Shown here: positions 1 through 64,000 of the stretch, in pieces
Numbering within the stretch: position 1 is the first letter of the stretch
Layout of the letters: each line of letters begins with the position of its first letter
Program-made: the position numbers and the translations under genes
NCBI GenBank assembly: GCA_963695345.1
Contig: OY968769.1
Location: 2,176,001 to 2,240,000 of the forward strand
DNA length: 64,000 bases
Source: an uncultured Methanomassiliicoccales archaeon
GTDB lineage: Archaea; Thermoplasmatota; Thermoplasmata; Methanomassiliicoccales; UBA472
Reading direction: 5' to 3'
Notes under the pieces: generated by a model
Seen by the model: the letters and a program-made list of their open reading frames with translations, nothing else
Database searches by the model: none
What the model was told of the DNA's origin: nothing

Positions 1-1
1 G

Positions 2-316
2 GTCGGTAATGCGATCAAGTTCCGGAAGGCGGAACGACCCAAGGTCCACATATCCGCAGAGAGGAACGATGACATGTGGAAGTTCGCAGTGGCCGATAAC
101 GGAATAGGTCTGGATACCAGATACTCGGAGAGGGTCTTCCAGATGTTCCAAAGGCTGCACACCAAGGAGGAATACCCTGGTACCGGCGTGGGTCTGGCGG
201 TCGCCAAGAAGATTGTGGAACACCATGGCGGGCGGATTTGGTTCGAGTCCGAGGCTGGCCAGGGTACAACGTTCTATTTCACTATCAATGCTATTGAGAG
301 GAGTGTCCATGAATAG
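2..316 (+). CDS. Sensor histidine kinase, C-terminal HATPase_c fragment (5' end outside window)
   Basis: The frame is open from base 2 and shows N-box GNAIKF, G1 DNGIG, F-box VFQMFQRLH and G2 GTGVGLA. Its stop overlaps the start of the downstream response regulator. Confidence 0.93.
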
Positions 317-734
317 GTCGATAGAGGTCCTGCTGATCGAGGACAATCCGGCCGACGCATATCTGGCATGTGAATACCTGAACGATACCGGCTTTGATGT
401 TAGGGTGACAAAGCTCCAGGACGGGAAGGCGGCGATCGACTATTTTGAGGAGGTCCTTAGAGGCGTTCGGAATATGCCAGACCTCGTCCTGCTCGACCTG
501 AACCTGCCCAAGCAGAATGGGCAGGAGGTGCTGGAGTTCATACGGCGCCATGATAATGCGGTCACCGTATTGATCTACAGCGGTTCCGCATCCCCGATGG
601 ACCGGCAAAGGGCGGAGACCAGCCAAGTCAATGGGTACCTGGTCAAGCCGATGACCGGAGAAGAGATGGACGAGGTCGTTTTCCAGCTCAAGAAGGTCCT
701 GAAAGGCATAGATGGGCGTTTTGCCTCCTGCTAA
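309..734 (+). CDS. Single-domain response regulator (CheY/Rcp1-like)
   Basis: LLIEDN acidic pocket, phosphoacceptor LLDLNLP and LVKP lysine. ATG 309 overlaps the end of the kinase. Confidence 0.92.
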
Positions 735-977
735 CGGGAGTTGGACCCACCAGATAGGCAGCCCTTGGTTGGGGGGTATGTCCTTGCATGTTTTTGAAAT
801 TCTAACAAATAGATTTAATTAATGGCCATGTTGATTCTTCACCATCGGGACACGCCCTAGGGAGGTGCATCGTATGGCATGTGGAAAATGCGCGCCAAAA
901 GGCGCGGATAAGAAGAAGGATGAGAAGAAAAAGAAGTGATATCCTTTCTGATCCACAAACCGTTTCCACCTTTATGG

Positions 978-1880
978 TCAGTTCTGTTTTGCCACGAATA
1001 TGATCGCGACAAAGGTTAACAGTGCACCGACGATCACGAACTGGTCTATCTGTTCCCCAAGGACCATCCAGCTGAGGACGACGGCAAAGGTCGATTCGAG
1101 CATCAGGACGGTCGCGGAGGTGACCACGCTGATATGTTTCAAAGCCTTGACCCACAGCATGGTGGGCACCGTTGAGCACATGACACCGATGTAGATCATG
1201 AGGGGGATCGCATCCCCATCGAAGTTGCTGACATTTCCCACCATTACCGCCATTAGTAGTAGAGTCAACGGAAGGAACATGTGCAGGCTGAGGGACCATT
1301 GGTCATATTCCATCTTCTTCAGGGCCACGCGGGACATGACGACCACCAGGCCGATGAAAACCGCAGACACCAGGACCAAGAGGTCGCCCACTAGCTGGTC
1401 GCCATTCAGGGTTGCTAGATCCCACTTCGTGGTCAGGGTGATCAGGCCCAGGAACCCAATGAGCAGTCCGATGCTCCTGTTCATTCCCAGCTTTTCCCCG
1501 AAGGCGAGGCGGGAGAATATGGCCACGAAAATGACGTTCGAACCGACGATGAGCCCGGCCACCGCCGCGGTGGTCATGGTCAGTCCAATGTATTGACTCG
1601 CCACCACACCGGTGTTCAGTATGGGCGCCGTCCAGAACTCCCACCTCCTGAACATGGAGAGCTGCAGTGAACCCCTCCATGCCATGAACGCGAGAATGAC
1701 CAGGGTGCCGACCCCCATGGCTATGGCGCCGAACAGGAACGGGTCCACGCTTCCGACCCCTACCTTCGCCGCCACATATGATGAGCCAAGCATCGCGCTC
1801 GATACGATGGTTATCAACAGCGCGGCCGACTCGTCGGAGGTTACGATCCTATTCTTCTTCAAGGTCTCAGGCCCACCCAA
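978..1880 (-). CDS. EamA/DMT family transporter
   Basis: 300 aa with about 10 hydrophobic helices and two EamA-like repeats ending FGEK and LGEQ. Start codon uncertain. Confidence 0.88.
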   Translation of the reverse strand: MGGPETLKKNRIVTSDESAALLITIVSSAMLGSSYVAAKVGVGSVDPFLFGAIAMGVGTLVILAFMAWRGSLQLSMFRRWEFWTAPILNTGVVASQYIGLTMTTAAVAGLIVGSNVIFVAIFSRLAFGEKLGMNRSIGLLIGFLGLITLTTKWDLATLNGDQLVGDLLVLVSAVFIGLVVVMSRVALKKMEYDQWSLSLHMFLPLTLLLMAVMVGNVSNFDGDAIPLMIYIGVMCSTVPTMLWVKALKHISVVTSATVLMLESTFAVVLSWMVLGEQIDQFVIVGALLTFVAIIFVAKQN

Positions 1881-1898
1881 GCTAGGGGCGGTCGGGAA

Positions 1899-2627
1899 TC
1901 AATGGTTTCCTATTTTATCTTGGCTATTGTCTCCCTCGTCATCCGGTCTTTGGGATATCCCTATTCTGTTCGCAACGCGTTCCAGACGGAGATCGATCAT
2001 AGTGATGATTCTCGAGAGATCGAGGCCATCCACGACCAGTCCGATCAATATCCCGATCAAGGCCCCGCTCGCCACATCATATGGGAAATGGACCCCGATA
2101 TACACTCGGCTGAAACCTACCGCCGCGGCCAGGAACAGAAGGGGCAGCAGGGCCCTGCGCCATTTCAGGCCGATCGCTATCGCCCCGGCGAAGGCGGTCA
2201 TGGCGTGAGCGGAGGGGAAGGAGGGGTCTGACGGCCGATACAAAGGGTCGACTGCCATGATGACATCGAACGGCCGCGGCCTGTCAATGGCATATTTCAT
2301 CGCGCCAGCGATCAGGATGACCATCAGCAACGCTACGAACAACGCGCCCGCTTCCTTCTTTCGGTGTATGGCCCACAGCAGTGGCACGACAAGGAACCAG
2401 ACGACAAGTGAGCCCAGTTCCGTAACGACTCGGGAGAACGATTTCAGGGCCGTCTCATATTGTTCCCTGGCCTCATGGAACAGCCAGACATCCAGGTCCG
2501 TGATCAACTTGAGCTGTAGGAGCAGCGTCAGGACGATGCAGGCAGTCATCAGGGCAACGATGGCGGTCGAGGTCCGGACGGTGAAAACCCTGTGGTAGTC
2601 ACTTGGCATTCCATCATTATCCCCCAT
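1899..2627 (-). CDS. PAP2 family (polyprenyl-pyrophosphate phosphatase-like) phosphatase
   Basis: Motifs KxxxxRPRP, SFPSAH and SRVYIGVHFPYDV. ATG 2627 chosen because a GAGGGGG SD-like sequence lies upstream. Confidence 0.92.
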   Translation of the reverse strand: MGDNDGMPSDYHRVFTVRTSTAIVALMTACIVLTLLLQLKLITDLDVWLFHEAREQYETALKSFSRVVTELGSLVVWFLVVPLLWAIHRKKEAGALFVALLMVILIAGAMKYAIDRPRPFDVIMAVDPLYRPSDPSFPSAHAMTAFAGAIAIGLKWRRALLPLLFLAAAVGFSRVYIGVHFPYDVASGALIGILIGLVVDGLDLSRIITMIDLRLERVANRIGISQRPDDEGDNSQDKIGNH

Positions 2628-2961
2628 GCTGCATTCCCCCCTCGATAGATCAGAAGGGAAGTGTCGGACCGATGATATCAAAGGTGCGTCCAATGATGGC
2701 CTGCACTAGGCATCCATCAGAGGAATGTGGCAAACGATCACCATCGCGCCGGACAGAAAACCATGGCTGAGGGATTTCACAGGGTGTGATATCGATATGT
2801 GCCATCGGGCAGTGCGTCCCATCCTCCACCTCGGGGCCCCAAGGGAAGGTCGACAGTCCATAATCAAATTTGTTGGCCTCCTAAAGCCATCTCATCTTGC
2901 TGCTCGGTCCCAGGTCTTCAGGAGAAAAGATTATCCATACCAGTATCTATTGTGCGTTTCA

Positions 2962-3780
2962 ATGATATTCGAGAGAGTGTTCCTCCCGCTAGATTTCTCC
3001 GATCAGTCCGATCTGATGGTGGACTGTATCGCTCAATTGAAGCGCTATGGGGCGAAGGAGGTCATTCTATTCTACGCCATACCAAAGGGGAGGGCGGCGG
3101 ATGCTTACGACGAGCGAAGGATGAACGAGTATGCCAGGATGATCACCGTGAACGGCATCCCGGCAAGAACGATCAAAGAGGTCGGCGATCCAGCAGGCAT
3201 GATAATAAAGGTCTCTAAGCGGGAGAAGGCGACCATTATCGCCATGGCACCCACCGGAAAGGGCAGGGCCAAGGAACTGTTGATAGGGTCGGTCTCCATC
3301 GCGGTCATGAGGAAATCGAGGATACCGGTGCTTCTGGGAAAATTTCCCTCCCTGAAGAGCGGCCAGAAGGAATGCGGGATGCTGGATTCGGCATTGATAT
3401 CGTTCGAGCTGACCCACGGTACGAAGCAGCTCATGGATATCACCCAGCAGATGGGGGATACGGGCATGAGGAGGGCCACGATATTCCATGTCATACACTC
3501 ATCGAAGCATGACATGGGGGACGACACGAGATTCCGCGAGGTCAAGGTGGAACTGGACCGGATCATGAACGAGCTTAAGACCCCGAACTGCGCATTGGAT
3601 ACCCACATCCATTTCGGGACCCCCTCGTACAACATCATGGAGGCGGCCCGCGAGATAAGCGCCGGCGTCATCGTCATGGGGGTCCGGAACAAGTCGCTGT
3701 GGCGCAAGATCGCCCTGGGAACCACGACCGAGGTCCTCATCCGTCAGTCACCGACCAACATACTGCTGGTTCCCTGCTGA
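2962..3780 (+). CDS. Universal stress protein (tandem USP domains)
   Basis: VFLPLDFS start, GSVSxxVMRKSRIPVL, and a second domain ending GTTTEVLIRQSPTNILLVP. Confidence 0.9.
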   Translation: MIFERVFLPLDFSDQSDLMVDCIAQLKRYGAKEVILFYAIPKGRAADAYDERRMNEYARMITVNGIPARTIKEVGDPAGMIIKVSKREKATIIAMAPTGKGRAKELLIGSVSIAVMRKSRIPVLLGKFPSLKSGQKECGMLDSALISFELTHGTKQLMDITQQMGDTGMRRATIFHVIHSSKHDMGDDTRFREVKVELDRIMNELKTPNCALDTHIHFGTPSYNIMEAAREISAGVIVMGVRNKSLWRKIALGTTTEVLIRQSPTNILLVPC

Positions 3781-3846
3781 CGCCTGCTCCAAATTATAAA
3801 GCTCGACAATCAATTATATATCGACCATCCACTGTAAACGTCCAAA

Positions 3847-5356
3847 ATGATTGGCCGCAGGTCCCTATCTGATCGTCATCACCACAGTCCTAACGTCGTT
3901 GTTGGCCTTCGTGGGTCTTTTTGCGATGACGAACTACCTGGGCAAGGATGTATACGGAAATCTGGCCTGGGTGCTGGCGACGTTGGGAACGCTCAATGTG
4001 GTGGCCGATCTCGGGTTTATCAGCGCTCACATCAAGAGGCTGTCGGAAGGAAAGGATGAGGCGGACTGCATCTCCACCTTCATCGTGATCAAGCTGGTGC
4101 TTGTCGGGGTGATGGTGGTGTTCGTTTTCGTCACCCTTTTCCTCTGGACCTGGCTGCTCGGGGGGACCATATCCCAGGAAGCGTGGACCCTGGTCATCCT
4201 CTTCGTGCTTTACTTCATCATGTATGACATCGCCAACATTGCCATTGCCACGTTCACTGCCAGGATGGAGACCACGAAATCGCAGCTGGTCGCTTTCGTG
4301 GACCCGATCATACGCATTCCCCTGATAATCTTCGTTTCCGTCAACCATATGGCCGCCATTGACCTGGCCTTCGCCTACGTCTTTGCCTCAATGGGGGTCC
4401 TTATCGCCGGCCTATATCTCTTGACCCGGGGCAATTTCCGCTGGAAGAGACCGACCCTTTTCCGTTCCTATCTGAAGTTCGCCCTGCCCATATCCATCAT
4501 CGCCATCGCCGGGGCCATCACCGTCAACCTGGACAAGATCCTCATCGGCTACTTCGATTCACCTGGGAACGTGGCTTACTATTCCTCCGCCCAGACGCTT
4601 CTGGCAACGATCGCGGTCATAGGCACGGCGGTGTCGACCCTGACCTTTCCCTCGTTCTCCAAGATGCACAGCGAGGGCAACCTCGAAGGGATACGACAGG
4701 TCACCCATGATGCTGAACGTTACATCTCTATGTTCGGGATACCGGTCGCCACCCTGATCATCATCTTCCCTTCCGAGATCAGTATAGCTCTGTTCGGGCA
4801 GCAATTCGCCGCGGCCGGGGATACCATGAGGTATCTGGGCATCGCGATGGCGCTCGGCCTCCTTAACCAGATATATTACTCCCAGATCCTTGGGGTGAAC
4901 CGGCCTGACATATCCGCCCGGATCGTGCTCTTCACCTTCCTGATCAACTGCATCTTGATGCTGATCTTCGTTCCGAAGACGCTATTGGGGGTCAACATGC
5001 TCGGCATGTCCTATACCGGAGCGGCGATCGCGACCTCGATCACGGCCATTATCATGTTCGTCTCGGTCCGAACCCTCGTAAGTCGTCTCACCGGTACGAA
5101 GAGCAATCCCCGGATATTGAGACACATTCTCGCCGGTATCGCTACCGGCGTGTTGCTCTACGGGTTGGACCTGGTATTCCCGATGGACGGGCTATTCCGT
5201 CTGATCATCTACGGCCTGGTGACATTGGCAACATTCTTTGCCGCCTTGGTCGTCCTGAAGGAATTTACCCGGGCCGATCTCGTATACATCATGGACATCG
5301 TGAACCCCTCAAAGATGTTCAGTTATATGGGGGACGAGATGAAGAACAAGAAATGA
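3847..5356 (+). CDS. Wzx-like oligosaccharide flippase (frameshift near start)
   Basis: About 500-aa polytopic MOP-family protein and paralogue of 32856-34364. ATG 3847 gives MIGRRS, matching the paralogue's MIGRRT, and joins the long frame if one C of CCC at 3863-3865 is removed. Confidence 0.87.
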
Positions 5357-5920
5357 TCAATGTCCCTGATCCTTCGTCAGAGGGATGGTTTACCTCAAAT
5401 CGGCAGCCTGAAGAAAGGGATTCCTGCCGTTCCTCTCGTTTTAGGTCCATGCCCTATGCAAAAAGGGCATATCAAGAATACTTCGTCTCAAAACCTCTAA
5501 GCGGTTCAAATAAAAGTGGAGGCAGGACCAACTCTCCGGTGTCGGCTGGAGCTCATCGATCCTAGCCTCTAGGTCGAATCAAAGAAATGTTATCTATTAA
5601 TATATTGCCATTATTGGATGATATAAAATAATGCTTCTCGGCCCTTTTTGGAAAAAATCGAGTGCCTAATAGGGAAATGATGCCACCATCCAACAGTCCC
5701 GGTAAATGCTCATATATGTGCTGAGAGCGATGAATTTTCCCGGCATCGAAGAGGCGTGCGTTTGCCATGCTCTTGCATCAATGCCTATATGATTAGATTC
5801 TAGGAGTAACAGGGAATTCCAAAAACGATATCAAAGATAGTTAGTGGAGCGATCTCATCCGTCACGATGCCTCTCGTGACGTCCATTGCCTCTTCCACCA
5901 TTGAGCCGATCTAGATCTCC

Positions 5921-6859
5921 TCACATCGAGGCGATGGTCAGCTCGACCCCTTTCTCGATGGTATACTCCGGTTTGTATCCCAGCAGCGCCTTCGCCCTGC
6001 CGATATCGGCGAGAGAATGCTTGATATCCCCGGCCCTTTCCGGTTGATAGTCGATCTGGCATTTCTTGCCCAATTTGCCGAAGATCATGTTCGCCAGTTC
6101 ATTGAGCGAGATGCGCTCCTGCCGGGCGATGTTGAACACCTCGCCGTTCGATTCGGTGTCCACCGCCGCCCTGAGATTGGCCTGGACGACGTCCAGTACA
6201 TAGGTGAAATCCCGGGTCTGCTCTCCGTCACCGTAGACGATCACCTTCTTACCCGCTTTGGCCAGCTGAATGAATTTCGGTATGACCGCGGCATATTGCG
6301 AGTCGGGGTCCTGTCTGGGTCCGAATACATTGAAGTAACGGAGCGCTGCGGTGGGCAACCGGTAGTTCTTCCAGAACACCCGGCAGTACTGTTCCGCCGC
6401 CATCTTGGTCACGGCGTAGGGGGACTGCGGGTTCAACAGCATGGTCTCGACCTTCGGCAATACCGGGGTATCTCCATAGACCGAAGAGGACGATGCGAAC
6501 ACGACCTTCCTCACATTGCACTTGCGGGCCATGATGAGAAGGTTCAGAGTGCCCTCGATGTTATTGATATTGGACGGCATCGGGTCCTCGACGCTGCGCG
6601 GCACCGAGGGCAGGGCCCCCTGATGCAACACGTAGTCGGCCCCGGTAAGTGCTTCCCGAAGCTTGTCGAGATCATTGATGCTTCCCTCGATGAACCTGCA
6701 TTCGATGTTCTCCAGGTTGGAACGGTGGCCGGTCAGGAGGTTATCGATGACGGTCACGTCGTTCTTCCGCGCCAGTACCTGGGCGATGTTAGAGCCGATG
6801 AAGCCCGCGCCCCCGGTGACGCAGACCTTCTTGCCCTCGATGATACTGTCCAGCTGCAT
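5921..6859 (-). CDS. NAD-dependent nucleotide-sugar 4-epimerase (WbpP/TviC-like SDR)
   Basis: TGGAGFIG, ALPSVPRS, ASSSSVYG, YxxxK (YAVTK) and RYFNVFGPRQD. Confidence 0.92.
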   Translation of the reverse strand: MQLDSIIEGKKVCVTGGAGFIGSNIAQVLARKNDVTVIDNLLTGHRSNLENIECRFIEGSINDLDKLREALTGADYVLHQGALPSVPRSVEDPMPSNINNIEGTLNLLIMARKCNVRKVVFASSSSVYGDTPVLPKVETMLLNPQSPYAVTKMAAEQYCRVFWKNYRLPTAALRYFNVFGPRQDPDSQYAAVIPKFIQLAKAGKKVIVYGDGEQTRDFTYVLDVVQANLRAAVDTESNGEVFNIARQERISLNELANMIFGKLGKKCQIDYQPERAGDIKHSLADIGRAKALLGYKPEYTIEKGVELTIASM

Positions 6860-8230
6860 CAGTTGTCCCTTCCTGCCCCTATGCCCTTGTAGATGAACCC
6901 GAGGCCCTTAAGCTCTTCCGCGTCGAAGACCCTGCGGCCATCGACGAACACCGGGTTCGGTTTCATGAGCTTCTTGACCTTCTTGAGGTCCAGTTCCTTG
7001 AAGCTCTGGTGCGGCACCATGAACACGACCGCCTGCGCCCCTTTCAGGGCCTCGTATGGGTCGCTCGAGGTGCTTCTCCTCCGGTATCCCGAACTCGCTG
7101 TGGACGACCTTGGCGGTGACGAACGGGTCGACGGTGACGATGTCCGCCTCCATCGACTTCAGTTCTTCGACCAGTTTCAGTGACGGGGTCTTCCTGGTGT
7201 CGCCCACGTTCTCCTTGTAGCTGACCCCCAGGATGACGATCTTCGACCCCTTGACCGGCTTCTCGATCTGGTTGAGGCCCTTGGTCAGCAGCAGGAACAC
7301 GTGATGCGGCATCAGGTCGTTGATCTTCCTGCCGGCGGTGATGATCTGCGCGTGGTAGCCAAGCTTCTCCGCCGTCTTGACCAGGTAGTAAGGGTCCTTG
7401 GGCAGGCAATGGCCTCCCACCCCGGCTCCCGGATAGTACCGGTTGAAGTTCCACTTGGTGGCGGCGGCATTGATGACCTCCATGACGTCCAGACCCATCT
7501 TCTCCATGATCAGCGCCACTTCGTTCATGAGCGCGATGTTCAGGTCACGCTGGGTGTTCTCGATGATCTTGGCCGCCTCCGCCGTCTTGATGTTGCGCAC
7601 CGGGACCACTCCCTCGCCGGTGATGTGGTTGTAAAGGAACACGGCCGTCTCGGTGGAGCGCGGATTGATGCCTGCCACGATCCTGCGGGTCTTGTCGATG
7701 GTATGCAACGGGTCACCCGGGTTGTACCTTTCCGGGCAATAGGCCAGGTCGAAGTCTATGCCGGCCTTCAGGCCGGATTCCTCAAGGATGGGCTTCAGCG
7801 TTCCCTCGGTGACTCCCGGGTATACGGTCGACTCCAGAATGACCAGCTTGCCTTTCTTCAATCCTTTGGAGATGTCTCTGCCTGCACCCTCGATGTAACT
7901 GAGGTCCGGTTCCTCGCCCTCCTTTGTCGGGGTCGGCACGATGATGATAATGACGTCATTCTCCTGGGTCGCCTTGACCGTGTCACTGGTGGCGACCAAT
8001 TTCTTCCTGGTCACGACATCCTTCACCCTTTCGTCCAGGTTGAGGTCGGTGAGCGGTGATATGCCGTCGTTGATGAGGCGGACGGATTCCTTCTTCATCT
8101 CACACCCGGTGACGTCGAATCCCGCCTCTGCGAACAGCACTGCCGTAGGAAGTCCTACGTAACCCAAACCGACAATTGCGATCTTAAGGTCCTTGCCCTT
8201 CCGTGTTGATGCCTTTTTGCTGCTCTGCAT
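6859..8230 (-). CDS. UDP-N-acetylhexosamine/UDP-glucose 6-dehydrogenase family (WecC/TviB-like), C-terminal frameshift
   Basis: GLGYVG, ESTVYPG, PERxxPG and catalytic GGHCL. Shifting frame near 7065 restores SDPYEALKGAQAVVFMVPH...VDGRRVF and a stop that overlaps the next ATG (TGATG at 6861-6857). Confidence 0.9.
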
Positions 8231-8286
8231 TAATGGTGAATAAAAGCGAAGATGGATATACGTTTGCTCGTTAAAATCAAATCGCT

Positions 8287-10705
8287 CTATTGTCTGGCTA
8301 TCATTTTCGCACTTAGCGAATCGATGTCTCCATCGATGATGCTTGTGGAAAGAGCGTTGCCAAATCCTTCGAATAGGCTGCGGGCCTTGCGGAACTCATC
8401 GACCGCCTGTTCCATGTGTCCCTGCTCGGTGAGCGACTCAGCGTACCAGGCATGGACCGTCGCCTCGTACAGGGGGCCGAACCTGGTACCCCGGAACTTC
8501 GGGATCGCGCTCTGGAACAGCTGGTTGGCGTTGCCGTAGTCCTTCTTCCGGCTCAACACCGATGCCTTCACCGCCATGGCCAGGGTCCCGATGGCTGGCT
8601 GTCCGAAGGCGATATCCTCGATGTTATTGAGCGATGCATCGGCCAGTATCTCCGCTTTGGCCAGATTTCCCTCGCGCTGTTCGATATGAGCCATCACCAC
8701 ATTCTGCCAGGGGGTCCCTCCGCCCCTCTTGAGCGATTCATGGCTGGCCTCCACCACGATCTCCCTGGCCTTGGCGATGTCGCCGGCCAGGTCCAGAGCG
8801 AATGTCTTGTCGAACTGGATCATTTCGGTGCGGACCCGGTCCCCCGCCCGCCGGGAGATGTCCATGCAATGGTCGAACACCGGGATCGCCTTCTCCACCT
8901 GGCCTTTGCATAGGTAGGCGATGCCCAGAGCCTCATTGGCGTCCACCTCATTGGCGAAGTTGGGATGCTCCTGGGCGGTGCGGATGGCGTGGGTGAGCGT
9001 CTTGATGGCCAGGTCTGCCTTGCCCTGCCTCAGCTGCAGGTCGCCATACTGCATCATTTCCTTTGCCCATCGGTCGACAGCGCCGTGGTCCTTGAACGAT
9101 TTCATCGCCGCCTGGCAAAGGCTCTCTGCGTCGTCCAGCTCACCCTTGGCCATGAGCGCTCCGGCAATGCTGCTCTTGCATTCCGCGGTCTCATAGTCAT
9201 CGCCCGATTCAATGAGCGCCTGAAGGACCAGGGATAACGAGATATCGTTCCCCTTCTCCGTCGTCTTGTTCTTGGTGCAGGTGGACTTCTTTCTCAGCAG
9301 GCGCGCCCGGTCCGATGAGGTGGACCTCTTGATAGCCTTATCATAGCAGTCCAGGGCGCGGGCCTTTCGTCCCTGTCCGAAGTATGCGTCCCCTATCCCT
9401 TCGTAGGACTCAAGCACAGAATCGGCACGCCCAGACTCTCCGACCAGGTCAAGCACCCTGCGGAAATAGAGCTTCGCTTCCGGATGCCCTCCCCATACTG
9501 AACAGATCCTTCCTGCCAGCAGGGAGAATTTTACACAGCGGTCCTGGTCCCCGGCGAGGAACCATTGCCTTGACAGCTCTCCGAGGCACTCTTCGCGATA
9601 TCCTTCCGCCTCCATCGCCGTCGCCACCGATCTGTGGATCTCCTTCGATCTCCGCCTCGGGTACTAGGTCGATCACGGCCCTGCGCACACGCTCGTGGGG
9701 GAATTTGAATTGGCTGCCATGGCAATCGACCAGGGCGCTCTTCTTGTGAATATCCCTGATGATCCTGGTGACCTCGTCCGGTCTGATCCCTACGGACTTT
9801 GCCAGGGCGAAGACGTCCGTTCCCGGTTCGAAGGCAGTGGCCCGGTAGATGATCTGCCTTTCGGCGTCATTCAACGATTCCAGTCTCAGCCTGATCGCGT
9901 CACCGAGGGTCATGGGCACATCGGTGACCTCCCCGGAACGGAGAACCCCATCGCGCAGCTCCAGGGCAGCGCTGAAGGTGACCGTCTTGGTCGACTCGAT
10001 ACCGATCAGCGGGTTTCCCCGGGCGGTCTTAACGACCTTGTCGACCAGGTTCTTGGGCAGGTTCAACTGGAACCTACCGGTGATGATCCGGGCGGTCTCT
10101 TCCGGTGCCAGCTGGGTCAACTCCACCGAGTGGTCTAATCCGTCCAGTGAGGCGTTGGAAATGAAATCGTTGATGTGGGAACGCCCCTCCTCGTCCACTT
10201 TGACCTCATCCTTGCATATGGTGAAGATGAATCGGGGCCCTTCCTTGTCACCCGAACGCACAAGATAATCGAGTAGTCTGATCGAAGGCGAATCGGCCCT
10301 CTGCAGGTCCTCAAACACCACGAGCACCGGTCTCTTGCGGGACAATTCCAAAAGATAGGATTCCCATGCCAATAAGATACCGTCCCGGGAACCTGTCGCC
10401 CTTTCATCTTGGAAAGGAGTAGGTAAGGAGTCAGGTATCCTTCTTAGCCGCTCTGAGAGTTCCCGGAAGGGAGCGTAGGGGAACGGAGAGTCACGTCCGC
10501 AGCTAATTGTGACGACCGTGAAGCCTTTGGACTCGGCGATCTTCGAGGCCTCTTTTGCGAGGCGTGTCTTGCCGATACCAGCTGGCCCTGAGATGGTGAT
10601 CATCGGCGGACGGGTCAAACTCCGGTCAAATAGACTGCTGAGTATGCCGTCCAGTTCGTTGCGTCTTCCGACGAACGAGATGTTCTCCCTCTCCAAAAGC
10701 GACAC
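8287..10705 (-). CDS. AAA_16/STAND-like ATPase fused to TPR repeats (split by frameshift near 9645)
   Basis: FVGRxxEL, Walker A GPAGIGKT, Walker B VVFEDLQRAD, GNPL and FKFPHExVR. The frame change gives KEIHRSVATAME, followed by TPR-like helical repeats. Confidence 0.82.
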
Positions 10706-11097
10706 AGATAGGGGTTATCTTCTGGAGTATTTTATGGTTTCCCGAGCTGCTCAAAATTTGTATCCTCCGAAAAAAGGGGATGAAATTCCATCGGATCCGC
10801 CGATTTTTTCCTGATGCCGTACCCTTGAAACCAATCGATTTAAGGTGCCTCGCTCTCACCGTCCATACCATTTTGGGAAAGGTTCCCCGGCCACTTCATC
10901 ACCAACCGGTAACCAGCTCGGTCGGGAGAGGTTCACTCCTCCCCGTAAGTCCCATTCGTGCTATCACTGCCTTCAACAAGATTGCCGAGAGCAATGGCCT
11001 CTTCATCGGGCGTCGCATCTGGGACCTCAGACCGATAAACCAGGGCAAAGGGGATGAACTCCAACCTACGTAGAGTGTATTGTATGGGGGCGATGGC

Positions 11098-12141
11098 ATG
11101 ATATCCGAGCTTAACGAAAGGGCGCGTTTGCTGCGCGCTCTCGACATGGATCCATTGGACCGGATCCCATGCGTAAGCCCTCTCCAGACCGGCACATTGG
11201 AGCTCATGCAAATGAGCGGTTGCTCCTGGCCAGACGCCTTTCGCGATCCTAGGAAGATGTATTGCCTTAGCCGGGCGGCCCATGACATTGCCGGGTTGGA
11301 AGGGGTCCGGGTGCCCTTCGATGTTACCGGGGAGGCGAGCGTTCTAGGGGCTGAGACCGGCCGTGAGGCGGTTGACCGTCAACCATCGATATCAAGACCG
11401 GCGTTGAACGACCTCGAAGGTCTGGAAAGGCTCGAGGTGGTTGAGCCTGCGTCTGGCAGGGCCACCAAGGCGGTGCTATCGGCGGTGGACACGCTGTTCT
11501 CCAGGATGGAGGGAGTGCCGGTGATCTGCGGCATCGTCGCTCCATTCATGCTCGCCTGCCAGCTGCTGGGCCTGGAGCAGACCCTGATGAACCTGATGAA
11601 CGACCCCTCCTTCGTACGCATGCTGGTTAGGAAGGCGGAAAAGTTCGATCAGATGTATGTCGTCGCTGCGGTCGATGCCGGCGCGGATGTCATTACAATC
11701 ATAGACGCCACTGCCAGCGGTGACATTTTGAGCACCCAGCACTATGAGGATTTTGCCCTTCCTTCGGAGACTGGCCTGGCGCTCAGGGCGCGCTTCGGGG
11801 GGGCCCGTTCGGTGTTGCACATCTGCGGCCATACGGAGCACTTGCTGACCTCCATAAGGGGGTCGGGGGCGACGGCCTTGAGCGTAGACCAGTGCATGGA
11901 CCTGGTAAGGGTCAAGGAAGCCTTGCGGACGGATATGGCGCTGGTCGGAAACGTGAGCCCCACCGAGTCCCTCCTGTTCGGGACCTCGGACATGGTCGAA
12001 AAGGAATCGGAGGCCTGTTGCCGTGCTGGGGTGGATATCCTATCACCAGGATGCGGTCTGGCGCCGAGGACGCCTACCAGGAACATCAGGGCCATGGTAG
12101 GAACGGTGAAACAATTCCCGCCTTGCGGCTATCCTCGTTGA
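11098..12141 (+). CDS. MtaA/CmuA-family methylcobamide:CoM methyltransferase (URO-D fold)
   Basis: RVPFD, Zn-ligand motifs LHICG and SPGCG, and GNVSP. Substrate subtype (MtaA/MtbA/MtsA) cannot be resolved by eye. Confidence 0.87.
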   Translation: MISELNERARLLRALDMDPLDRIPCVSPLQTGTLELMQMSGCSWPDAFRDPRKMYCLSRAAHDIAGLEGVRVPFDVTGEASVLGAETGREAVDRQPSISRPALNDLEGLERLEVVEPASGRATKAVLSAVDTLFSRMEGVPVICGIVAPFMLACQLLGLEQTLMNLMNDPSFVRMLVRKAEKFDQMYVVAAVDAGADVITIIDATASGDILSTQHYEDFALPSETGLALRARFGGARSVLHICGHTEHLLTSIRGSGATALSVDQCMDLVRVKEALRTDMALVGNVSPTESLLFGTSDMVEKESEACCRAGVDILSPGCGLAPRTPTRNIRAMVGTVKQFPPCGYPR

Positions 12142-12308
12142 AACAGGAATCGAGACTTATGGTGGACGTCCGAAACATCGCTCAACTCAATATGTAGGAA
12201 GAAAATTCAATATTTAATTTCTATTTGTCGTTAATATCTGCTCCGTGATTATACGTTTTGAAAACCGGCTAGGCAAATTTATAACATGACCTATTTATTG
12301 AATTTGAT

Positions 12309-12893
12309 ATGCCCAACATTACCAAAACAGAGCTATGCAAAGTACCATTCATCTTTGAGGAGACAGAACATCTGTTGCGACAGAATGGGATCACTTGCGT
12401 CGAGGACCTGATGGCCAAGAACATCGTCCACTTCGTTGAGGAGTGCCGTTCGAATCCAGAGAACAGGGAATCTGACCGGTGGAAGCTGCTGAATGCCATC
12501 TCCATGGTCCGGGAGTTCGGGGCTCGGGAGAACGGTCTGGTTCCTCCATCCGATTTCGTTTCCCAACTGCTGTCCATACCAAGCGTTTCCAGAACGACCG
12601 TGAATCAACTGGCCTCCGTCGGGATAAACAGTTACGAGGGATTGGGGATCACCGGGATCAACGACTTCGCACCGAGGGCCCAGAAGATCGTCTTCGATGT
12701 CCTTGCGATCAGCCCCCTAACTCCTGAGGAGACCGCCAAACTGTGGTCCGAGACCCTTGCCGTGTGCATGTACGCCGCCTACGGATACTGGGAACAGGAG
12801 CCAGGCCAGGTGTTCATGACCCTGGGGTCAAGTCCCTTTCAGGCCGGAAGACACCTCCCCCCAGCCAGCAAAGTCGCATCATATCAGTCGTAA
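12309..12893 (+). CDS. Hypothetical protein with two helix-hairpin-helix-like repeats (DUF4332/TfoX_C-like)
   Basis: Repeats ELCKVPFIFEETEHLLRQNGITCVEDL and QLLSIPSVSRTTVNQLASVGINSYEGL. TTTATAA box about 30 nt upstream. Confidence 0.6.
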   Translation: MPNITKTELCKVPFIFEETEHLLRQNGITCVEDLMAKNIVHFVEECRSNPENRESDRWKLLNAISMVREFGARENGLVPPSDFVSQLLSIPSVSRTTVNQLASVGINSYEGLGITGINDFAPRAQKIVFDVLAISPLTPEETAKLWSETLAVCMYAAYGYWEQEPGQVFMTLGSSPFQAGRHLPPASKVASYQS

Positions 12894-13208
12894 GGAAAAG
12901 AAGAGGCAGGCGGCCGGGAGAAGGGGCCAATGACCCGGGGCCCAAAACACATTATTCATCCTTTCATTTCCTTTTCGCATTTTTCACATTGCCTCTAGCA
13001 ACGACCATCTATCTATGGTGCACCAAGAGAACCAGCATCCTGACCGTTGCAGCATCCTTCCCCTCGTAATATGATGGTTCGCTCCGACACGATTAGCACC
13101 TCAGGGTCGGTGTGAAAACTTGACTTTTCAACCCTGAGTGCATTAACGATATCTAGTGGTGTAAAACTTATTACTTCAGTCGTTTTACCCCTACGGACAG
13201 GGCGAAAG

Positions 13209-14324
13209 ATGACCAAGATACTGTTTATGATCGCCTGCCTAAGGGCCGGAGGGTCCGAGGCATACCTGCTCAATCTGGTAAAGAACATTGATCAGAAGCG
13301 CTTCCAGGTAACGGTATGGTGCGAAGGTGAATGGGGTCCTGCCGGGGACGACCTGATAAAGGCTGGAGCCACCGTATTCCAGCGCCGTCTGAGCGCTCGG
13401 CCGGGCGACATCATAAAGGCCGTTCGTTACATCCGGAGGGAACGTTTCGACATAGTCCATTCATTGAAGTACGGGCCATCCTACATCGATCCCCTGGTCA
13501 CCAAGATGGCCCGGGTCAAGGTCTTCGTCGGTTCCCGTAGGAACCTGCCGCACTGGGTCACTTCGATGCGGATAACCAACCCGGACCGGATCCGTAACTC
13601 GATGACCGACCACATCATCGCCAACTCAAAAACGGTCAAGGATATCACGGTCAGGGTGGAGAAGTTCTCGGAGGATGAGGTCTCGGTCATCTACAACGGG
13701 GTCGACCTCGTGTCCGTGGATGCCATTACCCAGGAATCAGGACAGAACTACCGGAAAACGCTGGAGATCCCGCCCACCGCATTCGTGATCGGGAACGTCG
13801 CCGACCTCCGTGAACCCAAGGGTCAATCATTTCTTCTCCGGGCCTTCGCAGACGTCGTTCGAAGAACTGAAGAGGACGTCTACCTGATAATCCAAGGTCA
13901 AGGCCCTCTGGAATCGAGCCTCCGATCGCTGGCGAAGGAACTGGGCATCGAAGGCCGGGTGAAGATAGACACAACGCGCCAAAACAGGCTGGAGGTCATT
14001 CGGTCTTTCCAGGTGTTCGTTCTACCAAGCCTGACGGAGAGGTTCCCCAACCCTCTCGTAGATACCATGGCCATGTCATTGCCGTGCATAGCGACCGACG
14101 TGGGAGCCATCCCTGAGGTCGTTGTCAATGGCGTCACCGGCCTGATCGTGCCGGCCAAATCCGTCGAACAGATGGCCGAAGCGATCCTCAAGGTCATCGG
14201 GGATCCCTCAATGGCCAAGGACTTCGGGGCTCGGGGTCGAGAGTTCGTTGAGAGGCAGTTCACCGTTAGACAGATGGGGCTGGAGCATGAGCGGGTTTAC
14301 GATGAGCTGCTCAAGAAACGGTGA
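13209..14324 (+). CDS. Glycosyltransferase family 4 (GT-B)
   Basis: GGSE N-terminal motif, IYNGVD, KG motif, FVLPS-ERFPNPLVDTMA and TDVG. Confidence 0.9.
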   Translation: MTKILFMIACLRAGGSEAYLLNLVKNIDQKRFQVTVWCEGEWGPAGDDLIKAGATVFQRRLSARPGDIIKAVRYIRRERFDIVHSLKYGPSYIDPLVTKMARVKVFVGSRRNLPHWVTSMRITNPDRIRNSMTDHIIANSKTVKDITVRVEKFSEDEVSVIYNGVDLVSVDAITQESGQNYRKTLEIPPTAFVIGNVADLREPKGQSFLLRAFADVVRRTEEDVYLIIQGQGPLESSLRSLAKELGIEGRVKIDTTRQNRLEVIRSFQVFVLPSLTERFPNPLVDTMAMSLPCIATDVGAIPEVVVNGVTGLIVPAKSVEQMAEAILKVIGDPSMAKDFGARGREFVERQFTVRQMGLEHERVYDELLKKR

Positions 14325-14579
14325 GAACGGTCGGCCCGCCAATGCCAAAGGCCTTCCGATATTGCGATAATCATGCCTTAGGGAAACGTTTGGAAAAAAT
14401 GGCCGAGGGATCGCAAACATTCGGATGTTTTTCATCGTCAACCATGAATCTCGGGATTGCCTCAACAGCGGTTAAAAAATCCATCTGACCTAAACGGAAT
14501 TAGATTTTTTCATAGTTAACGTTTTAATGCCATAGCGGATTCAGATATATCGGTCGCAGTTATAAAACGGTGCCAATAT

Positions 14580-17531
14580 ATGATCAGGACGATCTACATC
14601 GACGACGAGCCTCTGTTGCTCGAGCTCGCCAAGGACTTCATCGAGGACGGCGTCGAATTCACCATGGACACCACGACGTCCGTCGACGAGGCCATCAGAA
14701 GGGTCATGGACGGGGACTATGACGCTGTGATCTGCGACTATCAGATGCCCGCGATGAACGGCGTCGAATTCCTGAAGGCGCTTCGTTCCAAGGGTGACGT
14801 GACCCCCTTCGTGCTTTTCACTGGCCGCGGTCGTGAGGAGGTGGTGATCGACGCCCTCAACAACGGGGTGGATTTCTACCTGAAAAAGGGAGGCGAACCC
14901 TCCTCTCAATTTGCGGAACTCAAGAATCTTCTCATCCAGATGTCCCGCCGCCGGCAGGCGGAGGACGCCATGACCCACAATGCGCGCCGTTTCCGGGCGA
15001 TGATCGAGAATTCCATGGACATCATCGGTGTCATGGACCGGAACAGCACCCTCCGGTATGTATCGCCGTCCATCTCCAAGATATTGGGGTATTCGGTGGA
15101 CGAGGTCATCGGGACCAATCTGCAGACCTATTCGCATCCGGACCTGGTGGAGAATCTGGGCAAGGCGATCCAGACCATAAAGATGGGCCGGACCGAGCGC
15201 TACGAGATATCCCTGCGCCATAAGAACGGCACCTACCGCCTGATAGACGCCTCGATCGCCGTCATGCCGACCGAGCTCGGTCCGAACCAGATCGTGGTGA
15301 ACGGCCGTGACATCACCGAGCGCCGGAAAAAGGAGGACGAGCTCCGGCATTCGGAGGAGATGGTGCGCTACATTGTCGGACATGCGCCCAATTCCATGGC
15401 CATCCAGGATATGGAGCTGCGCTATCTGATGGTATCCGACCAGTATCTTGCCGATTTCGATCTCTACGACCGTGACGTGATCGGGAGAAGGCCCATGGAG
15501 GTCTTCAACCGCATTCCAGACGATTGGCACGACATCTGCGACAAGGCCTTGTCTGGCAAGACCATGAAGGGGCAGCTCGCTTTCCCCCTGGAGAACCGAA
15601 CGGAGAACATCATCTATGACGTGCGCCCCTGGCATGACGTCTCCGGGGAAGTGGGCGGACTGGTCACATACATCGAATCCAGACCGGGCAGTCAAGCCTT
15701 CAACGATGAGCTGGCCCGATCAGAACAGAGATACCAATTGCTGGCCGACAACGTGAAGGACGTCATCTGGACCCTGGACACGGATGGCCATATCACATAT
15801 GTCTCGCCATCCGTCATGCAGCTCCGCGGCTTTACCGCGGAGGAGGTAATGGCCCAGGGCATCGAGAAGGCCCTGACGCCCGAATCGTTGAGAAGGGTGA
15901 GGCAGCTCCTCAGCGACGGAGTGGATGTTTTCAAACGCACCGGACGCTTCCCGGAAGGCACCACGGAGCTAGAGCATCCAAGGAAGGATGGCACCACGGT
16001 GTGGACCGAGGTTAGCGCCGGAGGGCTTTACGATCATGAGGGGAAGTTCGTATCCATACTCGGAGTGAGCCGGGACATCACCGATCGCCGCCATGCAGAG
16101 ATGGCCCTCCACGCCTCCGAGGAGAGGTTCCGGGCCTTGTTCGAGAATTCCCAGCTGGGAACGTTCATCATCGACCTGGATGGCCGGTTCCTGGAATCCA
16201 ATCAGCTCTTCTGTGACATGCTTGGCTACGAAATGGGAGACCTGATGGGACTGAGCCTGAACGATGTGACCCTGCCCCCGCTGGACGTCAAACGGACGGT
16301 GGCGGTGCGCCGGCTGCTGGAGCAGAACCTGGATACCACCGACGCCGAGTCGGACTTCCGGCGCAAGGACGGCAAGATGTGGAACGGGACCATGTCCCTG
16401 ACCGTGCTCAAGGACCAGAACGGGGTAAAGCGCAATCTGTTGGGCATGCTCCACAGCGTCACCCCCGAGAAGGAGTCGGAAGAAGGGCTGGCGGAATCGG
16501 AAAGACGTTTCCGGACGCTTTTCCAGAACACTCAGCTGGCCATTACCATCGCCGGACTGGGGGGCGAGATCGTGGAGACCAACGATCAGTTCGCCAAGAT
16601 GATGGGCTATCCTCAGGAGGACCTCAAAGGAAAGAACATCTACGACCTGTTCACGCCCCGGATTCGCCCCGAGGAATCCGAACTGGTCAACTCGCTCCTC
16701 AAACACCAGGCGGACAAGGCCAACGTCGACAGGCACTGGGTGCGCAAGGACGGGAGCATGTGGTGGGGACATGTGGTGGGGTCGCTACTCTATGACGACC
16801 AGGGCATCCCGAAACACATTCTGGCGGTAATAGTGGACATCACCGAGCGCAAGAACTCGGAGATGAAGATGGCCATAGCCAACCGCAAGCTGACATTGCT
16901 GGGGGACCTGACCCGCCACGATGTCAAGAACCGGCTCTCGGCGATGTCCGGGTTCATGCAGCTGGCCGACATGAAGGAGACCGATCCCCAGATCAAGTCA
17001 TACCTCACCAAGGCCTCCCAGCTGGCAACCGATATCGCCGCCCAGATGGACTTCACCAAGGAGTATCAAGGCTTGGGATCGCAGGAAGCGACCTGGATAT
17101 CGCTGTCTCAGGAATGTTTCTCGCCCAACTCCGGAATGGACCTGGGCAACATCGCACTGGAATACGACCTTAGCGGTCTGGAGATATTCGCGGACCCCAT
17201 GGTCCCCAAGGGTTTCCGGAACATCATTGAGAACGCATGCAAGCACGGGGAGCATGTGAGCAAGATCGCCCTCAGCTTCCGTGAGGTGGAATGGGGCCTG
17301 GAGCTCATTTTCGAGGACAACGGGATCGGCATTCCCGACAGCGAGAAGCAGATGATCTTCGAATGGGGCTACAAGAACCGGATGGGCCACGGACTGCACT
17401 TCGTCTCCGAGCTATTGGCGATCACCGGCATGTCGATCAAGGAAACGGGCGAGTACCGGAAGGGGGCCAGGTTCGAGATATTCGTACCGAGCGGTTCCTA
17501 CCGGATCGTTGGAAAGACCGAATTGCACTAG
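14580..17531 (+). CDS. Hybrid sensor histidine kinase REC-(PAS)x5-HisKA-HATPase
   Basis: N-terminal receiver (IDDE, CDYQMP), repeated PAS/PAC blocks ending (R)DITERK, H-box RHDVKN, ENACKH, DNGIGI and GHGL. Confidence 0.93.
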   Translation: MIRTIYIDDEPLLLELAKDFIEDGVEFTMDTTTSVDEAIRRVMDGDYDAVICDYQMPAMNGVEFLKALRSKGDVTPFVLFTGRGREEVVIDALNNGVDFYLKKGGEPSSQFAELKNLLIQMSRRRQAEDAMTHNARRFRAMIENSMDIIGVMDRNSTLRYVSPSISKILGYSVDEVIGTNLQTYSHPDLVENLGKAIQTIKMGRTERYEISLRHKNGTYRLIDASIAVMPTELGPNQIVVNGRDITERRKKEDELRHSEEMVRYIVGHAPNSMAIQDMELRYLMVSDQYLADFDLYDRDVIGRRPMEVFNRIPDDWHDICDKALSGKTMKGQLAFPLENRTENIIYDVRPWHDVSGEVGGLVTYIESRPGSQAFNDELARSEQRYQLLADNVKDVIWTLDTDGHITYVSPSVMQLRGFTAEEVMAQGIEKALTPESLRRVRQLLSDGVDVFKRTGRFPEGTTELEHPRKDGTTVWTEVSAGGLYDHEGKFVSILGVSRDITDRRHAEMALHASEERFRALFENSQLGTFIIDLDGRFLESNQLFCDMLGYEMGDLMGLSLNDVTLPPLDVKRTVAVRRLLEQNLDTTDAESDFRRKDGKMWNGTMSLTVLKDQNGVKRNLLGMLHSVTPEKESEEGLAESERRFRTLFQNTQLAITIAGLGGEIVETNDQFAKMMGYPQEDLKGKNIYDLFTPRIRPEESELVNSLLKHQADKANVDRHWVRKDGSMWWGHVVGSLLYDDQGIPKHILAVIVDITERKNSEMKMAIANRKLTLLGDLTRHDVKNRLSAMSGFMQLADMKETDPQIKSYLTKASQLATDIAAQMDFTKEYQGLGSQEATWISLSQECFSPNSGMDLGNIALEYDLSGLEIFADPMVPKGFRNIIENACKHGEHVSKIALSFREVEWGLELIFEDNGIGIPDSEKQMIFEWGYKNRMGHGLHFVSELLAITGMSIKETGEYRKGARFEIFVPSGSYRIVGKTELH

Positions 17532-18425
17532 ATGCGACGGTAGAGCCAATTTGGCGCCTGAGCCCAATCTCCCCCTCAACATGAGTGAACCGTGCGCCAA
17601 TGGGATGAAAACATGATTTGTATTCTTAACATGCCCTAAACGATCCGTGGCCGTCTTGCCGCTCAATTAGCTTGGAAAACGAATGGTCGAGAAATCTTAT
17701 CTCAGAAAACAAGTTATCATTTTTTCTTCAATATTAGGCAAATCTTCAAAATATTCCATTATGATTTATCCTTAAAGGCCTTAAATCCAAAACAACGAAT
17801 CATTTGTTATCATGTTGAAACAATTTTGGTCCATATGCAAGAAATAAACGGGGCAACAAGATGGCGTTGTTATCATTATTCTTCTCCGAAAATGATAGCC
17901 AGACATGGTATTCCTGTCAGGTAGATGGTTTAAGTGCAAGTGTGGTGGTAAAAACCCTTTTAACCCTCCTGTGCCATAAGGAGAATGCGCGTCCGATCGG
18001 GACCTTCTCCAACTTCCCCACGTTTCTGATAGAATCCGGTCGGGCGCGTCATCCCTCTGCTATTGTTTTGTAGAATGAACCGTCAAAATGACGGGAATCC
18101 TCGATTGTCGCCGCGCTGCATGGCCTGCACAACGATGAAACAGAATTGTTCTGCCCGGTGAAGCGTTCGCGGGGGATTCACATTGACGGAGATTCGAAAT
18201 CGACGTTGGAAAATTTTCAATGTGTTGTTTGATCCGTCGTGGTTCCGAGATCCCATGCCGTCCGATCATGACCGTCGGATTAGAATCGTCCCAATACGCT
18301 TGATGAGAACAGCGCGCCTATCGTTCGGCATAGGTTGCACATGAAGACAAGGTTGGATTGCCGGGGTCATGGATTCTCAACCTCCGGTCGGTCATCAGGT
18401 GATCATCCTTCATATTCAGATGGGC

Positions 18426-19281
18426 CTAGGTCTCGAATCTTACCAGTCCGTCAGGTTCCACCTTCCAGTGGCATTTGACACATTCCTCCTGTGCGACAGT
18501 TATCACCTTGCCGCACATAGGGCAACGGCCGAGCGCTTCGACCTTGATCGGATCATAGACTTCCTGTCCGACCGGTTTGGGCTCGGCGATCTCCACCGGT
18601 TCGACTTCTTTCTTACGTGTCGGTTCCTTTACCGTCTGGGATATCGGAGCCGCCTCGACCTTGGCATATGGTCCCGCCTCGGATGGCGGTGTCACCCCCC
18701 CGGTCACGGCTGGCTGGATAGGTTTGATCAGGGACGATCCCCGTTTCTCTTTTGGAATGATCACATTCCCCTTCTTCTTGACCGGTTCAGCCGTTCGCTT
18801 CGCTGCCTGGACAGGTTTTTTCTCCCGGTTCTGTTGGTCGGCCGTCGTTCTTTGACCCGGCAGTTACTTTGGTCTCGACCTGGCCGTCACGCTGGTTCGG
18901 TTTCGGAATCTTCCCCTTGACCGTCCCTGGCGTTTTTGGGACAGGCTTCTTCCCTCCGCTGCGGATAAGGTCGGTGAAGCTTACGTCGGTCTCATTCCCC
19001 CGGATCCGCCAGCGATAATCTGCAACGGTCAGGAATATGATGAGGACGCCCAAGAGAGCTATGACGAGCATGACCACATAGACGTTTGGATCGACGGTGT
19101 AAACGAGCTCCTGACCATCCTTGACGACAACGTTTCCTTCCATTATCTTCAGGATGGCGAAGATGATGATACCTGCCGCCAACAGAGCAACGCCTATTCC
19201 CAGGTTGATCTTATGGCGCCTGTTCATTCGGGTTCTCGCGGCCGGGGCTTTCATTATCGGTCTCTTCGTCTCTTTTGTCAT
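18426..19281 (-). CDS. Hypothetical 2-TM protein with Lys/Pro-rich tail and C-terminal zinc ribbon (frameshift near 18857)
   Basis: ORFs 18787-19287 and 18426-18764 join with a +1 shift. The C-terminus carries CPMCG...CVKC. Confidence 0.6.
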
Positions 19282-19288
19282 GGTCACC

Positions 19289-19786
19289 TTACGATCGTCT
19301 GCGCCAGGGCGCCTTGAAAAGGAGGTATCCGTCCTGGTCCATCGTGACGGTCACATCCACCGGGCCGTCCAGCCGTGATGTCGACGCGTTCGGACGGCGC
19401 AAAGGGTGCCGGCCCCAGACGCGCAGGCGAACGCCGTTGTTCTTCTCCACCGATCTCTGCAGCGGTTCAAGGCTGTGGTCATCGGTCTCCTTCGCCGCGC
19501 AATTGATGGCCTTTCCCACTTCGATGACAATCGTTTCAGCGAGTTCGATGTCCCGGAGTTCCTTCGCGGCATCCTCTCCTGGGTTGACCATGCCGATAAC
19601 GACATCGGTGCCCCGGTCGAGCTGGTTGCTATGGGCCGCCAGGTGTCGTAAGATGAAGCCCCGTTCAATGCAGGTGGGGTTCGCCTTGGATGCTGGCGAC
19701 CAAAAGACGATCACTCCCTGACCGGTCATGATCGTCGATAGCGGTGTGTCCGGAGCGGTGCGGAAGGTGATGTCAATGACATGCAT
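19289..19786 (-). CDS. Hypothetical protein
   Basis: 165-aa ORF with plausible globular composition, ending just before the next gene on the same strand. No motif recognised. Confidence 0.5.
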   Translation of the reverse strand: MHVIDITFRTAPDTPLSTIMTGQGVIVFWSPASKANPTCIERGFILRHLAAHSNQLDRGTDVVIGMVNPGEDAAKELRDIELAETIVIEVGKAINCAAKETDDHSLEPLQRSVEKNNGVRLRVWGRHPLRRPNASTSRLDGPVDVTVTMDQDGYLLFKAPWRRRS

Positions 19787-20464
19787 CTGAGGAATGGAAG
19801 AGCATGCGGGGATAAGAGAGCTATGGTCTGATTCATTCCATGCATCCGTTGGCGATTTGCCGATGGCACCGAAAAATCCGATGACCTCTCCGGATACAGA
19901 GGAAAGGAACCGACATCAAGCAGAATCTGAAGACCTTTCGATGATTATATCTCGTTCGTTAGAATTATTTGCATCATAAGCTTTTTTTATAGTTTTTCGT
20001 ATTATAATTAGTTTGTAATAATTAATATTATCAAATATAATATCAAGGGTTCTATCAGTGTCGTTATCAAAAATGCAATTATATACTTAAAATCAAAATT
20101 GAATTTCCGATAATATGACGAAAATATTGCACATATACCGTTTTAATAGCGTAAATTAGACCGAAACATCGTAATAGCCTAAAGGCGTTTTTATATCGGA
20201 AATTGATAGATTCGGAATCAATTATGATTCTCAGATGTCCGGGTTTAATAACTCAAAATAGGGTTGCTTTTTCCTAGTCGACTAACCAAAAGCATTGACC
20301 AAAGTCGACAATCAAGGCCGCGTTCAACCCTCTTAGCCCAGTCCGACCAGATATCGACGAACAAACTGAACGAAAAGGTTCGTCATGGAACAAGGATCGT
20401 ACGCGAGGGCGGTTATCGGAACGAGGACCAGCCTAACAAATCACCAAGAAAGACGGTCGTTACT

Positions 20465-21889
20465 ATGATCAAGACCAAGTTCGATAGAAGGTCCTTAATG
20501 TTGCTCACACTCCTAGTGGTGGGAGCATTCCTGGGCACATCCGTGGGTGCGGCAGTGTTCGTCGAAGGTCAGGAGGGCACTCTATCAGCCTCTGAGACCG
20601 GTACTGTCGTCATAGAAGCGGCTTACGTCATTTTCAAGGATACCGCGGGCTACACGTGCGCCAAGAACACGACGACCCAGGCGATCGAATTCAAAGATAC
20701 CAATGCAAAACTCATAATCCAGAAGGCCATCGACAGGGCATCGTTCGGCAATGTATGGATCAGGGCCGGTACATATGACATCTCCGCGACGATCTATTCA
20801 TGGTCGACCTCCATCACCGGTGACGGCAACGGGACCATCCTGAAGGCAACCAGCGGCCTGAAGGGAGCGGTCCTCCGTGTGTCCAATGAATACTACAAGG
20901 CCGATGGAACCCTGGTAATGCCCAAGGCGATCGTCGCCGAGAACCGGCCGAATGGTGTGACCATCAGCAACATGCAGATCGACGGCAACAAAGCGGTCCG
21001 GGCTAACGGCGATGGGATGGTCGGGATAGGTTTCATAGACGTCACAAACTGCCATATCCGGGGCGTCTATGCCCACGACATAATAAACGGTCAGGGCTTC
21101 TACATGACCAACTCGCATTACTGCACCATCAGGGATTGTTCGACCTATAACATCGGGGACGACCTTCTGGTAAACTACGGGTCCGGCATCGCCTTCGGTG
21201 AGGCCAGCCAAACCAAGGTCGCAAGTTCGCACATCCTGATCGATAATGTGAAGATCGTCAAATCGTCCATGTCCGCGATAGACCTGGAGCCGGCCAACAA
21301 CATCACCATTACCAACTGCCAGTTCCTAGGTGCCGCAACCTACAACGGATACCCGACCCCGGTTATCACGATGTACGCTCTCAAGGGTTACCTGCCGAAC
21401 GACAACATCATGATCAGCGGCAACCATGTCTATGGAGCGTTCTCCGAGTTCGTCATACTGACCCCGAGCAACTATTCTATCATCACCAATAATATCGTGA
21501 CGTACACCGCCAGCAACGCCATCGCCATCTATTCGACCTCCTCGCACGACAACAAGATCACCGGCAACATCATCAATACGGTCTCGAAGGATGCCTTCGC
21601 CGCTCTGAACTGCAACTCATGCCTGGTCAGCGATAACACCTTCACCGACATCATGACGTCGAAGAACGACTACGGCATCAGGTTCCTGGCCACGACCGGC
21701 ACATCCTACTACAATGTCGTCAGGGGCAACCAAATAACCGGATTCCAATACGCCATCTGCGAAGTGACCGGAACCAATCATATCGTGGTCACCGGCAATG
21801 TGATCAAGTCATGCACCGTGGGCACGTATCTGAAAGGAACGGATATCTACCGGAGCGGGAACATTCTGAACGGCGCAAGCGAGCTGTGA
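20465..21889 (+). CDS. Secreted right-handed parallel beta-helix (pectin-lyase-like) protein
   Basis: Signal-like N-terminus, IQKAID...AGTY...GDGNGTIL cap, and many Asn/Ile/Gly PbH1-like repeats. Confidence 0.85.
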   Translation: MIKTKFDRRSLMLLTLLVVGAFLGTSVGAAVFVEGQEGTLSASETGTVVIEAAYVIFKDTAGYTCAKNTTTQAIEFKDTNAKLIIQKAIDRASFGNVWIRAGTYDISATIYSWSTSITGDGNGTILKATSGLKGAVLRVSNEYYKADGTLVMPKAIVAENRPNGVTISNMQIDGNKAVRANGDGMVGIGFIDVTNCHIRGVYAHDIINGQGFYMTNSHYCTIRDCSTYNIGDDLLVNYGSGIAFGEASQTKVASSHILIDNVKIVKSSMSAIDLEPANNITITNCQFLGAATYNGYPTPVITMYALKGYLPNDNIMISGNHVYGAFSEFVILTPSNYSIITNNIVTYTASNAIAIYSTSSHDNKITGNIINTVSKDAFAALNCNSCLVSDNTFTDIMTSKNDYGIRFLATTGTSYYNVVRGNQITGFQYAICEVTGTNHIVVTGNVIKSCTVGTYLKGTDIYRSGNILNGASEL

Positions 21890-22192
21890 TCCCGGCGCCT
21901 TCCCTTCTTATCTGAGAAACAAACATCCGGAAGACCTGGCCCAGCGCAATAGGCAGGGCAGGAAGTTATTTCTCCAATAGTTCTGCCCGCCGATCAACCA
22001 TGGCCATATTGATCGGACCAGGTGAGGGAGGGATGGGCCATAGATGATCATGGTCCGATGCAAACGGATCAAGGTGCTCACTTTCTTCTAACCAGTGTTC
22101 GAGTATCAGACCGAAACGAGTGAACCGGCGGACGGCAGACCAGGAACTATCGGATTCACAATGGCACGCTATGCGGGATCAGACGAATTGGC

Positions 22193-23089
22193 CTAGTCAA
22201 ATATCCGCATCTCGTCCGTGCAAATGCAGGGTTTCCTGGTGGTCTTCCAGATCTCCTCTGCCTGTTTTGTGTTGCTTTCCACGTAATATTTGATCGGAGT
22301 GGATTTTATCACTCCGCTCTTATAGGCGGCCGTCTCATTTCCATCCGGTTTGCTCGACACGTTCCACATTACCAGATTCTTATACCTGACACCGTGGTCC
22401 TTCAGCCATTTCTCTGTCTCCGGGCGGTATTTCTCGGGCCTCGAGGTGATGATGTAATCGATCTCGAACTCGGGGATCAGGTACGGTCGGGCGGTCCTCA
22501 AGAATTCTAGGTATCTCTCCTCGTTCTTGAGGTCCGGACATTCTTCGCAGAGCACTCCGTCGATATCAAAGCCGACCGGGCCGAACTTAAAATGCATCAC
22601 GTTCCACTGGTATATCTGATACCCGTCTATGGATGCCCCATAGGTGTCCACCATGTTCTTGGTGTTGCTGCTGGCGAACAGTACGCCCCGGTAGACCGCG
22701 GCCTGAGGGTACAGTGCTTTGATCCTCTCGGCGGCGGTATTGATCGATTTTCCGGTCGATATGCAATCGTCAACGACCAGAATGCTATGAATCGGCTTCA
22801 GGCTGATGGACTTGCTCGTCCACACAATATTCTCCGGCGTGGCCAAAGGCTTCCCCAATTTGGTGGCGATCATGCACGCGACCAGCAGCCCGCTGCGCGG
22901 CACTCCCACGATCAGGTCGTACTGCCTATCGAAATTCCTTACCCATTGGTCGACATAGGCGGCCATTTCCATATTGTTTATGAAACTGGGGTTGCCGTAC
23001 TGTATCTTCTCGAACACCCTTACTGGCAGATCGAACTTGCCGACAAGATACCTATCCTTGAGACCGTTGAATCTAGCTAACATAGACAT
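22193..23089 (-). CDS. Type I phosphoribosyltransferase fused to HAD-like domain
   Basis: IVGVPRSG and PRPP-loop LVVDDCISTGKS, then HAD motif FDIDGVL and ITSR. Confidence 0.82.
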   Translation of the reverse strand: MSMLARFNGLKDRYLVGKFDLPVRVFEKIQYGNPSFINNMEMAAYVDQWVRNFDRQYDLIVGVPRSGLLVACMIATKLGKPLATPENIVWTSKSISLKPIHSILVVDDCISTGKSINTAAERIKALYPQAAVYRGVLFASSNTKNMVDTYGASIDGYQIYQWNVMHFKFGPVGFDIDGVLCEECPDLKNEERYLEFLRTARPYLIPEFEIDYIITSRPEKYRPETEKWLKDHGVRYKNLVMWNVSSKPDGNETAAYKSGVIKSTPIKYYVESNTKQAEEIWKTTRKPCICTDEMRIFD

Positions 23090-23212
23090 AATCAAACTAC
23101 CAAGGGACAGGGGATTTCAATACCTCAGGGCTCTAAATACTTTTCTTCATGAATGCATCGACCAGTGCCTCACCTTCGGGCGAATAACTGATCATGACAA
23201 TCTGGTCCGACC

Positions 23213-23986
23213 TCATTTCTTCGCGAACCTCTTCAGCCTTTGACCCGCGGAAACGGCCGTCAGATAGAGGGACTTGCTGGCATTGTACGATTTGGAATAG
23301 GTCTTCGAATAGCTGTACTTGTCACACAGCGTGCCGCCGAAGCTGGCCTTGAACTGGTTGATCCCCGCCAGCTCCTCTCCCAGCTGACCGGTGGCGTATC
23401 CTCCGAAATCGTACTCCTGGAGCCCCTCGGCCTTGAAATGCTTGATCATCTCCCAGATCGAAAGCTTGTTACCGCGACCGTAGATGGTCCGGGACAGAAT
23501 GTTGTCTTTGTCAACCTTGCTCGCCGAGAGCAATTGCCGGATCCTCTTGTCATCCTTAACGCAAAGATGTCCGCCCAGGACCTCTCCGTTATATTCATAG
23601 GTGGATAGGAAATAATTGTTCTTCTCCATCTCGTTGGGGGTGATCATTGACGGAGGCAACCCCCGGCCGGCACGGAACTCCCGGTTTATTTCCTCGAACT
23701 CGGGGAACTTCTCATTGAACCTGACCTTGATGCAAGGGTCCTCCTCTGCCTTTGTGATGTGGTTCCTGCACGCCCTCTTGTCCATTGATGCCCAGATATC
23801 CTCCAGGCTCCTGTTGAGGTCCAAGGTCAATGTTTTCGACACCTCAACGGTGAATCCGGGCTTCTCTCCGTTAAAATTGGAATTCTTGAATTGAACCGCG
23901 TCCACTCCTTCAACATCATAAATCTCTTCGCTGAACCAGATCTCGCTCACTACGAATGGTCCCATTTTTCTGCGGAATTCAATCAT
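23213..23986 (-). CDS. FemAB/GNAT-fold glycan-modifying protein
   Basis: LDLxxSLEDIW, RNHITKA, YDFGG and INQFKASFGG. Confidence 0.75.
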   Translation of the reverse strand: MIEFRRKMGPFVVSEIWFSEEIYDVEGVDAVQFKNSNFNGEKPGFTVEVSKTLTLDLNRSLEDIWASMDKRACRNHITKAEEDPCIKVRFNEKFPEFEEINREFRAGRGLPPSMITPNEMEKNNYFLSTYEYNGEVLGGHLCVKDDKRIRQLLSASKVDKDNILSRTIYGRGNKLSIWEMIKHFKAEGLQEYDFGGYATGQLGEELAGINQFKASFGGTLCDKYSYSKTYSKSYNASKSLYLTAVSAGQRLKRFAKK

Positions 23987-24368
23987 GAATATCGACCAGT
24001 CGACTCCTGATAATTTGCCTATTCCCCGCCTAGTTTATATTGGTTGTTGAATCAATGGCCGATTCTGATATCCTATTCGCGGCCCAGATCCAGTCGAAAG
24101 AACGCATCCTGGTCGGTATGTCTTTTAGGTCATTCCATTCGCTCCCAATTATGTTCAAATCATGAACAGGAGGGGCGCAGAACATACGACGGGAGAAAGG
24201 GCATGGGACTTAGCCAAAGGAACGATCCTTCCCTTCGCAGAGCGCTCCTTGGACGCCCATCCAAACATCATGCAGCTCGGTCCCTGTAGGCTGAATACAA
24301 TATAGCAATAACAGATAAATAGTTCAAAATATAGGCAGCGAATTAATCTGATATTACCGGATTTTACC

Positions 24369-25442
24369 ATGCGCGTCGCCTTGATCACGTTCAACATAAC
24401 CGGTGGGCTGAATCATTACATCTCTTGCTTGGCCAACGAATTGGCTCCGATATGTGAGCTCCGTCTGTTCGTTCCAAAAGGGTTCAGCCGGAGCTGGATC
24501 GACAAGGTGGATATCTGCGAGATGCCGATCCCATGCAGCAAGGACGAATTCGCCAAGATGGCCTTTCATCCTCAGCTATTCCTGAAAATGTTCGATGCGG
24601 TCCGCGATTTCAAGCCCGACATCATTCATATCAACGAAAGAAACCTCGGGTTCTTCCCAGTGCTGGCGTTCCTTGATACCAGGAAGGTGGTCCTCACCAT
24701 TCATGATCCGGTCGCCCATATCGGTTCCGGCTCCTGGTATTCCGGATTGGAGACCAAGGCCTTCCTTCGCAAGTCCCCGAACATCATCGTTCACGGCGAG
24801 AAGTTCAGAGGACACTACCCCACCAAGCGGGTGTTCGTGATCCCCCATGGGGAATACGGGCGTTTCAATACCACATCCAGCGAGGTGATCGAGGAAGATG
24901 ACACCGTGCTCTTCTTCGGCAGGATCAACAAGTACAAGGGGATCGACATCCTGGTCCAGGCGATGAAGGATGTATGGAAGAAACGACCGCAGACAAAACT
25001 GATCATCGCCGGAGAAGGCGATTTGAAGGCCCTCGGGGTCGACGTCGATGGAATGTCTGGGGTCGAAGTGATCAATAACTACATCCCCAACGAAGAGGTC
25101 TCGAAACTGTTCCAAAGGGCATCCATCGTGGTCCTGCCTTACATCGAAGGTTCGCAGAGCGGGGTGCTGGCCACGGCATTGGCCCTGGGAAAGCCAACCA
25201 TCGCCACCAGGGTGGGTTGTTTCGAGGAGACGTTGGAGAACGGAAAGAACGGTATATTGGTCGAACCCGGGAAACCCGAGGGATTGCGGGACGCGATGCT
25301 CGAGCTACTGGAGAACAACGAAGAAAGGAAAGACCTTGGGAAAAGGGCCAAGGAGTATTCCGACCAGTACCTGCAATGGGCTCCCATCGCCAAGAAGACC
25401 TTAGACTCCTATAGCATCGTAATCAACGAAAAGCGCGAATGA
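24369..25442 (+). CDS. Glycosyltransferase family 4
   Basis: HDP, IPHG, FFGRINKYKG and LPYIEGSQSGV. Confidence 0.92.
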   Translation: MRVALITFNITGGLNHYISCLANELAPICELRLFVPKGFSRSWIDKVDICEMPIPCSKDEFAKMAFHPQLFLKMFDAVRDFKPDIIHINERNLGFFPVLAFLDTRKVVLTIHDPVAHIGSGSWYSGLETKAFLRKSPNIIVHGEKFRGHYPTKRVFVIPHGEYGRFNTTSSEVIEEDDTVLFFGRINKYKGIDILVQAMKDVWKKRPQTKLIIAGEGDLKALGVDVDGMSGVEVINNYIPNEEVSKLFQRASIVVLPYIEGSQSGVLATALALGKPTIATRVGCFEETLENGKNGILVEPGKPEGLRDAMLELLENNEERKDLGKRAKEYSDQYLQWAPIAKKTLDSYSIVINEKRE

Positions 25443-25469
25443 GGTCGGCGTCGATCTCCATTCCTGATC

Positions 25470-26045
25470 CTATTGCTTCGCCCTAGCCTTGGCCGGATCA
25501 AAACCTTTGACCCGGTCCGACCTTGAGTTGGTCTCCTTTATGACCCGGGCCGGGACTCCGGCGATCGTTACGCCTTCCTTGATGAACTCACCGTGCACTA
25601 CGGCATTGGCGCCGATCGCTATGTCGTTCCCGACGACCGCATTTTCCAGAATTTTTACACCAGGCCCGATGTACACGTCGTTGCCGATCTTTGCTCCAGC
25701 GGCGATGTTGATACCGTTGTGCAACCTGCAGTTGTTCCCTATCCGGGCGGACGCGTTGATGAAGATGCCTGACCCATGAACGATGGACAGGCCGGGTCCG
25801 ACGGTGTTGAGGGGAATGCCCACGGCTATCTTCCGAGAGATCAGGATAAGCATGTACTTGTGGTAGATGGCGAGCATTCTTGAGATTGGGCTGCGACCGT
25901 TGTTGACGTGGTACTCGGTCTTCCTCAGTCTCTTGATGAGCTTCCACTCGAGCGGCACCGGGAACGGTATCCTGTTGTCCGTGTACTCCATCGAGATTCT
26001 GTCGGAGGCGAGGTACAGTGCAAGATCTTCCCTTGACCGGATCAT
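25470..26045 (-). CDS. Serine-acetyltransferase-like hexapeptide O-acetyltransferase
   Basis: GPGLSIVH, IGNNC, IGNDVYIGPG, IGANAVV and AGVPARVI. Confidence 0.88.
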   Translation of the reverse strand: MIRSREDLALYLASDRISMEYTDNRIPFPVPLEWKLIKRLRKTEYHVNNGRSPISRMLAIYHKYMLILISRKIAVGIPLNTVGPGLSIVHGSGIFINASARIGNNCRLHNGINIAAGAKIGNDVYIGPGVKILENAVVGNDIAIGANAVVHGEFIKEGVTIAGVPARVIKETNSRSDRVKGFDPAKARAKQ

Positions 26046-26395
26046 CGGTGAAGAATGACGACGGTTTATAAACTATTTTGTCATTCTAGTTTCTCGAGAC
26101 ATAGCTGGAACCGATCTCGCTTGGCCCATTAAGGTCGGTCCGGGGCCAATCTTTGCTATGTTGAAAGAATCAAAGATGGGTGATCAAGGCCGCAAAGCGG
26201 GACCTGCCAGCAGTCAATGGTGGCTCGGGACCGTGGCTATCGACGACCAAAATCGAACCATCTCGGACCGGAACGACCGTCGGGCCAGTTGCCCGGTTTT
26301 CAACGATTCTCATGTTAGAGATTGTTAATGTCTTGATACCAAAAAATGATTTCAATTCACATTTAATAAATATCACCAACCAATAGTCTAGGGGG

Positions 26396-27577
26396 ATGAA
26401 GGTCCTCCGAGTAGCAGCCGACATCTATCCCGACACTCCAGGAGGGTTGGGCGTCCATGTACATGAGATGTCCAAGCACCAGGCCAAGATGGGTTGCGAT
26501 GTGACCGTTGTCACCTCCATGACGCCATCGAACAAACGAAGGTTCGAAGAGCGTGATGGCTACAAGATCGTACGGCTGCCTGCACCGGTCAGGATCCTAG
26601 GCAATTCCTTCCAGATAGGTCTGGCCACCTATCTTCTCCAGAACCGTAACAAATTCGACGTCATCCATGCACATTCTCACCTGTTCTATTCCACCAACGT
26701 AACCGCCTTGCTCCGCCGGCTCGGCGGCCCTCCCATGGTCATCACGAACCACGGAGTGTTTTCCACCAGTGCATCCAGGACGCTGCAGGACCTCTATTTT
26801 CCAGTGGCCGGCAGCCCTACCTTAAGGACGGCCGATGTGGTCCTCTGCTATACCGATGCCGATAGGCAGACGATAATGAATTTGGGGGTGGCGTCAGGGC
26901 GCATCAGAGTGGTCCACAACGGGATCGATTCATCCCTGTTCTCCCCCGGTCCAGTGAAGCCGGAGGTGCCCCAGGTGATCTGGATGGGCCGAATGGTAAA
27001 GGGAAAGGGGCTCGAATATCTGATCGCCGCGCTGAGCATCCTCAAGGAAAAAGGGATCCTGTTCAAGGGCGTCCTGATCGGGAAGGGTCCGGACCAGGAG
27101 AGGGTGGGGCAGCTCCTTCAAGCCAGCCAGCTCACTGACCGGGTCCGCATCATCCCGGTCGTGGACCAGGAGACCGCCGTCCGGCTCTATCAGGAATCGA
27201 CGGTGTTCGCACTCCCTTCATCGTCGGAGGGCATGCCCCGCACCCTGCTCGAGTCAATGGGCTGCGGAACGCCGTTCGTTTGCACGAACCTGCCCCAGCT
27301 GGTCGACCTGGCCGTCGGATGCGGTATGACGGTTGGATTTGGTGACGTTGAAGCCATCGCAGCCGGTCTGGAGGTTTACCTCACCGATAAGGAGAAGGCC
27401 GAGGAACACGGAAGATGCGGCCGGCAGAAGGTGCTCGACCACTATTCCTGGAAGGAAACGGTGGCCCGCACCATCGATGTCTATCGCGAACTGGTGGAGG
27501 GCGCCGATCGACATTTCAACAGCATGTCGCTGATGCCTACCATCGAGGACACGGTCGCCCGGCGCATCAGTAAATGA
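26396..27577 (+). CDS. Glycosyltransferase family 4
   Basis: YPxxxGG, VIHAHS, HNGID, GRxxxxKG and EGMPRTLLE. Confidence 0.93.
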   Translation: MKVLRVAADIYPDTPGGLGVHVHEMSKHQAKMGCDVTVVTSMTPSNKRRFEERDGYKIVRLPAPVRILGNSFQIGLATYLLQNRNKFDVIHAHSHLFYSTNVTALLRRLGGPPMVITNHGVFSTSASRTLQDLYFPVAGSPTLRTADVVLCYTDADRQTIMNLGVASGRIRVVHNGIDSSLFSPGPVKPEVPQVIWMGRMVKGKGLEYLIAALSILKEKGILFKGVLIGKGPDQERVGQLLQASQLTDRVRIIPVVDQETAVRLYQESTVFALPSSSEGMPRTLLESMGCGTPFVCTNLPQLVDLAVGCGMTVGFGDVEAIAAGLEVYLTDKEKAEEHGRCGRQKVLDHYSWKETVARTIDVYRELVEGADRHFNSMSLMPTIEDTVARRISK

Positions 27578-27662
27578 CATTGCTGGACCGGGGCACTCCA
27601 ATACATATGCGAGCAATGGAAACAATTGTGTTAAAAACACAGCTCAACATCCTGATGATATC

Positions 27663-28736
27663 ATGCGGCTGCTAATCGTCACCTCAGAGTACGTTAACCT
27701 CAGCGCGGACCATAAGCGCGGTTCGGGGATCGCCCGGGTGGTTTTCGAGGCGGCCGAGGAGCTGAAGAATAGAGGCGTGACGGTGGAAATATGTTCTCCG
27801 GAGGGGCCGGAGATATTCATTCCGACGACCGGCATCCCGGGACGGATGGGGCTGGTGTTCTTCTGGCAGAAGGCCTTGCATGAATTGCGGAAGGTGGACT
27901 CGGGATACGACGCCATCTGGCTTCACAACCCGATCCTCCTGAGGAACTATCCGCGGAAGAGGCCGATGATCGCCACGATCCACTCGACCTCCCTCGGGAA
28001 GACAAGACGGTTCCGTTCCCTGTTCTTCACCGGGTACGTCTTCGCCACATCCGTCCTGGAGGTATGGTCGAACCGGGCGTTCAGCCGTTCGGGCTTTCAG
28101 GTCACCTGCGTATCCGACAGCGTCTGCAACGAACTGATCAACATCCAGTGGCAAAGGAAGAGGATAATCAGGAACGGTTCGATCTTCCCAGTGGTCTTCA
28201 AGCCAGCTCAAGCCGACGGCCGTCGCCCGGGCGCCAATTTCCTCTACGTGGGGAGGCTGGACAAGATAAAGAACGTGAGGCGGATCATCCGGCTCTACCA
28301 GTCCATCAAGAAGGAGATAGACGGCTGCTCCCTGGTCATCATCGGGGACGGGCCGGAGTATGCGGCCTTGCTGTCCGAGAACAAGGACCCGTCCATCAGT
28401 TTCAAGGGCTTCCTGGAGCATGATGACATCCTGCCCTACTATGACGATTCTGATTTCTTCTTCATGGCGTCGATCTACGAAGGCTGTCCGCTCACCCTCC
28501 TCGACGCCGTGAACCGGGGGCTGAGATGCATCGTCCCCAACATTCCGTCCCTCGCGTTCATCGAGGAAATGGAGCTGGGCAAGTGCTACGACAACAGCGA
28601 TGACCGGCTGGCGTCTCAGCAGCTGGTAGAATTCATCAAGCAGAACTCCGGGAAGCCGAGAACGAACCGGGTCGATTTCACATGGAAACCGGCGATAGAC
28701 GGATACATGTCGCTGTTCGAGGGCAAGGAGAAATGA
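27663..28736 (+). CDS. Glycosyltransferase family 4
   Basis: YVGRLDKIKN, IGDGPE and YEGCPLTLLD. Confidence 0.9.
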   Translation: MRLLIVTSEYVNLSADHKRGSGIARVVFEAAEELKNRGVTVEICSPEGPEIFIPTTGIPGRMGLVFFWQKALHELRKVDSGYDAIWLHNPILLRNYPRKRPMIATIHSTSLGKTRRFRSLFFTGYVFATSVLEVWSNRAFSRSGFQVTCVSDSVCNELINIQWQRKRIIRNGSIFPVVFKPAQADGRRPGANFLYVGRLDKIKNVRRIIRLYQSIKKEIDGCSLVIIGDGPEYAALLSENKDPSISFKGFLEHDDILPYYDDSDFFFMASIYEGCPLTLLDAVNRGLRCIVPNIPSLAFIEEMELGKCYDNSDDRLASQQLVEFIKQNSGKPRTNRVDFTWKPAIDGYMSLFEGKEK

Positions 28737-28979
28737 TGCGTTTCCGTTCCGCGGGAAAAGAGCGTCAACGGCGTTCGCTGACCTAACCTCAAGTCCTTTC
28801 CTTCTGATCCCTCGGATGTCTCGTTCCGCCCGGCAGTGTTCTCATGGTAATATGGCCAGAAATGAGAAGTTAATCCCTGTTTACTAGCGAACATCCAGAT
28901 AGGGCACATTATTATTCAATATTACCGAGATATATTATCAAGGAAGTCTCTTTATGCTTGATTCAATATTCGAACACAA

Positions 28980-31016
28980 ATGCACTTTCGAAAATATTCG
29001 AGGCAGTATCTTATTGACGTAATATTATTCTTCATCTTCGTCATAGCCACACTGACCCAGGAATATTTTCACTTCCAGAATCCGTTCGTCTCCGCCTTCT
29101 CTGTCGTGTACGTCCTGATCTATCCAGCCAAGTTCCTGCTGGCCCTGGTGGACCTCAGGATGAGGTCGATGTCGCTGATGGCGATCATATGCGTGGCGAC
29201 CGCCATCGGTACCATCGAGTTCCTGGGCATGTCCATCTCCGTCGCCGGGAGCGCTTTGGGCATGGCGATATTCACCAAGGCATCGGTGCAGATCGTGATG
29301 ACGCTCTCGATCCTGTTCCTCATGGTGATCTCCCGGGACCTCAAGATACCGGCGATCAAGGTCGACGCGCCCCACTACCTGTACCTGTCGGTATTCCTGA
29401 TCGTCCTGGCCTGCCTGGGGTCGGTGCTGATGACGCAGTACCAGGAGAACATCGTCAACCTGGTGTTCTGGGTTCTGATCCTGATCGTCTCCATGGTCCT
29501 GATCTTGAAAAAAGACCTTACCACTCAAACAAAGCTGATGATGGTCTTTTCGATCTCGCTTTCCTGCCTCCTGAACTATGTGGTGATCGCGAATTTCATC
29601 ACCGGCTACGATATCTTCTATGAATATTCCGTCGCCAACACGACCATGGCCGAGGGTGTATGGAACATAGACTTCGGATCCAATGTCAACGCCATGCTCA
29701 GCATCACCGTTTTCGCTCCGGCGATGGCCTGGTTGGGCAACACCGACCTTCTGTGGATATTGAAGCTGGTCTTTCCGGCCATCTTCTCCCTGGTTCCGGT
29801 CGCGGTGTTCATATTCGCATCCAAAATGGGGAATGAGAAGGCCGGAGTCCTCGGTGCGTTGCTGTATATCCTCATCCAAGGGTTTCTCTTTGAGATGCCG
29901 TCCATCGCGCGTCAGGAGATCGGCGAGGTCTTCCTGATATCGATCTTCATGGTGGCGATGATGGATGAGTTCACTCCCTATCAGAAGGCCACGCTGGGTA
30001 CGATCTTCGGGTTCGGCCTCATCACCTCCCACTACGCCACCACATTGCTTTTCTTCGGGCTTACCGGCCTTTATTACATCATCCGACTGATGTTCCGGGC
30101 CAAGGACAAGCCATTCTTCACTGGATGGCACCTCCTTACCATCATCGTCATCGAAATGACGTGGCTTCTTTACGTCGGCAGCAAGGGCGTCATGGGGTCG
30201 ATATTCCAGGTCATAGACAGCGTCTATTCCGCGGTCTTCAACGAAATGTCGTTCACCAGCACCGTCGTGGCCGACAGGGTCAGCGCATCCGTATCCTTAC
30301 TGCATACGATCGGGAAGTACGGCTTCATTCTGACCATAGGGATCATCGCGCTCGGCGTCCTGGCGAGATTGTACCAGAGACGGAAGAATATGGATAACTA
30401 TACCGCACTGGCCACGGCATTCGGGGTATTGATGGTGGTATCGCTGACGGCCTCAAATTTCCTCGTACTCTTCGGTGACATAAGGATGATCAGCCTGCTG
30501 CTGATCGTTGCCGGGGCCATGTTCTATTTTGGCCTAAGCTGGTTCTTCAACCTGCCATTGCTAAGAACGCAGCGCAAAAGGATGATGTACGCCGCTGCGG
30601 CGATCGTGGCGATATACATGCTCTTCAATTCGGGACTGGCCTACTCGATCGCCAATGACGGTCCGATCTCGATCGCATTGAGCAACGATATCCTCTATCC
30701 CAAATTCTCCGACCCAGACCTGAAAACAGCCAGCTGGACGCAATCCCATCTCGTTACCGATCAGCAGATAGCCGGGGACCGTCTCGGAAGGGCGGTGGTC
30801 GGAGGGTACGGGTGGTTCAATGTGGACCGCGACAATAAGCTGATATCCCCGATCGATAAGGGCGAACTGATCTATCTGGGTACCCGGAACGTCGTCGAGA
30901 TGAAATACGCCGATCCATTGGGGGTGGACCACCCCATTTCCATCGACCAGATGTACACCCACCCGATCGTGTACTGCACCGAGGATTCCCGGGTCCAGTT
31001 CGTGTACTTACGTTGA
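28980..31016 (+). CDS. DUF2206-like polytopic membrane protein
   Basis: 678 aa with many TM segments, GYDIFYEY, NAMLSIT, ARQEIGE and SHY motifs, and a soluble C-terminal domain. Confidence 0.72.
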   Translation: MHFRKYSRQYLIDVILFFIFVIATLTQEYFHFQNPFVSAFSVVYVLIYPAKFLLALVDLRMRSMSLMAIICVATAIGTIEFLGMSISVAGSALGMAIFTKASVQIVMTLSILFLMVISRDLKIPAIKVDAPHYLYLSVFLIVLACLGSVLMTQYQENIVNLVFWVLILIVSMVLILKKDLTTQTKLMMVFSISLSCLLNYVVIANFITGYDIFYEYSVANTTMAEGVWNIDFGSNVNAMLSITVFAPAMAWLGNTDLLWILKLVFPAIFSLVPVAVFIFASKMGNEKAGVLGALLYILIQGFLFEMPSIARQEIGEVFLISIFMVAMMDEFTPYQKATLGTIFGFGLITSHYATTLLFFGLTGLYYIIRLMFRAKDKPFFTGWHLLTIIVIEMTWLLYVGSKGVMGSIFQVIDSVYSAVFNEMSFTSTVVADRVSASVSLLHTIGKYGFILTIGIIALGVLARLYQRRKNMDNYTALATAFGVLMVVSLTASNFLVLFGDIRMISLLLIVAGAMFYFGLSWFFNLPLLRTQRKRMMYAAAAIVAIYMLFNSGLAYSIANDGPISIALSNDILYPKFSDPDLKTASWTQSHLVTDQQIAGDRLGRAVVGGYGWFNVDRDNKLISPIDKGELIYLGTRNVVEMKYADPLGVDHPISIDQMYTHPIVYCTEDSRVQFVYLR

Positions 31017-31245
31017 TTGCGGAAGGGCATTTTTCTCGGTTGCTTTCCTTGAGCCCAAGAACATGCAGGGAAGAAATTGAATGCCGATCTCGCTTTTTTT
31101 ATACTCGTCTCAAAATGAATGAAGCTTATCTTGTTCCGTGCCAGTTGTCCAGTCCATAATATGTGATGGTCTGATCTGCAATGGCGGAATAAAAAATTAC
31201 CTCAACAATTTATATATAGAGATCTCCCATTTTCAGCCCTACCAA

Positions 31246-32235
31246 ATGAAAATGCTGGAGCGTAAAGATTGGGACCTATGGTCCGTCATGATCGGCTCGC
31301 TACTCCTGATAGGAGCGGTCCTGGCATTACCCGACTCATTGATTACCGTCATTGTCGGAATCCCATTCATTCTGTTCTTCCCCGGATATGCCATCCTGTC
31401 AGTGGTCTTTCCGTCGGCCAAACACCTGGCGACCGTTGAAAGGATGGTCATCTCCCTCGGTCTCAGCATCGCCATCGCCCCGGTGGTGGGGATAGGTCTC
31501 AATCTTTTTGAGATCGGAGCCGGGATGTCCCTTATCCTGCTGATCATTGCGCTGGTCTCGCTGGTGTTCGTCCTGGTCGGTCTATTCGTTCGGAACAGGA
31601 CAGAGGGGGCCTATCTTCCCGTCTCTCCCTCGCGGGCATGGAGCTGGGCGACGTCATCCTTAGGTCAGAAGGGGAGGGGCAAGAAGATCGTCAGCGGGGT
31701 CATGGTCGTGGCCATCATAGCCTCGGCAACTGCCCTGGTGGTTCTGGTGGCATACCCTCCCCAGAGCGAGAGCTTCACCGAGTTCTATATCCTCGGTCCC
31801 GACGGCAAATCGGCAGACTATCCCCATAAACTCCTGACGGGCCAGTCCGCCTCTGTCCAGGTCGGGATAGTCAACCACGAGCACCGCCAGGTGAACTACT
31901 CGCTGGAGATCTGGCTCTCCGGCGTGACCATTGTGAACAATCAGACCAGCGTCCAGTCCATGTACCTGTTCGAGGCCAGGAACATAACCCTGGAACATGT
32001 CCCGGTGAATGTGGTGGAAACCGGCATAAAGCAATACGAGTTCAACTATACGTTCCAGGTGCAGATCGCCGGGGATTACCGGCTCTTCTTCATTCTCTAC
32101 CTGGACGATGAACCGGTGCTTCCGGAAAATCCCATGGTCCCCTACCGCAATTACGTGGGCACGGAAGCCTTCCGAATAAACGATGCCCTGGCCAACGATG
32201 TGATGAGCCTGAACCTGATACTGAACGTCACTTGA
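31246..32235 (+). CDS. DUF1616-like membrane protein
   Basis: FFPGYA, ERxxxSxGLS, FTEFYILG, DYP and NHE motifs. TTTATATA about 30 nt upstream of ATG 31246. Confidence 0.82.
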   Translation: MKMLERKDWDLWSVMIGSLLLIGAVLALPDSLITVIVGIPFILFFPGYAILSVVFPSAKHLATVERMVISLGLSIAIAPVVGIGLNLFEIGAGMSLILLIIALVSLVFVLVGLFVRNRTEGAYLPVSPSRAWSWATSSLGQKGRGKKIVSGVMVVAIIASATALVVLVAYPPQSESFTEFYILGPDGKSADYPHKLLTGQSASVQVGIVNHEHRQVNYSLEIWLSGVTIVNNQTSVQSMYLFEARNITLEHVPVNVVETGIKQYEFNYTFQVQIAGDYRLFFILYLDDEPVLPENPMVPYRNYVGTEAFRINDALANDVMSLNLILNVT

Positions 32236-32456
32236 TCCGCACCAACGAGAAGGCATGGCAGGATGTCGATCCCTTGATGCGGTGTGGACGCCCTCCAATT
32301 CCCCATTCTTACGGTAATCATTGACCTGGATAGATAGTCCCATCGATCGGTTCAAACGGCGTCAAGATGAAATTAATGAAGGCCGAGCCCTCTTGATTGC
32401 AGGGCTTAACAAAACAAATAAGGGGATTGATAAGGTTTGTTGATCTTCCGGAAGGA

Positions 32457-32726
32457 TCAGTTCAACGGATGAACGATCTCGAGGATCTGGAACACCACGG
32501 TAGCCGCGAACACGATAAGAAGCGGAATGACCACAGCGTCCAATGTCGCCAGTATCCTCTTCGACCTCTTCGAGGAGGCGCTTATGAGCTCCCTTGACGA
32601 CAGAAGCATGACCAGGAGAATGGCGATTAGAGCACCGCCGACGCCCCCACTGAGGACTGCCGTCATCGAAATTGCGCTAGATGTTGCGCTCGATGCTAAC
32701 GTTGATGCTGCCATCACTAAGCTCAT
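32457..32726 (-). CDS. Small 2-TM membrane protein with Ser/Thr/Ala-rich N-terminus
   Basis: 89 aa: ASTLASSATSSAISMT, then a TM helix, RELxxxS with a basic loop, and a second TM helix VIPLLIVF. Confidence 0.75.
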   Translation of the reverse strand: MSLVMAASTLASSATSSAISMTAVLSGGVGGALIAILLVMLLSSRELISASSKRSKRILATLDAVVIPLLIVFAATVVFQILEIVHPLN

Positions 32727-32855
32727 AACATTCTATAATGAGGCAATTTGTTCTATTTAATCTTAACTCACTCTCTCCAAAAAACGTAGGTCGAGATGAT
32801 AGGAAAGATATCAGACAACAATTGCTTATATAGATTTTCGCTCATGGAGCCCTGA

Positions 32856-34364
32856 ATGATCGGTCGTAGAACCCTCTTAATCATCATATCAAACGTCGGC
32901 GCCGCGGCGCTTTCCTTCATCGGGCTATTGTTCATGACGAACTACCTGGGTAAGGATGTCTACGGCAACATCGCCTGGGTCCTGGCAACGACCGGTACGT
33001 TGAACATCGTGTCAGACCTCGGTTTCATGAGCGCCCACGTCAAAAGGGTGTCCGAGGGGCAGGACGAGAACGATTGTTTCTCCACGTATTTCGTGATCAA
33101 GTCATCCCTTACCGCCTTCATGGTGGTCTTCACCTTCGTGGCTCTGGTCGTTTGGACCGATATCAGCAACACCGCCATAACACCCGAGGCCTGGAACCTG
33201 GTCATCTTATTCCTCCTGTACTGGGTGATGTACGACCTGGCCCATGTCGTGGTGCAAACATACAACGGCAGGAGGGAGACGACCAAGGCTCAGATGATCC
33301 TGCTCACCGATCCCCTGATACGCGTTCCTTTCATCATCTTCATATCCATCAATCATGGTAGCACGTTCGAGCTGGCGTTCTCCTATGTCTTCGCGTCGTT
33401 CGCGGTCCTGCTGGTGGCTCTGTTCTTCATGAGAAGGGGCACCCTCCGCTGGAAGAAACCGACGCTGTTCCGTTCCTACATCAAGTTCGCCCTGCCGATC
33501 TCACTGATCTCCATCGCCGGGGCCATCACCGTCAACCTGGACAAGATACTGATCGGCGTCTTCGATTCGCCGGCTAACGTCGCCTTCTACTCCTCCTCGC
33601 AGACCATATTGGCCACGGTGGGCGTGATAGGCACGGCGGTGGCGACGCTGGCTTTCCCCTCGTTCTCCTACTTGCATAGTAAAGGGGACCTCGAGACCAT
33701 CAAGAAGACCACCTATGCGGCGGAACGGTACATCGCCATGATCGGGATCCCGATCGTGACCCTGGTCGTCCTGTTCCCTACTCAGATATGCGTTACGGTC
33801 TTCGGGGCGGACTTCCGCCCGGCCGGACAGACGATGCAGTTCCTCGGGTTCACGTTGGGAATGACGATGCTCAACCAGGTGTACACGTCCCAGATAATGG
33901 GCGTCAACCGGCCGGACATCACCGCCAAGATCATTCTGGGAACGTTCTTTTTGAACCTCGGCCTGATGCTGGTGTTCATTCCGCACGACCTGTTCGGGTT
34001 CCATATGCTCGGCCTGTCGTACGCGGGGGCGGCGATGGCCAACGTGATCACCGCGACGACGGTGTTCCTGACGGTGCGCATGGTGGTGAAGAGACTGACC
34101 GGTACCGGTACCGAGCGGAGGATGTGGAAGCATCTGGCGGCAGCGGCGTCGGCTGGAGCGGTGCTCGTATTGCTGAATACGATCTATCCCCTCGGAGGGT
34201 TCATTTCCCTGGCGATCTTCTTCCTGGTCCTGGAGGCGATCTTCTTCGGAATGCTGGTAGCGCTCAAGGAATTCACCATCTGGGACCTAAGGCAGATTCT
34301 GGACCTCATCAATCCCGCCAAGATGCTGAAGTATATGGGAGAAGAGATGAACAACAAGAAATGA
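32856..34364 (+). CDS. Wzx-like oligosaccharide flippase
   Basis: 502-aa polytopic protein with DLG, NLDKILIG and FPSFS. Colinear paralogue of 3847-5356. Confidence 0.9.
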   Translation: MIGRRTLLIIISNVGAAALSFIGLLFMTNYLGKDVYGNIAWVLATTGTLNIVSDLGFMSAHVKRVSEGQDENDCFSTYFVIKSSLTAFMVVFTFVALVVWTDISNTAITPEAWNLVILFLLYWVMYDLAHVVVQTYNGRRETTKAQMILLTDPLIRVPFIIFISINHGSTFELAFSYVFASFAVLLVALFFMRRGTLRWKKPTLFRSYIKFALPISLISIAGAITVNLDKILIGVFDSPANVAFYSSSQTILATVGVIGTAVATLAFPSFSYLHSKGDLETIKKTTYAAERYIAMIGIPIVTLVVLFPTQICVTVFGADFRPAGQTMQFLGFTLGMTMLNQVYTSQIMGVNRPDITAKIILGTFFLNLGLMLVFIPHDLFGFHMLGLSYAGAAMANVITATTVFLTVRMVVKRLTGTGTERRMWKHLAAAASAGAVLVLLNTIYPLGGFISLAIFFLVLEAIFFGMLVALKEFTIWDLRQILDLINPAKMLKYMGEEMNNKK

Positions 34365-34699
34365 CCGTTCATCGTGAACGGCCAGCACCCATCGAACTTG
34401 TACTCGCCCTGCTTCCGTGTAGCACCATTTTTCCCGCAGGGCCGTTCTCTCCATCCAGTATCGAGACAAATTGTACCTTGATGCGTCTTTGGCTGTCGAA
34501 GCGTTACTGTGTTCGTAAACATGATATGAGTTCATTCTAACGAGCGGAACCTATCACCGGTGAACGCTTCTTGCATCCGTTACGTTTTCATCAGGAAAGT
34601 GCCTTTCATCCCATCTCAACTTCTGAACGAATCGTTATTCTGATGAGCCCGACCGAGCTTGGGGGCTGTGCATAGTATAAGAATTTGGTGATTTCATTT

Positions 34700-34795
34700 G
34701 TTAAACTAATATCAAAAAAGTTCATATTTTAGAAGGCCAAATGTCATTCAGTTCTTAATATGATGACATATTTCAATATAATTTTGTTTATATCT
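34700..34795 (+). promoter_or_regulatory. Archaeal promoter with conserved upstream boxes (copy A)
   Basis: GTTAAACTAATAT, TTCATATT, TATGATGA and ATATAATTTTGTTTATATCT (containing TATA-like TTTATAT) recur with near-identical spacing at 54901-54995 on the minus strand. Confidence 0.75.
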
Positions 34796-34816
34796 TATCG
34801 TTTTCTATCTTAAATC

Positions 34817-35067
34817 ATGGGCGGGCAAGCGAAAGAGCTCTCGTTGAGGGTTAGTCCGTTCATTCCGTCGGATGGAATTCCGTCGGATCAGTTGCGATCG
34901 ACATCGACTGGATCCATTTTCGATCCAGGATGTTCAGGCTGTATTTCCCAGGGCGATTTCTTTCGATCGCCTGTAAACACGAGGAAGAACAGCTGACGAT
35001 CATCCAATCGTCAGGATGTGCCTCGATCAGTCTGCTGTAGTGAAACGTAACGAAGGAGCTGATAAAC
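34817..35067 (+). ncRNA. Candidate structured 5' leader RNA (copy A)
   Basis: Homologous to 54628-54880 (-). Four hairpins keep their pairing despite sequence changes. Confidence 0.65.
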
Positions 35068-35283
35068 ATGAGAATGGTATCATCAGGGAAGGACAAGAGC
35101 AGGATGGGCGTTGCGACGGCCTTAATAGTCGCGAAGGAACCCACAGCGACGGTCGATCAGTCCGTTTTGTGTCAAGGGGCGAACAAAACCAGGGACCGGG
35201 CATGGACGATCGGCGATCAGGCGATGAAAAAGAACTGTTACGAGAACGTCTCAAGCCAAAGCGGGGGCTGTTCCATATGGTAA
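35068..35283 (+). CDS. Small upstream peptide (71 aa), homologue of 54355-54627
   Basis: SD-like GGAGCTGA upstream, synonymous divergence from its paralogue, and a stop overlapping the downstream start (ATGGTAA). Confidence 0.7.
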   Translation: MRMVSSGKDKSRMGVATALIVAKEPTATVDQSVLCQGANKTRDRAWTIGDQAMKKNCYENVSSQSGGCSIW

Positions 35284-36684
35284 GGATCAGGTTCAACGGC
35301 AGGTCCCTCACGCTGCTGTCGATGATGATCGTGGGGGCGATGATCGGAACATCCCTCCTGGGTGCCGCGTCGGTTCAGGGTGCCACCGCCCCGGTCGTGC
35401 CCCTCGGGGACGGGACGTCGGTTTCAGTGTCCTACACCATTTACAAAGATGGCAGCGGATACACCTGCGCGAAGAACGCGATAACCGCCGCAATCGATTT
35501 CCGGGACACCAACTCCCGAACGGTGATTCAGAAGGCGATCGACAAGCTGTCGGGCGGCTATGTCTACATCAAGGCAGGAACGTATGACATTTCCAAGACC
35601 ATCTACACGAACAAAGTGTCGATCGTCGGCGACGGGAACGGGACCATACTCAAGATCGGCACCACCGTTCACAGCGCAGGCCTGCTGGTGACGAACGGCT
35701 ACTACAAGCTCGATGGCACCTACATGTCCAGCCGTCCGACCGGCATCACCATCAGCAACCTCCAGGTCGACGGCAACCGGGCCGTCAGGACCAGCGGGAC
35801 GATGGAAGGCATCGGCATGATAAACACCCTGAACAGCAAGATCTTCAGGGTCTACGTGCACGACGTGATCGCTGGGACAGGGCATCTACATGTCCAACTC
35901 GCAGTACTGCAGCATTAAGAACAGCCAGGTCTACAACATCGGGGATACGACATACGCGCACTACGGATCGGGAATCGCGTTCGGCGAGGCTTCATCTTCG
36001 AAGATAGCATCGGCGTACATCACCATCGACAAGGTGCGGATCACGAAAGTGTCGATGTCCTGCATCGACCTGGAGCCGGCCAACCACGTGACCATAACCA
36101 ACTGCGTTTTCCGTGAGGCCTCGACCTGGAACGGGCACGCCACCCCGGTGATAACGGAATATGTGATATCCGGATGGGGGGCAAATGATTACATCACGGC
36201 CACCGGCAACAATATGTACGGTGCATTCGGGGAGTTCATCGTCCTGACGCCGAGCAACCATTGTGTGATCAGCAACAACGTCATCACCTATACCGCCGGG
36301 AAAACGGCCGCCATATACTCCACCGGGTCGTACGACAATGTGATCAAAGGGAACAAGATCACGACCATCCAGAAGGACGCGATCGTGGGAGTGAACTGCC
36401 GGTCGTTCTTGGTGGAAGGCAACACGATCGACGAGGCGGCCACGGGTCAGAACGCCTACGGGATCCGGTTCTTCGAATCCGGCGGCACATCGTCCGACAA
36501 CCAGATCAAGAGCAACACGGTCATCGGTTTCAAGTACGCCATCACGGCCAACTACGGTAGCGACTACTCGACGATCACGTACAACACCGTCAAGTCAAGC
36601 TATGTCGGCCTGATGCTGACCGGAACGCACAATGTCAAGATCGGCAACGTGCTGAACGGAGCGCTGGAACGGATATCCGCGTAA
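35277..36684 (+). CDS. Secreted right-handed beta-helix protein (frameshift at GGG 35874-35876)
   Basis: Paralogue of 20465-21889. Removing one G gives IAGQGIYMSNS, matching INGQGFYMTNS in the paralogue. Confidence 0.85.
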
Positions 36685-36932
36685 GCTGAGTGGAGAGCAT
36701 TCGGAGAAAAAACGCCAACAACGACCGGTCCTGCGGTTCGCGGGCCCGGTCTTACTTTTTCGACCTGGATCATCGACCAGACCATGTTCTCACGGAATTG
36801 GGAACATTGGAGCGCCTTTCATTCATTGTTTTCGCACTTTCATGGGGCGCGATGGCTATCCTACCGTGTCGTTCGTCAGGAAACAGCATGGGTCGGGAGA
36901 TTTACTTAGCCTTTTGACCGGCCGTTGACCCA

Positions 36933-37595
36933 TCACCGGAACGGCGTCTTCCAGCTCGTGTTCAAGGTGTATTTGTTGACCGGCCTCGCCTTGATGAACT
37001 TCGCCGGGACGCCGCCCACCATGGTCCATGCCGGAACGTCCTTGGTGACAACGGCTCCGGTGGCCACCACCGCACCTTCTCGCACGGTGATGCCTGGTAG
37101 GATGGTCACTCCGGCCCCGATGTAGACCCAATCCTCTATGGTGACCTTGCCTCTGGTCGCTCCGAACCCTGGGTCGTTGATGTCGTGCTCCATGGTGAAG
37201 ATCTTGAGGTCATCGCCGATGTTGACGTTGTTGCCGATGGCTATGCCCGCCCTGAAATCCAACGACGCATCGGTTCCGACGATCGAATTGTGTCCTATGA
37301 TGAGATTCCGAGTGCTGCCCCGGAATTTGCAGCCCCGGTTAATGTGGGAGGACTTGGGCATCCTGACCCGGAAAACGTACCGGTACAGGGTCGACCGCAG
37401 CCAGTGTCCATAGAGGTAACCGGTCCCGTTGCACAGGACGCACTTCAGGTTGACGAAATAGTCTCTTGTATGGGCCGCTATGGTCGCCAACTCATCATTG
37501 GATTTTAGAAATGACACGATCCTGTCCTGAAATGGGTTGCGAACTGACAATGGAACAGCCCTCTTGGGTAAGGCTAACATCCCCTTCAATTTCAA
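36933..37595 (-). CDS. Hexapeptide-repeat (LbH) O-acyltransferase
   Basis: IGNNVNIG, EH, IEDWVYIGAGVTILPG, GAVVTKDVP and GGVPAK. Start uncertain. Confidence 0.88.
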   Translation of the reverse strand: MKLKGMLALPKRAVPLSVRNPFQDRIVSFLKSNDELATIAAHTRDYFVNLKCVLCNGTGYLYGHWLRSTLYRYVFRVRMPKSSHINRGCKFRGSTRNLIIGHNSIVGTDASLDFRAGIAIGNNVNIGDDLKIFTMEHDINDPGFGATRGKVTIEDWVYIGAGVTILPGITVREGAVVATGAVVTKDVPAWTMVGGVPAKFIKARPVNKYTLNTSWKTPFR

Positions 37596-37683
37596 TATTT
37601 CGCAATTATCATATTATCGGGTTTGAAAGAAAAATACACTTGTAATAATATAATTAATCACGAGCCAGGTGGAACGATCAGGA

Positions 37684-38700
37684 TCACTTAGTCCTGATAT
37701 CCTTTAGCGGGATCTCCTTGCCATCCCGGTCGTACTCGGCGACGATCCGTGGCGGCCTCCGGAAGTACTGGGGCATTTCGCCCAGGGTGGAGAAGCGGAA
37801 CTGGTTGTCCTTGGCATAGGCGAGGGCCATCTCGATCTTGTCGAGGAGGGTCTGGCAATCCTTTTCCGTATCTGCGTACGGTGACGCTCCTGGCATGACC
37901 TCCATCGAATGGAACATCATGGTCAGGGTGACGTCCTTCTTGTCGGCATGCTGCTTAACGACCTGCCTCATCACCTCGACCATGCCCTCTCCGGTGTTGT
38001 TGGAGGGGCGGAGCCACTGCAGCCGATAGAGTCGATCGGTCAATGAATGGAGGGCTGTTGAATGCCATTTCCTGTGCTTCTCCGGTTCCAGGATGGTGAC
38101 AGGGACCTCGAGCACGCCGCGGCCGTTGGGCGCCAGCATGTCCGTCTCCATGGGGTAGTATGGTTGGTCGGGGGCATTGAGGTAGTTGGCACGGCCCTCC
38201 TTGTAATTCCAGTCGATGTTCGGGGTCACGGACGAGTCGACCTTGTAGTTGAGCTCGTCGAGGATCCTAAGAGTGTTGAGCCCTGCTCCGAAGCGGCCGG
38301 CGCGGAAAGACAGTGGTTTGTAGCCCAGGCGGGTGGCGAACAGCGCGGTGAGGTTCACCATCTTCTGCCGCTCGATCTCGTAGGTGTACGAGGATTGCAT
38401 GTTGTCGGTGGCCATGTTCGCCATGCTTCCCTGGTGACCGAGGGGGTCGATCATGTCCCCGTGCATATGGGTCCCGAGCTCGCAGTCCTTTAGGTGCTTG
38501 AGCACGGAGAGGCAGGCGTCGTCCCTGATCACTTCGGGCGAGAGAAGATAGGTGGGCTTGGCTCCGTACTTGGCGAACAGCCTGCCGAGCTTGTCCGGGA
38601 TACCGGTCGTGACGGAGGAGAAGCTTTCGTTGGCGGAGACCTTCCAGTCCTTACCCTTGTCTATCTCGGTATCGATGGTGATGAGCAGATGGATGGCCAT
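37684..38700 (-). CDS. Polysaccharide deacetylase-like protein (NodB/CE4-related)
   Basis: TIDTE, ELGTHMH, SFRAGRF, DSSV and MFHS. Confidence 0.8.
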   Translation of the reverse strand: MAIHLLITIDTEIDKGKDWKVSANESFSSVTTGIPDKLGRLFAKYGAKPTYLLSPEVIRDDACLSVLKHLKDCELGTHMHGDMIDPLGHQGSMANMATDNMQSSYTYEIERQKMVNLTALFATRLGYKPLSFRAGRFGAGLNTLRILDELNYKVDSSVTPNIDWNYKEGRANYLNAPDQPYYPMETDMLAPNGRGVLEVPVTILEPEKHRKWHSTALHSLTDRLYRLQWLRPSNNTGEGMVEVMRQVVKQHADKKDVTLTMMFHSMEVMPGASPYADTEKDCQTLLDKIEMALAYAKDNQFRFSTLGEMPQYFRRPPRIVAEYDRDGKEIPLKDIRTK

Positions 38701-38922
38701 TTGTTCCCGTCCGGGACGAGTTGAGCGCCTTCATGGGTTATGAAATATTGGGTATCGAAATGTTCTGCAAAGAATGACAAAGAAAGTGGTTGGTTCTCTG
38801 TAAACCATCTTCTTATTCTAGTACGGACTGAAAATTGTTGTCGGTACTCTCATGGCTGTTTAGCAGCAACCCGCGCAATCTTAATAATCAACTCATCCCC
38901 TCGGATATGAGTAAATGGTACA

Positions 38923-40800
38923 TTAATAATGGATCGATATGGCGCTCGATGAGTAGATCTTATTCAGGTCAATAACAAGGTTGTGGATTGTTGTGGTGTT
39001 CACATAGTTCAAGTTCGAATTAGACTTCAATTGACTTTCATAAGTCATTCCCTTAGAAAGGTAAATCTGCAAATTACCTCTACTGGCTAACTCTCCATCA
39101 CGAATTAAGATCAGATCAGATGTATTGTTCCTCATGATTGTTGTGATTTTCGAATCTATCTCAATTATTTGAGTGGAATTGTATCCTTCTGTATTCTGGA
39201 GATATCTGAATGAAGCATAATCCGATATGACCAATCCCGTGGAGATATTTGTCGCTGTGAACAATCCTTGGATTTCATCCTGGGATAGATAGGTCGTATA
39301 GAAAGTCCTCTGAACGAGGGGGTTGTCAGAAGAAACGAAATCGTTCGAAATGGAGGTCAGACATAGAAGGAAGAACAGTCCGGTGACAAGGTAGACTCTT
39401 CGGCGTTTGGATTTTGTAACTAATACGAATAGACCAACAGCGGAGGCAAAGACTATGAAATATGTAAAATACTCACCGAATCTCATGATGAAGGTTTCAT
39501 AACTTCCTTGACCGATCAATAAAGTTGGACCCGGAAACACAAGTGGAACGGCCAGGATTGCAGAAATGCAAATTCCCCTCAAGATAGAATTTGAATTTCT
39601 CTTGGATAGAGCATAGAATAGTCCGATTATCATCAACAATAAATAAAACGAGTATTCAATATAATTGAATAGTTCAGTATAAGGATTGGCAAGCAATGCT
39701 TTTCCAATGATCTTGCTTGGAACAAATACGAAAGTATCTCGAACAACCGCCGAGAATAGATCCTGTGCTGAGTATACCCAATATGCTGCAGTAATCACTC
39801 CAGCAAGAATCACGAATCGATAATTCATGACTAGTTCTTTTTCCGTACTTTCACTCTTATAAAATATTATTAACAATATGAATATAATAATCATATAGGG
39901 TATTGAAACGGTATGGTACATGACAACCGCCAATACAAGGAATAGAGCTAACATAAGCTTCTGCGGATTCTTATTCCCTACCAATAATATTAAGATCAAT
40001 ATCATGAAGAACGGCGTTACAGTTCTCGGAATCGACGACATTCCGTATATTATCGAATCAGGGAAAATACTAAGCAATAAGCAAGCAAGCAAAGCAATTT
40101 TGACATTTCCAGTTATCTTACGTGTCAAATAGTATGCTGCAATAATGTAGAATACAACAACCACTCCACCCGTTATGAACATGGTATATCTGACCGGTAT
40201 GTCTATTCCAATGATCATTTGTTCAGAAGATACCAGAATATGCCATAGTGGAAATGGTTGATAGATCCCAAAATTCTGTGATATTGACCCAGAATTAAGA
40301 ATATCGGTTATAAGACTAATATGAACTAATGGATCTGTCCTGCCAATGAAATAGTAATAATTGATATTCTCGCTAAATATTATCAATAGGCTCAAGAGCG
40401 CGATCTCGCTGAGAACGATGTAAAGATTCCTTTTTTGAACTTTCAGCGATATGGCCTGAGAAAAAATAATGGAAGCCATTACCGAAACTACAAGGTAAAA
40501 TATGTCAGATCTTATGATGTTATTATATAATATTATTATGCAAATACTAAATAAATTAAAAAATATTATAGAATATATTGTAAAATATATATTTTTTGAT
40601 TCAATATTATTTTCAACTCGATCATGTTTAAGATATACATTAATAAGGATTGGACCAATAATTAAGGGAAATGCAAGATATATCCCAATTACAGAATAGT
40701 TCGGCATCCCAAGAATCGTTGGTATGATTAAACCTAATATTCCGATCAGGGGGAAAACATATAGAACCATTCTAATCAGAAAATCCTCATTTTTCTTCAT
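38923..40800 (-). CDS. Large polytopic membrane protein (GT-C/polymerase-like)
   Basis: Very hydrophobic and AT-rich, with loop GRTDPLVH...YQPFPLWH. Similar layout to 61432-63373. Start placed at ATG 40800. Confidence 0.68.
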   Translation of the reverse strand: MKKNEDFLIRMVLYVFPLIGILGLIIPTILGMPNYSVIGIYLAFPLIIGPILINVYLKHDRVENNIESKNIYFTIYSIIFFNLFSICIIILYNNIIRSDIFYLVVSVMASIIFSQAISLKVQKRNLYIVLSEIALLSLLIIFSENINYYYFIGRTDPLVHISLITDILNSGSISQNFGIYQPFPLWHILVSSEQMIIGIDIPVRYTMFITGGVVVVFYIIAAYYLTRKITGNVKIALLACLLLSIFPDSIIYGMSSIPRTVTPFFMILILILLVGNKNPQKLMLALFLVLAVVMYHTVSIPYMIIIFILLIIFYKSESTEKELVMNYRFVILAGVITAAYWVYSAQDLFSAVVRDTFVFVPSKIIGKALLANPYTELFNYIEYSFYLLLMIIGLFYALSKRNSNSILRGICISAILAVPLVFPGPTLLIGQGSYETFIMRFGEYFTYFIVFASAVGLFVLVTKSKRRRVYLVTGLFFLLCLTSISNDFVSSDNPLVQRTFYTTYLSQDEIQGLFTATNISTGLVISDYASFRYLQNTEGYNSTQIIEIDSKITTIMRNNTSDLILIRDGELASRGNLQIYLSKGMTYESQLKSNSNLNYVNTTTIHNLVIDLNKIYSSSAISIHY

Positions 40801-40956
40801 GTTACTCACAGAATATCTGACGCGTGCTCCAACAAAGTTCTTCAGATAGAAAAACAGTTGTTTTTGATAACAATAAAAAAAAGAAACAGTGAGTGGGCAT
40901 CCGAACAGAATGAGTGGCGAATCCCTCATAGGGTCGTTCGGAAGATGAAAAGGTCA

Positions 40957-42298
40957 CTATTCTAATAATTTGTTTATTACAAATTTACTTTTACCCGCTT
41001 GGGTCTTTTTAATATCCTCTACTATATTAATTTGAACATTCCATCCAATTGCAAATGCCTCGAGTCCTTTGGATACTCTATCAAGTTTGGTCGAATCGAA
41101 ATTCTTGTGAACAACGATATTGATAGTGATGTCATACTTTGTTTGCTGGACCAATTGAATTTCCAATATTTGATCCGTATGCCCTATTTCTTCTAGAACA
41201 GCATATAAAATTGCTTGGCCATGGAGGTACTTACCTTCAGGCGTAATTAGGAACTCCTTTTCACGGCCTACGATATTGCTCATCGTTCTGTGTCCTCTCC
41301 CACAGGGACAACATTCATCATGGAAATGTCCCATATCACCTGTGTCATATCTGATGAAAGGAAAGGCGAAGTTGTGAAGGCTTGTAGCCAATATCTTGCC
41401 TTCACCCTCTTCGACCCGATCCCCCCTTTCATCTACTCCTTCCAGTACGCTCCTTTCCATATCGATATGTAATCCCGAATGTTCTTGACACTCGTATGCG
41501 CTCACGCCACCATCATTCAACCCATAACCATCAAAAACTTCACATTCAAAAACTTCTGATATCTTCTTCCTCATATGTGGAAGAAGCTTTTCCGCGGTGG
41601 TAAAAACAGCTTTGGGGGAGCGAATGGAAATATTGTTTATCTTAACATGTTCTGCAAAGGTAAAAATGGCGGATGCATAACCTCTGATGAATTGGGGTTT
41701 GAAGGAATTGATAATCGTAGCGTATCTCTCGGGCTTCATTCTCATCGATGTCTGGGGGAAGTTTTCTCAGGTTCCGGGAAAACTCGTGGAACTTGTGGCC
41801 TAGATTACTATATCCACCAAAATCAAGGGATGTCCCCGCAAGGAAAACCATCCTATCTCCCAATCGGTAACCTCCATAGCCCCATCCTCGATATAGAAGA
41901 GCGCCTCCAAGAAAACGATCGTTTGTTGATAGTCTATACGGTAATGGAACCCCCGTTGATCCTCCAGTCATTAGGTCACGATGTTTGATGGTTGAAAGAT
42001 TTCTCGGTTTGAACTCATCTGGCCGGTCCTTGATTATTTCCTTCGTAAGGACGGGTAACTTTTCCAAATCATCGATTGTTTTGATGCTCGAAGGCTCAAT
42101 TTTCAGAGATTTGAATAATTCGCGGTAATACGGTACATTTTCGTTGCAGAACGCTATCATTACCCGCAATTGCTTTTCCTGTTGATCCTTCAGCCGCTCA
42201 TATGGAACATACTGATTCTTCATTACTGTCTGGTATTTGGATGAAAAATCTATGCACCCGATTTCATGGGCTAAAATGAAAATCGTCCTTTCAAACAT
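40957..42298 (-). CDS. Phenylacetate-CoA-ligase-like (PaaK/CapK) adenylating enzyme (frameshift near 41730)
   Basis: VPYY, LPVLTK and TGGSTG in the first ORF; GYAS, YG, IRYDTGD and GR in the second. Confidence 0.85.
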
Positions 42299-42510
42299 GC
42301 CGCTCCCTTTTCATGGCAGGTCGTCGCAATTTTCTTCACCCAATAACTTTTTCTTCTGACATTTGAGTCGGGATTCTGGTAATAAATGAGAAGAAAAAAT
42401 GCAAGGAGTATTTACAGGAATGCAGAGAAGGTTCAGGTTCTTTCCCAGTACGTAATCTGTTTAAGGAATTTGTGAATGGCGAATACCTTCCGACAGGAAA
42501 TTGAATTTCA

Positions 42511-43608
42511 TCAGACATCAATACATTCCTTTTCTGTAAATGGACCAGTCCAAAGATCTGGATTATCTTTCATTTCCTTAATGCTAGACGGATAATTTTC
42601 AATCAACCATATCATAAAAGCAGTCAAATCAATTTTTTCATTGACAATTCTTTCTCGAGATAATTCCCCCCTTTTCTTGCTATCCTGATCTTTCAGGATT
42701 TCTTTGGCTTTATTCAATGCCGCTTCTTCATCGATAAAACTATGGAGAGCGCCATATTTTTGTTCAAGCTCCTTCAAGCACCCCATTGTCCCGGCAAGCG
42801 ATGAAATATAAATGGATGGTGTGCCAAGTAGGGCTGATTCCGATGCCATCGTTGCCCCTTCTCCGATATATAGTGAAGCATTGGCTAAGATATCGTGCAT
42901 ATTATCGGGAGAGGTCCGAATTTGATATTTCATTAAGTCCTGCGGTAACTCACTTTCACCCGTGATGAGGACATTCCCATACTTTTCTAGCTCCTTTACC
43001 AACTTGACCTTACTACATATGCCTTGGTGTCCGATGTCATGGCTCGCATTCCAAGAAACAAAACGAACCACGATGAAAGGTTCGTTTATATCAAGATCAA
43101 GCCCTTGAATCACACCTTTTTTCGGTGTAAAACGTCTGGGATGCAGTGAGGCCAGTTCCATGTAGCTATTAAATCTAATTTGTTTCTTACCAAGATTCCC
43201 ATTGTAGCATGACGGTGTACAGACTGCATTAACAAAGGGTAGGTATAGTCTGATCTGCTCAGTGCTATGTTCTGTATCTTCGAAATTGATACATGGTTTA
43301 CCTAGCATTGATGCTACGTGAGCTGCGCGTATTGATCCGAAGCCCATGAGAACATCAGGATTATATTTTTTAACAATTTTTATGTATTTAATATCATTAA
43401 ATGGAATCCCAAATATCTTTCCGGTCAAGGAATGACCGTAGTTGCCAGCGTTTGAATACTCTAAGTTATACTTGTCAAGCAGATCGAATATGATCTTTTT
43501 TTCACTTGCTGTGACTAGTACTTCGTGACCTCGCTTCTTCATATCCTTTATGAAATGTTTGAAATAATGTACATGAGCCGGATGATTCATATCCACTACG
43601 ATTTTCAT
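42511..43608 (-). CDS. DUF354 family protein (GT-B-like)
   Basis: HPAHVHYFK, DTEH, ASHD and EGATMASESALLGTP. Confidence 0.83.
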   Translation of the reverse strand: MKIVVDMNHPAHVHYFKHFIKDMKKRGHEVLVTASEKKIIFDLLDKYNLEYSNAGNYGHSLTGKIFGIPFNDIKYIKIVKKYNPDVLMGFGSIRAAHVASMLGKPCINFEDTEHSTEQIRLYLPFVNAVCTPSCYNGNLGKKQIRFNSYMELASLHPRRFTPKKGVIQGLDLDINEPFIVVRFVSWNASHDIGHQGICSKVKLVKELEKYGNVLITGESELPQDLMKYQIRTSPDNMHDILANASLYIGEGATMASESALLGTPSIYISSLAGTMGCLKELEQKYGALHSFIDEEAALNKAKEILKDQDSKKRGELSRERIVNEKIDLTAFMIWLIENYPSSIKEMKDNPDLWTGPFTEKECIDV

Positions 43609-43732
43609 TGGTCACCCAGAAAGGAAAATTATCTTCTTTCAAATCCTTTAATAGCGATATTTGTTTATAGATATTTGAACCAATTTACCATTCTTACCAT
43701 ATGGGTAATTTATGGCGAATTAAATTCGTTTC

Positions 43733-44758
43733 CTACTCTCCCAGAAAATCGAAAATGAAATCGCTGAATAATCGATATGTATTCATTGGCATCTTTTTGA
43801 TTACGATATTGCCCATTTTAATCATCTTGCTAGATCTATCAAAGGTAGAAGGATTATTTCTGTCGGATGAATAGACCAGGTCAAATTCCCTGGTTCCCCA
43901 TTTTCTTTTAAAGTTCATCAATCCGCTGTTATGTTTTGATGTTCGGCCGAAATCAAAAGTATGATAGCCCAGCAGACAAGCATCCTCTATGCATTTCCAC
44001 AAGAATGCATTGTATGGATGCATTTGAAGTTTGTTTGGATCCGCACATCCATAGCCGTAAACTACTCTTCCCCCGTAGAATTCCATCAAACCGCCACCGA
44101 TAATTTCTCCTTCGAGTTCTGAGACATAAAGCCTCAAATTGTTGGGGAATTCATTGATAAGATTCTTAAAGAACCTGGGGGGATGGCTAGGCACACCCAA
44201 TGCCTTTTTTGTTAGGCAATTCAAACGATAAAACTCATCAATATCCGAAGGTTCATTGGACTGCCTGACCCGAACTCCTAATTTTTCGGATTTCTTTACC
44301 GCCCATCTGACGCTTCCCTTATCTAGCTTGTTCCAAACCTCTTCTTTAGAAATTGATAAATCCAATTCGTGTGCACAAAATTCGTTAGAGTTATGCAGGT
44401 GGGGATGAACAATACGGTCCTTGAGGATGATGTGCCCTCCCGTTTGTCTGGTTGAAATTTCCATCGCAGTCTGTATAGCTAAATCTTTCTGGTCCATCTC
44501 TCCGATGTAGCTGGCACTATGGGCGAATGGTATAGAGCACAATTCACGTTTATGTCTCAAGTTTGGAATCTTGAAAAGTGGTAGGAAACCAATGATGTCT
44601 CCACTGTCATTTAAAATGAAAACATGGCATGGTTCAATCTCCAAAGTATGAGCGAGGAATCTTGACCATCCAGGCGTGTGATAAATCGTGGAATCGCTTC
44701 TTGCCGATAGGAAATTTATCCACTTTTGCTCATCGACAATTCCCTCAATGATATCCAA
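43733..44758 (-). CDS. FemAB-like / GNAT glycan-modifying protein
   Basis: TIYHTPGW, SIPF, RWAVKKS, FDFGRT and GLMNFKRKWG. Confidence 0.83.
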   Translation of the reverse strand: MDIIEGIVDEQKWINFLSARSDSTIYHTPGWSRFLAHTLEIEPCHVFILNDSGDIIGFLPLFKIPNLRHKRELCSIPFAHSASYIGEMDQKDLAIQTAMEISTRQTGGHIILKDRIVHPHLHNSNEFCAHELDLSISKEEVWNKLDKGSVRWAVKKSEKLGVRVRQSNEPSDIDEFYRLNCLTKKALGVPSHPPRFFKNLINEFPNNLRLYVSELEGEIIGGGLMEFYGGRVVYGYGCADPNKLQMHPYNAFLWKCIEDACLLGYHTFDFGRTSKHNSGLMNFKRKWGTREFDLVYSSDRNNPSTFDRSSKMIKMGNIVIKKMPMNTYRLFSDFIFDFLGE

Positions 44759-44856
44759 TTCTATCTCTCCAATTTACTATTCAATTCCTTTGGATTGCCA
44801 TAATCCATTGAAACCTCTTTTCTTGAAGGGCTAGTAAGAAACTGCATTCGCCTACA

Positions 44857-45591
44857 TTAACGGAACGCTCTTTTTCCCAGGTTGAATACGGCATCCTTCA
44901 GCCTGTAGTTCAGGGCTTCCAATGGAGTTGCCGCCCATCTTTCTGGGTGGCAACTGATATAGGCTTTTGATCCTTTTTGAATTCTGAGGATGATGTCTTG
45001 AGTACTTTCTACCATTGGCATAATGCACCTTCTGATCTGGTCTCGGTTATTGTCCTTACCATTCCATCTGCCTCCGGTATCGGTATAATACTCTAGATCC
45101 GTCAGAATGTTCGAATATGCTTCTCCTTCCAAGGAGTAGTTCGAAAGGTTGTCGTCTTTCCAGAAATCAATATTGTTATGTGCTGAAATCGGGCTTCCAT
45201 GCATGCTCGCCGTCTTGATTTCGCATATGGACCTTAATTGTTCAATATCCTGCTTGAATAGTTTCCTAGCTATCTGGATATCTCCTTTGGCTTTTCTCAT
45301 GACTTCATAATGGAATCCGATTTCATGATTCATTTCTGAGATTTGACGGATGATATCTGCATCGAAAGAGGCAGGTACGCAGCGGAAGTAGTAAGTCGAC
45401 CTCACATTCATTCTGAATTCTAATTGGGCGATCCTTAGGGCGTTCCGTGGTTTCCTATCCACGTCGTGCCTTAAGATTATCTTCGTATTTTGAGGACGAT
45501 TAAGACTATTAAGAAATCGGCAGTCTGTTTGTATCATCCTCACTGCCTTACAGAGGTCTTCATATACTTTCAATGTGAAATCTGACATCAT
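44857..45591 (-). CDS. Deacetylase-like hypothetical protein
   Basis: LRHDVD, STYYFR, HEIGFHYE, MHG and HPERW (NodB-like metal ligands). Confidence 0.7.
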   Translation of the reverse strand: MMSDFTLKVYEDLCKAVRMIQTDCRFLNSLNRPQNTKIILRHDVDRKPRNALRIAQLEFRMNVRSTYYFRCVPASFDADIIRQISEMNHEIGFHYEVMRKAKGDIQIARKLFKQDIEQLRSICEIKTASMHGSPISAHNNIDFWKDDNLSNYSLEGEAYSNILTDLEYYTDTGGRWNGKDNNRDQIRRCIMPMVESTQDIILRIQKGSKAYISCHPERWAATPLEALNYRLKDAVFNLGKRAFR

Positions 45592-45717
45592 CTGAAACCT
45601 TCTAGTCTTTGCTGAGTATCCTCAGCCTCCTTCTTTTTCGGATTATGCGATATTCCAGATGCATATAACCGATTTACGATTGATCCGCATTTTTTTTACG
45701 TTCAGGAATGGCATTTA

Positions 45718-46677
45718 TCACACATTGTGTTTGTCATTAATGTCATTCTCAGCCACGTTAATGATCATATCGAAGAGCAGTATAGTAGCTCCGACCAATG
45801 GAAGACAGAGGAGCGATATGGTTTGAGTTTCATTGATCATCAAAGCAACTCCGATCTTATCTTCCAACAACATTAATATCGATGCCAATGATCCCGCAAT
45901 AATCATTGCGGAACCAACAAGAGGAACAAGGAATGCTCGTGTACTGTTACCGTCTGCCCTCTTTATGGCCAACCTTGTAATGAAATTTCTAACAAGAAGT
46001 TTGGATATCCTTGCCATATATACCGGGTATCTTATTTTTGACTTCTCTGTTCCATAGCGTGCAGGAATCGGTATGTCCAGTATCCTGCATTGCTTGGCAT
46101 GCAGCCTCATGATCATATCATTGCAGTAACCATACCAGGCGAATATCTGATTAGGGTCAATTCTCAATAGTGCCCTTCTCGAAATAGCCGTGTACCCGTT
46201 CTGAGGATCAGAAACGTGATAGCAGCCGGAAGCGAATTTTGTGAGCAAGGTTAGGGTCGTGTTGCCCATGAGGCGCCAGGGGCACATCCCTTTCTTGAAA
46301 TTGGAATCCAGGAGGCGGTTTCCTTTCGTATAGTCAGCATTACCTTCAACGATTGGATCCAATAGTGACTGGAGATGGAGCGGGTCCATCTGGTTGTCTC
46401 CAGCCATTACTGCCGTGATGTCGATTCTATCATCGAGAGCTAGGTTGTAACCCCTGACAATCGCCGATCCTACCCCGCCATTTTTCTGATGAACGGGGAC
46501 TATTCTCCGGTCTTTCTCAGCCAAGGCATCGATTATTCTGCCAGTACTATCAGAAGAACCATCATTCACGGCATAGATCCGGTCGACATATTTTGGGATG
46601 GTGGTGAGCGTCTCAGTAATCAACTGTTCTTCATTATAGGCCGGTACAACAACAGCGATCCGTTTTTCGCGATACAT
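45718..46677 (-). CDS. Glycosyltransferase family 2 (polyprenol-P glycosyltransferase-like)
   Basis: VVVPAYNEE, VNDGSSD, MAGDNQM, DPQNGY and C-terminal TM helices. Confidence 0.9.
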   Translation of the reverse strand: MYREKRIAVVVPAYNEEQLITETLTTIPKYVDRIYAVNDGSSDSTGRIIDALAEKDRRIVPVHQKNGGVGSAIVRGYNLALDDRIDITAVMAGDNQMDPLHLQSLLDPIVEGNADYTKGNRLLDSNFKKGMCPWRLMGNTTLTLLTKFASGCYHVSDPQNGYTAISRRALLRIDPNQIFAWYGYCNDMIMRLHAKQCRILDIPIPARYGTEKSKIRYPVYMARISKLLVRNFITRLAIKRADGNSTRAFLVPLVGSAMIIAGSLASILMLLEDKIGVALMINETQTISLLCLPLVGATILLFDMIINVAENDINDKHNV

Positions 46678-47078
46678 TATCCATCCTCATTTTGTATGGT
46701 TGTGGAATGTTGCTGATGGTCCAGGCATCGGTTCGATAACGAATCCGTACGTTATTGGTCCTAGATGAGGCAACGATTCTGGATTAACGGGGTGTATTCA
46801 AAGAAATATTGTCTTAATTATCATGATTTGAAATGTCAGTCTGGCATTCATGTCGATTATCGATATATCATTTTCGAGGTTATTCTCAAAGCTAGATAAA
46901 TGTTCATTTTCGAGTCAAAAACGCAAATGCCAGATTATGGGAACAAGGACGCTCATACAATCAGTAGTTTATCTAAAAGGTTAGTCGAGACAATTCCTAG
47001 GGTTCTTTAAGAGGTCATTTTTATCATCGTAACAATGGCGATAAACGATAAATACCGACACTGACTTCCTGGGCTATC

Positions 47079-48086
47079 TTGATTGAGGAAATTAGGCCAG
47101 AGATAAAGCGTTCTTGGGATCTCGCGCTCATATGCTTGTTATCCCTGTTGTTAGCGGGTTTCATTTATCTGATCCCCGATTTTCCAGCCCGTATTCTAAT
47201 TGGAATACCGTTCATAATTTTCTTTCCAGGTTACGCCCTGATCGCGACCCTCTTTCCGGAAAAGAAGTCATTGGATACCATAGAGCGAATTGCTCTCTCT
47301 TTCGGCCTTAGCATCGCCGTCGTACCATTGATTGGTTTCGGGCTCAATTACACTCCTTTCGGGATCCGCCTCGATCCGATCCTGTGGTCACTGATCCTAT
47401 TCAACATAGTCTTGAGCCTTCTCGGTATCTGGAGACGCAGGGTTTCCTCTGATCCGTTCTTGCCGTTCAACCCGACGCTAGTTTTCGAGGGGGCAAAGGA
47501 AGGTTTCAAAGGCAAGGCCAAGAACGACAAGGTCCTCACGATCATCCTTGTTCTGTCAGTTCTTTCCTCGGTCGTAGCCGTTGTATACGTCGTCGCAGTG
47601 CCCAGGCAGGGAGAGCAGTTCACCGAGTTCTATGTTCTGGGTCCGGGAGGCAAGGCGACCGACTACCCCCACAACCTATCAGTAGGTCAATCGGCTTCTG
47701 TGATACTGGGCATCGCCAACCACGAATTCCGCACCGTGAACTACACGGTAGAGGTATGGCTGGCTAACGAAACCTTTTCAAATAATGTGACCGTTGTCAA
47801 CCATTTACTGTTTGTGAGTGAGTTCTCAGTGATATTGGACCATGTTTCTGCCAATATCAACGGCAATTGGACCCCGCAATGGCAGCAGACGTACAACTTT
47901 TCCTCGCCGGTCGAAGGGTCCTATAAGATATGGTTCGTGTTGCAGGTCGATGGGCTGGCATTTCACGGTGTGCAGGACCAAGATTACGTCAACACTCCCG
48001 CCCAGACTCGATTCATCAACATGGTTAATTCCAAAGATTATTACAGTCTGAATCTGAACCTGAACATATCTGGTGTGCCAACCTGA
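47079..48086 (+). CDS. DUF1616-like membrane protein (second copy)
   Basis: FFPGYAL, ERIALSFGLS, FTEFYVLG, DYP and NHE. Paralogue of 31246-32235. Confidence 0.83.
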   Translation: MIEEIRPEIKRSWDLALICLLSLLLAGFIYLIPDFPARILIGIPFIIFFPGYALIATLFPEKKSLDTIERIALSFGLSIAVVPLIGFGLNYTPFGIRLDPILWSLILFNIVLSLLGIWRRRVSSDPFLPFNPTLVFEGAKEGFKGKAKNDKVLTIILVLSVLSSVVAVVYVVAVPRQGEQFTEFYVLGPGGKATDYPHNLSVGQSASVILGIANHEFRTVNYTVEVWLANETFSNNVTVVNHLLFVSEFSVILDHVSANINGNWTPQWQQTYNFSSPVEGSYKIWFVLQVDGLAFHGVQDQDYVNTPAQTRFINMVNSKDYYSLNLNLNISGVPT

Positions 48087-48273
48087 TCAGGCACACAATC
48101 CGAGAGTTAAATAAATCCCAATCCATCTCCCTCTTGCCGTTTGGGCTTCCTGGGCGGATTCAGACGATGCCCTGAAAAATCATGTCATAGCAGAAAAACA
48201 TCAATTGGACATCACGCTTTTTGAGTAACCACGATGCAACGTTCATATCCAATCACTGCGGTTACTCCGGACG

Positions 48274-49371
48274 ATGCTCGTTTGCTTGATCCTCGGCACC
48301 CGTCCCGAAATTGTGAAGATGTCACCGATCCTGAGGGCCTGTGCCGAAATGGGTGTGGACAACTATTCGATACACACCGGGCAGCACTACTCCTATGAGA
48401 TGGACCGGATCTTCTTCGAGGAGCTCGACCTGCCCGATTGCAAATACAATCTGAACGTGGGTTCGGGTCCGCACGGTTATCAGACCGGCAAGATGATGGA
48501 GATGATCGAGAACGTCTTCCTGAAGGACCGACCGGACATCGTCCTGGTGCAGGGAGACACGAACACCGTGCTCGCTGGAGCGCTCGTCGCCTCCAAGATG
48601 CTCATCCCCATAGGGCACGTCGAGGCCGGCCTGCGCAGCTACGACCGCTCCATGCCCGAGGAGATCAACCGCATAGCGGCCGATCACGTCTCCAGTCTAT
48701 TGTTCCCTCCGACGGAAGCGGCCAAGGACAATCTGGTCAATGAAGGGATACGTTCCGATATGATCACGGTCACCGGCAACACCATAGTCGATGCCGTGAA
48801 GCAGAACCTGCACATCGCCGAGAGGAAGGCGCGCGGGAAAGTTGATTCGATGGGTCTGTCCGATTCAGGATACATCCTCTCCACCTTGCATCGCCAGGAG
48901 AACGTCGATTCGGAGGAGAATCTGGCCGATATCCTGGAAGGAATATCCTCGGTGTCGAAGTCCACCGGACTTCCGGTCATCCTGCCGTTGCATCCCCGGA
49001 CAAAGAAGAACATGGAGCGCTTCGGCCTGAAGCCGGGGGACAACATCAAGGTGATCGAACCGCTCGGTTTCCTCGAGTTCCTGCTGCTTGAGAAAGGAGC
49101 CAGGCTCATCATGACCGACTCCGGCGGCCTGCAGGAGGAAGCCTGCATCTTGAACGTACCCTGCGTTACCCTGCGCAACAACACCGAGAGGCCGGAGACG
49201 GTCACGGTCGGTGCGAACATGATCGCCGGCACCAAGGCCAGCGGCATCGTTTCGGCGGCGGAGACCATGCTCGATAAGAAGGTCGGATGGGCCTGCCCGC
49301 TCGGCGACGGTCACGCGTCAAGGAAAATAATCGAACGCTGTTCCGAGCTGATCGGACGTTCCTCGGGCTGA
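48274..49371 (+). CDS. wecB: UDP-N-acetylglucosamine 2-epimerase (non-hydrolysing)
   Basis: GTRPE, TGQH, GDT, HVEAGLRS, PEExNR, TDSGGLQEE and TERPE. Confidence 0.95.
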   Translation: MLVCLILGTRPEIVKMSPILRACAEMGVDNYSIHTGQHYSYEMDRIFFEELDLPDCKYNLNVGSGPHGYQTGKMMEMIENVFLKDRPDIVLVQGDTNTVLAGALVASKMLIPIGHVEAGLRSYDRSMPEEINRIAADHVSSLLFPPTEAAKDNLVNEGIRSDMITVTGNTIVDAVKQNLHIAERKARGKVDSMGLSDSGYILSTLHRQENVDSEENLADILEGISSVSKSTGLPVILPLHPRTKKNMERFGLKPGDNIKVIEPLGFLEFLLLEKGARLIMTDSGGLQEEACILNVPCVTLRNNTERPETVTVGANMIAGTKASGIVSAAETMLDKKVGWACPLGDGHASRKIIERCSELIGRSSG

Positions 49372-49676
49372 ACCGTCCGCTTTCAATAGACCAACGGAGA
49401 CTAAATCATTGCTCTAGAGAGCGCAAGATCGGTCTGAGACCGCCTCTAGAAAGGACGTTTAACTATTCATCGGTCCTGATCGATAAATCTGTTGAACCTG
49501 GCGTATGGGCCGACCAACTGGAATCATGTCAGATGGAGAGATAGAAGGTTTCCGATTGTTCGTTCGATATATCTCGAAATTCGATAGGTTATCGTGCCAA
49601 AACACCTATTCATCATTCTCCAACCGCACTGTTAGGACAGATAAGTTTAATTCACCTAGGTCATTTCCAACTATAT

Positions 49677-50660
49677 ATGGAGTCATCAGGCCCGGCAGAA
49701 ACTGGTCTAAATAGACCGGCTGATGTGGCGGCAAGCGAAGGCATCGCTTCGTCAAACAGCCGTAACGAAAAGATTGCTGTCGTAGTACCTGCTTATAATG
49801 AACAGATCACGATCGGAAGCGTCGTTCTCGAAGCGTCGAAATATTGCGAGAGGGTCTATGTCATCAATGACGGCTCAAAGGACCTGACCTCCGAGATAGC
49901 GAAGATGGCCGGCGCGTTCGTTCTGGAAATGGACAAGAACAGCGGAAAGGCGAAGGCGTTGGTCAAGGGCTTGAGGAGAGCGAGGGCTGACGGCTATTCT
50001 GTCGTAGTGATGATGGACGGGGACGGGCAGCACAAGGGAATCGATATTCCGGCTTTGATTGCTCCAGTCATAAACGACAACGTCGACATGGTCATCGGTT
50101 CTAGGTTCCTCCAGGAAAACAAGATACCGGCCCACCGCCAGGCCGGCCAGAAGGTGCTCAACACCTTCACCAATATGGGGTCCCAGGGAGCGCTCACCGA
50201 CACCCAGTCCGGCTACCGGGCGCTTGGCCCGAGGGCGCTGGACAACCTGGATTTTGAATCCTCCGGATATTCTATTGAATCGGACATGATCACCTGTTTC
50301 ACCGAGCGCAACCTCAGCATCGTCGAGGTGCCGGTATCGGTGAGGTACGATGTGCCGAACGGGCACAAGCAAGGTTCGACCTCGATGGGTTTTACGTTAT
50401 TGGAGAACGTCATCACCACGGTGGCGTACAAGAGGCCATTGCTGGTGTTCGTCGGACCCGGGTCCATGCTGGCCGGGATAGGGATATTCCTGGCGTTGAC
50501 CGCATACTTCAATTTCTACATCTTCTCCTCATGGTGGCTGCAGCTGCTGCTGGCGGAGTTCACCATCGCGTTGGGCTTCCTGATGGTCGCCTTCGGATTG
50601 ATGCAGAACTCTCTCGCCATGGTCCTCAGGATGAACCGGGCGAATGATAAAAAAGAATAA
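49677..50660 (+). CDS. Glycosyltransferase family 2 (Dol-P glycosyltransferase-like)
   Basis: VPAYNE, NDGSKD, MDGDGQH, DTQSGYRA and two C-terminal TM helices. Confidence 0.9.
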   Translation: MESSGPAETGLNRPADVAASEGIASSNSRNEKIAVVVPAYNEQITIGSVVLEASKYCERVYVINDGSKDLTSEIAKMAGAFVLEMDKNSGKAKALVKGLRRARADGYSVVVMMDGDGQHKGIDIPALIAPVINDNVDMVIGSRFLQENKIPAHRQAGQKVLNTFTNMGSQGALTDTQSGYRALGPRALDNLDFESSGYSIESDMITCFTERNLSIVEVPVSVRYDVPNGHKQGSTSMGFTLLENVITTVAYKRPLLVFVGPGSMLAGIGIFLALTAYFNFYIFSSWWLQLLLAEFTIALGFLMVAFGLMQNSLAMVLRMNRANDKKE

Positions 50661-50826
50661 TGGTGCACGTTCAAACCATCGAAATTGTTCTTCCGAAGAT
50701 GGAGGCCGCGTTTCCTGGCAGACTGGAACAAAATCCCTAATTTTCACACACCATACGACATCGAGGTGTTACAAAACAAAGCATATAAAGCAAATCATTC
50801 CTCACCTTCTTTGAATTGGTGAACCA

Positions 50827-51951
50827 GTGTTTTACTATCATATGGACCCGAGCGTCACTAATATCAAAAGCGTCCGTGACAAGATCATTGCCCAGGCCCA
50901 GGGATTGATCGCCAACGGGATCGATGTCACCATCGTGATCGGTCAAGAGGACGAGCGTGTCTCTCGCGAAATGAAGCAGACCAACAATATCAGAACCATT
51001 TATTTAAATAAAGTAACCAAGAATAAATACCTTGGATATTTCACCGATTTTGCAGATCTGATGCGGTTCACCATGAGCCTCAATGAGAACGATATCCTAT
51101 ACACAAGATATTCGCCTTTTTCACTGTTCATTGTCCCCAGAAATTGCACCATCATCACAGAGCATCAGACCAAGGAGTCGATGGAATACAAGTCGAACTC
51201 ATTTCTCCCGTTCATGATGGAAAGATGTTTCGGGAAGCTAAACAGGAGAATGCGCGATTACTATGTCGCAGTGACTGGGGAGATATCCGATTTCGAATCC
51301 CAGTACGGTGAAGCGGGCCATATTGTGATACCGAACGGGATATCCCTGCAAAACATTCCAGTGATAACCAGAAAGGCGGCGGTCGGCGAGGAGTTCCATG
51401 TAGTCGGCTTGGCAAATGTCTCCCTATGGCATGGATACGATCGCATGATCGAAGGTCTGAACAGATACTCCGGCCCGGTGAAAGTCTATTTCCATATCAT
51501 AGGGGAGGGTCTAGAGCTTCCCAACCTGAGACTCCTGGCCAAGAAATATGGGCTGGAAGAGCGGGTGATATTCCACGGCCATATGAGAGGAAATGAATTG
51601 AACAGCATCATGGACAACTATCACATCGCCATCGGGGCGCTGGGCATCCACCGGATAGGGATCAGGGAGGCGGCGACATTGAAGAGCCGAGAATACTGTT
51701 CCAGGGGCATTCCTTTCATCGAGGATACGATCGATGGCGATTTCAAGGATTTCCCCTATCGATACCAGATAGAACCCGAAGAGAGCCCTATCGACGTCGG
51801 CAAACTGATCGAATTCTTCAATGGATTTGCATCGGATGACTATCCTCGAAAAATGAGAGAATATGCGGAACAGAACCTGACCTGGGAAAGTAAAATGAAA
51901 GTGCTGAAGACGTTCCTCACAGAGATCCGTTCGAAGAACGGGTCATCCTAG
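50827..51951 (+). CDS. Glycosyltransferase family 4-like
   Basis: IPNGI, WHGYDR, IIGEG and LKSREYCSRGIPF. Start uncertain. Confidence 0.83.
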   Translation: MFYYHMDPSVTNIKSVRDKIIAQAQGLIANGIDVTIVIGQEDERVSREMKQTNNIRTIYLNKVTKNKYLGYFTDFADLMRFTMSLNENDILYTRYSPFSLFIVPRNCTIITEHQTKESMEYKSNSFLPFMMERCFGKLNRRMRDYYVAVTGEISDFESQYGEAGHIVIPNGISLQNIPVITRKAAVGEEFHVVGLANVSLWHGYDRMIEGLNRYSGPVKVYFHIIGEGLELPNLRLLAKKYGLEERVIFHGHMRGNELNSIMDNYHIAIGALGIHRIGIREAATLKSREYCSRGIPFIEDTIDGDFKDFPYRYQIEPEESPIDVGKLIEFFNGFASDDYPRKMREYAEQNLTWESKMKVLKTFLTEIRSKNGSS

Positions 51952-52050
51952 AGGCAAGCCTAACAGAATATCGGCCTTCTTTCTTCCTTCTAGTAAGATA
52001 TCCATCGGGCGGACCGCTCTCCGTCATTCTGTCCGTGGGCCCTTCCTTCA

Positions 52051-52743
52051 TCAGTCCGTGTTCAGAACATTGACGTGGTGTGAGATCTCGTAGTATAGGA
52101 TTATCGTCGAAATGTAGCTTACCAGGAACATGAATATGGCGACATGCCAGCCCAGCACGCCCGGGGCATGGTAAACGGTCCAGTAGCTTTTTGGATATGA
52201 GAGGACCAGGAAACAACTGTAAGCCCATACCGCCGTGCTTAGAAACCAGGCGACCAACACCAATATCCCCAAGACGCCAAACCGTTCCGATCTCGGTTGA
52301 CCATACGGAGTGTTACCGACCTCTATCCCATCTGGCCCCACGGCCTGGCATTGCTGGGACCGCTGCAGCTCACCTTTGGCCTTCGCTGCACGTTTTGATC
52401 GAGAGTAGCTCCACATTATCACGTACAGAATGATGGATGCGAGGCAGACCCCCACCATCAATATTCCTGACCGAAGGAAGGTGAAGAACGGAACGTAGTC
52501 GATGACAAGGTCATTCAAATGAACGAGAGATGGATTGAACGTAAGTCTGAACGATATATAGACCAGGAACAACAGACTGTACACTCCAGAGGCGAAAAAG
52601 ACAGCCTTCGTTATCTTGAACCATCTCGACTCATGTCGGTTAACAGTTCCTTGACATGCGTTACCCAACGAGCTTCTCCCCGGTCTCGCAAACACATCAT
52701 AATAATTCAAGTTTTCATTTAGTGCGAGGCAACTTTCGGGCAA
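52051..52743 (-). CDS. Hypothetical 4-TM membrane protein
   Basis: Two helical-hairpin units ending SIILY and TIILY. The true start is probably downstream of 52743. Confidence 0.55.
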   Translation of the reverse strand: MPESCLALNENLNYYDVFARPGRSSLGNACQGTVNRHESRWFKITKAVFFASGVYSLLFLVYISFRLTFNPSLVHLNDLVIDYVPFFTFLRSGILMVGVCLASIILYVIMWSYSRSKRAAKAKGELQRSQQCQAVGPDGIEVGNTPYGQPRSERFGVLGILVLVAWFLSTAVWAYSCFLVLSYPKSYWTVYHAPGVLGWHVAIFMFLVSYISTIILYYEISHHVNVLNTD

Positions 52744-53022
52744 CCTACTTTTTCACACGGATCCTAATTGAGATTGGGTTGACGATTTCGCAGGCGGAAT
52801 GGATCGAGAGGATCCGTCCAGAATGCGGCCACCATCCTATTTCAGCATCAACTCCGGACAATAGAGAAAGAGATGGAGGAGACCTTGGCCTTCTAATCTA
52901 TTGGAGAAAATAAAGAATATAAGATGTTTGAAGGACGGGAACCGTCCAATTCACGACCACTTCACCGATGCCGTTCTCGCGGTCATCGGCTACGGTCACG
53001 GTCGTTGCGCACTGGTTACCCA

Positions 53023-54355
53023 TTACGCGTGCGGTGCCGCGTGGACCTCCGTGCTAAGGGCTCCTATTCCGACCGCGTTGACCGCGGCGATCTTGAAGTA
53101 ATAGGTTACCCCGTTAGTCAGATAGGTGTTCGTGTACGACGTGCCAGGACCGATCGTCGCGACCAGGGTTTCCGTTCCGGAAGACCAGCCGCGGTAGATC
53201 TTATAGGCGGTGATCGCCGATCCGCCGGTGGACGGTGCGGTCCAGGTCAGCTTGACCGCTGTGTTGGAACCGGTCGCGGTTATCGATGTTACCTTGCCCG
53301 GGACACCTGACGTTGGTGTCGGTGTCGGTGTCGGTGTCGGGGTTGAGGTGGTCGGTATTGAAGAGCTGCCGCAGTTGAGGACCGTTCCCGTCTTCTGGAT
53401 CATGCTCAGCCCTTCATAGTTGCCGACTCCCTTGCAGTTTATGCAGGAGACGCCCGGTACCTGGAATCCCTGGAACCGGAAGCCGTAGCCGTAGTAGGTG
53501 GGGCACTTGGGGCGCTGTCCGTTGTAGTTGGCAACGCAATCGATCAGCTTGATGTTCTTCGGGGACGAACCGTACTCGACGTGGAACCCGGAACACCAGT
53601 TGTAGTTCGCTGAGCATCTGGTCAGGATGATGTTCTCCACACGGGTGCACTCGACCAGGTCATATCCAACAATCCAGGCATTGACCCAGCCGATGTTGTC
53701 GCCGCCGTTGTGGCTGGCATCGCAGTCGGTAAAGGCAACGTTCCTGATCAGGCTCTTACCGGAATAACTATTGTCATCGCCGAACAGCAGGAATCCATAG
53801 GTCTGGGAGTATGTGACGGTGCAGCGGGTGAATTTCACACCATCGATCATGCCGTTTGCGCCAACGTACAACCAGAACCCGGCGTTCATGTCTCCCGTCA
53901 AGGTCGTGGCGTGAACATCGGTGAAGACCCAGTTCCCGCAGGTCCCTCCAGCCTTATATCCGTATATCTGGAGGTGTCCCGTGAACTTGAACGATTGCAT
54001 CGTAACGTACGAGACTCCCTTGATGTAGAAGTTGTGAGACGAGGTCGATTTGAAAACGGTCGAATCACCATCGCCTTTCAATGTCGTTCCTGTGCCGAAG
54101 TATACGTGGGCCGTGATCATGTAAGTTCCGGCTGGAACGTATGTCACCTTATTGATATTCGACAACGCCCAGTTCAAGGCGGCGGTGAACGATGCCGCGC
54201 TGTATACTGTTCTTCCTGATGAGTCAACGACCACGTTGGATGAGACCTTGTAGTCATATGCTCCGGCGGCGCTGACATCGCTGGCCATCGATGGGAAAAG
54301 CGGATACCGTCAGTCCCATGACGACCAACACGAGGAGGCAATTCCTGAGCTTCAT
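53023..54355 (-). CDS. Secreted beta-helix protein with Pro/Thr linker and C-terminal fibronectin type III domain (frameshift in signal peptide)
   Basis: VPAGTY...GDG cap, beta-helix repeats, (TP)n linker, and FN3 signature LTWTAP...YKIYR...LTNGVTYYFKIAAVN. Signal peptide MKLRNCLLVLVVMGLTVSAFP from ATG 54355 joins the long frame if one base of the run at 54293-54295 is removed. Confidence 0.85.
53315..53338. repeat. (GGTGTC)x4 tandem repeat encoding the Thr-Pro linker
   Basis: Directly visible and in frame within the FN3 protein. Confidence 0.9.
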
Positions 54356-54627
54356 TACGCTACCCCGTGGTCATTGCCCGTGCATTTCTCATTCCGAGGA
54401 CCAGCGTACTTATCCGCCATGGTACCATTCTGCCGATCGTCGATGCGGCTGGCCTGGCGGCTGCTAGTGCCCGATATGGTCCAAGAATACCTGATTCTTG
54501 TTTTATTCGCCATACAGTTCATCCCTGACAAGGCAAACGCCGCTCCGGGTTCCGTTGCGGCGAAGATGGCCGTCCTGGAGACGCCCTTCCCTCGCTTGTC
54601 TGTCTTCGATGGTAGTCCCATTCTCAT
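54355..54627 (-). CDS. Small upstream peptide (90 aa), homologue of 35068-35283
   Basis: GGGAGC SD-like site, MRM start, shared TA..A.EP.A, ANKTR and WTI motifs, and a TAATG overlap with the downstream start. Confidence 0.7.
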   Translation of the reverse strand: MRMGLPSKTDKRGKGVSRTAIFAATEPGAAFALSGMNCMANKTRIRYSWTISGTSSRQASRIDDRQNGTMADKYAGPRNEKCTGNDHGVA

Positions 54628-54880
54628 GTTTTTCAAGCTCCCTTTCGTTACGTTGCACTCAGATAGACTGAGAAGAGACAGTTTAACCAGACGACACGAT
54701 GGTCGCCGAGGGTCTGCCTCATATGCCGGCGATTGGAAGAATCGCTGTAAGGCGTACAGCCTGAACATCAGGAATCGAAAATGAATTCCACGATGTCGAT
54801 TGCAACTGAACCCGACGGAGTATCACCGACGGCAGAGTGAACAAAACCCCCGACGAGGGTTCTTCCATTTGTTCTCTCAT
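54628..54880 (-). ncRNA. Candidate structured 5' leader RNA (copy B)
   Basis: Homologous to 34817-35067, with pairing-preserving substitutions in the stems. Confidence 0.65.
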
Positions 54881-54900
54881 AATTAGGCAATTGTTTAATG

Positions 54901-54995
54901 AGATATAAACAAAATTATATCTAAATCATTCATCATAATAAATAACATCATAATATTTGCACCAGTAATATGAAATATATCCATATTAGTTTAAC
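54901..54995 (-). promoter_or_regulatory. Archaeal promoter with conserved upstream boxes (copy B)
   Basis: Same four boxes as 34700-34795, including the identical 20-mer at 54901-54920. Confidence 0.75.
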
Positions 54996-55537
54996 GAATG
55001 GATTCGTTACCTTCTTATAACATGACCGGTTGCCGCGACCTCGGCATCGCGAGCGTTTCCCTCTTTTTGTTACGTCGAAAACGACGAAATGGCAGTCCGA
55101 TTGAGGACGGTTTATGTACGAACTTCCACATCGGAGCGCCTGAGTCCACATACCAAGTTTCTGTAATGATCCGTGGGTCGCACTGCCGCGGATATCTTGG
55201 AATCATGGGATCTGCCCGGCGCCGAGACTTCAGTTCTACGCCCTTTGAGCGGATGATCCGATAAGGCTTGATACTATTGTGTATAGTTCAAGCGATCCCA
55301 TTTTGACGCATCCAGATGAAAAACTATCGTCCTACCCCTGTTAACAATATGGCAGGCGATCGTGGACACCCGACCAAAATGAATGATCGTGAGCAATAAG
55401 GTACCTGGCCGTTCACCTATTTGCAATCCTTACGGGTATATACCGATATGATTCCTCTCGATTCCAGATGCCAAAAATCCACTCAATGACAAAGTTACAT
55501 CAATTAATTTATATCATCGTCATGAATAGAGAATGAC

Positions 55538-56479
55538 ATGGAGACGAAATCCATTCTCGTCACCGGCGGGACAGGTTTTATCGGGACTAACTTGGTCAAC
55601 GAGCTACGTTCCCGGGGAAACCAGGTCATTGCGTCCGATCTACTGAACTGCGAACGCGATGGCTTCATCAGGGCCGATGCCAAGAACTATAGACAGTTGG
55701 AACGCCTGTTCGAAAAGAACAAATTCGATTTTGTTTATCATCTGGCCGCGGAATACGGCCGATGGAACGGCGAAGACCACTATGAGAACCTGTGGGAGAC
55801 GAACGTCATAGGCACCAAGCACATGCTGCGCCTGCAGGAGAAGAAGAAGTTCAAGATGATCTTCTTCTCCAGCGCCGAGGTCTATGGCGACTTTTCCGGT
55901 GTCATGACCGAGGACGTCATGGAGAACACCCCGGTGAAAGAGACGTACCAGATGAACGATTACGCCATCACCAAATGGGCGGGAGAGCTGATGTGCATGA
56001 ACTCGGCCAAGATGTTCGGCACCGAGACCGTCCGGGTGCGTCCGGTCAACTGCTACGGACCCGGGGAGCACTACACCCCTTACCGTGGTTTCATTCCGAA
56101 ATTCATCTATCATTCTCTGTTCGACAAGCCGTACGTCGTGTTCCGGCAGCACAAGCGTATCATCGACTTCGTCGAGGATACCTGCAGGACGTTCGCCAAC
56201 ATCTCGGAGAACTTCATTCCCGGAGAGGTCTACAACGTCGGCGGCAAACAGGAATGGGAACGGAACATCCAGTGGTACTCGGATGCGATCTTGAAGGCGG
56301 TCGGCAAGGACGATTCAAAGGTCATCTATAAGGATGCGGAAGGCTTCACGACCGACATCAAGACGATAGACAGTAGCAAGGCCATCAAGGATCTGAGGCA
56401 CGATCCGAAGGTTACTCCCGAGGAAGGGATCAAGCGGACCGTGGACTGGATGAAATGGTATTACAGGATCGGTGTGTAA
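55538..56479 (+). CDS. NAD-dependent epimerase/dehydratase (extended SDR)
   Basis: TGGTGFIG, HLAA, SSAEVYG and YAITK. Confidence 0.92.
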   Translation: METKSILVTGGTGFIGTNLVNELRSRGNQVIASDLLNCERDGFIRADAKNYRQLERLFEKNKFDFVYHLAAEYGRWNGEDHYENLWETNVIGTKHMLRLQEKKKFKMIFFSSAEVYGDFSGVMTEDVMENTPVKETYQMNDYAITKWAGELMCMNSAKMFGTETVRVRPVNCYGPGEHYTPYRGFIPKFIYHSLFDKPYVVFRQHKRIIDFVEDTCRTFANISENFIPGEVYNVGGKQEWERNIQWYSDAILKAVGKDDSKVIYKDAEGFTTDIKTIDSSKAIKDLRHDPKVTPEEGIKRTVDWMKWYYRIGV

Positions 56480-57475
56480 ATGCACTCATTTAACGAATTC
56501 GAAGGAAGAACCATACTGGTCACAGGCGGCGCGGGATGCGTAGGGTCTAATCTGGTTCGTAGGCTCTCGGATCTGAAGGCAAAGAAGGTCATCATACTGG
56601 ACGATCTCTCATCATCCTATGAGTGGAACGTCCCCCAGGCGAAGAACGTCCACTTCGTGAAGGGCAACATCCTCGACGACGAGATGCTGCGCCGGGTCTT
56701 CAAGGAACGCCCGGAATACGTCTACCACCTGGCCGCGCACTTCGCCAACCAGAACTCGGTGGACAATCCGGAGAAGGACCTGATGGTGAACGGACTGGGC
56801 ATATTGAAGGTCCTGGAGCACGCCCAGCTGGTCGACGTGAAGAGATTCGTTTACTCTTCCTCCGGCTGCGGTGTCTACGGCCTCGAGAGCAAGCAGCCGT
56901 TCAAGGAACAGGACATCTCCATCAATCTCCACACTCCCTATCAGGTGACGAAACTGCTGGGCGAGCTGTACACCAACTACTTCCACAATCTTTACGGGAT
57001 GCCGATCGTCAACGCCCGCTTCTTCAACGTGTTCGGTCCCGGGGAGGTCCCCGGCAAGTACCGGAACGTTATCCCGAACTTCATGTACTGGTCCATGAAC
57101 GGGAAGGCCCTCCCCATCACCGGTGATGGATCGGAGACCCGGGACTGGACGTTCATCGGGGATATCGTGAACGGACTACTGGCCATGGGACTGGAGGAGA
57201 GGGCGATCGGGGAAGCGATCAACCTCGGCTCGAGCAAGGAGCACACCGTCCGCGAGATGGCCGAGATGGTCAACCGCCTGTCGGGGAACAAGGCCGGGAT
57301 CAAGTACACCGAACGCCGGGACTGGGACGTCAAGACCCGGCTGCTTTCCTGCACGGACAAGGCCCGGGACATCCTGGGGTACAAGCCCGAGACCACCTTT
57401 GAGCAGGGTCTCGAATCGGTCCACAAATGGTTCACCGATAACTGGGAAAGGATACAGAAGAGCGCGGAGTTCTAG
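56480..57475 (+). CDS. NAD-dependent epimerase/dehydratase (extended SDR)
   Basis: TGGAGCVG, HLAA, YQVTK, RFFNVFGP and GDGSETRD. Confidence 0.92.
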   Translation: MHSFNEFEGRTILVTGGAGCVGSNLVRRLSDLKAKKVIILDDLSSSYEWNVPQAKNVHFVKGNILDDEMLRRVFKERPEYVYHLAAHFANQNSVDNPEKDLMVNGLGILKVLEHAQLVDVKRFVYSSSGCGVYGLESKQPFKEQDISINLHTPYQVTKLLGELYTNYFHNLYGMPIVNARFFNVFGPGEVPGKYRNVIPNFMYWSMNGKALPITGDGSETRDWTFIGDIVNGLLAMGLEERAIGEAINLGSSKEHTVREMAEMVNRLSGNKAGIKYTERRDWDVKTRLLSCTDKARDILGYKPETTFEQGLESVHKWFTDNWERIQKSAEF

Positions 57476-57480
57476 GTAGA

Positions 57481-58671
57481 ATGCGCATCTTGGTCGTTCA
57501 AGAGTCGGACTGGCTGGACCGAGGGCCTCATCAGAGCCATCACCTCCTGGAGAGGCTGGTGCAGAGAGGTCACGAGGTTAGGGTGATCGACTACGAGATA
57601 GGCTGGAAGAAGAACGTCGGCCAAGGTGTCTATTCGTCCAGAATGGTAAAGGAAAACCAATTCAAGGTCGTCCCGCCCGGCGTCACCGTGATCCGGACGC
57701 CGATGATAAGAATGCCCTTCCTGAGCTATGTCTCGGTGGCCGTATCCCACTGGCTGGCGATAGGGAAGGAGATCCGGGACCATCGGCCGGACGTGATCGT
57801 CGGCTTCGGCCTGCTCAACGCCCGATTGGCCATCTACCTGGGCAGCCGGCAGGGGATACCGTTCGTCTATTACATCATCGATGAGCTGCATCGCCTGGTG
57901 CCCGAGGCCATGCTGCAGCCGATCGCCAAGCACATCGAGAGAAGGAACGACCAGCTTTCCTCCGAGGTGATCTCCATCAACGAGGCGCTCCGGGAGTACT
58001 GCGTGGAGATGGGCGCGGACCCAGCAAGGACGACGTTGATCCGGGCCGGGGTGGACTTTAAAAGGTTCGCGGAAGCCGACGGAACAGAGGTCCGCAAACG
58101 CTACGGGTTCACCGAGGACGACACGGTGATGTTCTTCATGGGCTGGCTCTACGATTTCTCGGGGCTTGACGAGGTGGCGCTGGAAATGGCCAAGTCCGGG
58201 AACAAGAACCTGAAGATGCTGGTCCTGGGCAAAGGGGAACTGTGGGACCGCCTTCAGGAGATCAAGGTGAAGGAAGGCCTGGGCGACCGTCTGATCCTGG
58301 AAGGCTGGAAGCCGTACACCGAGATCCCGGAATACCTGGCGGCGGCGGATATCTGCGTTCTTCCGGCCAAGAAGATCAAGATCATGGAGAACATCGTCCC
58401 GATCAAGATGTACGAGTACATGGCGGCCGGGAAGGTCGTTTTCGCCACGGACCTGCCGGGGATCCGGAAGGAGTTCCGCGAAGGCAATGGCGTGATCTAC
58501 ATCAATCAGTCGCGGGAGTCGGTGCCCCTGGCAGAGGACCTGATCTCCAGGTCCGCGGTGAGATCCGAAGGTCTGAAAAGCCAATCCTACGTCAAATCGA
58601 ATGATTGGAAGATCATGACCGACGAGTTCGAACATCTGTTGCAAGAAGTGATAGGCTCCAAGAAAAAATGA
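57481..58671 (+). CDS. Glycosyltransferase family 4
   Basis: GVD, FMGWLYDFSG and PIKMYEYMAAGK. Confidence 0.9.
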   Translation: MRILVVQESDWLDRGPHQSHHLLERLVQRGHEVRVIDYEIGWKKNVGQGVYSSRMVKENQFKVVPPGVTVIRTPMIRMPFLSYVSVAVSHWLAIGKEIRDHRPDVIVGFGLLNARLAIYLGSRQGIPFVYYIIDELHRLVPEAMLQPIAKHIERRNDQLSSEVISINEALREYCVEMGADPARTTLIRAGVDFKRFAEADGTEVRKRYGFTEDDTVMFFMGWLYDFSGLDEVALEMAKSGNKNLKMLVLGKGELWDRLQEIKVKEGLGDRLILEGWKPYTEIPEYLAAADICVLPAKKIKIMENIVPIKMYEYMAAGKVVFATDLPGIRKEFREGNGVIYINQSRESVPLAEDLISRSAVRSEGLKSQSYVKSNDWKIMTDEFEHLLQEVIGSKKK

Positions 58672-58723
58672 GCCTAACGTCGCAATGGACGGGCGAATTC
58701 CCGAAACCTCTCTTTTCAATTAA

Positions 58724-59900
58724 TCATCGTTTTTCGAACAGCCCAAGGTATGTCCTTGCCACTATGTCCAAGGTGAATCGATCCTCCACGATCTCCCTGG
58801 ATTTCCGTCCCATGGATTTCATTGACGGATTCCTCAGCAATTCCTCGATGCTGCCTGCAATCTGATCGATATTGCCTGGCTCGACGAGTTTCCCGTTCAC
58901 TCCGTCCTTGACGACATGGTTCGCCGCCCCGACATTGGTCGCGATGATCGGCAGTCCGGCCGCCGCATATTCCAGAAGGTTGTACGCGAACTGTTCCATG
59001 TATGAAGAGGAGATGCCGATATCGCACATCCTCAGGATCTTGGGGATCGCGCTGGCATCCTGTCTTCCCAGGAGCAATACGGAATCCTGAAGTCCCATCT
59101 CTTTGACCTTGGAGGTTATTACCTCATATCTTGGTCCGTTTCCGATCAGGACCAACACCGGGTCCATGCCATCGTCCTTGACCTTCTTGAGCGCCAGCAA
59201 GAGGTCGTCGTGGCCTTTCTCCAATAGCATGAACGCAGAGTACACTATCTTGGGCCTCTTCGGATCGAGACCCGCGAACTTCTTCATCACATCATCTGGT
59301 AATACGACATTTTCGGACAGGCGGTCAAATACGGCATAGTCTAGCCCATTCGGTACCTGTTCGACCTTGTTCTTGCCGAGCGGCAGGCGCGACACAAACT
59401 CCCTGGAGGTGTCATTGAGGCAAATGATCCTGTCCAGCAGCAGAACGGACATGAAGATCATGATGCGGCCCGAGGTGGACTTGAAGACGTAGGATGAATT
59501 ATAGGTCAACAATAGTTTCGGCCGGTTCCTCATTCCAAAGCACGCGAGGAAGGCTGTCAGGCCTTGTCTGAATCCGCTGCAGAGGATCGCTTTGGTTCTG
59601 TGACTTCTTCATGAATCGTCTCAGACTGCCAGCGTTCTCGATCTCATTGATCAGGTTCTCATCCGCTCTGGAGGCATCGAAGATCTCTACGTCAACGTCC
59701 CCCTCGCGCAACTTATCGATCAATCCCGGGATCTGTTCCGTATGGGGCCCAAAGGCGAATATCCTCCAGCCCGCCTTCCTCATCGCAATGCTGAGATTGC
59801 AGAGGTGATAGGCGAAACCCATATTCTGTGAATATGCCAAAACAATGGCCGAATTGTCTGGTTTTCCCTGTTCCACGATCTTCCCCCGGTCTTGGGCCAT
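58724..59900 (-). CDS. Glycosyltransferase family 4 (frameshift near 59600)
   Basis: The N-terminal half in 59499-59939 joins through KK/HRTKAILCSG to PNGLD, EKG and EQFAYNLLEYAAAGLP. Confidence 0.83.
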
Positions 59901-60175
59901 CGGAAACGAATCGACTCGATGTATTAAAAGCTGAAGCATCGAAATGCAAATGACAAGAGTTCAAGACTGTCATGAGATAGTTCTGACATCCATTGTGTTA
60001 AAAGCCGTTTAGAAGATTAGATGTCTATTCGAACTCATTTTGCGATGGAGGCGCACAAGAAAATGACACAATGGCCTCATCGTTTTTCTTTGCAGGACCA
60101 CATGTGTCTTTCCTACAATATCAGACATCCTGATGATAACTAAAATATGCTACCGTACGATTAAGGAACGAGAGA

Positions 60176-61171
60176 ATGAGCGCAAAAGAATCGTATATCG
60201 AGTTCACCAGGACTGAGGAGCAATTGCCCATTTTTTCAAAAAGCTGGTGGCTCGACGCCGTTTGCGGTAATGATCTGACCTGGGACGCGATAATGGCGAC
60301 GGACGAGGACATGAATATGGTCACCTTCCCATATTGTTGTACGAAGAACCGTTTCGGTCCAACGACCATAATAATGCCCGGGCTGACGCAATTGCTAGGG
60401 CCCTATTTCAAGATCAAAGAGAACACAAAAATGTCCAAGATCCAGGGGATCAAGAAAGAACTGTGTTACTCGGTGATCGACCAGCTTCCCAAGTTCAAAT
60501 ATTTTGATATGAAATTCCACAGGAATTTCACGAATTGGCAACCATTCTATTGGAAGGGATTCGAACAGACGACGAAATACTCCAGCCGCATCCAGAAGGA
60601 TCTACCGGTAGATCAGGTGTTCAACGGCATAAATAAACGCCTGAAGGTCTACATCAGAAAGAACGAGAACAATATGAAGATCGAGGTGGGCAATGACATC
60701 TCTGATATCTGGGATATCAGCAGGGATACCTTTGACCGAAAGGAAAACACCGTCCCGTACAGTCTGGAGTTCCTGAAGCGCATGGATTCCGCGTGCAAGG
60801 AGCATGATTGCAGAAAGATCCTGATCGCGAAGAACGAATCCGGCAATATCATGGCCTTCACCTATACTATCTGGGACAGTGAGGATGTTTATCTGTTGCT
60901 GGGCGGACGAGATCCAGAATATGACAAGAACAATGTGAAGGCCAATCTAGTGTGGGAATCCATAAAGATGGCGCTCTCCATGGGTAAGAACTTCGATTTC
61001 GAGGGAAGCATGCTGGAGGGGGTTCAGGGCAACAATAACCTTTTCGGCTGTACCGTCGAACCATATTCATCCATCAGGAAATCAATTCTAACTTCATATG
61101 ATCAAACGATCCAATATGCCGTTAAGAAATTGCTACCCATCCCGGTCAATAGCATGAAAGCAAGGGATTGA
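60176..61171 (+). CDS. GNAT/FemAB-like glycan-modifying protein
   Basis: PIFSKSWWLDAVC, LTQLLGP, WQPFYWKGF and FDFEGSM. Confidence 0.8.
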   Translation: MSAKESYIEFTRTEEQLPIFSKSWWLDAVCGNDLTWDAIMATDEDMNMVTFPYCCTKNRFGPTTIIMPGLTQLLGPYFKIKENTKMSKIQGIKKELCYSVIDQLPKFKYFDMKFHRNFTNWQPFYWKGFEQTTKYSSRIQKDLPVDQVFNGINKRLKVYIRKNENNMKIEVGNDISDIWDISRDTFDRKENTVPYSLEFLKRMDSACKEHDCRKILIAKNESGNIMAFTYTIWDSEDVYLLLGGRDPEYDKNNVKANLVWESIKMALSMGKNFDFEGSMLEGVQGNNNLFGCTVEPYSSIRKSILTSYDQTIQYAVKKLLPIPVNSMKARD

Positions 61172-61431
61172 TAGGAAAATGGGTTCCGCGACATCATCCT
61201 ATCGTAATATCGATAACGCCGGAGGATAGGCGGCGAAGGTCCTCGTCCAAACAAGGAACGTCTATTCGGTCCAATCAGGCTGGACCGACATATCTTCCTA
61301 AAGACGTTGGGAAACCCAAATATTGCCCGATCAAGGACCGCATCGGGACGGAAGCATTTCAACGATCCTTCTGAAGGATCGAGAAGCGGCGATTCAGTCA
61401 TCGTTCTACTGTCTTGATTGAGGATATCGAT

Positions 61432-63373
61432 TCAACGCTGGATGACATATGATTGAACGGCGCCGTCATCGTATATCCTTTCCTCAGGGTTCAACTGCAA
61501 TATTATATTTGATGTTGAATTGTTAATATCGATCTTGTAGCTGTAGAGCACATTCTTTACCGAGCTGAATAGCAACATACCTCTGTTCTCGAGCTCGCCC
61601 GATCTCAGTATCACATAACCGCTGCCGATATAGGTGATGTTACCGCCAGTCAGGATCCTGGTGGAATAATCGCTCAAATGGTACAGATCGCGGACCGTAT
61701 AGTCATCTGAATAAAGTGGCTGAGAGTAGTTGCCAAAGGTCGCGACGCTGCCGAAGGCGGTAATTTCCTGAGCGTTGAAATAATCAGAGCTGGTCTCCTC
61801 ATTCCATGGCAAAGATGTGTCCTTAATGGCGCCCGTCATGGCAAAGAAGCTGCTAACTGAGATGATTGCCAATATCATGACTACGGAGATCACTGGGCGG
61901 ACCGATGCTTTGATCAGGGATTTGTTCCCTACGACGAAATACATTATGCCATAGCCCAGGATGATGGCGACGAACGGAGTAACCATCAGAGGGAGCCTGT
62001 AGGTCAACAGAACCCCCGATCCTGGAAGGATCTGAAGGACCCCTGGTATGAACATGGGCAAGAATATCAGGCCGGCCAAGGCAAAGACGTACTCCTTGGA
62101 ATGGCCTTTCCGACCTTTCTTCAAGATGGACCATGCTCCGATCAGGACGAAGAATACCACGAATATGAAAAACAAATTTCGAAGAATGATTAAGAAGGTC
62201 GCCTCCGGAACCTGCAGAGACCGATCCAGTGTCCTGGAACAATGGACTCAGATAGTACGTCAGCAGCAGTCTTGTGGTATCATAGGATGCAAAGAACAGA
62301 TACGCGATTATCGTGATGGTGAACAGGATAAGGAACGTACTCGAAATGCGGGATGCCTCTTCCTTTTTTCCCAATGTCATCCTCTGGATCAAGTAGACCA
62401 CGAACAATATCGGGATAACATAGACCACTGTCACCAGATGTGTGAAGATCAAGACCCAGCTCATTATTATTGTCAATAACGTAAAAATAAATCTATTGTT
62501 TTCGGTCTTGTTGAAGATCAGATATAGAATGAGGATGAAGAATATGAAAGCCAGAGACCTAGTGATGGTATAGCTGCTGTAGAATATGATCTCGGGACTT
62601 ATGGCGAAAAGAAGGGCTATCAAGAGTCCGATGGTCGTGGAATTGAAGATCTTGCTTGAGATCAGATAGGCCAGGAAGATCCCGGTCAGCCAAGCCAATG
62701 CCATAAGAATGAACAGGGCGGGGCCGATCTCCAGGCCGGTCAACAGGACCCCTTCCGAGATCAAGATGTGGAAGATAGGGAAATTGATGTAGGTCAACGG
62801 AAGACCGTTGATATTTCCGTCGTTCAGTACCGCGGAAATAAAGTGCATATGGGACAGGGTATCCGTGAATCCAAAATACAGGGAATATTTCAGGGTAAGG
62901 CTCCACGCAAGAGTCAGCGAAAGGGCGCAGATTTCAGCCAGGACGACCTTACGGCTTATGGACGTGTTCGAGATCATGATCTGTAACACGGTAACGAGAC
63001 AGATCGCTGTCAATAATACGAAAAATATTACATTCCTGGAATCGAACGATAATAGGGCAACAATGCTCCACAGGAATAGAATGGCATTGAGCAATACTAG
63101 GTGGCCAAGACTTACGCGTTCACGTATCACGGCCATTATTCTTCCAAAATTGTACGTTTGGTTATTGTTGGCGTCGACCTTCCTGAGCAGGTATAGGCCC
63201 GCTAGGGCCATGGGGACGAAGATCACAGAACTGCGCAGTGTGAAATCTATGCTCTGAAAGATAACCAACTGGACCGTGAATCCGATCAAAGAGAAAATCA
63301 GAAGCAGGTATGGAAAGTAGTCAATGATTTTTCTCGTTGTGGATGATTCAAGAAATGACTCTTCGGATTTCAT
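61432..63373 (-). CDS. Large polytopic membrane protein (GT-C/polymerase-like; frameshift near 62200)
   Basis: GFTDTLSH...YINFPIFH loop, many TM helices, and C-terminal LRSGELxxRG, matching IRDGELASRG in 38923-40800. Confidence 0.68.
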
Positions 63374-64000
63374 ATGGGCCTAATTGGGAATACGAATCTC
63401 ATTATTCAAGTTATCTCCATTAAAAACGGTTTTGTCTATTTAAAGGCCGACCTAGCCAAACGCGCTGCCAGACAGTAATTTTAACGATAGCAACTAGGTA
63501 GAATGCCGATATGATGGATGTTCTCCTTGAACATCCTATACGTGACCCTCTTGCTCTGGCCGGTCAAGGCAAGGTCAGGTCGTTACCCACCTGGATGCCC
63601 CCAATCTAGAAAAGACGGTTTCATTGCGCACAATATTATTATTGCTTCCAGATATCCCATCCCTCGGCACGAGGCTATCTCAATTCAAGGTCTTTGTCGG
63701 ACAAGACTTTGGGCTCTGGATGGAGTCTATTCATGCCGAGACATAATTATTATTTGCCATTTATGATTAAGAGTCGGATGGTTCTATAGAACCATTCACT
63801 TGGAATTATTGCGAACTAACAAGAATATTTAAATAGTAAATTTTGATTATTATGGTTCCAGTGGACAATATGGAAATTGATCACCCATTCTCAATTCAAT
63901 CTGGATGGGTGGACATCACACCAAAAATAGCGGTTCCATTGGCTGGATCGCATTTTCCTAACTCCAATTTCGATTCCATAATGGCTCCCATAGAAGCTAA

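What the first reader, a model, noticed from the sequence alone, without database searches (positions are those of the whole stretch)
34817..35067. Candidate new archaeal cis-regulatory RNA: duplicated ~250-nt leader with covarying hairpins ahead of secreted beta-helix genes
This region aligns with 54880-54628 (-). H1 is AGCTCTC-gtt-GAGGGTT versus AACCCTC-gtc-GGGGGTT, followed by two CCGTCGG copies in each. H2 (34900-34934 / 54797-54764) is GACATC..CTGGATC-cattttc-GATCCAG.GATGTT versus GACATC..GGAATT-cattttc-GATTCC.GATGTT, with an identical loop and a changed stem, flanked by conserved CAGTTG and CAGGCTGTA. H3 is GCGATT-tctttc-GATCGC versus GCGATT-cttcc-AATCGC. H4 is GACGAT-catcca-ATCGTC versus GGCGAC-catcgt-GTCGTC (a U-A to C-G swap) inside an outer GAGG stem. 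A conserved AGTGnAACGTAACGAA precedes the SD. The two downstream proteins are only distantly related, and the closest paralogue of the copy A gene (20465) lacks this leader, so the cassette looks modular. I recognise no known family. A riboswitch, attenuator or antitermination element analogous to bacterial EAR or ops elements of polysaccharide loci is plausible (inference from two copies only).
Basis: partly seen in the sequence, partly recalled or inferred. Interest (0 to 1): 0.88.

Follow-up and report, generated by a model that had tools for sequence, protein, structure and literature searches.

The report
Structured archaeal leader RNA before archaellin-derived ORF
A roughly 250-base folded RNA leader, repeated in one genus of methane-producing archaea, sits between a private promoter and a small gene derived from the front end of a flagellum-like filament protein, and probably controls production of secreted beta-helix proteins.

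Summary
The two window copies (34812-35067 +; 54885-54628 -) belong to a family of 16 full copies, plus 2 decayed ones, in 6 of 8 genomes of one Methanomassiliicoccales genus. None was found in 39 genomes of other genera of the family or convincingly in 143 other genomes of the order.

A nine-helix fold is supported. 88.5-89.5% of cells pair, against 35-42% in slid controls. 25-31 of 68 pairs carry compensatory changes, against 12-14 in shuffles (0/500). G-U cells (88) outnumber A-C cells (26), so the RNA is on the gene strand. There is no Rfam match, no conserved ORF in the leader, no MITE features, and no match in phage or plasmid records or virus contigs.

New points:
- Every copy follows a unique AT-rich promoter block.
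- The gene directly downstream is not the beta-helix gene. It is a 52-90-codon ORF homologous to the first ~60 residues of the genome's own archaellins (hhalign 98%).
- In 13 of 15 intact copies that ORF's stop overlaps an ATG/GTG, taken as the beta-helix gene's start.

Best reading: a new cis-acting leader that gates translation or stability. The sensor is unknown. The riboswitch and EAR/ops analogies remain untested or unsupported.

The parts
34660..34811 (+). Copy A promoter block. AT-rich and conserved, it holds the 17-nt motif ATATAATTTTGTTTATA (34776-34792), whose core is an inverted repeat ATATAA-N6-TTATAT with a TATA-like TTTATAT at 34787-34793.
   Evidence: The 150 nt upstream are 67% identical on average among 14 copies, with GC 0.24-0.30 against 0.47-0.54 in the leader. 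The motif (up to 2 mismatches) occurs only at the 5 cassettes in the 2.56-Mb genome. TTTATA starts 23-26 nt before the CM hit in 16 of 16 copies. Its role as a promoter is inferred, not shown.
34812..35067 (+). Copy A leader RNA (the finding)
   Evidence: R1 covariance-model hit at 216.5 bits, E 1.3e-71. Fold z-score -2.78 against shuffles.
34819..34861 (+). P1 (34819-34826 with 34854-34861) enclosing P1a (34837-34842 with 34846-34851) and the conserved purine tract J1 (GAAAG, 34831-34835)
   Evidence: P1 has 4 of 8 pairs and P1a has 5 of 6 pairs with compensatory changes. Coordinates.
34865..34886 (+). P2: the two CCGTCGG copies pair with each other
   Evidence: 95-98% of cells are paired and 2 of 7 pairs have compensatory changes. 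The whole hairpin is deleted in one copy (N, G003).
34891..35046 (+). P3: long-range closing helix, GTTGC (34891-34895) with GAAAC/GCAAC (35042-35046)
   Evidence: 87-91% of cells are paired and 3 of 5 pairs have compensatory changes in A8. There is a G.A mismatch in 3 copies including A. The 5' arm is deleted in copy M.
34901..34933 (+).
   Evidence: 7 of 12 pairs have compensatory changes.
34935..35034 (+). P5: CAGGCTG (34935-34941) with CAGTCTG (35028-35034), enclosing P6-P8
   Evidence: 93% of cells are paired. One G-U pair is kept in 15 of 16 copies. 2 of 7 pairs are compensatory, both through the diverged copies.
34953..34970 (+).
   Evidence: 0 of 6 pairs are compensatory; 4 vary on one side through G-U. 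Three loop positions are among only 13 invariant unpaired columns.
34981..35024 (+).
   Evidence: P7 has 3 of 7 and P8 has 5 of 10 pairs with compensatory changes. In the diverged copy L039 both arms are rewritten and, as read by eye, would still pair. The model did not align that 3' arm, so this is not in the counts.
35055..35058 (+). Shine-Dalgarno-like GGAG, 9 nt before the small ORF's ATG
   Evidence: GGAG or GAGG lies within 22 nt of the start in 16 of 16 copies. The tail GTAACGAAAGGAG..CATGA.AATG resembles the RBS region of the genome's archaellin genes.
35068..35283 (+). Copy A small ORF (71 aa), derived from an archaellin N-terminus
   Evidence: Profile of 32 homologues against the genome's archaellin: hhalign probability 98%, E 1.2e-13, 40% identity over 60 columns. 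Core NKARDxAWxIGDQAMKK. pI 9.3-11.6.
35277..36684 (+). Copy A secreted beta-helix gene. Its start overlaps the small ORF's stop (ATGGTAA). It is read in two frames (35277-35918 and 35890-36684).
   Evidence: Pfam Pect-lyase_RHGA_epim 3.2e-09, Beta_helix 1.8e-16, NosD 1e-10. It splits into two matches against the intact 388-aa relative.
54886..55035 (-). Copy B promoter block (17-nt motif at 54904-54920)
54628..54885 (-). Copy B leader RNA. Helices: P1 54878-54835, P1a 54860-54846, P2 54832-54812, P3 54806-54802 with 54656-54652, P4 54796-54765, P5 54763-54757 with 54670-54664, P6 54745-54729, P7 54720-54675, P8 54712-54686.
   Evidence: R1 hit at 241.6 bits. Coordinates.
54355..54627 (-). Copy B small ORF (90 aa; variant C-terminus shared with copy G of G007, whose small ORF is 88 aa)
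53023..54355 (-). Copy B secreted beta-helix + FN3 gene. The signal peptide is in one frame (54355-54254) and the mature part in another (54288-53023).
   Evidence: Pfam fn3 1.4e-10. Beta_helix (21.8 bits, cut-off 25.9) and Pect-lyase_RHGA_epim (21.6 bits, cut-off 27) are below Pfam's cut-offs. The homologue in L042 is continuous.
20466..21889 (+). Beta-helix paralogue without the cassette (negative control)
   Evidence: 54% identical to the intact relative. No R1 hit. The upstream sequence is unrelated, with an unrelated 27-codon ORF.

Best explanation
This is a previously undescribed structured 5' leader RNA of about 250 nt with nine helices. It forms the middle part of a three-part expression cassette:
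1. A private AT-rich promoter block with a palindromic TATA-overlapping motif.
2. The leader.
3. A small basic ORF derived from the first ~60 codons and the ribosome-binding region of an archaellin gene.

In 13 of 15 intact copies the small ORF's stop codon overlaps an ATG/GTG, taken as the start of a variable secreted beta-helix gene. Ribosomes finishing the small ORF would therefore start the enzyme gene.

The leader most likely acts in cis on its own mRNA. Its fold, possibly locked by a J1:P6-loop contact, would set how accessible the Shine-Dalgarno/AUG of the small ORF is, how long the mRNA lives, or both. It would do so in response to a trans factor not yet identified (a small ligand or a protein). 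Through coupling, that would set output of the beta-helix protein.

Shown: the family, its fold, its strand, its fixed position and the origin of the small ORF.
Inferred: the transcription start, translation of the small ORF, coupling, and any switching.
For: Family size: 16 full copies and 2 decayed ones in 6 of 8 genomes of one genus.

Fold on a structure-blind MAFFT alignment of 14 copies:
- 88.5% of 921 cells paired, against 35.8-41.5% when partners are slid.
- 25 of 68 pairs changed on both sides, against 12.2 +/- 2.2 in shuffles (0/500) and 8-13 slid.

Fold on the model-fitted alignment of 16 copies: 89.5% paired, and 31 of 68 pairs against 14.2 +/- 2.4 (0/500).

Strand: 88 G-U cells against 26 A-C cells places the RNA on the gene strand.

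Not coding:
- 0 of 16 leaders have a stop-free sense frame.
- The longest ORFs start at nine different positions.
- The 5' ATG is missing in 5 of 16; one of the other 11 has GTG.

Conservation: non-coding parts are more conserved than the enzyme gene. Mean identities are upstream 150 nt 0.67, leader 0.68, small ORF 0.64 and first 600 nt of the beta-helix gene 0.54.

Likely transcript start:
- P1 begins 30-33 nt after the start of TTTATA in 16 of 16 copies.
- GC jumps from about 0.26 to about 0.50 there.
- This fits a transcript starting just before P1. The usual archaeal TATA-to-start distance is recalled knowledge.

Fixed context:
- All 16 leaders are followed by the small ORF.
- It is intact in 15 and cut after 6 codons in 1.
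- In 13 of the 15 intact copies its stop overlaps an ATG/GTG.
- The downstream frame was checked as a signal-peptide beta-helix protein in 6.

Small ORF is archaellin-derived.

The invariant unpaired positions include the first G of J1 and three P6-loop bases, which are complementary to each other.
Against: - No expression data exist, so the transcription start and even transcription of the leader are inferred.
- The 16 copies come from six related genomes and are paralogues or orthologues. Compensatory cells are therefore not independent events.
- P6 has no compensatory pair.
- The proposed pseudoknot has one compensatory change and is not distinguishable from controls (140/500 shuffles; slid controls 79-88% paired at -1 to -3, 25-62% at +1 to +3).
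- I found no conserved alternative helix that hides the Shine-Dalgarno. In free folding, P(unpaired SD) ranges from 0.17 to 0.95, and the competing hairpins differ between copies.
- One copy lacks P2 and one lacks the 5' arm of P3.
- Some cassettes look damaged: the small ORF is cut in copy K, and the beta-helix genes of window copies A and B are frameshifted.
- Codon-position differences in the small ORF are only mildly coding-like (0.31/0.30/0.38 overall; 0.24/0.19/0.32 in the core).
Confidence: 0.5

Rival explanations
1. Constitutive leader. The fold senses nothing. It protects the 5' end of the mRNA and presents the ribosome-binding site for strong, steady expression of a secreted protein, as described for long structured leaders of S-layer genes (recalled, not from a call).
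For: P1 starts within a few nucleotides of the predicted transcript start. The Shine-Dalgarno lies outside all nine helices. No conserved alternative pairing was found. The downstream proteins carry signal peptides.
Against: Nine helices, four branch points and near-invariant junction and loop bases are more than 5'-end protection usually needs. The nearest beta-helix paralogue lacks this leader.
Confidence: 0.25
2. Metabolite riboswitch: a specific form of the best explanation. The junctions bind a small molecule linked to surface-glycan metabolism.
For: Multi-helix fold with covarying stems and conserved unpaired bases. Window copies lie in a polysaccharide island with a Wzx-type flippase, GT2, GT4-type and sugar epimerase/dehydratase genes.
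Against: The RNA is tied to one operon type in one genus. It was found in 0 of 39 genomes of other genera of the family and in no credible case among 143 other genomes of the order. It co-duplicates with its gene. No expression platform was seen. Copies C and D lie elsewhere in the genome, and their surroundings were not annotated beyond the cassette.
Confidence: 0.2
3. Protein-bound autoregulatory leader. The basic small-ORF peptide, or another protein, binds the leader and feeds back on translation.
For: Leader and small ORF always occur together: 16 of 16 leaders are followed by the ORF. The two genomes of the genus without the leader show only archaellin-length matches to the small-ORF profile. 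The peptide has pI 9.3-11.6 and an invariant core.
Against: The AlphaFold2 model is low confidence (pLDDT 58.7) with a single helix and no recognisable RNA-binding fold. Co-occurrence is equally expected from simple linkage.
Confidence: 0.12
4. There is no RNA function. The similarity reflects recent duplication, gene conversion or DNA-level operator sites, or a mobile repeat.
For: The copies are paralogous cassettes, some in tandem. The promoter motif is a DNA palindrome.
Against: Compensatory changes far exceed the controls. G-U over A-C asymmetry points to RNA. No terminal inverted repeats of 14 nt or more flank the cassette. Only 5 copies exist per genome, always in the same context. No match in virus contigs, phage records or plasmid records.
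Confidence: 0.04

Closest known systems
Riboswitches and other structured cis-regulatory mRNA leaders (Rfam 'Cis-reg')
   Same: Position in the 5' UTR directly before an SD/AUG, a multi-helix fold kept by compensatory changes, and conserved junction bases.
   Different: No Rfam family matches. It is restricted to one operon type in one genus. No ligand and no expression platform are known.
EAR (eps-associated RNA) and ops/JUMPStart elements of bacterial polysaccharide operons
   Same: A non-coding element located in surface-polysaccharide gene neighbourhoods.
   Different: Those elements act on transcription elongation through long operons and need bacterial factors. Here the unit is two genes, no ops motif lies in the leaders, and there is no Rfam hit.
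Long stabilising 5' leaders of S-layer and other abundant secreted-protein genes (recalled)
   Same: A long structured leader ahead of a signal-peptide protein, with a stem near the 5' end.
   Different: The fold here is much more elaborate. An upstream ORF is interposed, and the leader is absent from the nearest paralogue.
Upstream ORFs with translational coupling, and autoregulatory leaders of ribosomal-protein operons
   Same: A small ORF whose stop overlaps the next start (ATGA, TAATG). The leader and first gene are inherited as a unit.
   Different: The upstream ORF is an exapted archaellin N-terminus. No evidence of protein-RNA binding.
Archaellins (Pfam PF01917 Arch_flagellin)
   Same: The small ORF aligns with residues 1-62 of the genome's archaellins, including the charged leader MxMxxSWKKDKR..MG and the ANK...GDQA segment. 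The RBS region is also similar.
   Different: It is only 52-90 aa long. The hydrophobic core helix is interrupted by P, E, D and T. It has no globular domain and gives no Pfam hit. It has its own invariant core, D..W..GDQ.M.K.

Membership tests
Any Rfam 15 family | Covariance-model score at or above the family's gathering score | tested here: not met
   0 matches in the 64-kb window at gathering thresholds. With permissive filters on 34650-35300 only two matches appeared, at E = 2 and 6.6 and far below gathering.
Riboswitch | Conserved aptamer fold supported by covariation | tested here: met
   25 of 68 (MAFFT) and 31 of 68 (model-fitted) pairs have compensatory changes, with 0/500 shuffles as high.
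Riboswitch | Expression platform with mutually exclusive pairing that hides the SD or forms a terminator | tested here: inconclusive
   Free folding gives different competing hairpins in different copies, and P(unpaired SD) ranges from 0.17 to 0.95. The U-run in the P4 loop is 5 or more in only 5 of 16 copies (read).
Riboswitch | Association with genes of one metabolite's pathway across several lineages | tested here: not met
   Always ahead of the same small-ORF/beta-helix unit, and found in one genus only.
Riboswitch | Direct, specific ligand binding | not testable with these tools
   Needs in-line probing, SHAPE or ITC.
EAR / ops antitermination elements | Sequence or structure signature (EAR model; ops GGCGGTAG, motif recalled) ahead of a long operon | tested here: not met
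   No Rfam hit. GGCGGTAG occurs twice in the window, at 2117 and 15233, which is chance level and not in the leaders. The unit has two genes.
MITE or other mobile repeat | Terminal inverted repeats and many copies in unrelated contexts | tested here: not met
   No inverted repeat of 14 nt or more brackets the cassette. There are 5 copies per genome, all in the same context. No match in virus contigs, phage records or plasmid records.
Protein-coding region | An open frame conserved across copies | tested here: not met
   0 of 16 leaders have a stop-free sense frame. ORF positions differ, and the 5' ATG is absent in 5 of 16; one of the other 11 has GTG. An indel shifts the frame between A and B.
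Archaellin (for the small ORF) | Full Arch_flagellin domain with a hydrophobic N-terminal helix | tested here: not met
   Only the first ~60 residues align. No Pfam hit for the small ORFs even at E <= 1. The genome's true archaellin scores 1.3e-25.
Translationally coupled upstream ORF | The upstream ORF's stop overlaps or abuts the downstream start, with an SD inside the upstream ORF | tested here: met
   In 13 of 15 intact small ORFs the stop overlaps an ATG or GTG (ATGA 7, TAATG 3, GTGA 1, longer overlaps 2). The other 2 have short gaps. GAGG lies in the last codons. Actual coupling was not tested.

The most novel reading that the evidence does not exclude
The cassette is a two-layer switch of a kind not described in Archaea. 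A new ligand- or protein-sensing leader RNA would turn on a soluble archaellin-N-terminus mimic together with secreted glycan-active beta-helix enzymes. The mimic would interfere with archaellin processing or assembly. Motility would then be shut off whenever the surface-polysaccharide programme is switched on. This would be an archaeal counterpart of the bacterial link between eps operons and flagellar arrest (the bacterial example is recalled).
Probability: 0.08. Interest if true: 0.9.

Novelty: new variant of a known kind. Interest (0 to 1): 0.66.

Why it matters
As far as I recall, few structured cis-acting mRNA leaders are known in Archaea, and most known ones are shared with Bacteria. 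Two full-text searches turned up nothing on this element. This one is archaeal only, has no Rfam relative, and its fold is backed by covariation, so it can go straight to probing and reporter tests.

It also shows an unusual piece of gene tinkering. The ribosome-binding region and first ~60 codons of an archaellin gene were detached, lost their membrane helix, and were reused as an upstream ORF. Together with a private promoter and the leader, that ORF forms a portable module placed before different secreted beta-helix genes in surface-glycan regions of Methanomassiliicoccales.

Tried and rejected
**Coding leader.** The 59- and 53-codon ORFs that open at the leader's 5' ATG in A and B are rejected. 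The ATG is absent in 5 of 16 (one of the other 11 has GTG), the frames differ, and no frame is open throughout.

**Known RNA family.** None.

**Remote copies.**
- Three weak R1 hits in another family of the order (22.2, 19.9 and 14.0 bits) were inspected and rejected.
- One lies inside a DnaJ-like ORF (my reading of its translation). The others have no small ORF or beta-helix gene downstream.
- Small open frames matching the small-ORF profile in another genus proved, in the one locus I read (L061), to be a truncated ordinary archaellin. The second fetched locus (L062) was not read.

**Pseudoknot J1:P6-loop.** Complementary in 96% of cells with one compensatory change (copy A, GAAAG/CTTTC), but not separable from controls. 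Kept only as a hypothesis.

**SD-sequestering alternative helix.** Seen in free folds of some copies only. Not claimed.

**More homologues.**
- The pattern scan of genome contigs returned 4 loci already held.
- The scan of metagenome contigs returned one 1006-nt contig that appears identical to the G002 copy.
Two of them were called with N-terminal extensions. By my own back-translation (no tool call) these match the leader's 3' tail, so the leader probably accompanies them.

**Expression.** No RNA holder was listed.

**Small-ORF structure.** AlphaFold2 gave pLDDT 58.7 with one helix. No fold search was run because the model is too weak.

**Beta-helix protein against PDB sequences.** No match at E <= 0.01.

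**MITE, ops motif, phage and plasmid records, virus contigs.** All negative.

**Literature.**
- Three full-text searches were run: Methanomassiliicoccales + riboswitch; Methanomassiliicoccus with leader, UTR, TSS and ncRNA terms; Methanomassiliicoccales + archaellin.
- I saw only the search listings and abstract starts. None concerns this element, and no paper was read.
- Statements about S-layer leaders, EAR/ops, bacterial eps-flagellum coupling and archaeal TATA-to-start spacing are recalled.

Full report
**1. The observation**

The two regions align from about 150 nt upstream of the stated start, through the leader, and about 200 nt into the downstream sequence. In the leader they are 186/257 = 72.4% identical and differ by four compensatory pairs. 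Rfam has nothing: 0 hits at gathering thresholds in the whole window, and only E = 2 and 6.6 hits with permissive filters on 34650-35300.

**2. How many copies, and where**

- BLAST of 34660-35290 against the window's own 2.56-Mb single-contig genome found five copies. These are the two in the window and three elsewhere (C1:802622-803168, C1:1291163-1291712, C1:2272172-2272730).
- In 60 relatives, BLAST found it in 5 of 7 other genomes of the same genus and in 0 of 53 genomes of other genera.
- I built a covariance model (R1: 270 positions, 68 pairs).
  - It found the same five copies in the own genome.
  - In 47 genomes of the family it hit only the same genus: 6 of 8 genomes including the own one, and 0 of 39 genomes in seven other genera.
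  - The two genomes of the genus without a hit are each 93% complete.
- That search added two diverged full-length copies (83.6 and 79.2 bits). It also added two decayed partial copies (P6-P8 only) lying 2.3 kb downstream of full copies, ahead of a tandem beta-helix gene.
- In 151 genomes of the order, three further weak hits (14-22 bits) appeared. I rejected them after inspection.
- Record titles of relatives' contigs name the group as Methanomassiliicoccales.
- Pattern scans of genome contigs, metagenome contigs and viral contigs added no new sequence. Phage and plasmid records have no match.
- Total: 16 full copies in six genomes.

**3. The fold**

RNAalifold on 5 and then 14 copies, plus my reading of the alignment, gave nine helices:
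- P1 enclosing hairpin P1a and a conserved purine tract J1.
- P2, formed by the two CCGTCGG copies.
- A long-range closing helix P3 (GUUGC/GCAAC).
- The long hairpin P4.
- P5 (CAGGCUG/CAGUCUG) enclosing hairpin P6, and P7 with P8 stacked inside it.

*Test on the structure-blind MAFFT alignment of 14 copies*
- 88.5% of 921 cells pair, against 35.8-41.5% when the 3' partners are slid by 1-3 columns.
- 25 of 68 pairs carry a change on both sides, against 12.2 +/- 2.2 in shuffles (0 of 500 as high) and 8-13 in slid controls.

*Test on the model-fitted alignment of 16 copies, which leans towards the structure*
- 89.5% of cells pair, and 31 of 68 pairs carry a change on both sides, against 14.2 +/- 2.4 (0 of 500).
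- Compensatory pairs per helix: P1 4/8, P1a 5/6, P2 2/7, P3 3/5, P4 7/12, P5 2/7, P6 0/6, P7 3/7, P8 5/10.
- P6 therefore rests on conservation and G-U wobbles only.

*Other points on the fold*
- In the diverged copy L039, as read by eye, both arms of P7/P8 are rewritten and would still pair. The model did not align that 3' arm, so this is not in the counts.
- G-U cells (88) outnumber A-C cells (26) among 1044. This places the selected structure on the RNA of the gene strand.
- Caveat: the copies are related paralogues and orthologues from six close genomes, so cells are not independent events.

**4. Not coding, not mobile**

- No sense frame is stop-free in any of the 16 leaders.
- The longest ORFs start at nine different positions.
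- The 5' ATG is absent in 5 of 16; one of the other 11 has GTG.
- No inverted repeats of 14 nt or more bracket the cassette.

**5. What lies upstream**

- The 150 nt before the leader are as conserved as the leader itself: mean identity 0.67 against 0.68. The first 600 nt of the beta-helix genes average 0.54.
- The block is AT-rich (GC 0.24-0.30, against 0.47-0.54 in the leader).
- It holds the motif ATATAATTTTGTTTATA or a close variant in 16 of 16 copies. Its core is an inverted repeat ATATAA-N6-TTATAT ending in a TATA-like TTTATAT.
- In the own genome this motif, with up to 2 mismatches, occurs only at the five cassettes.
- P1 starts 30-33 nt after the first T of TTTATA in all copies. This fits a transcript that begins a few nucleotides before P1. 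It is an inference from recalled archaeal promoter geometry, not a mapped start.

**6. What lies downstream: the main new finding**

- After an SD-like GGAG, every leader is followed by a small ORF of 52-90 codons. It is intact in 15 of 16 copies and cut after 6 codons in one.
- In 13 of the 15 intact copies its stop overlaps an ATG or GTG: ATGA in 7, TAATG in 3, GTGA in 1, and longer overlaps in 2.
- In the six cases I translated, that start opens a signal-peptide beta-helix protein.
- Pfam hits on the beta-helix proteins are Pect-lyase_RHGA_epim, Beta_helix, NosD and fn3.
- A profile of the small ORFs found 29 further public homologues, all unnamed 'hypothetical' or unannotated. The invariant core is D..W..GDQ.M.K within NKARDxAWxIGDQAMKK.
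- Searching the order with that profile hit positions 1-60 of about 200-235-residue open frames in many genomes. These include a four-gene tandem array in the own genome.
  - Those frames are archaellins: Pfam Arch_flagellin, E = 1.3e-25.
  - hhalign of the small-ORF profile against one of them gives probability 98%, E = 1.2e-13 and 40% identity over 60 columns. The alignment covers the charged class-III-type leader and the ANK...GDQA segment.
- In the small ORFs the hydrophobic core helix is interrupted by P, E, D and T.
- They give no Pfam hit, are basic (pI 9.3-11.6), and are modelled only as one long helix at low confidence (pLDDT 58.7).
- The archaellin genes' own 5' regions share with the leader only the tail GUAA.GAAAGGAG...AACAUGA.AAUG.
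- The cassette therefore joins a private promoter and a new structured leader to the ribosome-binding region and first ~60 codons of an archaellin gene. Different secreted beta-helix genes follow that module.
- The closest paralogue of the copy A enzyme (window 20466-21889, 54% identical to the intact relative) has none of this.

**7. Mechanism**

*Shown*
- A conserved, strand-specific RNA fold.
- A fixed position between a private promoter block and an SD/AUG.
- In 13 of 15 intact copies, overlap of the small ORF's stop with an ATG/GTG, taken as the enzyme gene's start.

*Inferred*
- The leader is the 5' UTR.
- The small ORF is translated. Codon-position differences are only mildly coding-like: 0.24/0.19/0.32 in the core.
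- Ribosomes re-initiate on the enzyme gene.

I commit to a cis-acting regulatory leader that sets access to the small ORF's start, mRNA life-time, or both, in response to an unidentified factor (confidence 0.5).

*For a regulatory rather than a merely protective role*
- Four branch points.
- Only 13 invariant unpaired columns. These include the first G of J1 (GGAAG) and three bases of the P6 loop (CUUCC), which are mutually complementary and also resemble an SD/anti-SD pair.
- In copy A, J1 is GAAAG and the loop CUUUC, a compensatory change. The helix is nevertheless not statistically separable from controls.

*Against a regulatory role*
- I found no conserved SD-hiding alternative helix.
- One copy lacks P2 and one lacks the 5' arm of P3.
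- There are no expression data. No RNA holder was listed; this is reported only as tried.

The rivals (constitutive stabiliser, metabolite riboswitch, peptide-bound autoregulation, no RNA function) are scored in their own sections.

**8. Comparison and novelty**

- The element behaves like a structured cis-regulatory leader plus a coupled upstream ORF. Both are known kinds.
- It belongs to no described family, and its upstream ORF is an exapted archaellin N-terminus.
- Three full-text searches showed nothing on it (listings and abstract starts only).
- The EAR/ops analogy fails the features I could test. 'Riboswitch' meets the fold criterion but not the distribution criterion, and ligand binding is untestable here.
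- I rate it a new variant of a known kind, with interest 0.66. It is a well-supported new archaeal leader RNA with an odd evolutionary make-up. Its limits are a one-genus distribution and an unknown function.

**9. Limits**

- Supplements were not consulted and no paper was read.

Noticed in passing
window 35880-35920 and 54250-54360: Both window beta-helix genes are read in two frames. Copy A splits at about 35890-35918 (two matches against the intact 388-aa relative). In copy B the signal peptide (54355-54254) is out of frame with the mature part (54288-53023). The genome is a single contig but only 85% 'complete', so these may be assembly indel errors rather than pseudogenes.
   Followed up: partly
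own genome G000:C1:687951-691846 (locus L060): Tandem array of four near-identical archaellin genes (203-234 aa as listed; Pfam Arch_flagellin 1.3e-25). Upstream of the one gene read in the array lies a gap of about 390 nt holding a TATA-like GGTTTATAAAG and a CCCGGATTCCGGG hairpin about 40 nt before the start.
   Followed up: partly
window 20200-20470: The leaderless beta-helix paralogue has its own roughly 200-nt GC-normal upstream stretch after an AT-rich block. It also has an unrelated 27-codon ORF (20385-20468) whose stop overlaps the gene's ATG (ATGA). Upstream-ORF coupling may be a wider habit of this gene family.
   Followed up: no
loci L042 (G005:C4:28010-28104) and L043 (G007:C1:650718-650810): Decayed leader remnants (P6-P8 region only; 24.7 and 13.1 bits) sit between two tandem B-type beta-helix/FN3 genes, with remnants of the promoter block. 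This is a snapshot of cassette decay after tandem duplication.
   Followed up: partly
window 34776-34793; 54904-54920: The invariant promoter motif is an inverted repeat ATATAA-N6-TTATAT overlapping the TATA-like box, which suggests a dimeric transcription-factor site. A second conserved near-palindrome, GTTAAAyTAATAT, lies about 85 nt further upstream.
   Followed up: no
window 28980-34364 and 36933-57475: The surroundings form a surface-glycan island: DUF2206 and DUF1616 membrane proteins, a Wzx-type flippase, a hexapeptide acyltransferase, GT2 and GT4-type glycosyltransferases (GT hits for 50827-51951 below Pfam cut-offs), and two NAD-dependent sugar epimerase/dehydratases.
   Followed up: partly
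locus L061 (G022:C11:203800-206900): In another genus of the family an ordinary archaellin gene appears truncated or frameshifted at 103 aa. The ORFs beside it were listed but not annotated. It explains the short-frame hits of the small-ORF profile outside the genus.
   Followed up: partly
small ORF core, e.g. window 35185-35235: Third codon positions in the core (GGC GAT CAG GCG ATG AAA AAG) are almost invariant across copies. This hints at an added nucleotide-level constraint (RNA structure or codon choice) inside the small ORF.
   Followed up: no

Follow-up and report, generated by a model that had tools for sequence, protein, structure and literature searches.

The 64,000-nt stretch of DNA analyzed here (the window) belongs to a genome assembled as a single 2.56-Mb contig, which encodes McrA and an archaeal 16S rRNA. 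It contains two loci, designated A and B, each with a small ORF whose end runs into the beginning of a secreted beta-helix protein gene. Small ORF A occupies positions 35068-35283 (+) and comprises 71 codons, and small ORF B occupies positions 54627-54355 (-), with 90 codons that start at the residues MRM within a longer stop-to-stop frame of 137 aa; both lie exactly where a preliminary description of this DNA, made from the sequence alone, had placed them. That description had aligned the two peptides by hand, counting 23 identities in 51 columns; blastp returned 24 identities over 51 columns (47%) with three one-residue gaps (E-value of 6e-07), and the synonymous differences that it had listed for the conserved motifs (AAC/AAT, ACC/ACA, AGG/AGA, ACG/ACC, and ATC/ATA) are all found in the DNA. 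The similarity between the two loci begins, however, some 370 nt upstream of the ORF, and takes in a promoter-like block and a structured leader that had gone unnoticed.

The most distal part of this conserved region comprises promoter-proximal blocks, located at positions 34675-34800 (+) in copy A and 54890-54990 (-) in copy B, which are nearly invariant among 15 aligned copies from six genomes and contain the TATA-like sequence TTTATATC (34787-34794 in copy A and 54909-54902 in copy B). From their sequence, we infer that these blocks would contain a promoter, with transcription starting around 25 nt downstream of the TATA-like element. Two nearly invariant AT-rich blocks can be distinguished 5′ of the leader, GATTTCATTTGTTAAA..TTAATATC and TTATTATGAT...ATATAATTTTGTTTATATC, and the whole is likely to comprise a promoter together with a binding site for a regulator.

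The leader RNA extends over positions 34832-35072 (+) in copy A and 54625-54865 (-) in copy B, which match a covariance model of 245 positions (R1) with Infernal E-values of 6.1e-65 and 5.6e-70, respectively, and share the same helices. In an alignment of 14 sequences, its 49 base pairs, arranged in nine helices, are paired in 93.5% of the cells, compared to 30-42% when the partners are slid; additionally, 20 pairs show compensatory changes, vs. 7.5 ± 1.9 in shuffled alignments (none of 500 reached the observed value), and G-U pairs are numerous. We did not find any match in Rfam 15 at the gathering score in the whole window, or at E ≤ 1 in the region 34700-35350. A search of genomes with the covariance model, done under strict filters, identified the leader in the source genome and in five out of seven congeners, and in none of 144 genomes from 33 other genera of the order. 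Out of 17 matches, 15 precede a full small ORF; the remaining two are half-length and correspond to a copy in genome G005 that precedes a 5′-truncated ORF and to a second one in genome G007. Likewise, an nhmmer search of the source genome with a profile of the leader retrieved only five copies, none of them upstream of archaellin genes. This 245-nt leader may be a new cis-regulatory RNA. Two candidate features of this region were discarded: a 59-aa ORF inside leader A (34817-34996), because indels in the leader are mostly frame-breaking (30 out of 35 gap runs), and a pairing of the sequence GGCGATC from the small ORF with the 3′ strand of a leader hairpin, because the copies that vary at this place do not covary.

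The genes downstream of the small ORFs code for right-handed beta-helix proteins (PF13229; NosD-like and pectate-lyase-like), which in the B type also contain fibronectin-III domains, and belong to at least three kinds according to their N-terminal sequence. Gene A (35277-36684, +; PF12708, PF13229, and PF05048) starts with a signal-peptide-like N-terminus and is broken by a 1-nt insertion into two frames (35277-35918 and 35890-36684); the insertion, near position 35873, was placed by alignment to the intact paralog C, of 388 aa. Gene B (53023-54355, -; PF00041, PF13229, and PF12708) is composed of a signal-peptide piece (54355-54254) and a body in another frame (54288-53023), because of a 1-nt insertion near position 54290; its orthologs in genomes G005 and G007 are uninterrupted, with 587 and 542 aa, respectively. 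Neither of these insertions lies within a homopolymer and the genome, though in one contig, scores 85% complete; thus, they may be assembly indels or they may reveal real pseudogenes.

Both the small ORF and the downstream gene are preceded by Shine-Dalgarno sites that are complementary to the 3′ end of the genome's own 16S rRNA (GGATCACCTCCT), in agreement with the sites that had been pointed out by eye for the two small ORFs. The site of small ORF A (AGGAGCTGAT, positions 35054-35063, +) has nine out of 10 bases complementary to the 16S 3′ end and a duplex energy of -10.6 kcal/mol, which is -7.4 kcal/mol for small ORF B; the median values were -9.2 kcal/mol for the small ORFs and -7.9 kcal/mol for the downstream genes, vs. 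a background median of -4.6 kcal/mol. A purine-rich site is found 8-14 nt before the start of the downstream gene in all 15 copies, and coincides with conserved R-G-C codons at the end of the peptide; in copy A, this is the sequence GGGGG at positions 35263-35267 (+), within the last codons of the small ORF (conserved R/G-G-C codons). As previously noticed, the stop codon of the small ORF overlaps the downstream start in both loci, as ATGGTAA in A (ATG at 35277) and TAATG in B (ATG at 54355), and this arrangement is conserved: the two genes are on the same strand in 15 out of 15 copies, with stop-to-start offsets of -8, -7, -4 (eight copies), -1 (three copies), +2, and +4 nt. The varying offsets at the junction and the signal-peptide-like N-termini of the downstream proteins led us to reject the possibility that frameshifting or read-through would fuse the peptide to the beta-helix protein.

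This geometry is that of gene pairs translated by termination and reinitiation. Huber et al. (2019; PMC6728339) describe 13 out of 14 overlapping pairs as strictly coupled in Haloferax volcanii and E. coli, and Huber et al. (2023; PMC10666635) indicate that coupling requires overlaps or very short distances; according to the experiments of both papers, coupling by this geometry is tight and fails at a distance of about 20 nt. The pairs examined here resemble those in being co-directional, in their offsets, mostly of -4 or -1 nt, and in having a Shine-Dalgarno site inside the 3′ end of the upstream gene, and differ from them in that the upstream partner is a gene fragment of 64-90 codons, instead of a subunit of a complex, and in that coupling is here predicted from the sequence geometry.

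The preliminary description had considered the two ORFs as members of a small-peptide family, and the searches agree with this, with a similarity far beyond chance. A DNA search of the genome identified five copies, three of them within about 62 kb, and five other congeneric genomes contribute ten more, making 15 copies in six genomes. The five copies from the source genome contain an open small ORF of 65-90 codons, the stop of which overlaps the start codon of a gene whose product has a signal-peptide-like N-terminus (as judged by eye and not by a predictor), and every copy is located between the covarying 245-nt leader RNA and a beta-helix gene. A profile search against 5.8 billion proteins retrieved only 15 clusters, with members of 58-90 aa that were nameless or designated hypothetical proteins, the only name given to these ORFs in public annotation, and when 1.84 billion representatives were searched exhaustively with an HMM, 35 matches were obtained, nearly all of 52-117 aa. 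There are 49 distinct small members when those from metagenomes are included, with a median length of around 70 aa; this count leaves out three truncated archaellins and three aberrant long sequences. The family is real and confined to one genus of methanogens. There were no matches in Pfam to five of the peptides at E ≤ 10, or in NCBIfam to three of them at E ≤ 0.1, and looking up the peptides in a protein atlas did not give any usable match. The C-terminal tails of peptides A and B had been described as unrelated, which is correct for the comparison between the two subtypes and not within each of them, where the tail is conserved; the longer tail of small ORF B is common to the B-subtype members from congeners and metagenomes. 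Incidentally, two metagenome members (P0030 and P0043) carry an inserted H-P-H-x-P-N-L-L-S-D-G-M-N that replaces the W-x-I-G-D-Q part and is conserved between them, constituting a third subtype.

The origin of these peptides, which had been missed, was revealed by searching 61 related genomes, in six frames, with a profile of the family. The profile matched the first 60 residues of ORFs of 200-235 aa organized in tandem arrays (E-value of around 4e-12 per genome), which are archaellins (PF01917, E-value of 1.3e-25; TIGR02537), and a comparison of the peptides with the archaellin N-terminus using hhalign gave a probability of 97.4% (E-value of 1.4e-11) over 61 columns with 38% identity. The similarity to the archaellin gene also occurs at the DNA level, spanning from the Shine-Dalgarno site (around position -20) to around +190, with some 30 nt over the W-K-K-D-K-R codons being nearly identical, whereas the sequences farther upstream are unrelated; in two divergent copies (G007b and its G005 ortholog), homology reaches approximately archaellin residue 75. 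These results show that the small ORF originates from an archaellin gene, as a captured 5′ fragment of a gene of the lineage itself. The apparent donor family is an array outside of the window (G000:C1:685663-691846, -) with four tandem archaellin genes followed by ArlF- and ArlG-like genes; there is a fifth archaellin gene in the same genome near position 543,000.

The peptides share with archaellins (ArlB/FlaB; PF01917/TIGR02537) a basic N-terminus, the K-D-K-R-x-M-G-V region of the cleavage site, the S-V-L-x-x-x-A-N-K-x-R stretch and G-D-Q-A, besides the DNA similarity that includes the Shine-Dalgarno site. However, they end after 64-90 aa without the C-terminal globular domain, are not recognized by Pfam or NCBIfam models, and have lost the hydrophobic helix: the maximal Kyte-Doolittle mean over 19 residues is 0.2-1.67 in 14 peptides (≤1.5 in 13 of them), vs. 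3.01 in the archaellins from the same genomes. Likewise, the Gly at position -1 of the class III cleavage site is conserved in only 10 out of 14 copies, with A, T, R, or S in the others. The peptide is therefore a derived archaellin fragment and not a working archaellin and, having lost the membrane helix, it is no longer a substrate of the pilin type. Very short archaeal type IV pilins do exist, such as EpdE from Methanococcus maripaludis, of 74 aa, and pilins need a hydrophobic N-terminal helix and the -1 Gly. The peptides are similar to EpdE in their length of about 70 aa and in an N-terminus with class III signal-peptide ancestry, and they differ in that neither the hydrophobic helix nor the -1 Gly is conserved, for which a reading as pilins failed.

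The captured fragment could be merely a functionless relic of the archaellin gene, open by chance or because of its recency, and several observations would fit well with this: it is demonstrably a gene fragment in which the hydrophobic helix has decayed, it is present in a single genus and some copies show damage in the start codon or in the 5′ part of the frame. In particular, the first ATG is mutated in copy G003a, and copy G005a has lost 1 nt at codon 7, which leaves it open only when read from an internal ATG. The preliminary description, however, had interpreted whole-codon indels as an indication of selection on the protein, and the comparison of copies largely supports this. We did not find any stop in frame 0 in the 14 copies, whereas the other five frames contain totals of 61, 26, 21, 20, and 26 stops; the antisense ORFs over the small ORF were discarded because the antisense frames hold 20-26 stops. 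When the 11 A-type copies were aligned at the nucleotide level only, three gap runs resulted in the ORF core (171 columns), of 3, 3, and 18 nt, all of them multiples of three, compared to only five out of 35 in the adjacent leader (286 columns). Additionally, when the consensus was evolved neutrally along the ORF's own tree, with a length of 2.3 substitutions per site, none of 2,000 simulations kept the 11 ORFs open, with a mean of 3.8 out of 11. Over 55 pairs, the pN/pS ratio was 0.56 in frame, compared to 1.03 and 0.90 for the two shifted frames, and none of four regions of the ORF reached 1 (0.69, 0.62, 0.44, and 0.74). Finally, what decay without selection looks like can be seen in genome G001, where a true relic, a leaderless archaellin fragment without a beta-helix gene (L060:2501-2701, -; G001:C58), has accumulated four stops; it is not a member of the family. 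A relic is therefore a quite improbable explanation.

The small ORF is thus open, its indels preserve the frame and it is under moderate purifying selection, and we infer from this that it is translated in the cell. Selection is weaker on the small ORF (0.56-0.60) than on the neighboring gene (0.40). At synonymous sites, the divergence of the small ORF (0.49) resembles that of the downstream gene (0.57), and at non-synonymous sites (0.28) it is near the per-site divergence of the leader (0.30). The entropy of the three codon positions is only mildly skewed (0.81, 0.80, and 0.98), and the trio of B-type sequences did not show any pN/pS signal (0.60, 0.90, and 1.00). There is, moreover, a second locus in genome G005 (L077; G005:C4:26510-29604) in which half a leader and a 5′-truncated B-type small ORF (around 28010-28104 and downstream) are followed by an intact beta-helix gene; the cassette is decaying in this copy, which indicates that the module is dispensable at least there.

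Alternatively, the region might not be translated at all and owe its conservation to its structure as RNA, by which the leader would be prolonged at its 3′ end. The leader immediately upstream is indeed strongly covarying, RNAalifold predicts a hairpin in codons 12-21 as well as a weak stem, of 5 bp, spanning the codons for W and Q-A, and the third positions of several codons of the conserved motif barely vary. This would leave unexplained, however, the lack of stops in only one frame, the whole-codon indels and the frame-specific pN/pS, as well as the conservation of a strong Shine-Dalgarno site and an ATG; besides, the 3′ 126-153 nt of the ORF do not fold better than shuffled sequences (z-scores of -1.8 to +0.7). 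We thus consider it highly unlikely that conservation is due to RNA structure only.

A role as a regulatory leader or arrest peptide had also been proposed for the small ORF, and such a peptide could monitor secretion. SecM, MifM, and VemP are regulatory upstream ORFs of this type, whose nascent chains keep the ribosome stalled until the export machinery pulls on them, and the resemblance lies in a short ORF, which here comes from an export signal and has an internal peptide motif that is conserved, located before a gene connected with secretion. Nevertheless, the small-ORF peptides have not kept any hydrophobic segment able to interact with SRP or the translocon, there are 7-16 codons between the end of the conserved motif and the stop, and the downstream genes code for secreted cargo and not for secretion machinery. 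Furthermore, no conserved hairpin sequestering the downstream Shine-Dalgarno site was found with RNAalifold (-9 kcal/mol) or from the folding of single sequences, with the z-scores given above. This role therefore did not hold up and has very little probability in our judgement.

A more serious alternative is that the product functions in trans, as a soluble and basic small protein with one helix, made in a fixed proportion to the beta-helix protein and acting elsewhere; for example, it could be a feedback regulator binding its own leader RNA or interfere with the handling of archaellins. Binding to the leader RNA and a chaperone function in secretion were among the roles that the preliminary description had proposed. 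In agreement with this, pN/pS is below 1 in every region of the ORF and reaches its lowest value (0.44) in the motif N-K-x-R-D-x-A-W-x-I-G-D-Q-A-M-K-K, and none of the 14 genomic copies varies at residues N39 and W46. Among the 49 members, of conserved length, GDQ.M.K is found in 32 and the W in at least 39. The peptides have a net charge of +1 to +10 and a helix predicted at residues 31-54, which corresponds to the N-terminal helix of archaellins. Also, overlapping pairs are enriched for subunits of complexes (PMC10666635). Conversely, the strength of selection is low for a protein with a specific partner, in comparison with the neighboring gene, and the B subtype has the GDQAMKK part replaced altogether. 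Synonymous sites are slowed in the motif as well (pS of 0.37, vs. 0.55-0.58 elsewhere), indicating that part of its conservation occurs at the nucleotide level. The AlphaFold2 model, obtained with a 14-row alignment, was mostly disordered outside of the helix and of low confidence (pLDDT of 53), too low for a fold search, and we did not find any family, structure or atlas match pointing to an activity. A complex prediction of peptide C with its beta-helix protein scored 0.01, which is not evidence either way. In all, a function in trans is possible, although it is not the explanation that we prefer.

In a particular version of a trans role, the peptide, which keeps the helix motif of the archaellin N-terminus and no longer inserts into the membrane, would be an archaellin mimic, made together with adhesin-like beta-helix proteins of the surface, that in the cytoplasm would restrain the handling or assembly of archaellins or bind its own leader. 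MrpJ and PapX are motility repressors encoded in bacterial fimbrial operons, of which such a mimic would be an archaeal counterpart. We deem this rather unlikely; if true, a captured fragment of a motility gene would link the expression of surface proteins to motility.

The explanation that we favor, by a modest preference, is that the small ORF is a cis-acting upstream ORF, derived from the 5′ end of an archaellin gene, that hands ribosomes over to the beta-helix gene. According to this model, the Shine-Dalgarno site and the first 60-77 codons of an archaellin gene would have been copied between a new structured leader and a gene for a secreted beta-helix protein, such that the leader would control the access to an archaellin-type initiation region. 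Ribosomes would initiate immediately 3′ of the folded leader, at an ATG with an archaellin-type Shine-Dalgarno site, read 64-90 codons, terminate at -8 to +4 nt from the start of the beta-helix gene and reinitiate there, assisted by the Shine-Dalgarno site located within the last codons of the small ORF. Since the ribosomes would read the small ORF and then reinitiate, the control exerted by the leader on the first start would be passed on to the beta-helix gene. While the two Shine-Dalgarno sites and the stop/start geometry are directly observed, that coupling operates, and that the main role of the ORF is in cis rather than through its peptide, are what this arrangement would imply; the downstream gene, having its own Shine-Dalgarno site, could also be initiated independently.

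A purely cis role for the small ORF predicts a pN/pS near 1, whereas the observed values are 0.44-0.74, and the invariant N39 and W46, together with the recurring motif, suggest that the amino acid sequence itself matters to some degree. Our assessment of the cis-acting upstream ORF as somewhat probable, and of a protein acting in trans as a lesser possibility, comes from weighing these two aspects, because a pure conduit should drift toward a ratio near 1 and yet the conservation of the motif is partly at the nucleotide level.

Upstream ORFs, overlapping coupled gene pairs and archaellins are already known. In the literature searched, which did not include subscription journals and supplements, and in the family libraries, we found no description of an upstream ORF derived from an archaellin, nor of the combination of an archaellin 5′ fragment as a conserved upstream ORF with a new leader RNA, multiplied before genes for secreted beta-helix proteins. 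This combination represents a clean and datable case of reuse of a gene fragment: a structural gene expressed at a high level has provided its Shine-Dalgarno site and its first 60-77 codons, which selection maintains as an upstream ORF, within a cassette that occurs five times in the genome, before secreted beta-helix proteins of at least three kinds. Should the coupling model be correct, this would show how archaea can assemble portable expression cassettes out of parts that they already have; a peptide active in trans would instead represent a new type of small protein in archaea, tying surface proteins to the motility apparatus.

Regarding their genomic context, the two cassettes from the window are included in an island for glycan synthesis (32856-38700 and 50827-56479), with neighboring genes for a Wzx/MurJ-type flippase, a hexapeptide acyltransferase, a GT1/GT4 glycosyltransferase and an NAD-dependent epimerase, and a third cassette is located around 32 kb past the end of the window.

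Follow-up and report, generated by a model that had tools for sequence, protein, structure and literature searches.

Why should two distant places in one methanogen genome carry, on opposite strands, the same succession of promoter boxes, TATA box, structured leader, ribosome-binding site and small reading frame in front of a gene for a secreted protein? The question arises from a 64,000-nt window (the whole stretch of DNA analysed, to which all positions refer), in which the original prediction placed a second, minus-strand copy of such a cassette with the full order of elements preserved. The anatomy of this copy bears the claim out when set beside the other: copy 2 occupies 54355-55024 (-) and copy 1 34676-35283 (+), with the same element order in both. 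Genome blastn aligns them at 70% identity over 496 columns (E 5e-38), and their pairwise alignment displays the anticipated block-wise conservation with diverged spacers. There are exactly two twin-CCGTCGG patterns in the window, one in each copy (0.04 expected; 0 of 100 shuffles gave two), and the exact 11-mer AACGTAACGAA is likewise confined to the two copies. A genome-wide search for more copies and their downstream genes returned five copies and one downstream gene family. The methanogen genome contains five old copies of one control unit, i.e. a promoter, a leader RNA and a small ORF, three of them within a polysaccharide-synthesis region.

In copy 2, the promoter region as delimited by alignments of 15 promoters and of the five copies spans 54881-55024 (-). 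Its conserved AT-rich upstream boxes lie at about 54922-55019 and include TATAAGAA at 55012-55019, a GTTAAAC-TAATAT box at about 54983-54996 and TTATTATGATGA at about 54931-54942. These are followed by a 19-nt promoter core with a putative TATA box (together about 54902-54921; core 54903-54921; TATA box TTTATATC at 54902-54909) and, 29 nt downstream of the TATA start, by an ATG at the predicted transcription start (54878-54880). The corresponding region of copy 1 spans 34676-34816 (+), with the core at 34775-34793 and the TATA box at 34787-34794, and the spacing from TATA to ATG is 29-30 nt. Allowing up to three mismatches, the 2.56-Mb genome has just five occurrences of the core, each in a cassette, and from this arrangement we infer that core and TATA box act as a promoter. 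A conserved purine is found ~26-30 nt downstream of the TATA box; in 10 of the 16 genomic copies it is an A that begins an ATG. A leaderless mini-ORF at the predicted start was considered and rejected, as the ATG is present in those 10 of 16 copies but opens unconserved frames of 12 to 54 codons.

Between the predicted start and the small ORF, copy 2 has a predicted 5' leader RNA of about 253 nt (54628-54880, -), to which the covariance models R1 and R2 assign 111 and 113 bits; the leader of copy 1 lies at 34817-35067 (+), with the twin CCGTCGG at 34865-34886 and AACGTAACGAA at 35044-35054. Nine helices, evaluated by the covariation test on a MAFFT alignment, organize the copy 2 leader on the minus strand. 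P1, the hairpin called H1 in the original prediction, is long (54835-54878; helices 1 and 2) and carries an internal loop with a conserved purine-rich stretch. The twin CCGTCGG boxes (54812-54832) form the hairpin P2 (54812-54833; helix 3), and P3 is a two-part hairpin with a U-rich loop (54766-54795; helices 4 and 5). Helices 6-9 correspond to P4-P7: in the long-range helix P4 (54664-54763), CAGGCUG at 54757-54763 pairs with CAGUCUA at 54664-54670, thereby enclosing P5 (54729-54745), P6 (54714-54720 with 54675-54681) and P7 (54690-54707). The leader closes with a conserved and mostly unpaired 3' box, UGCAACGUAACGAA, and the Shine-Dalgarno sequence GGGAG (together 54638-54657), with AACGTAACGAA at 54644-54654 and GGGAG at 54638-54642. 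Invariant unpaired stretches are found in the internal loop of P1, in the loop of P5 and in the 14-nt 3' box; the UGCAAC of this box may pair with GUUGCA at 54801-54806, a possibility that is complete in 9 of 14 copies. Attenuation through the oligo-T tract of the P3 loop was rejected because the tract is unconserved, and no conserved T5 tract was found in the leader.

The pairing is supported by compensatory change. In the MAFFT alignment of 14 copies, 91.8% of the 729 cells of the 53 pairs in the nine helices are paired, and two-sided changes occur at 21 of the 53 pairs, compared to 9.5 +/- 2.1 in shuffles, none of 500 of which reached 21, and to 6-10 pairs when partners were slid. In two model-fitted alignments of 19 sequences, such changes occur at 10 of 23 pairs each time, where shuffles gave 3.3 and 4.5. 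Among individual helices, the inner stem of P1 has two-sided changes at five of its six pairs, and P2 at two pairs, with 97.8% of its cells paired. The strands of P4 are near-invariant in the main 14 copies, which by itself is neutral as to pairing, and four of its seven pairs have two-sided changes in the 19-sequence model alignment. The sense strand pairs better than the antisense strand (91.8% vs 83.8%; 71 G-U cells vs 13 A-C cells). On this comparative evidence, the leader of ~250-270 nt is a real sense-strand RNA structure, i.e. a conserved structured domain with covariation of the kind by which riboswitches are recognized. As for a switch, pairing of the 3' strand of P4 with the Shine-Dalgarno region is predicted at -3.4 to -11.5 kcal/mol (-7 to -11.5 in 10 of 14 copies), and shuffled sequences equal or surpass it at a frequency of 0.05-0.30 in 11 copies and >0.7 in three. 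Such a switch is energetically plausible, but not clearly better than shuffled controls.

A scan of the whole window against Rfam 15 (4227 families) at gathering score, the level at which copy 2 was compared, gave no match, and a permissive scan of the copy 1 region (34600-35300) a single chance-level one on the opposite strand (E 2.2). No description was found in a search of the literature on the unit, on methanogen RNA motifs and on truncated archaellins, which covered publications without their supplementary candidate-motif lists. Based on Rfam 15 and this search we call the unit undescribed.

We identified 19 instances of the leader, 16 across six genomes of one genus and three on metagenome contigs; on all three metagenome contigs encoding a relative of the small ORF, the leader is directly upstream. 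The other 33 genera sampled in the order yielded no credible copy. Matches of R1 outside the genus, in four genomes, are weak (20-22.5 bits) and were discarded; the three inspected, all but that in G146, lie inside unrelated ORFs and are devoid of cassette features. As far as searched, the unit is confined to one genus of methanogenic archaea. Separately, a leader-pattern scan of a contig collection returned 20 matches, 18 in bacterial records and two in unrelated archaeal MAGs, with ~8 expected by chance; none came from the genus, whose records the collection may omit, rendering the scan uninformative.

The history of the copies can be read from their neighbourhoods. Two other species (G004 and G006) have orthologues of copy 2, preceded, as copy 2 is, by an epimerase gene with 96-97% identity in translated alignment. 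Together with copy 2 these orthologues form a clade that is separate from copy 1 and has 100/100 support, so that the two copies of the window split before those species did. Six syntenic pairs are available for comparison, and in all six the synonymous sites of the flanking gene (dS 0.39-1.20) have changed more than the promoter (K 0.20-0.27) or the leader (K 0.16-0.33). The original prediction of an old duplication maintained by selection is thus supported in both its parts, by the orthologues and their clade on the one hand, and by the reduced divergence and the compensatory changes in the helices on the other; uniform neutral divergence is not seen. Within the unit, the peptide of the small ORF is the least constrained block.

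This small ORF comprises 90 codons plus stop in copy 2 (54355-54627, -), starting at 54627 with ATG AGA ATG, and 71 codons plus stop in copy 1 (35068-35283, +). Hence, the MRM peptide of the original prediction is present, not as a short leader peptide but as a longer ORF. All 14 copies keep it open, at a length of 64-90 residues and with indels that preserve the frame, and a GGAG-type Shine-Dalgarno sequence precedes its start by 7-14 nt in each. Its descent, which the original prediction had missed, is from the N-terminus of archaellin. Against the eight archaellin-family hits of the genome, hhalign gave a probability of 94.5% and an E-value of 7.7e-8 over 59 columns, and the small-ORF profile retrieves true archaellins from a library of 1.84 billion proteins at whole-library E-values of 2e-8 to 8e-4. 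The homology covers the first ~55-60 residues of the genome's own archaellins, and the 14 small ORFs reach a maximal 19-residue hydropathy of 0.2-1.7, the eight archaellin-family proteins one of 2.1-3.0. At the level of sequence, this shows the small ORF to descend from the front end of an archaellin gene, with loss of the hydrophobic membrane helix. It is outside the archaellin family as defined: the five small ORFs of the genome match no Pfam family at E <= 1, PF01917 included, and no archaellin or N-terminal-domain model in NCBIfam. Homology of the leader itself to archaellin 5' regions was rejected, as DNA similarity starts only at the start codon. A protein-complex test of the small ORF with the mature beta-helix protein, performed for copy C, favours neither outcome (score 0.01, mark 0.32).

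The downstream genes have signal peptides and PF13229, PF12708 and NosD beta-helix matches. In copy 1, the secreted beta-helix gene (35277-36684, +) overlaps the small ORF by 7 nt. The gene behind copy 2 (53023-54355, -) encodes, as assigned by Pfam and its G006 orthologue, a secreted right-handed beta-helix protein carrying an Fn3 domain at its C-terminus, and the stop codon of the small ORF (54355-54357) has one base in common with the ATG of the signal-peptide ORF (54353-54355). The predicted overlap with a signal-peptide gene therefore exists, but this ORF stops after 33 codons, and the mature beta-helix/Fn3 part continues at 54288-53023 in another frame: relative to the intact G006 orthologue, one extra base in a T run breaks the frame after 22 codons. 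In copy 1, one extra G in a G run breaks it near 35877, so that two of the five downstream genes of the genome are frameshifted. If real, these frameshifts would mean that copies 1 and 2 drive broken genes. Another frameshifted gene, aspartyl/asparaginyl-tRNA synthetase-like, and a marker completeness of 85% on a closed contig suggest that both are assembly errors. Stop and downstream start overlap by 1-8 nt in 17 of 19 instances and are separated by 2 and 4 nt in the other two, i.e. the co-directional overlap or very short gap of a coupled pair. Termination-reinitiation at -4/-1 overlaps is described for archaea in excerpts of PMC6728339 and PMC10666635.

We propose, as the probable reading of these patterns, that the unit combines a co-regulated promoter, a cis-acting leader RNA and a translationally coupled upstream ORF. 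An archaeal promoter would drive all copies, and its ~130 bp of AT-rich upstream boxes most likely bind one dedicated transcription factor, in which case the loci would form a small regulon. The transcript would open with the ~250-270 nt leader, with P1, P2 and P3 followed by P4 enclosing P5 to P7; given the conserved multi-helix fold and the several invariant unpaired stretches, its role would fit a specific ligand- or protein-binding site better than a mere stabilizer. From the canonical Shine-Dalgarno sequence, ribosomes would translate the ORF of 64-90 codons, which ends at the start codon of the beta-helix gene, and synthesis of the Sec-type secreted protein would then proceed by termination-reinitiation and require translation of the small ORF. 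Any effect of the leader on the ribosome-binding site of the small ORF would pass to the downstream gene, and what selection mainly maintains in this ORF is probably its translation and the position of its end. The start site, the leader as an RNA and the translation of the small ORF are likewise predicted from sequence.

Long structured 5' UTRs stabilize the mRNAs of surface-layer genes and some methanogen mRNAs, and the leader may likewise be a constitutive 5' stabilizer or translation enhancer without sensing, with the small ORF serving as a ribosome-loading ramp. To this we attach a small but appreciable probability: the helices are conserved, yet the pairing that would sequester the Shine-Dalgarno sequence is not clearly above chance, and in another genome (G003) the 5'-terminal hairpin P1 is likewise retained where an unrelated gene for a secreted protein begins, compatible with a general stabilizing hairpin at 5' ends. 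However, nine helices and several invariant unpaired stretches exceed the needs of a stabilizer, and the unit is attached to one small gene family only. The finding that in G003 the P1 sequence encodes the beginning of a real secreted protein also agrees with a functionless relic, a pile-up of leaderless signal-peptide gene and archaellin 5' fragments, kept similar by gene conversion and carried along with the beta-helix genes. The small ORF is indeed an archaellin fragment under weak protein-level constraint, and a decayed 3'-half remnant of the unit is present in G006. Moreover, the tandem paralogues G002a and G002c cluster within their own genome, which implies that some of the paralogue similarity stems from recent duplication or gene conversion, and part of it may be due to the latter. 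We nevertheless judge a relic very unlikely, as the helices are kept by compensatory changes, between species the leader changes at a lower rate than synonymous sites, all 19 instances retain frame and stop position, and within-genome conversion cannot explain a copy 2 clade that is orthologous across three species. A mobile element, i.e. a MITE or insertion-sequence remnant spread through the genome, would account for multiple copies with an AT-rich 5' end, but is already contradicted and next to impossible. In four copy groups the same neighbour gene precedes the unit in different species, which identifies it as not mobile; all full copies are followed by one kind of gene, the promoter core is present at five cassettes only, and around the copies the repeat scan of the window detected neither target duplications nor terminal inverted repeats. 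Rather than a random context, the copies have one gene context and syntenic places.

A different question is whether the product of the small ORF is itself functional, as a soluble, basic mimic of the archaellin N-terminus that is made together with the secreted beta-helix proteins and targets either its own mRNA or the machinery that processes or assembles archaellins. An archaellin gene cluster is present in the genome, the products have a pI of 8.0-11.6, and the N-terminal region and the ANK-R-D-AW-IGDQAMKK block are kept as amino acids in 11 of 14 copies. In addition, dN/dS is below 1 in all 25 listed pairs. It ranges from 0.35 to 0.91, however, values that suit a mere translated spacer as well as a working protein, and the sequence is only weakly constrained as protein. 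The copy 2 clade has lost the IGDQAMKK block, and the Gly at position -1, which we take to be part of the prepilin-peptidase site of archaellins, occupies the aligned column in 10 of 14 copies. Furthermore, the conserved C-terminal R-G-C codons coincide with the Shine-Dalgarno sequence of the downstream gene, placing that share of the conservation at the nucleotide level. We hence consider a functional peptide very unlikely. Equally unlikely is a wider scheme in which the leader would be a genus-specific riboswitch or protein-binding switch that gates, via the coupled ORF, the secretion of glycan-surface-remodelling beta-helix proteins, and the ORF product a helix-less archaellin decoy for the processing or assembly machinery, with surface remodelling and swimming switched oppositely by one transcript.

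The reading of promoter, cis-acting leader and coupled ORF thus remains the one that we prefer. To our knowledge, archaea have yielded very few cis-regulatory RNAs, and methanogens almost none beyond a few widespread classes of riboswitch. The unit places a nine-helix, covariation-supported leader that is absent from Rfam before one secreted beta-helix gene family, and provides a defined case in which post-transcriptional control of the archaeal cell surface could be tested. The reuse of a motility-filament gene fragment as an upstream ORF predicted to be translated is, in addition, a concrete example of how a new regulatory ORF can originate. Even if merely a stabilizer with a coupling ramp, the unit would be a useful strong-expression module for poorly tractable methanogens.

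Like the archaeal translationally coupled pairs in the excerpts of PMC6728339 and PMC10666635, small ORF and beta-helix gene are co-directional, with overlaps of 1, 4, 7 or 8 nt in 17 of 19 instances, and the upstream partner has its own Shine-Dalgarno sequence. Unlike the pairs described there, this partner is a small, weakly constrained ORF and not a complex subunit, and the pair, for which coupling itself is only predicted, is located behind a long structured leader. With archaellin (ArlB/FlaB, PF01917), the small ORF shares the basic N-terminus, the Gly-Val junction and the ANK...GDQA block, but at 64-90 versus about 200 residues it is without the hydrophobic helix, the globular domain and a Pfam match. 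The promoters resemble the EarA-type promoters of the excerpted PMC10665913, from which the TACATA consensus was taken, in having short conserved boxes directly upstream of TATA at several co-regulated loci. Their box sequences differ from those given there, with exact TACATA only in the G004 and G006 copies, and the genome's own archaellin promoter has no similarity to the cassette promoter, its upstream region sharing no cassette box; EarA-type control was dropped on these grounds. Finally, in contrast to the riboswitches and 5' leaders of Rfam, the leader matches no family, is archaeal and restricted to one genus, and its expression platform is putative; like them, it is long and comprises several covarying helices together with unpaired stretches that do not vary, abuts a ribosome-binding site on its upstream side, and is found repeatedly in front of genes of related function.

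Copy 2 of the cassette, i.e. promoter boxes, TATA core, leader RNA and small ORF ahead of a secreted beta-helix gene, is located at window 55024-54355 on the minus strand, and every element listed in the original prediction is present there in the same order. From 5' to 3', AT-rich boxes are followed by a TATA-like core and an ATG (29 nt from the start of the TATA), and the leader then comprises a first hairpin, the twin CCGTCGG and more helices, ahead of AACGTAACGAA and a Shine-Dalgarno sequence. The small ORF opens with ATG AGA ATG and ends in a stop that overlaps the ATG of a signal-peptide ORF by one base. Its partner, copy 1 (window 34676-35283, plus strand), matches it block-wise and beyond chance, since the twin-box pattern is confined to these two copies within the window (expectation 0.04; a count of 2 reached in 0 of 100 shuffles), the exact 11-mer AACGTAACGAA occurs in the window at both copies only, and a blastn alignment of the two spans 496 columns with 70% identity (E 5e-38).

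The source genome is a single contig of 2.56 Mb with 56% G+C (the window being G000:C1:2176001-2240000) that encodes McrA and eight archaellin-family matches, and the host is therefore a methanogenic archaeon. Genome-wide searches yield five copies, two in the window and three outside it, at genome 803168-802571 (minus strand), 1291712-1291114 (minus strand) and 2272172-2272771 (plus strand); the 19-nt promoter core, with up to 3 mismatches, occurs at five places in the 2.56-Mb genome, all of them the cassettes. Among 47 genomes of the family, BLAST with copy 1 detects the unit in the source genome and 6 of the 7 other genus members, with a promoter-only match in G003, and matches 0 of the 39 genomes, from 7 genera of the family, outside the genus. 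A covariance model of the leader 5' half, run on 151 genomes of the order (34 genera), identifies 14 places at 76-126 bits in the genus, together with two diverged copies in the relatives G004 and G006 at 41-45 bits; outside the genus, 4 genomes score 20-22.5 bits, and the three of these hits that were examined are located within unrelated ORFs. The corresponding 3'-half model recovers, in the 47 genomes of the family, the same 16 genus copies and one decayed remnant in G006, and none in the 39 genomes of the family outside the genus. Scanning metagenomes with the profile of the small ORF gave 47 candidate stretches, three of which were confirmed, all with the leader directly 5' of the small ORF as far as the contigs extend. 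In total, all 19 leader instances are followed by the small ORF and then a beta-helix gene, and, among the genomes searched, the cassette appears restricted to one methanogen genus.

In G003, the cassette promoter boxes, TATA core and P1, the first hairpin, precede a different gene (L018:340-1644), without the remaining leader and without the small ORF. The product, 380 aa in length, is secreted and has an Fn3 domain at its C-terminus. The ATG of this possibly leaderless gene coincides with the position of the predicted transcription start, which supports the start-site prediction, and the arrangement suggests that the promoter-P1 module can function in the absence of the remaining leader parts.

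Comparison of 1.4 kb of upstream flank places the copies in four syntenic groups across species: copy 1 with G002b of the relative G002 (flippase gene upstream, 72%), copy 2 with the G004 and G006 copies (epimerase gene upstream, 96-97%), and copies C and D of the source genome with G002c (67%) and G002d (95%), respectively. A maximum-likelihood tree built from the unit groups copy 2 with its G004 and G006 orthologues in one clade (support 100/100), and the duplication separating copies 1 and 2 therefore predates these species, in agreement with the proposed old duplication rather than a recent copy. Elsewhere the branching is star-like and without resolution, apart from a G002a/G002c pairing at 100/99, so that at least this one other pair reflects recent duplication or gene conversion within a genome. 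Random gene context for the further copies, as expected of a mobile element, is not seen: four groups of copies are syntenic across species and all precede one type of gene. The cassette is old and not mobile. We note that G002a and G002c lie in tandem (G002:C48:160291-162818, L022/L013), as two complete cassettes with beta-helix genes about 2 kb apart. The G006 remnant (G006:C4:27982-28107, minus strand, L070; 44 bits) is a decayed leader 3' half without promoter boxes, followed by a truncated copy-2-type small-ORF relative and a tandemly duplicated beta-helix gene, and shows the cassette being lost.

The leader shares a common RNA structure. It was tested on 14 copies aligned by plain MAFFT, taking the RNAalifold consensus with the outer P1 stem added (9 helices, 53 pairs): 91.8% of 729 cells are paired, and two-sided changes occur at 21 of the 53 pairs as compared to 9.5 +/- 2.1 in shuffles (0 of 500 reaching 21) and 6-10 in slid-partner controls. 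With five more sequences, such changes affect 10 of 23 pairs in each leader half (shuffles 3.3 and 4.5), in alignments that, being fitted to the models, lean towards the structure. G-U cells outnumber A-C cells (71 versus 13), so that pairing is more complete on the sense strand (91.8%) than on the antisense strand (83.8%). Folds of single sequences exceed shuffles in stability only to a moderate degree (copy 1, z -2.9; copy 2, z -1.8). In all six syntenic pairs, divergence of the leader (K 0.16-0.33) and promoter (K 0.20-0.27) is below the dS of flanking genes (0.39-1.20), with a narrow margin, 0.33 versus 0.39, in one pair over 123 codons. Hence, both compensatory pairs and slow divergence speak for the suggested maintenance by selection, and the leader is likely a structured RNA under constraint. 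The long-range helix P4 gains four pairs with two-sided changes in the larger set, coming from diverged copies; its invariant 3' strand has an alternative partner in the Shine-Dalgarno region, and this pairing, which does not clearly exceed chance, would make a switch if used.

The predicted "MRM peptide" is indeed an ORF after a Shine-Dalgarno sequence that overlaps the signal-peptide gene; its nature is revised here to a reading frame of 64-90 codons derived from an archaellin. All 14 copies keep the frame open, with indels that preserve it, and a GGAG-type Shine-Dalgarno is located 7-14 nt upstream in each. Searches of Pfam and NCBIfam return no family for it, and relatives are scarce (15 clusters in 5.8 billion proteins); a profile search of 1.84 billion representatives gives 38 matches at E <= 0.001, 33 of them 52-129 aa long, and five of the ten read are genuine archaellins or pieces of them. 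Comparison with the archaellin-family proteins of this genome gives 94.5% probability with hhalign (E 7.7e-8, 59 columns) and values down to E 3e-8 with blastp in this small database, and DNA similarity of the unit to an archaellin gene starts at the start codon. The genome holds a tandem cluster of five archaellin-family matches (685651-691810, minus strand), four of which, the nearest relatives of the small ORFs, are almost identical across their 60 N-terminal residues, whereas the fifth (685651-686052) is shorter and divergent within the family. The hydrophobic helix is lost (maximum 19-residue hydropathy 0.2-1.7 versus 2.1-3.0 in the archaellin-family proteins), and the products are basic (pI 8.0-11.6). 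Constraint at the protein level is weak: of 91 pairs, the 25 closest show dN/dS values of 0.35-0.91, third codon positions vary only slightly more than first and second (0.24 versus 0.18), and the copy 2 clade has exchanged the conserved IGDQAMKK block for a longer, fast-changing tail. Position is the constant feature: in 17 of 19 instances stop and next start overlap by 1-8 nt, and in the remaining two they are 2 and 4 nt apart. The conserved C-terminal Arg-Gly-Cys codons form a purine-rich stretch that would serve as a putative ribosome-binding site of the next gene.

Every downstream gene encodes a Sec-type signal peptide and right-handed beta-helix domains (PF13229, PF12708, NosD), with an additional Fn3 domain for copy 2 and two beta-helix modules for copy E; they have no close sequence match among solved structures. 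In comparison with intact paralogues or orthologues, the copy 1 and copy 2 genes both contain one additional base within a homopolymer run (window about 35877, plus strand, and about 54300, minus strand). These are likely assembly indel errors rather than signs of pseudogenes, because marker completeness is only 85% on one closed contig and a class-II aminoacyl-tRNA synthetase-like gene is apparently divided between two overlapping ORFs (313 and 123 aa; genome 1293728-1295027). Copies 1, 2 and E fall in a stretch of about 62 kb with polysaccharide-synthesis genes (flippase, DUF2206, DUF1616, epimerases/dehydratases, acetyltransferase, glycosyltransferase), and copies C and D are elsewhere. Paralogous flippase-type (Polysacc_synt) genes occur at window 3906-5356 and 32914-34364 (70-80% DNA identity), the latter adjoining copy 1 upstream. 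Within the polysaccharide region, window 38000-47000 has 38-47% G+C versus about 54% elsewhere and may be horizontally acquired. A third type-1 beta-helix paralogue (window 20465-21889, plus strand) lacks the cassette; its different, AT-rich upstream region (19940-20464), with a TATA-like site about 270 nt 5' of the start codon, may be an unrelated long leader.

Based on these data, we propose that transcription starts at the predicted site, that one common factor, acting on upstream boxes common to the copies, would co-regulate them all, and that the small ORF and beta-helix gene may be coupled by termination-reinitiation, a process described for overlapping gene pairs in archaea (PMC6728339, PMC10666635). 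By the tests defining the archaellin family, the small ORF is not a member, and the leader, matching no Rfam family, would fall outside any described RNA family. Structured cis-regulatory leaders and translationally coupled upstream ORFs are both known kinds, which leader and small ORF resemble in working, the coupling here being putative; the unit would work like a combination of the two. New are this combination of leader and ORF, the archaellin origin of the latter and the apparent confinement to a single genus of methanogens.
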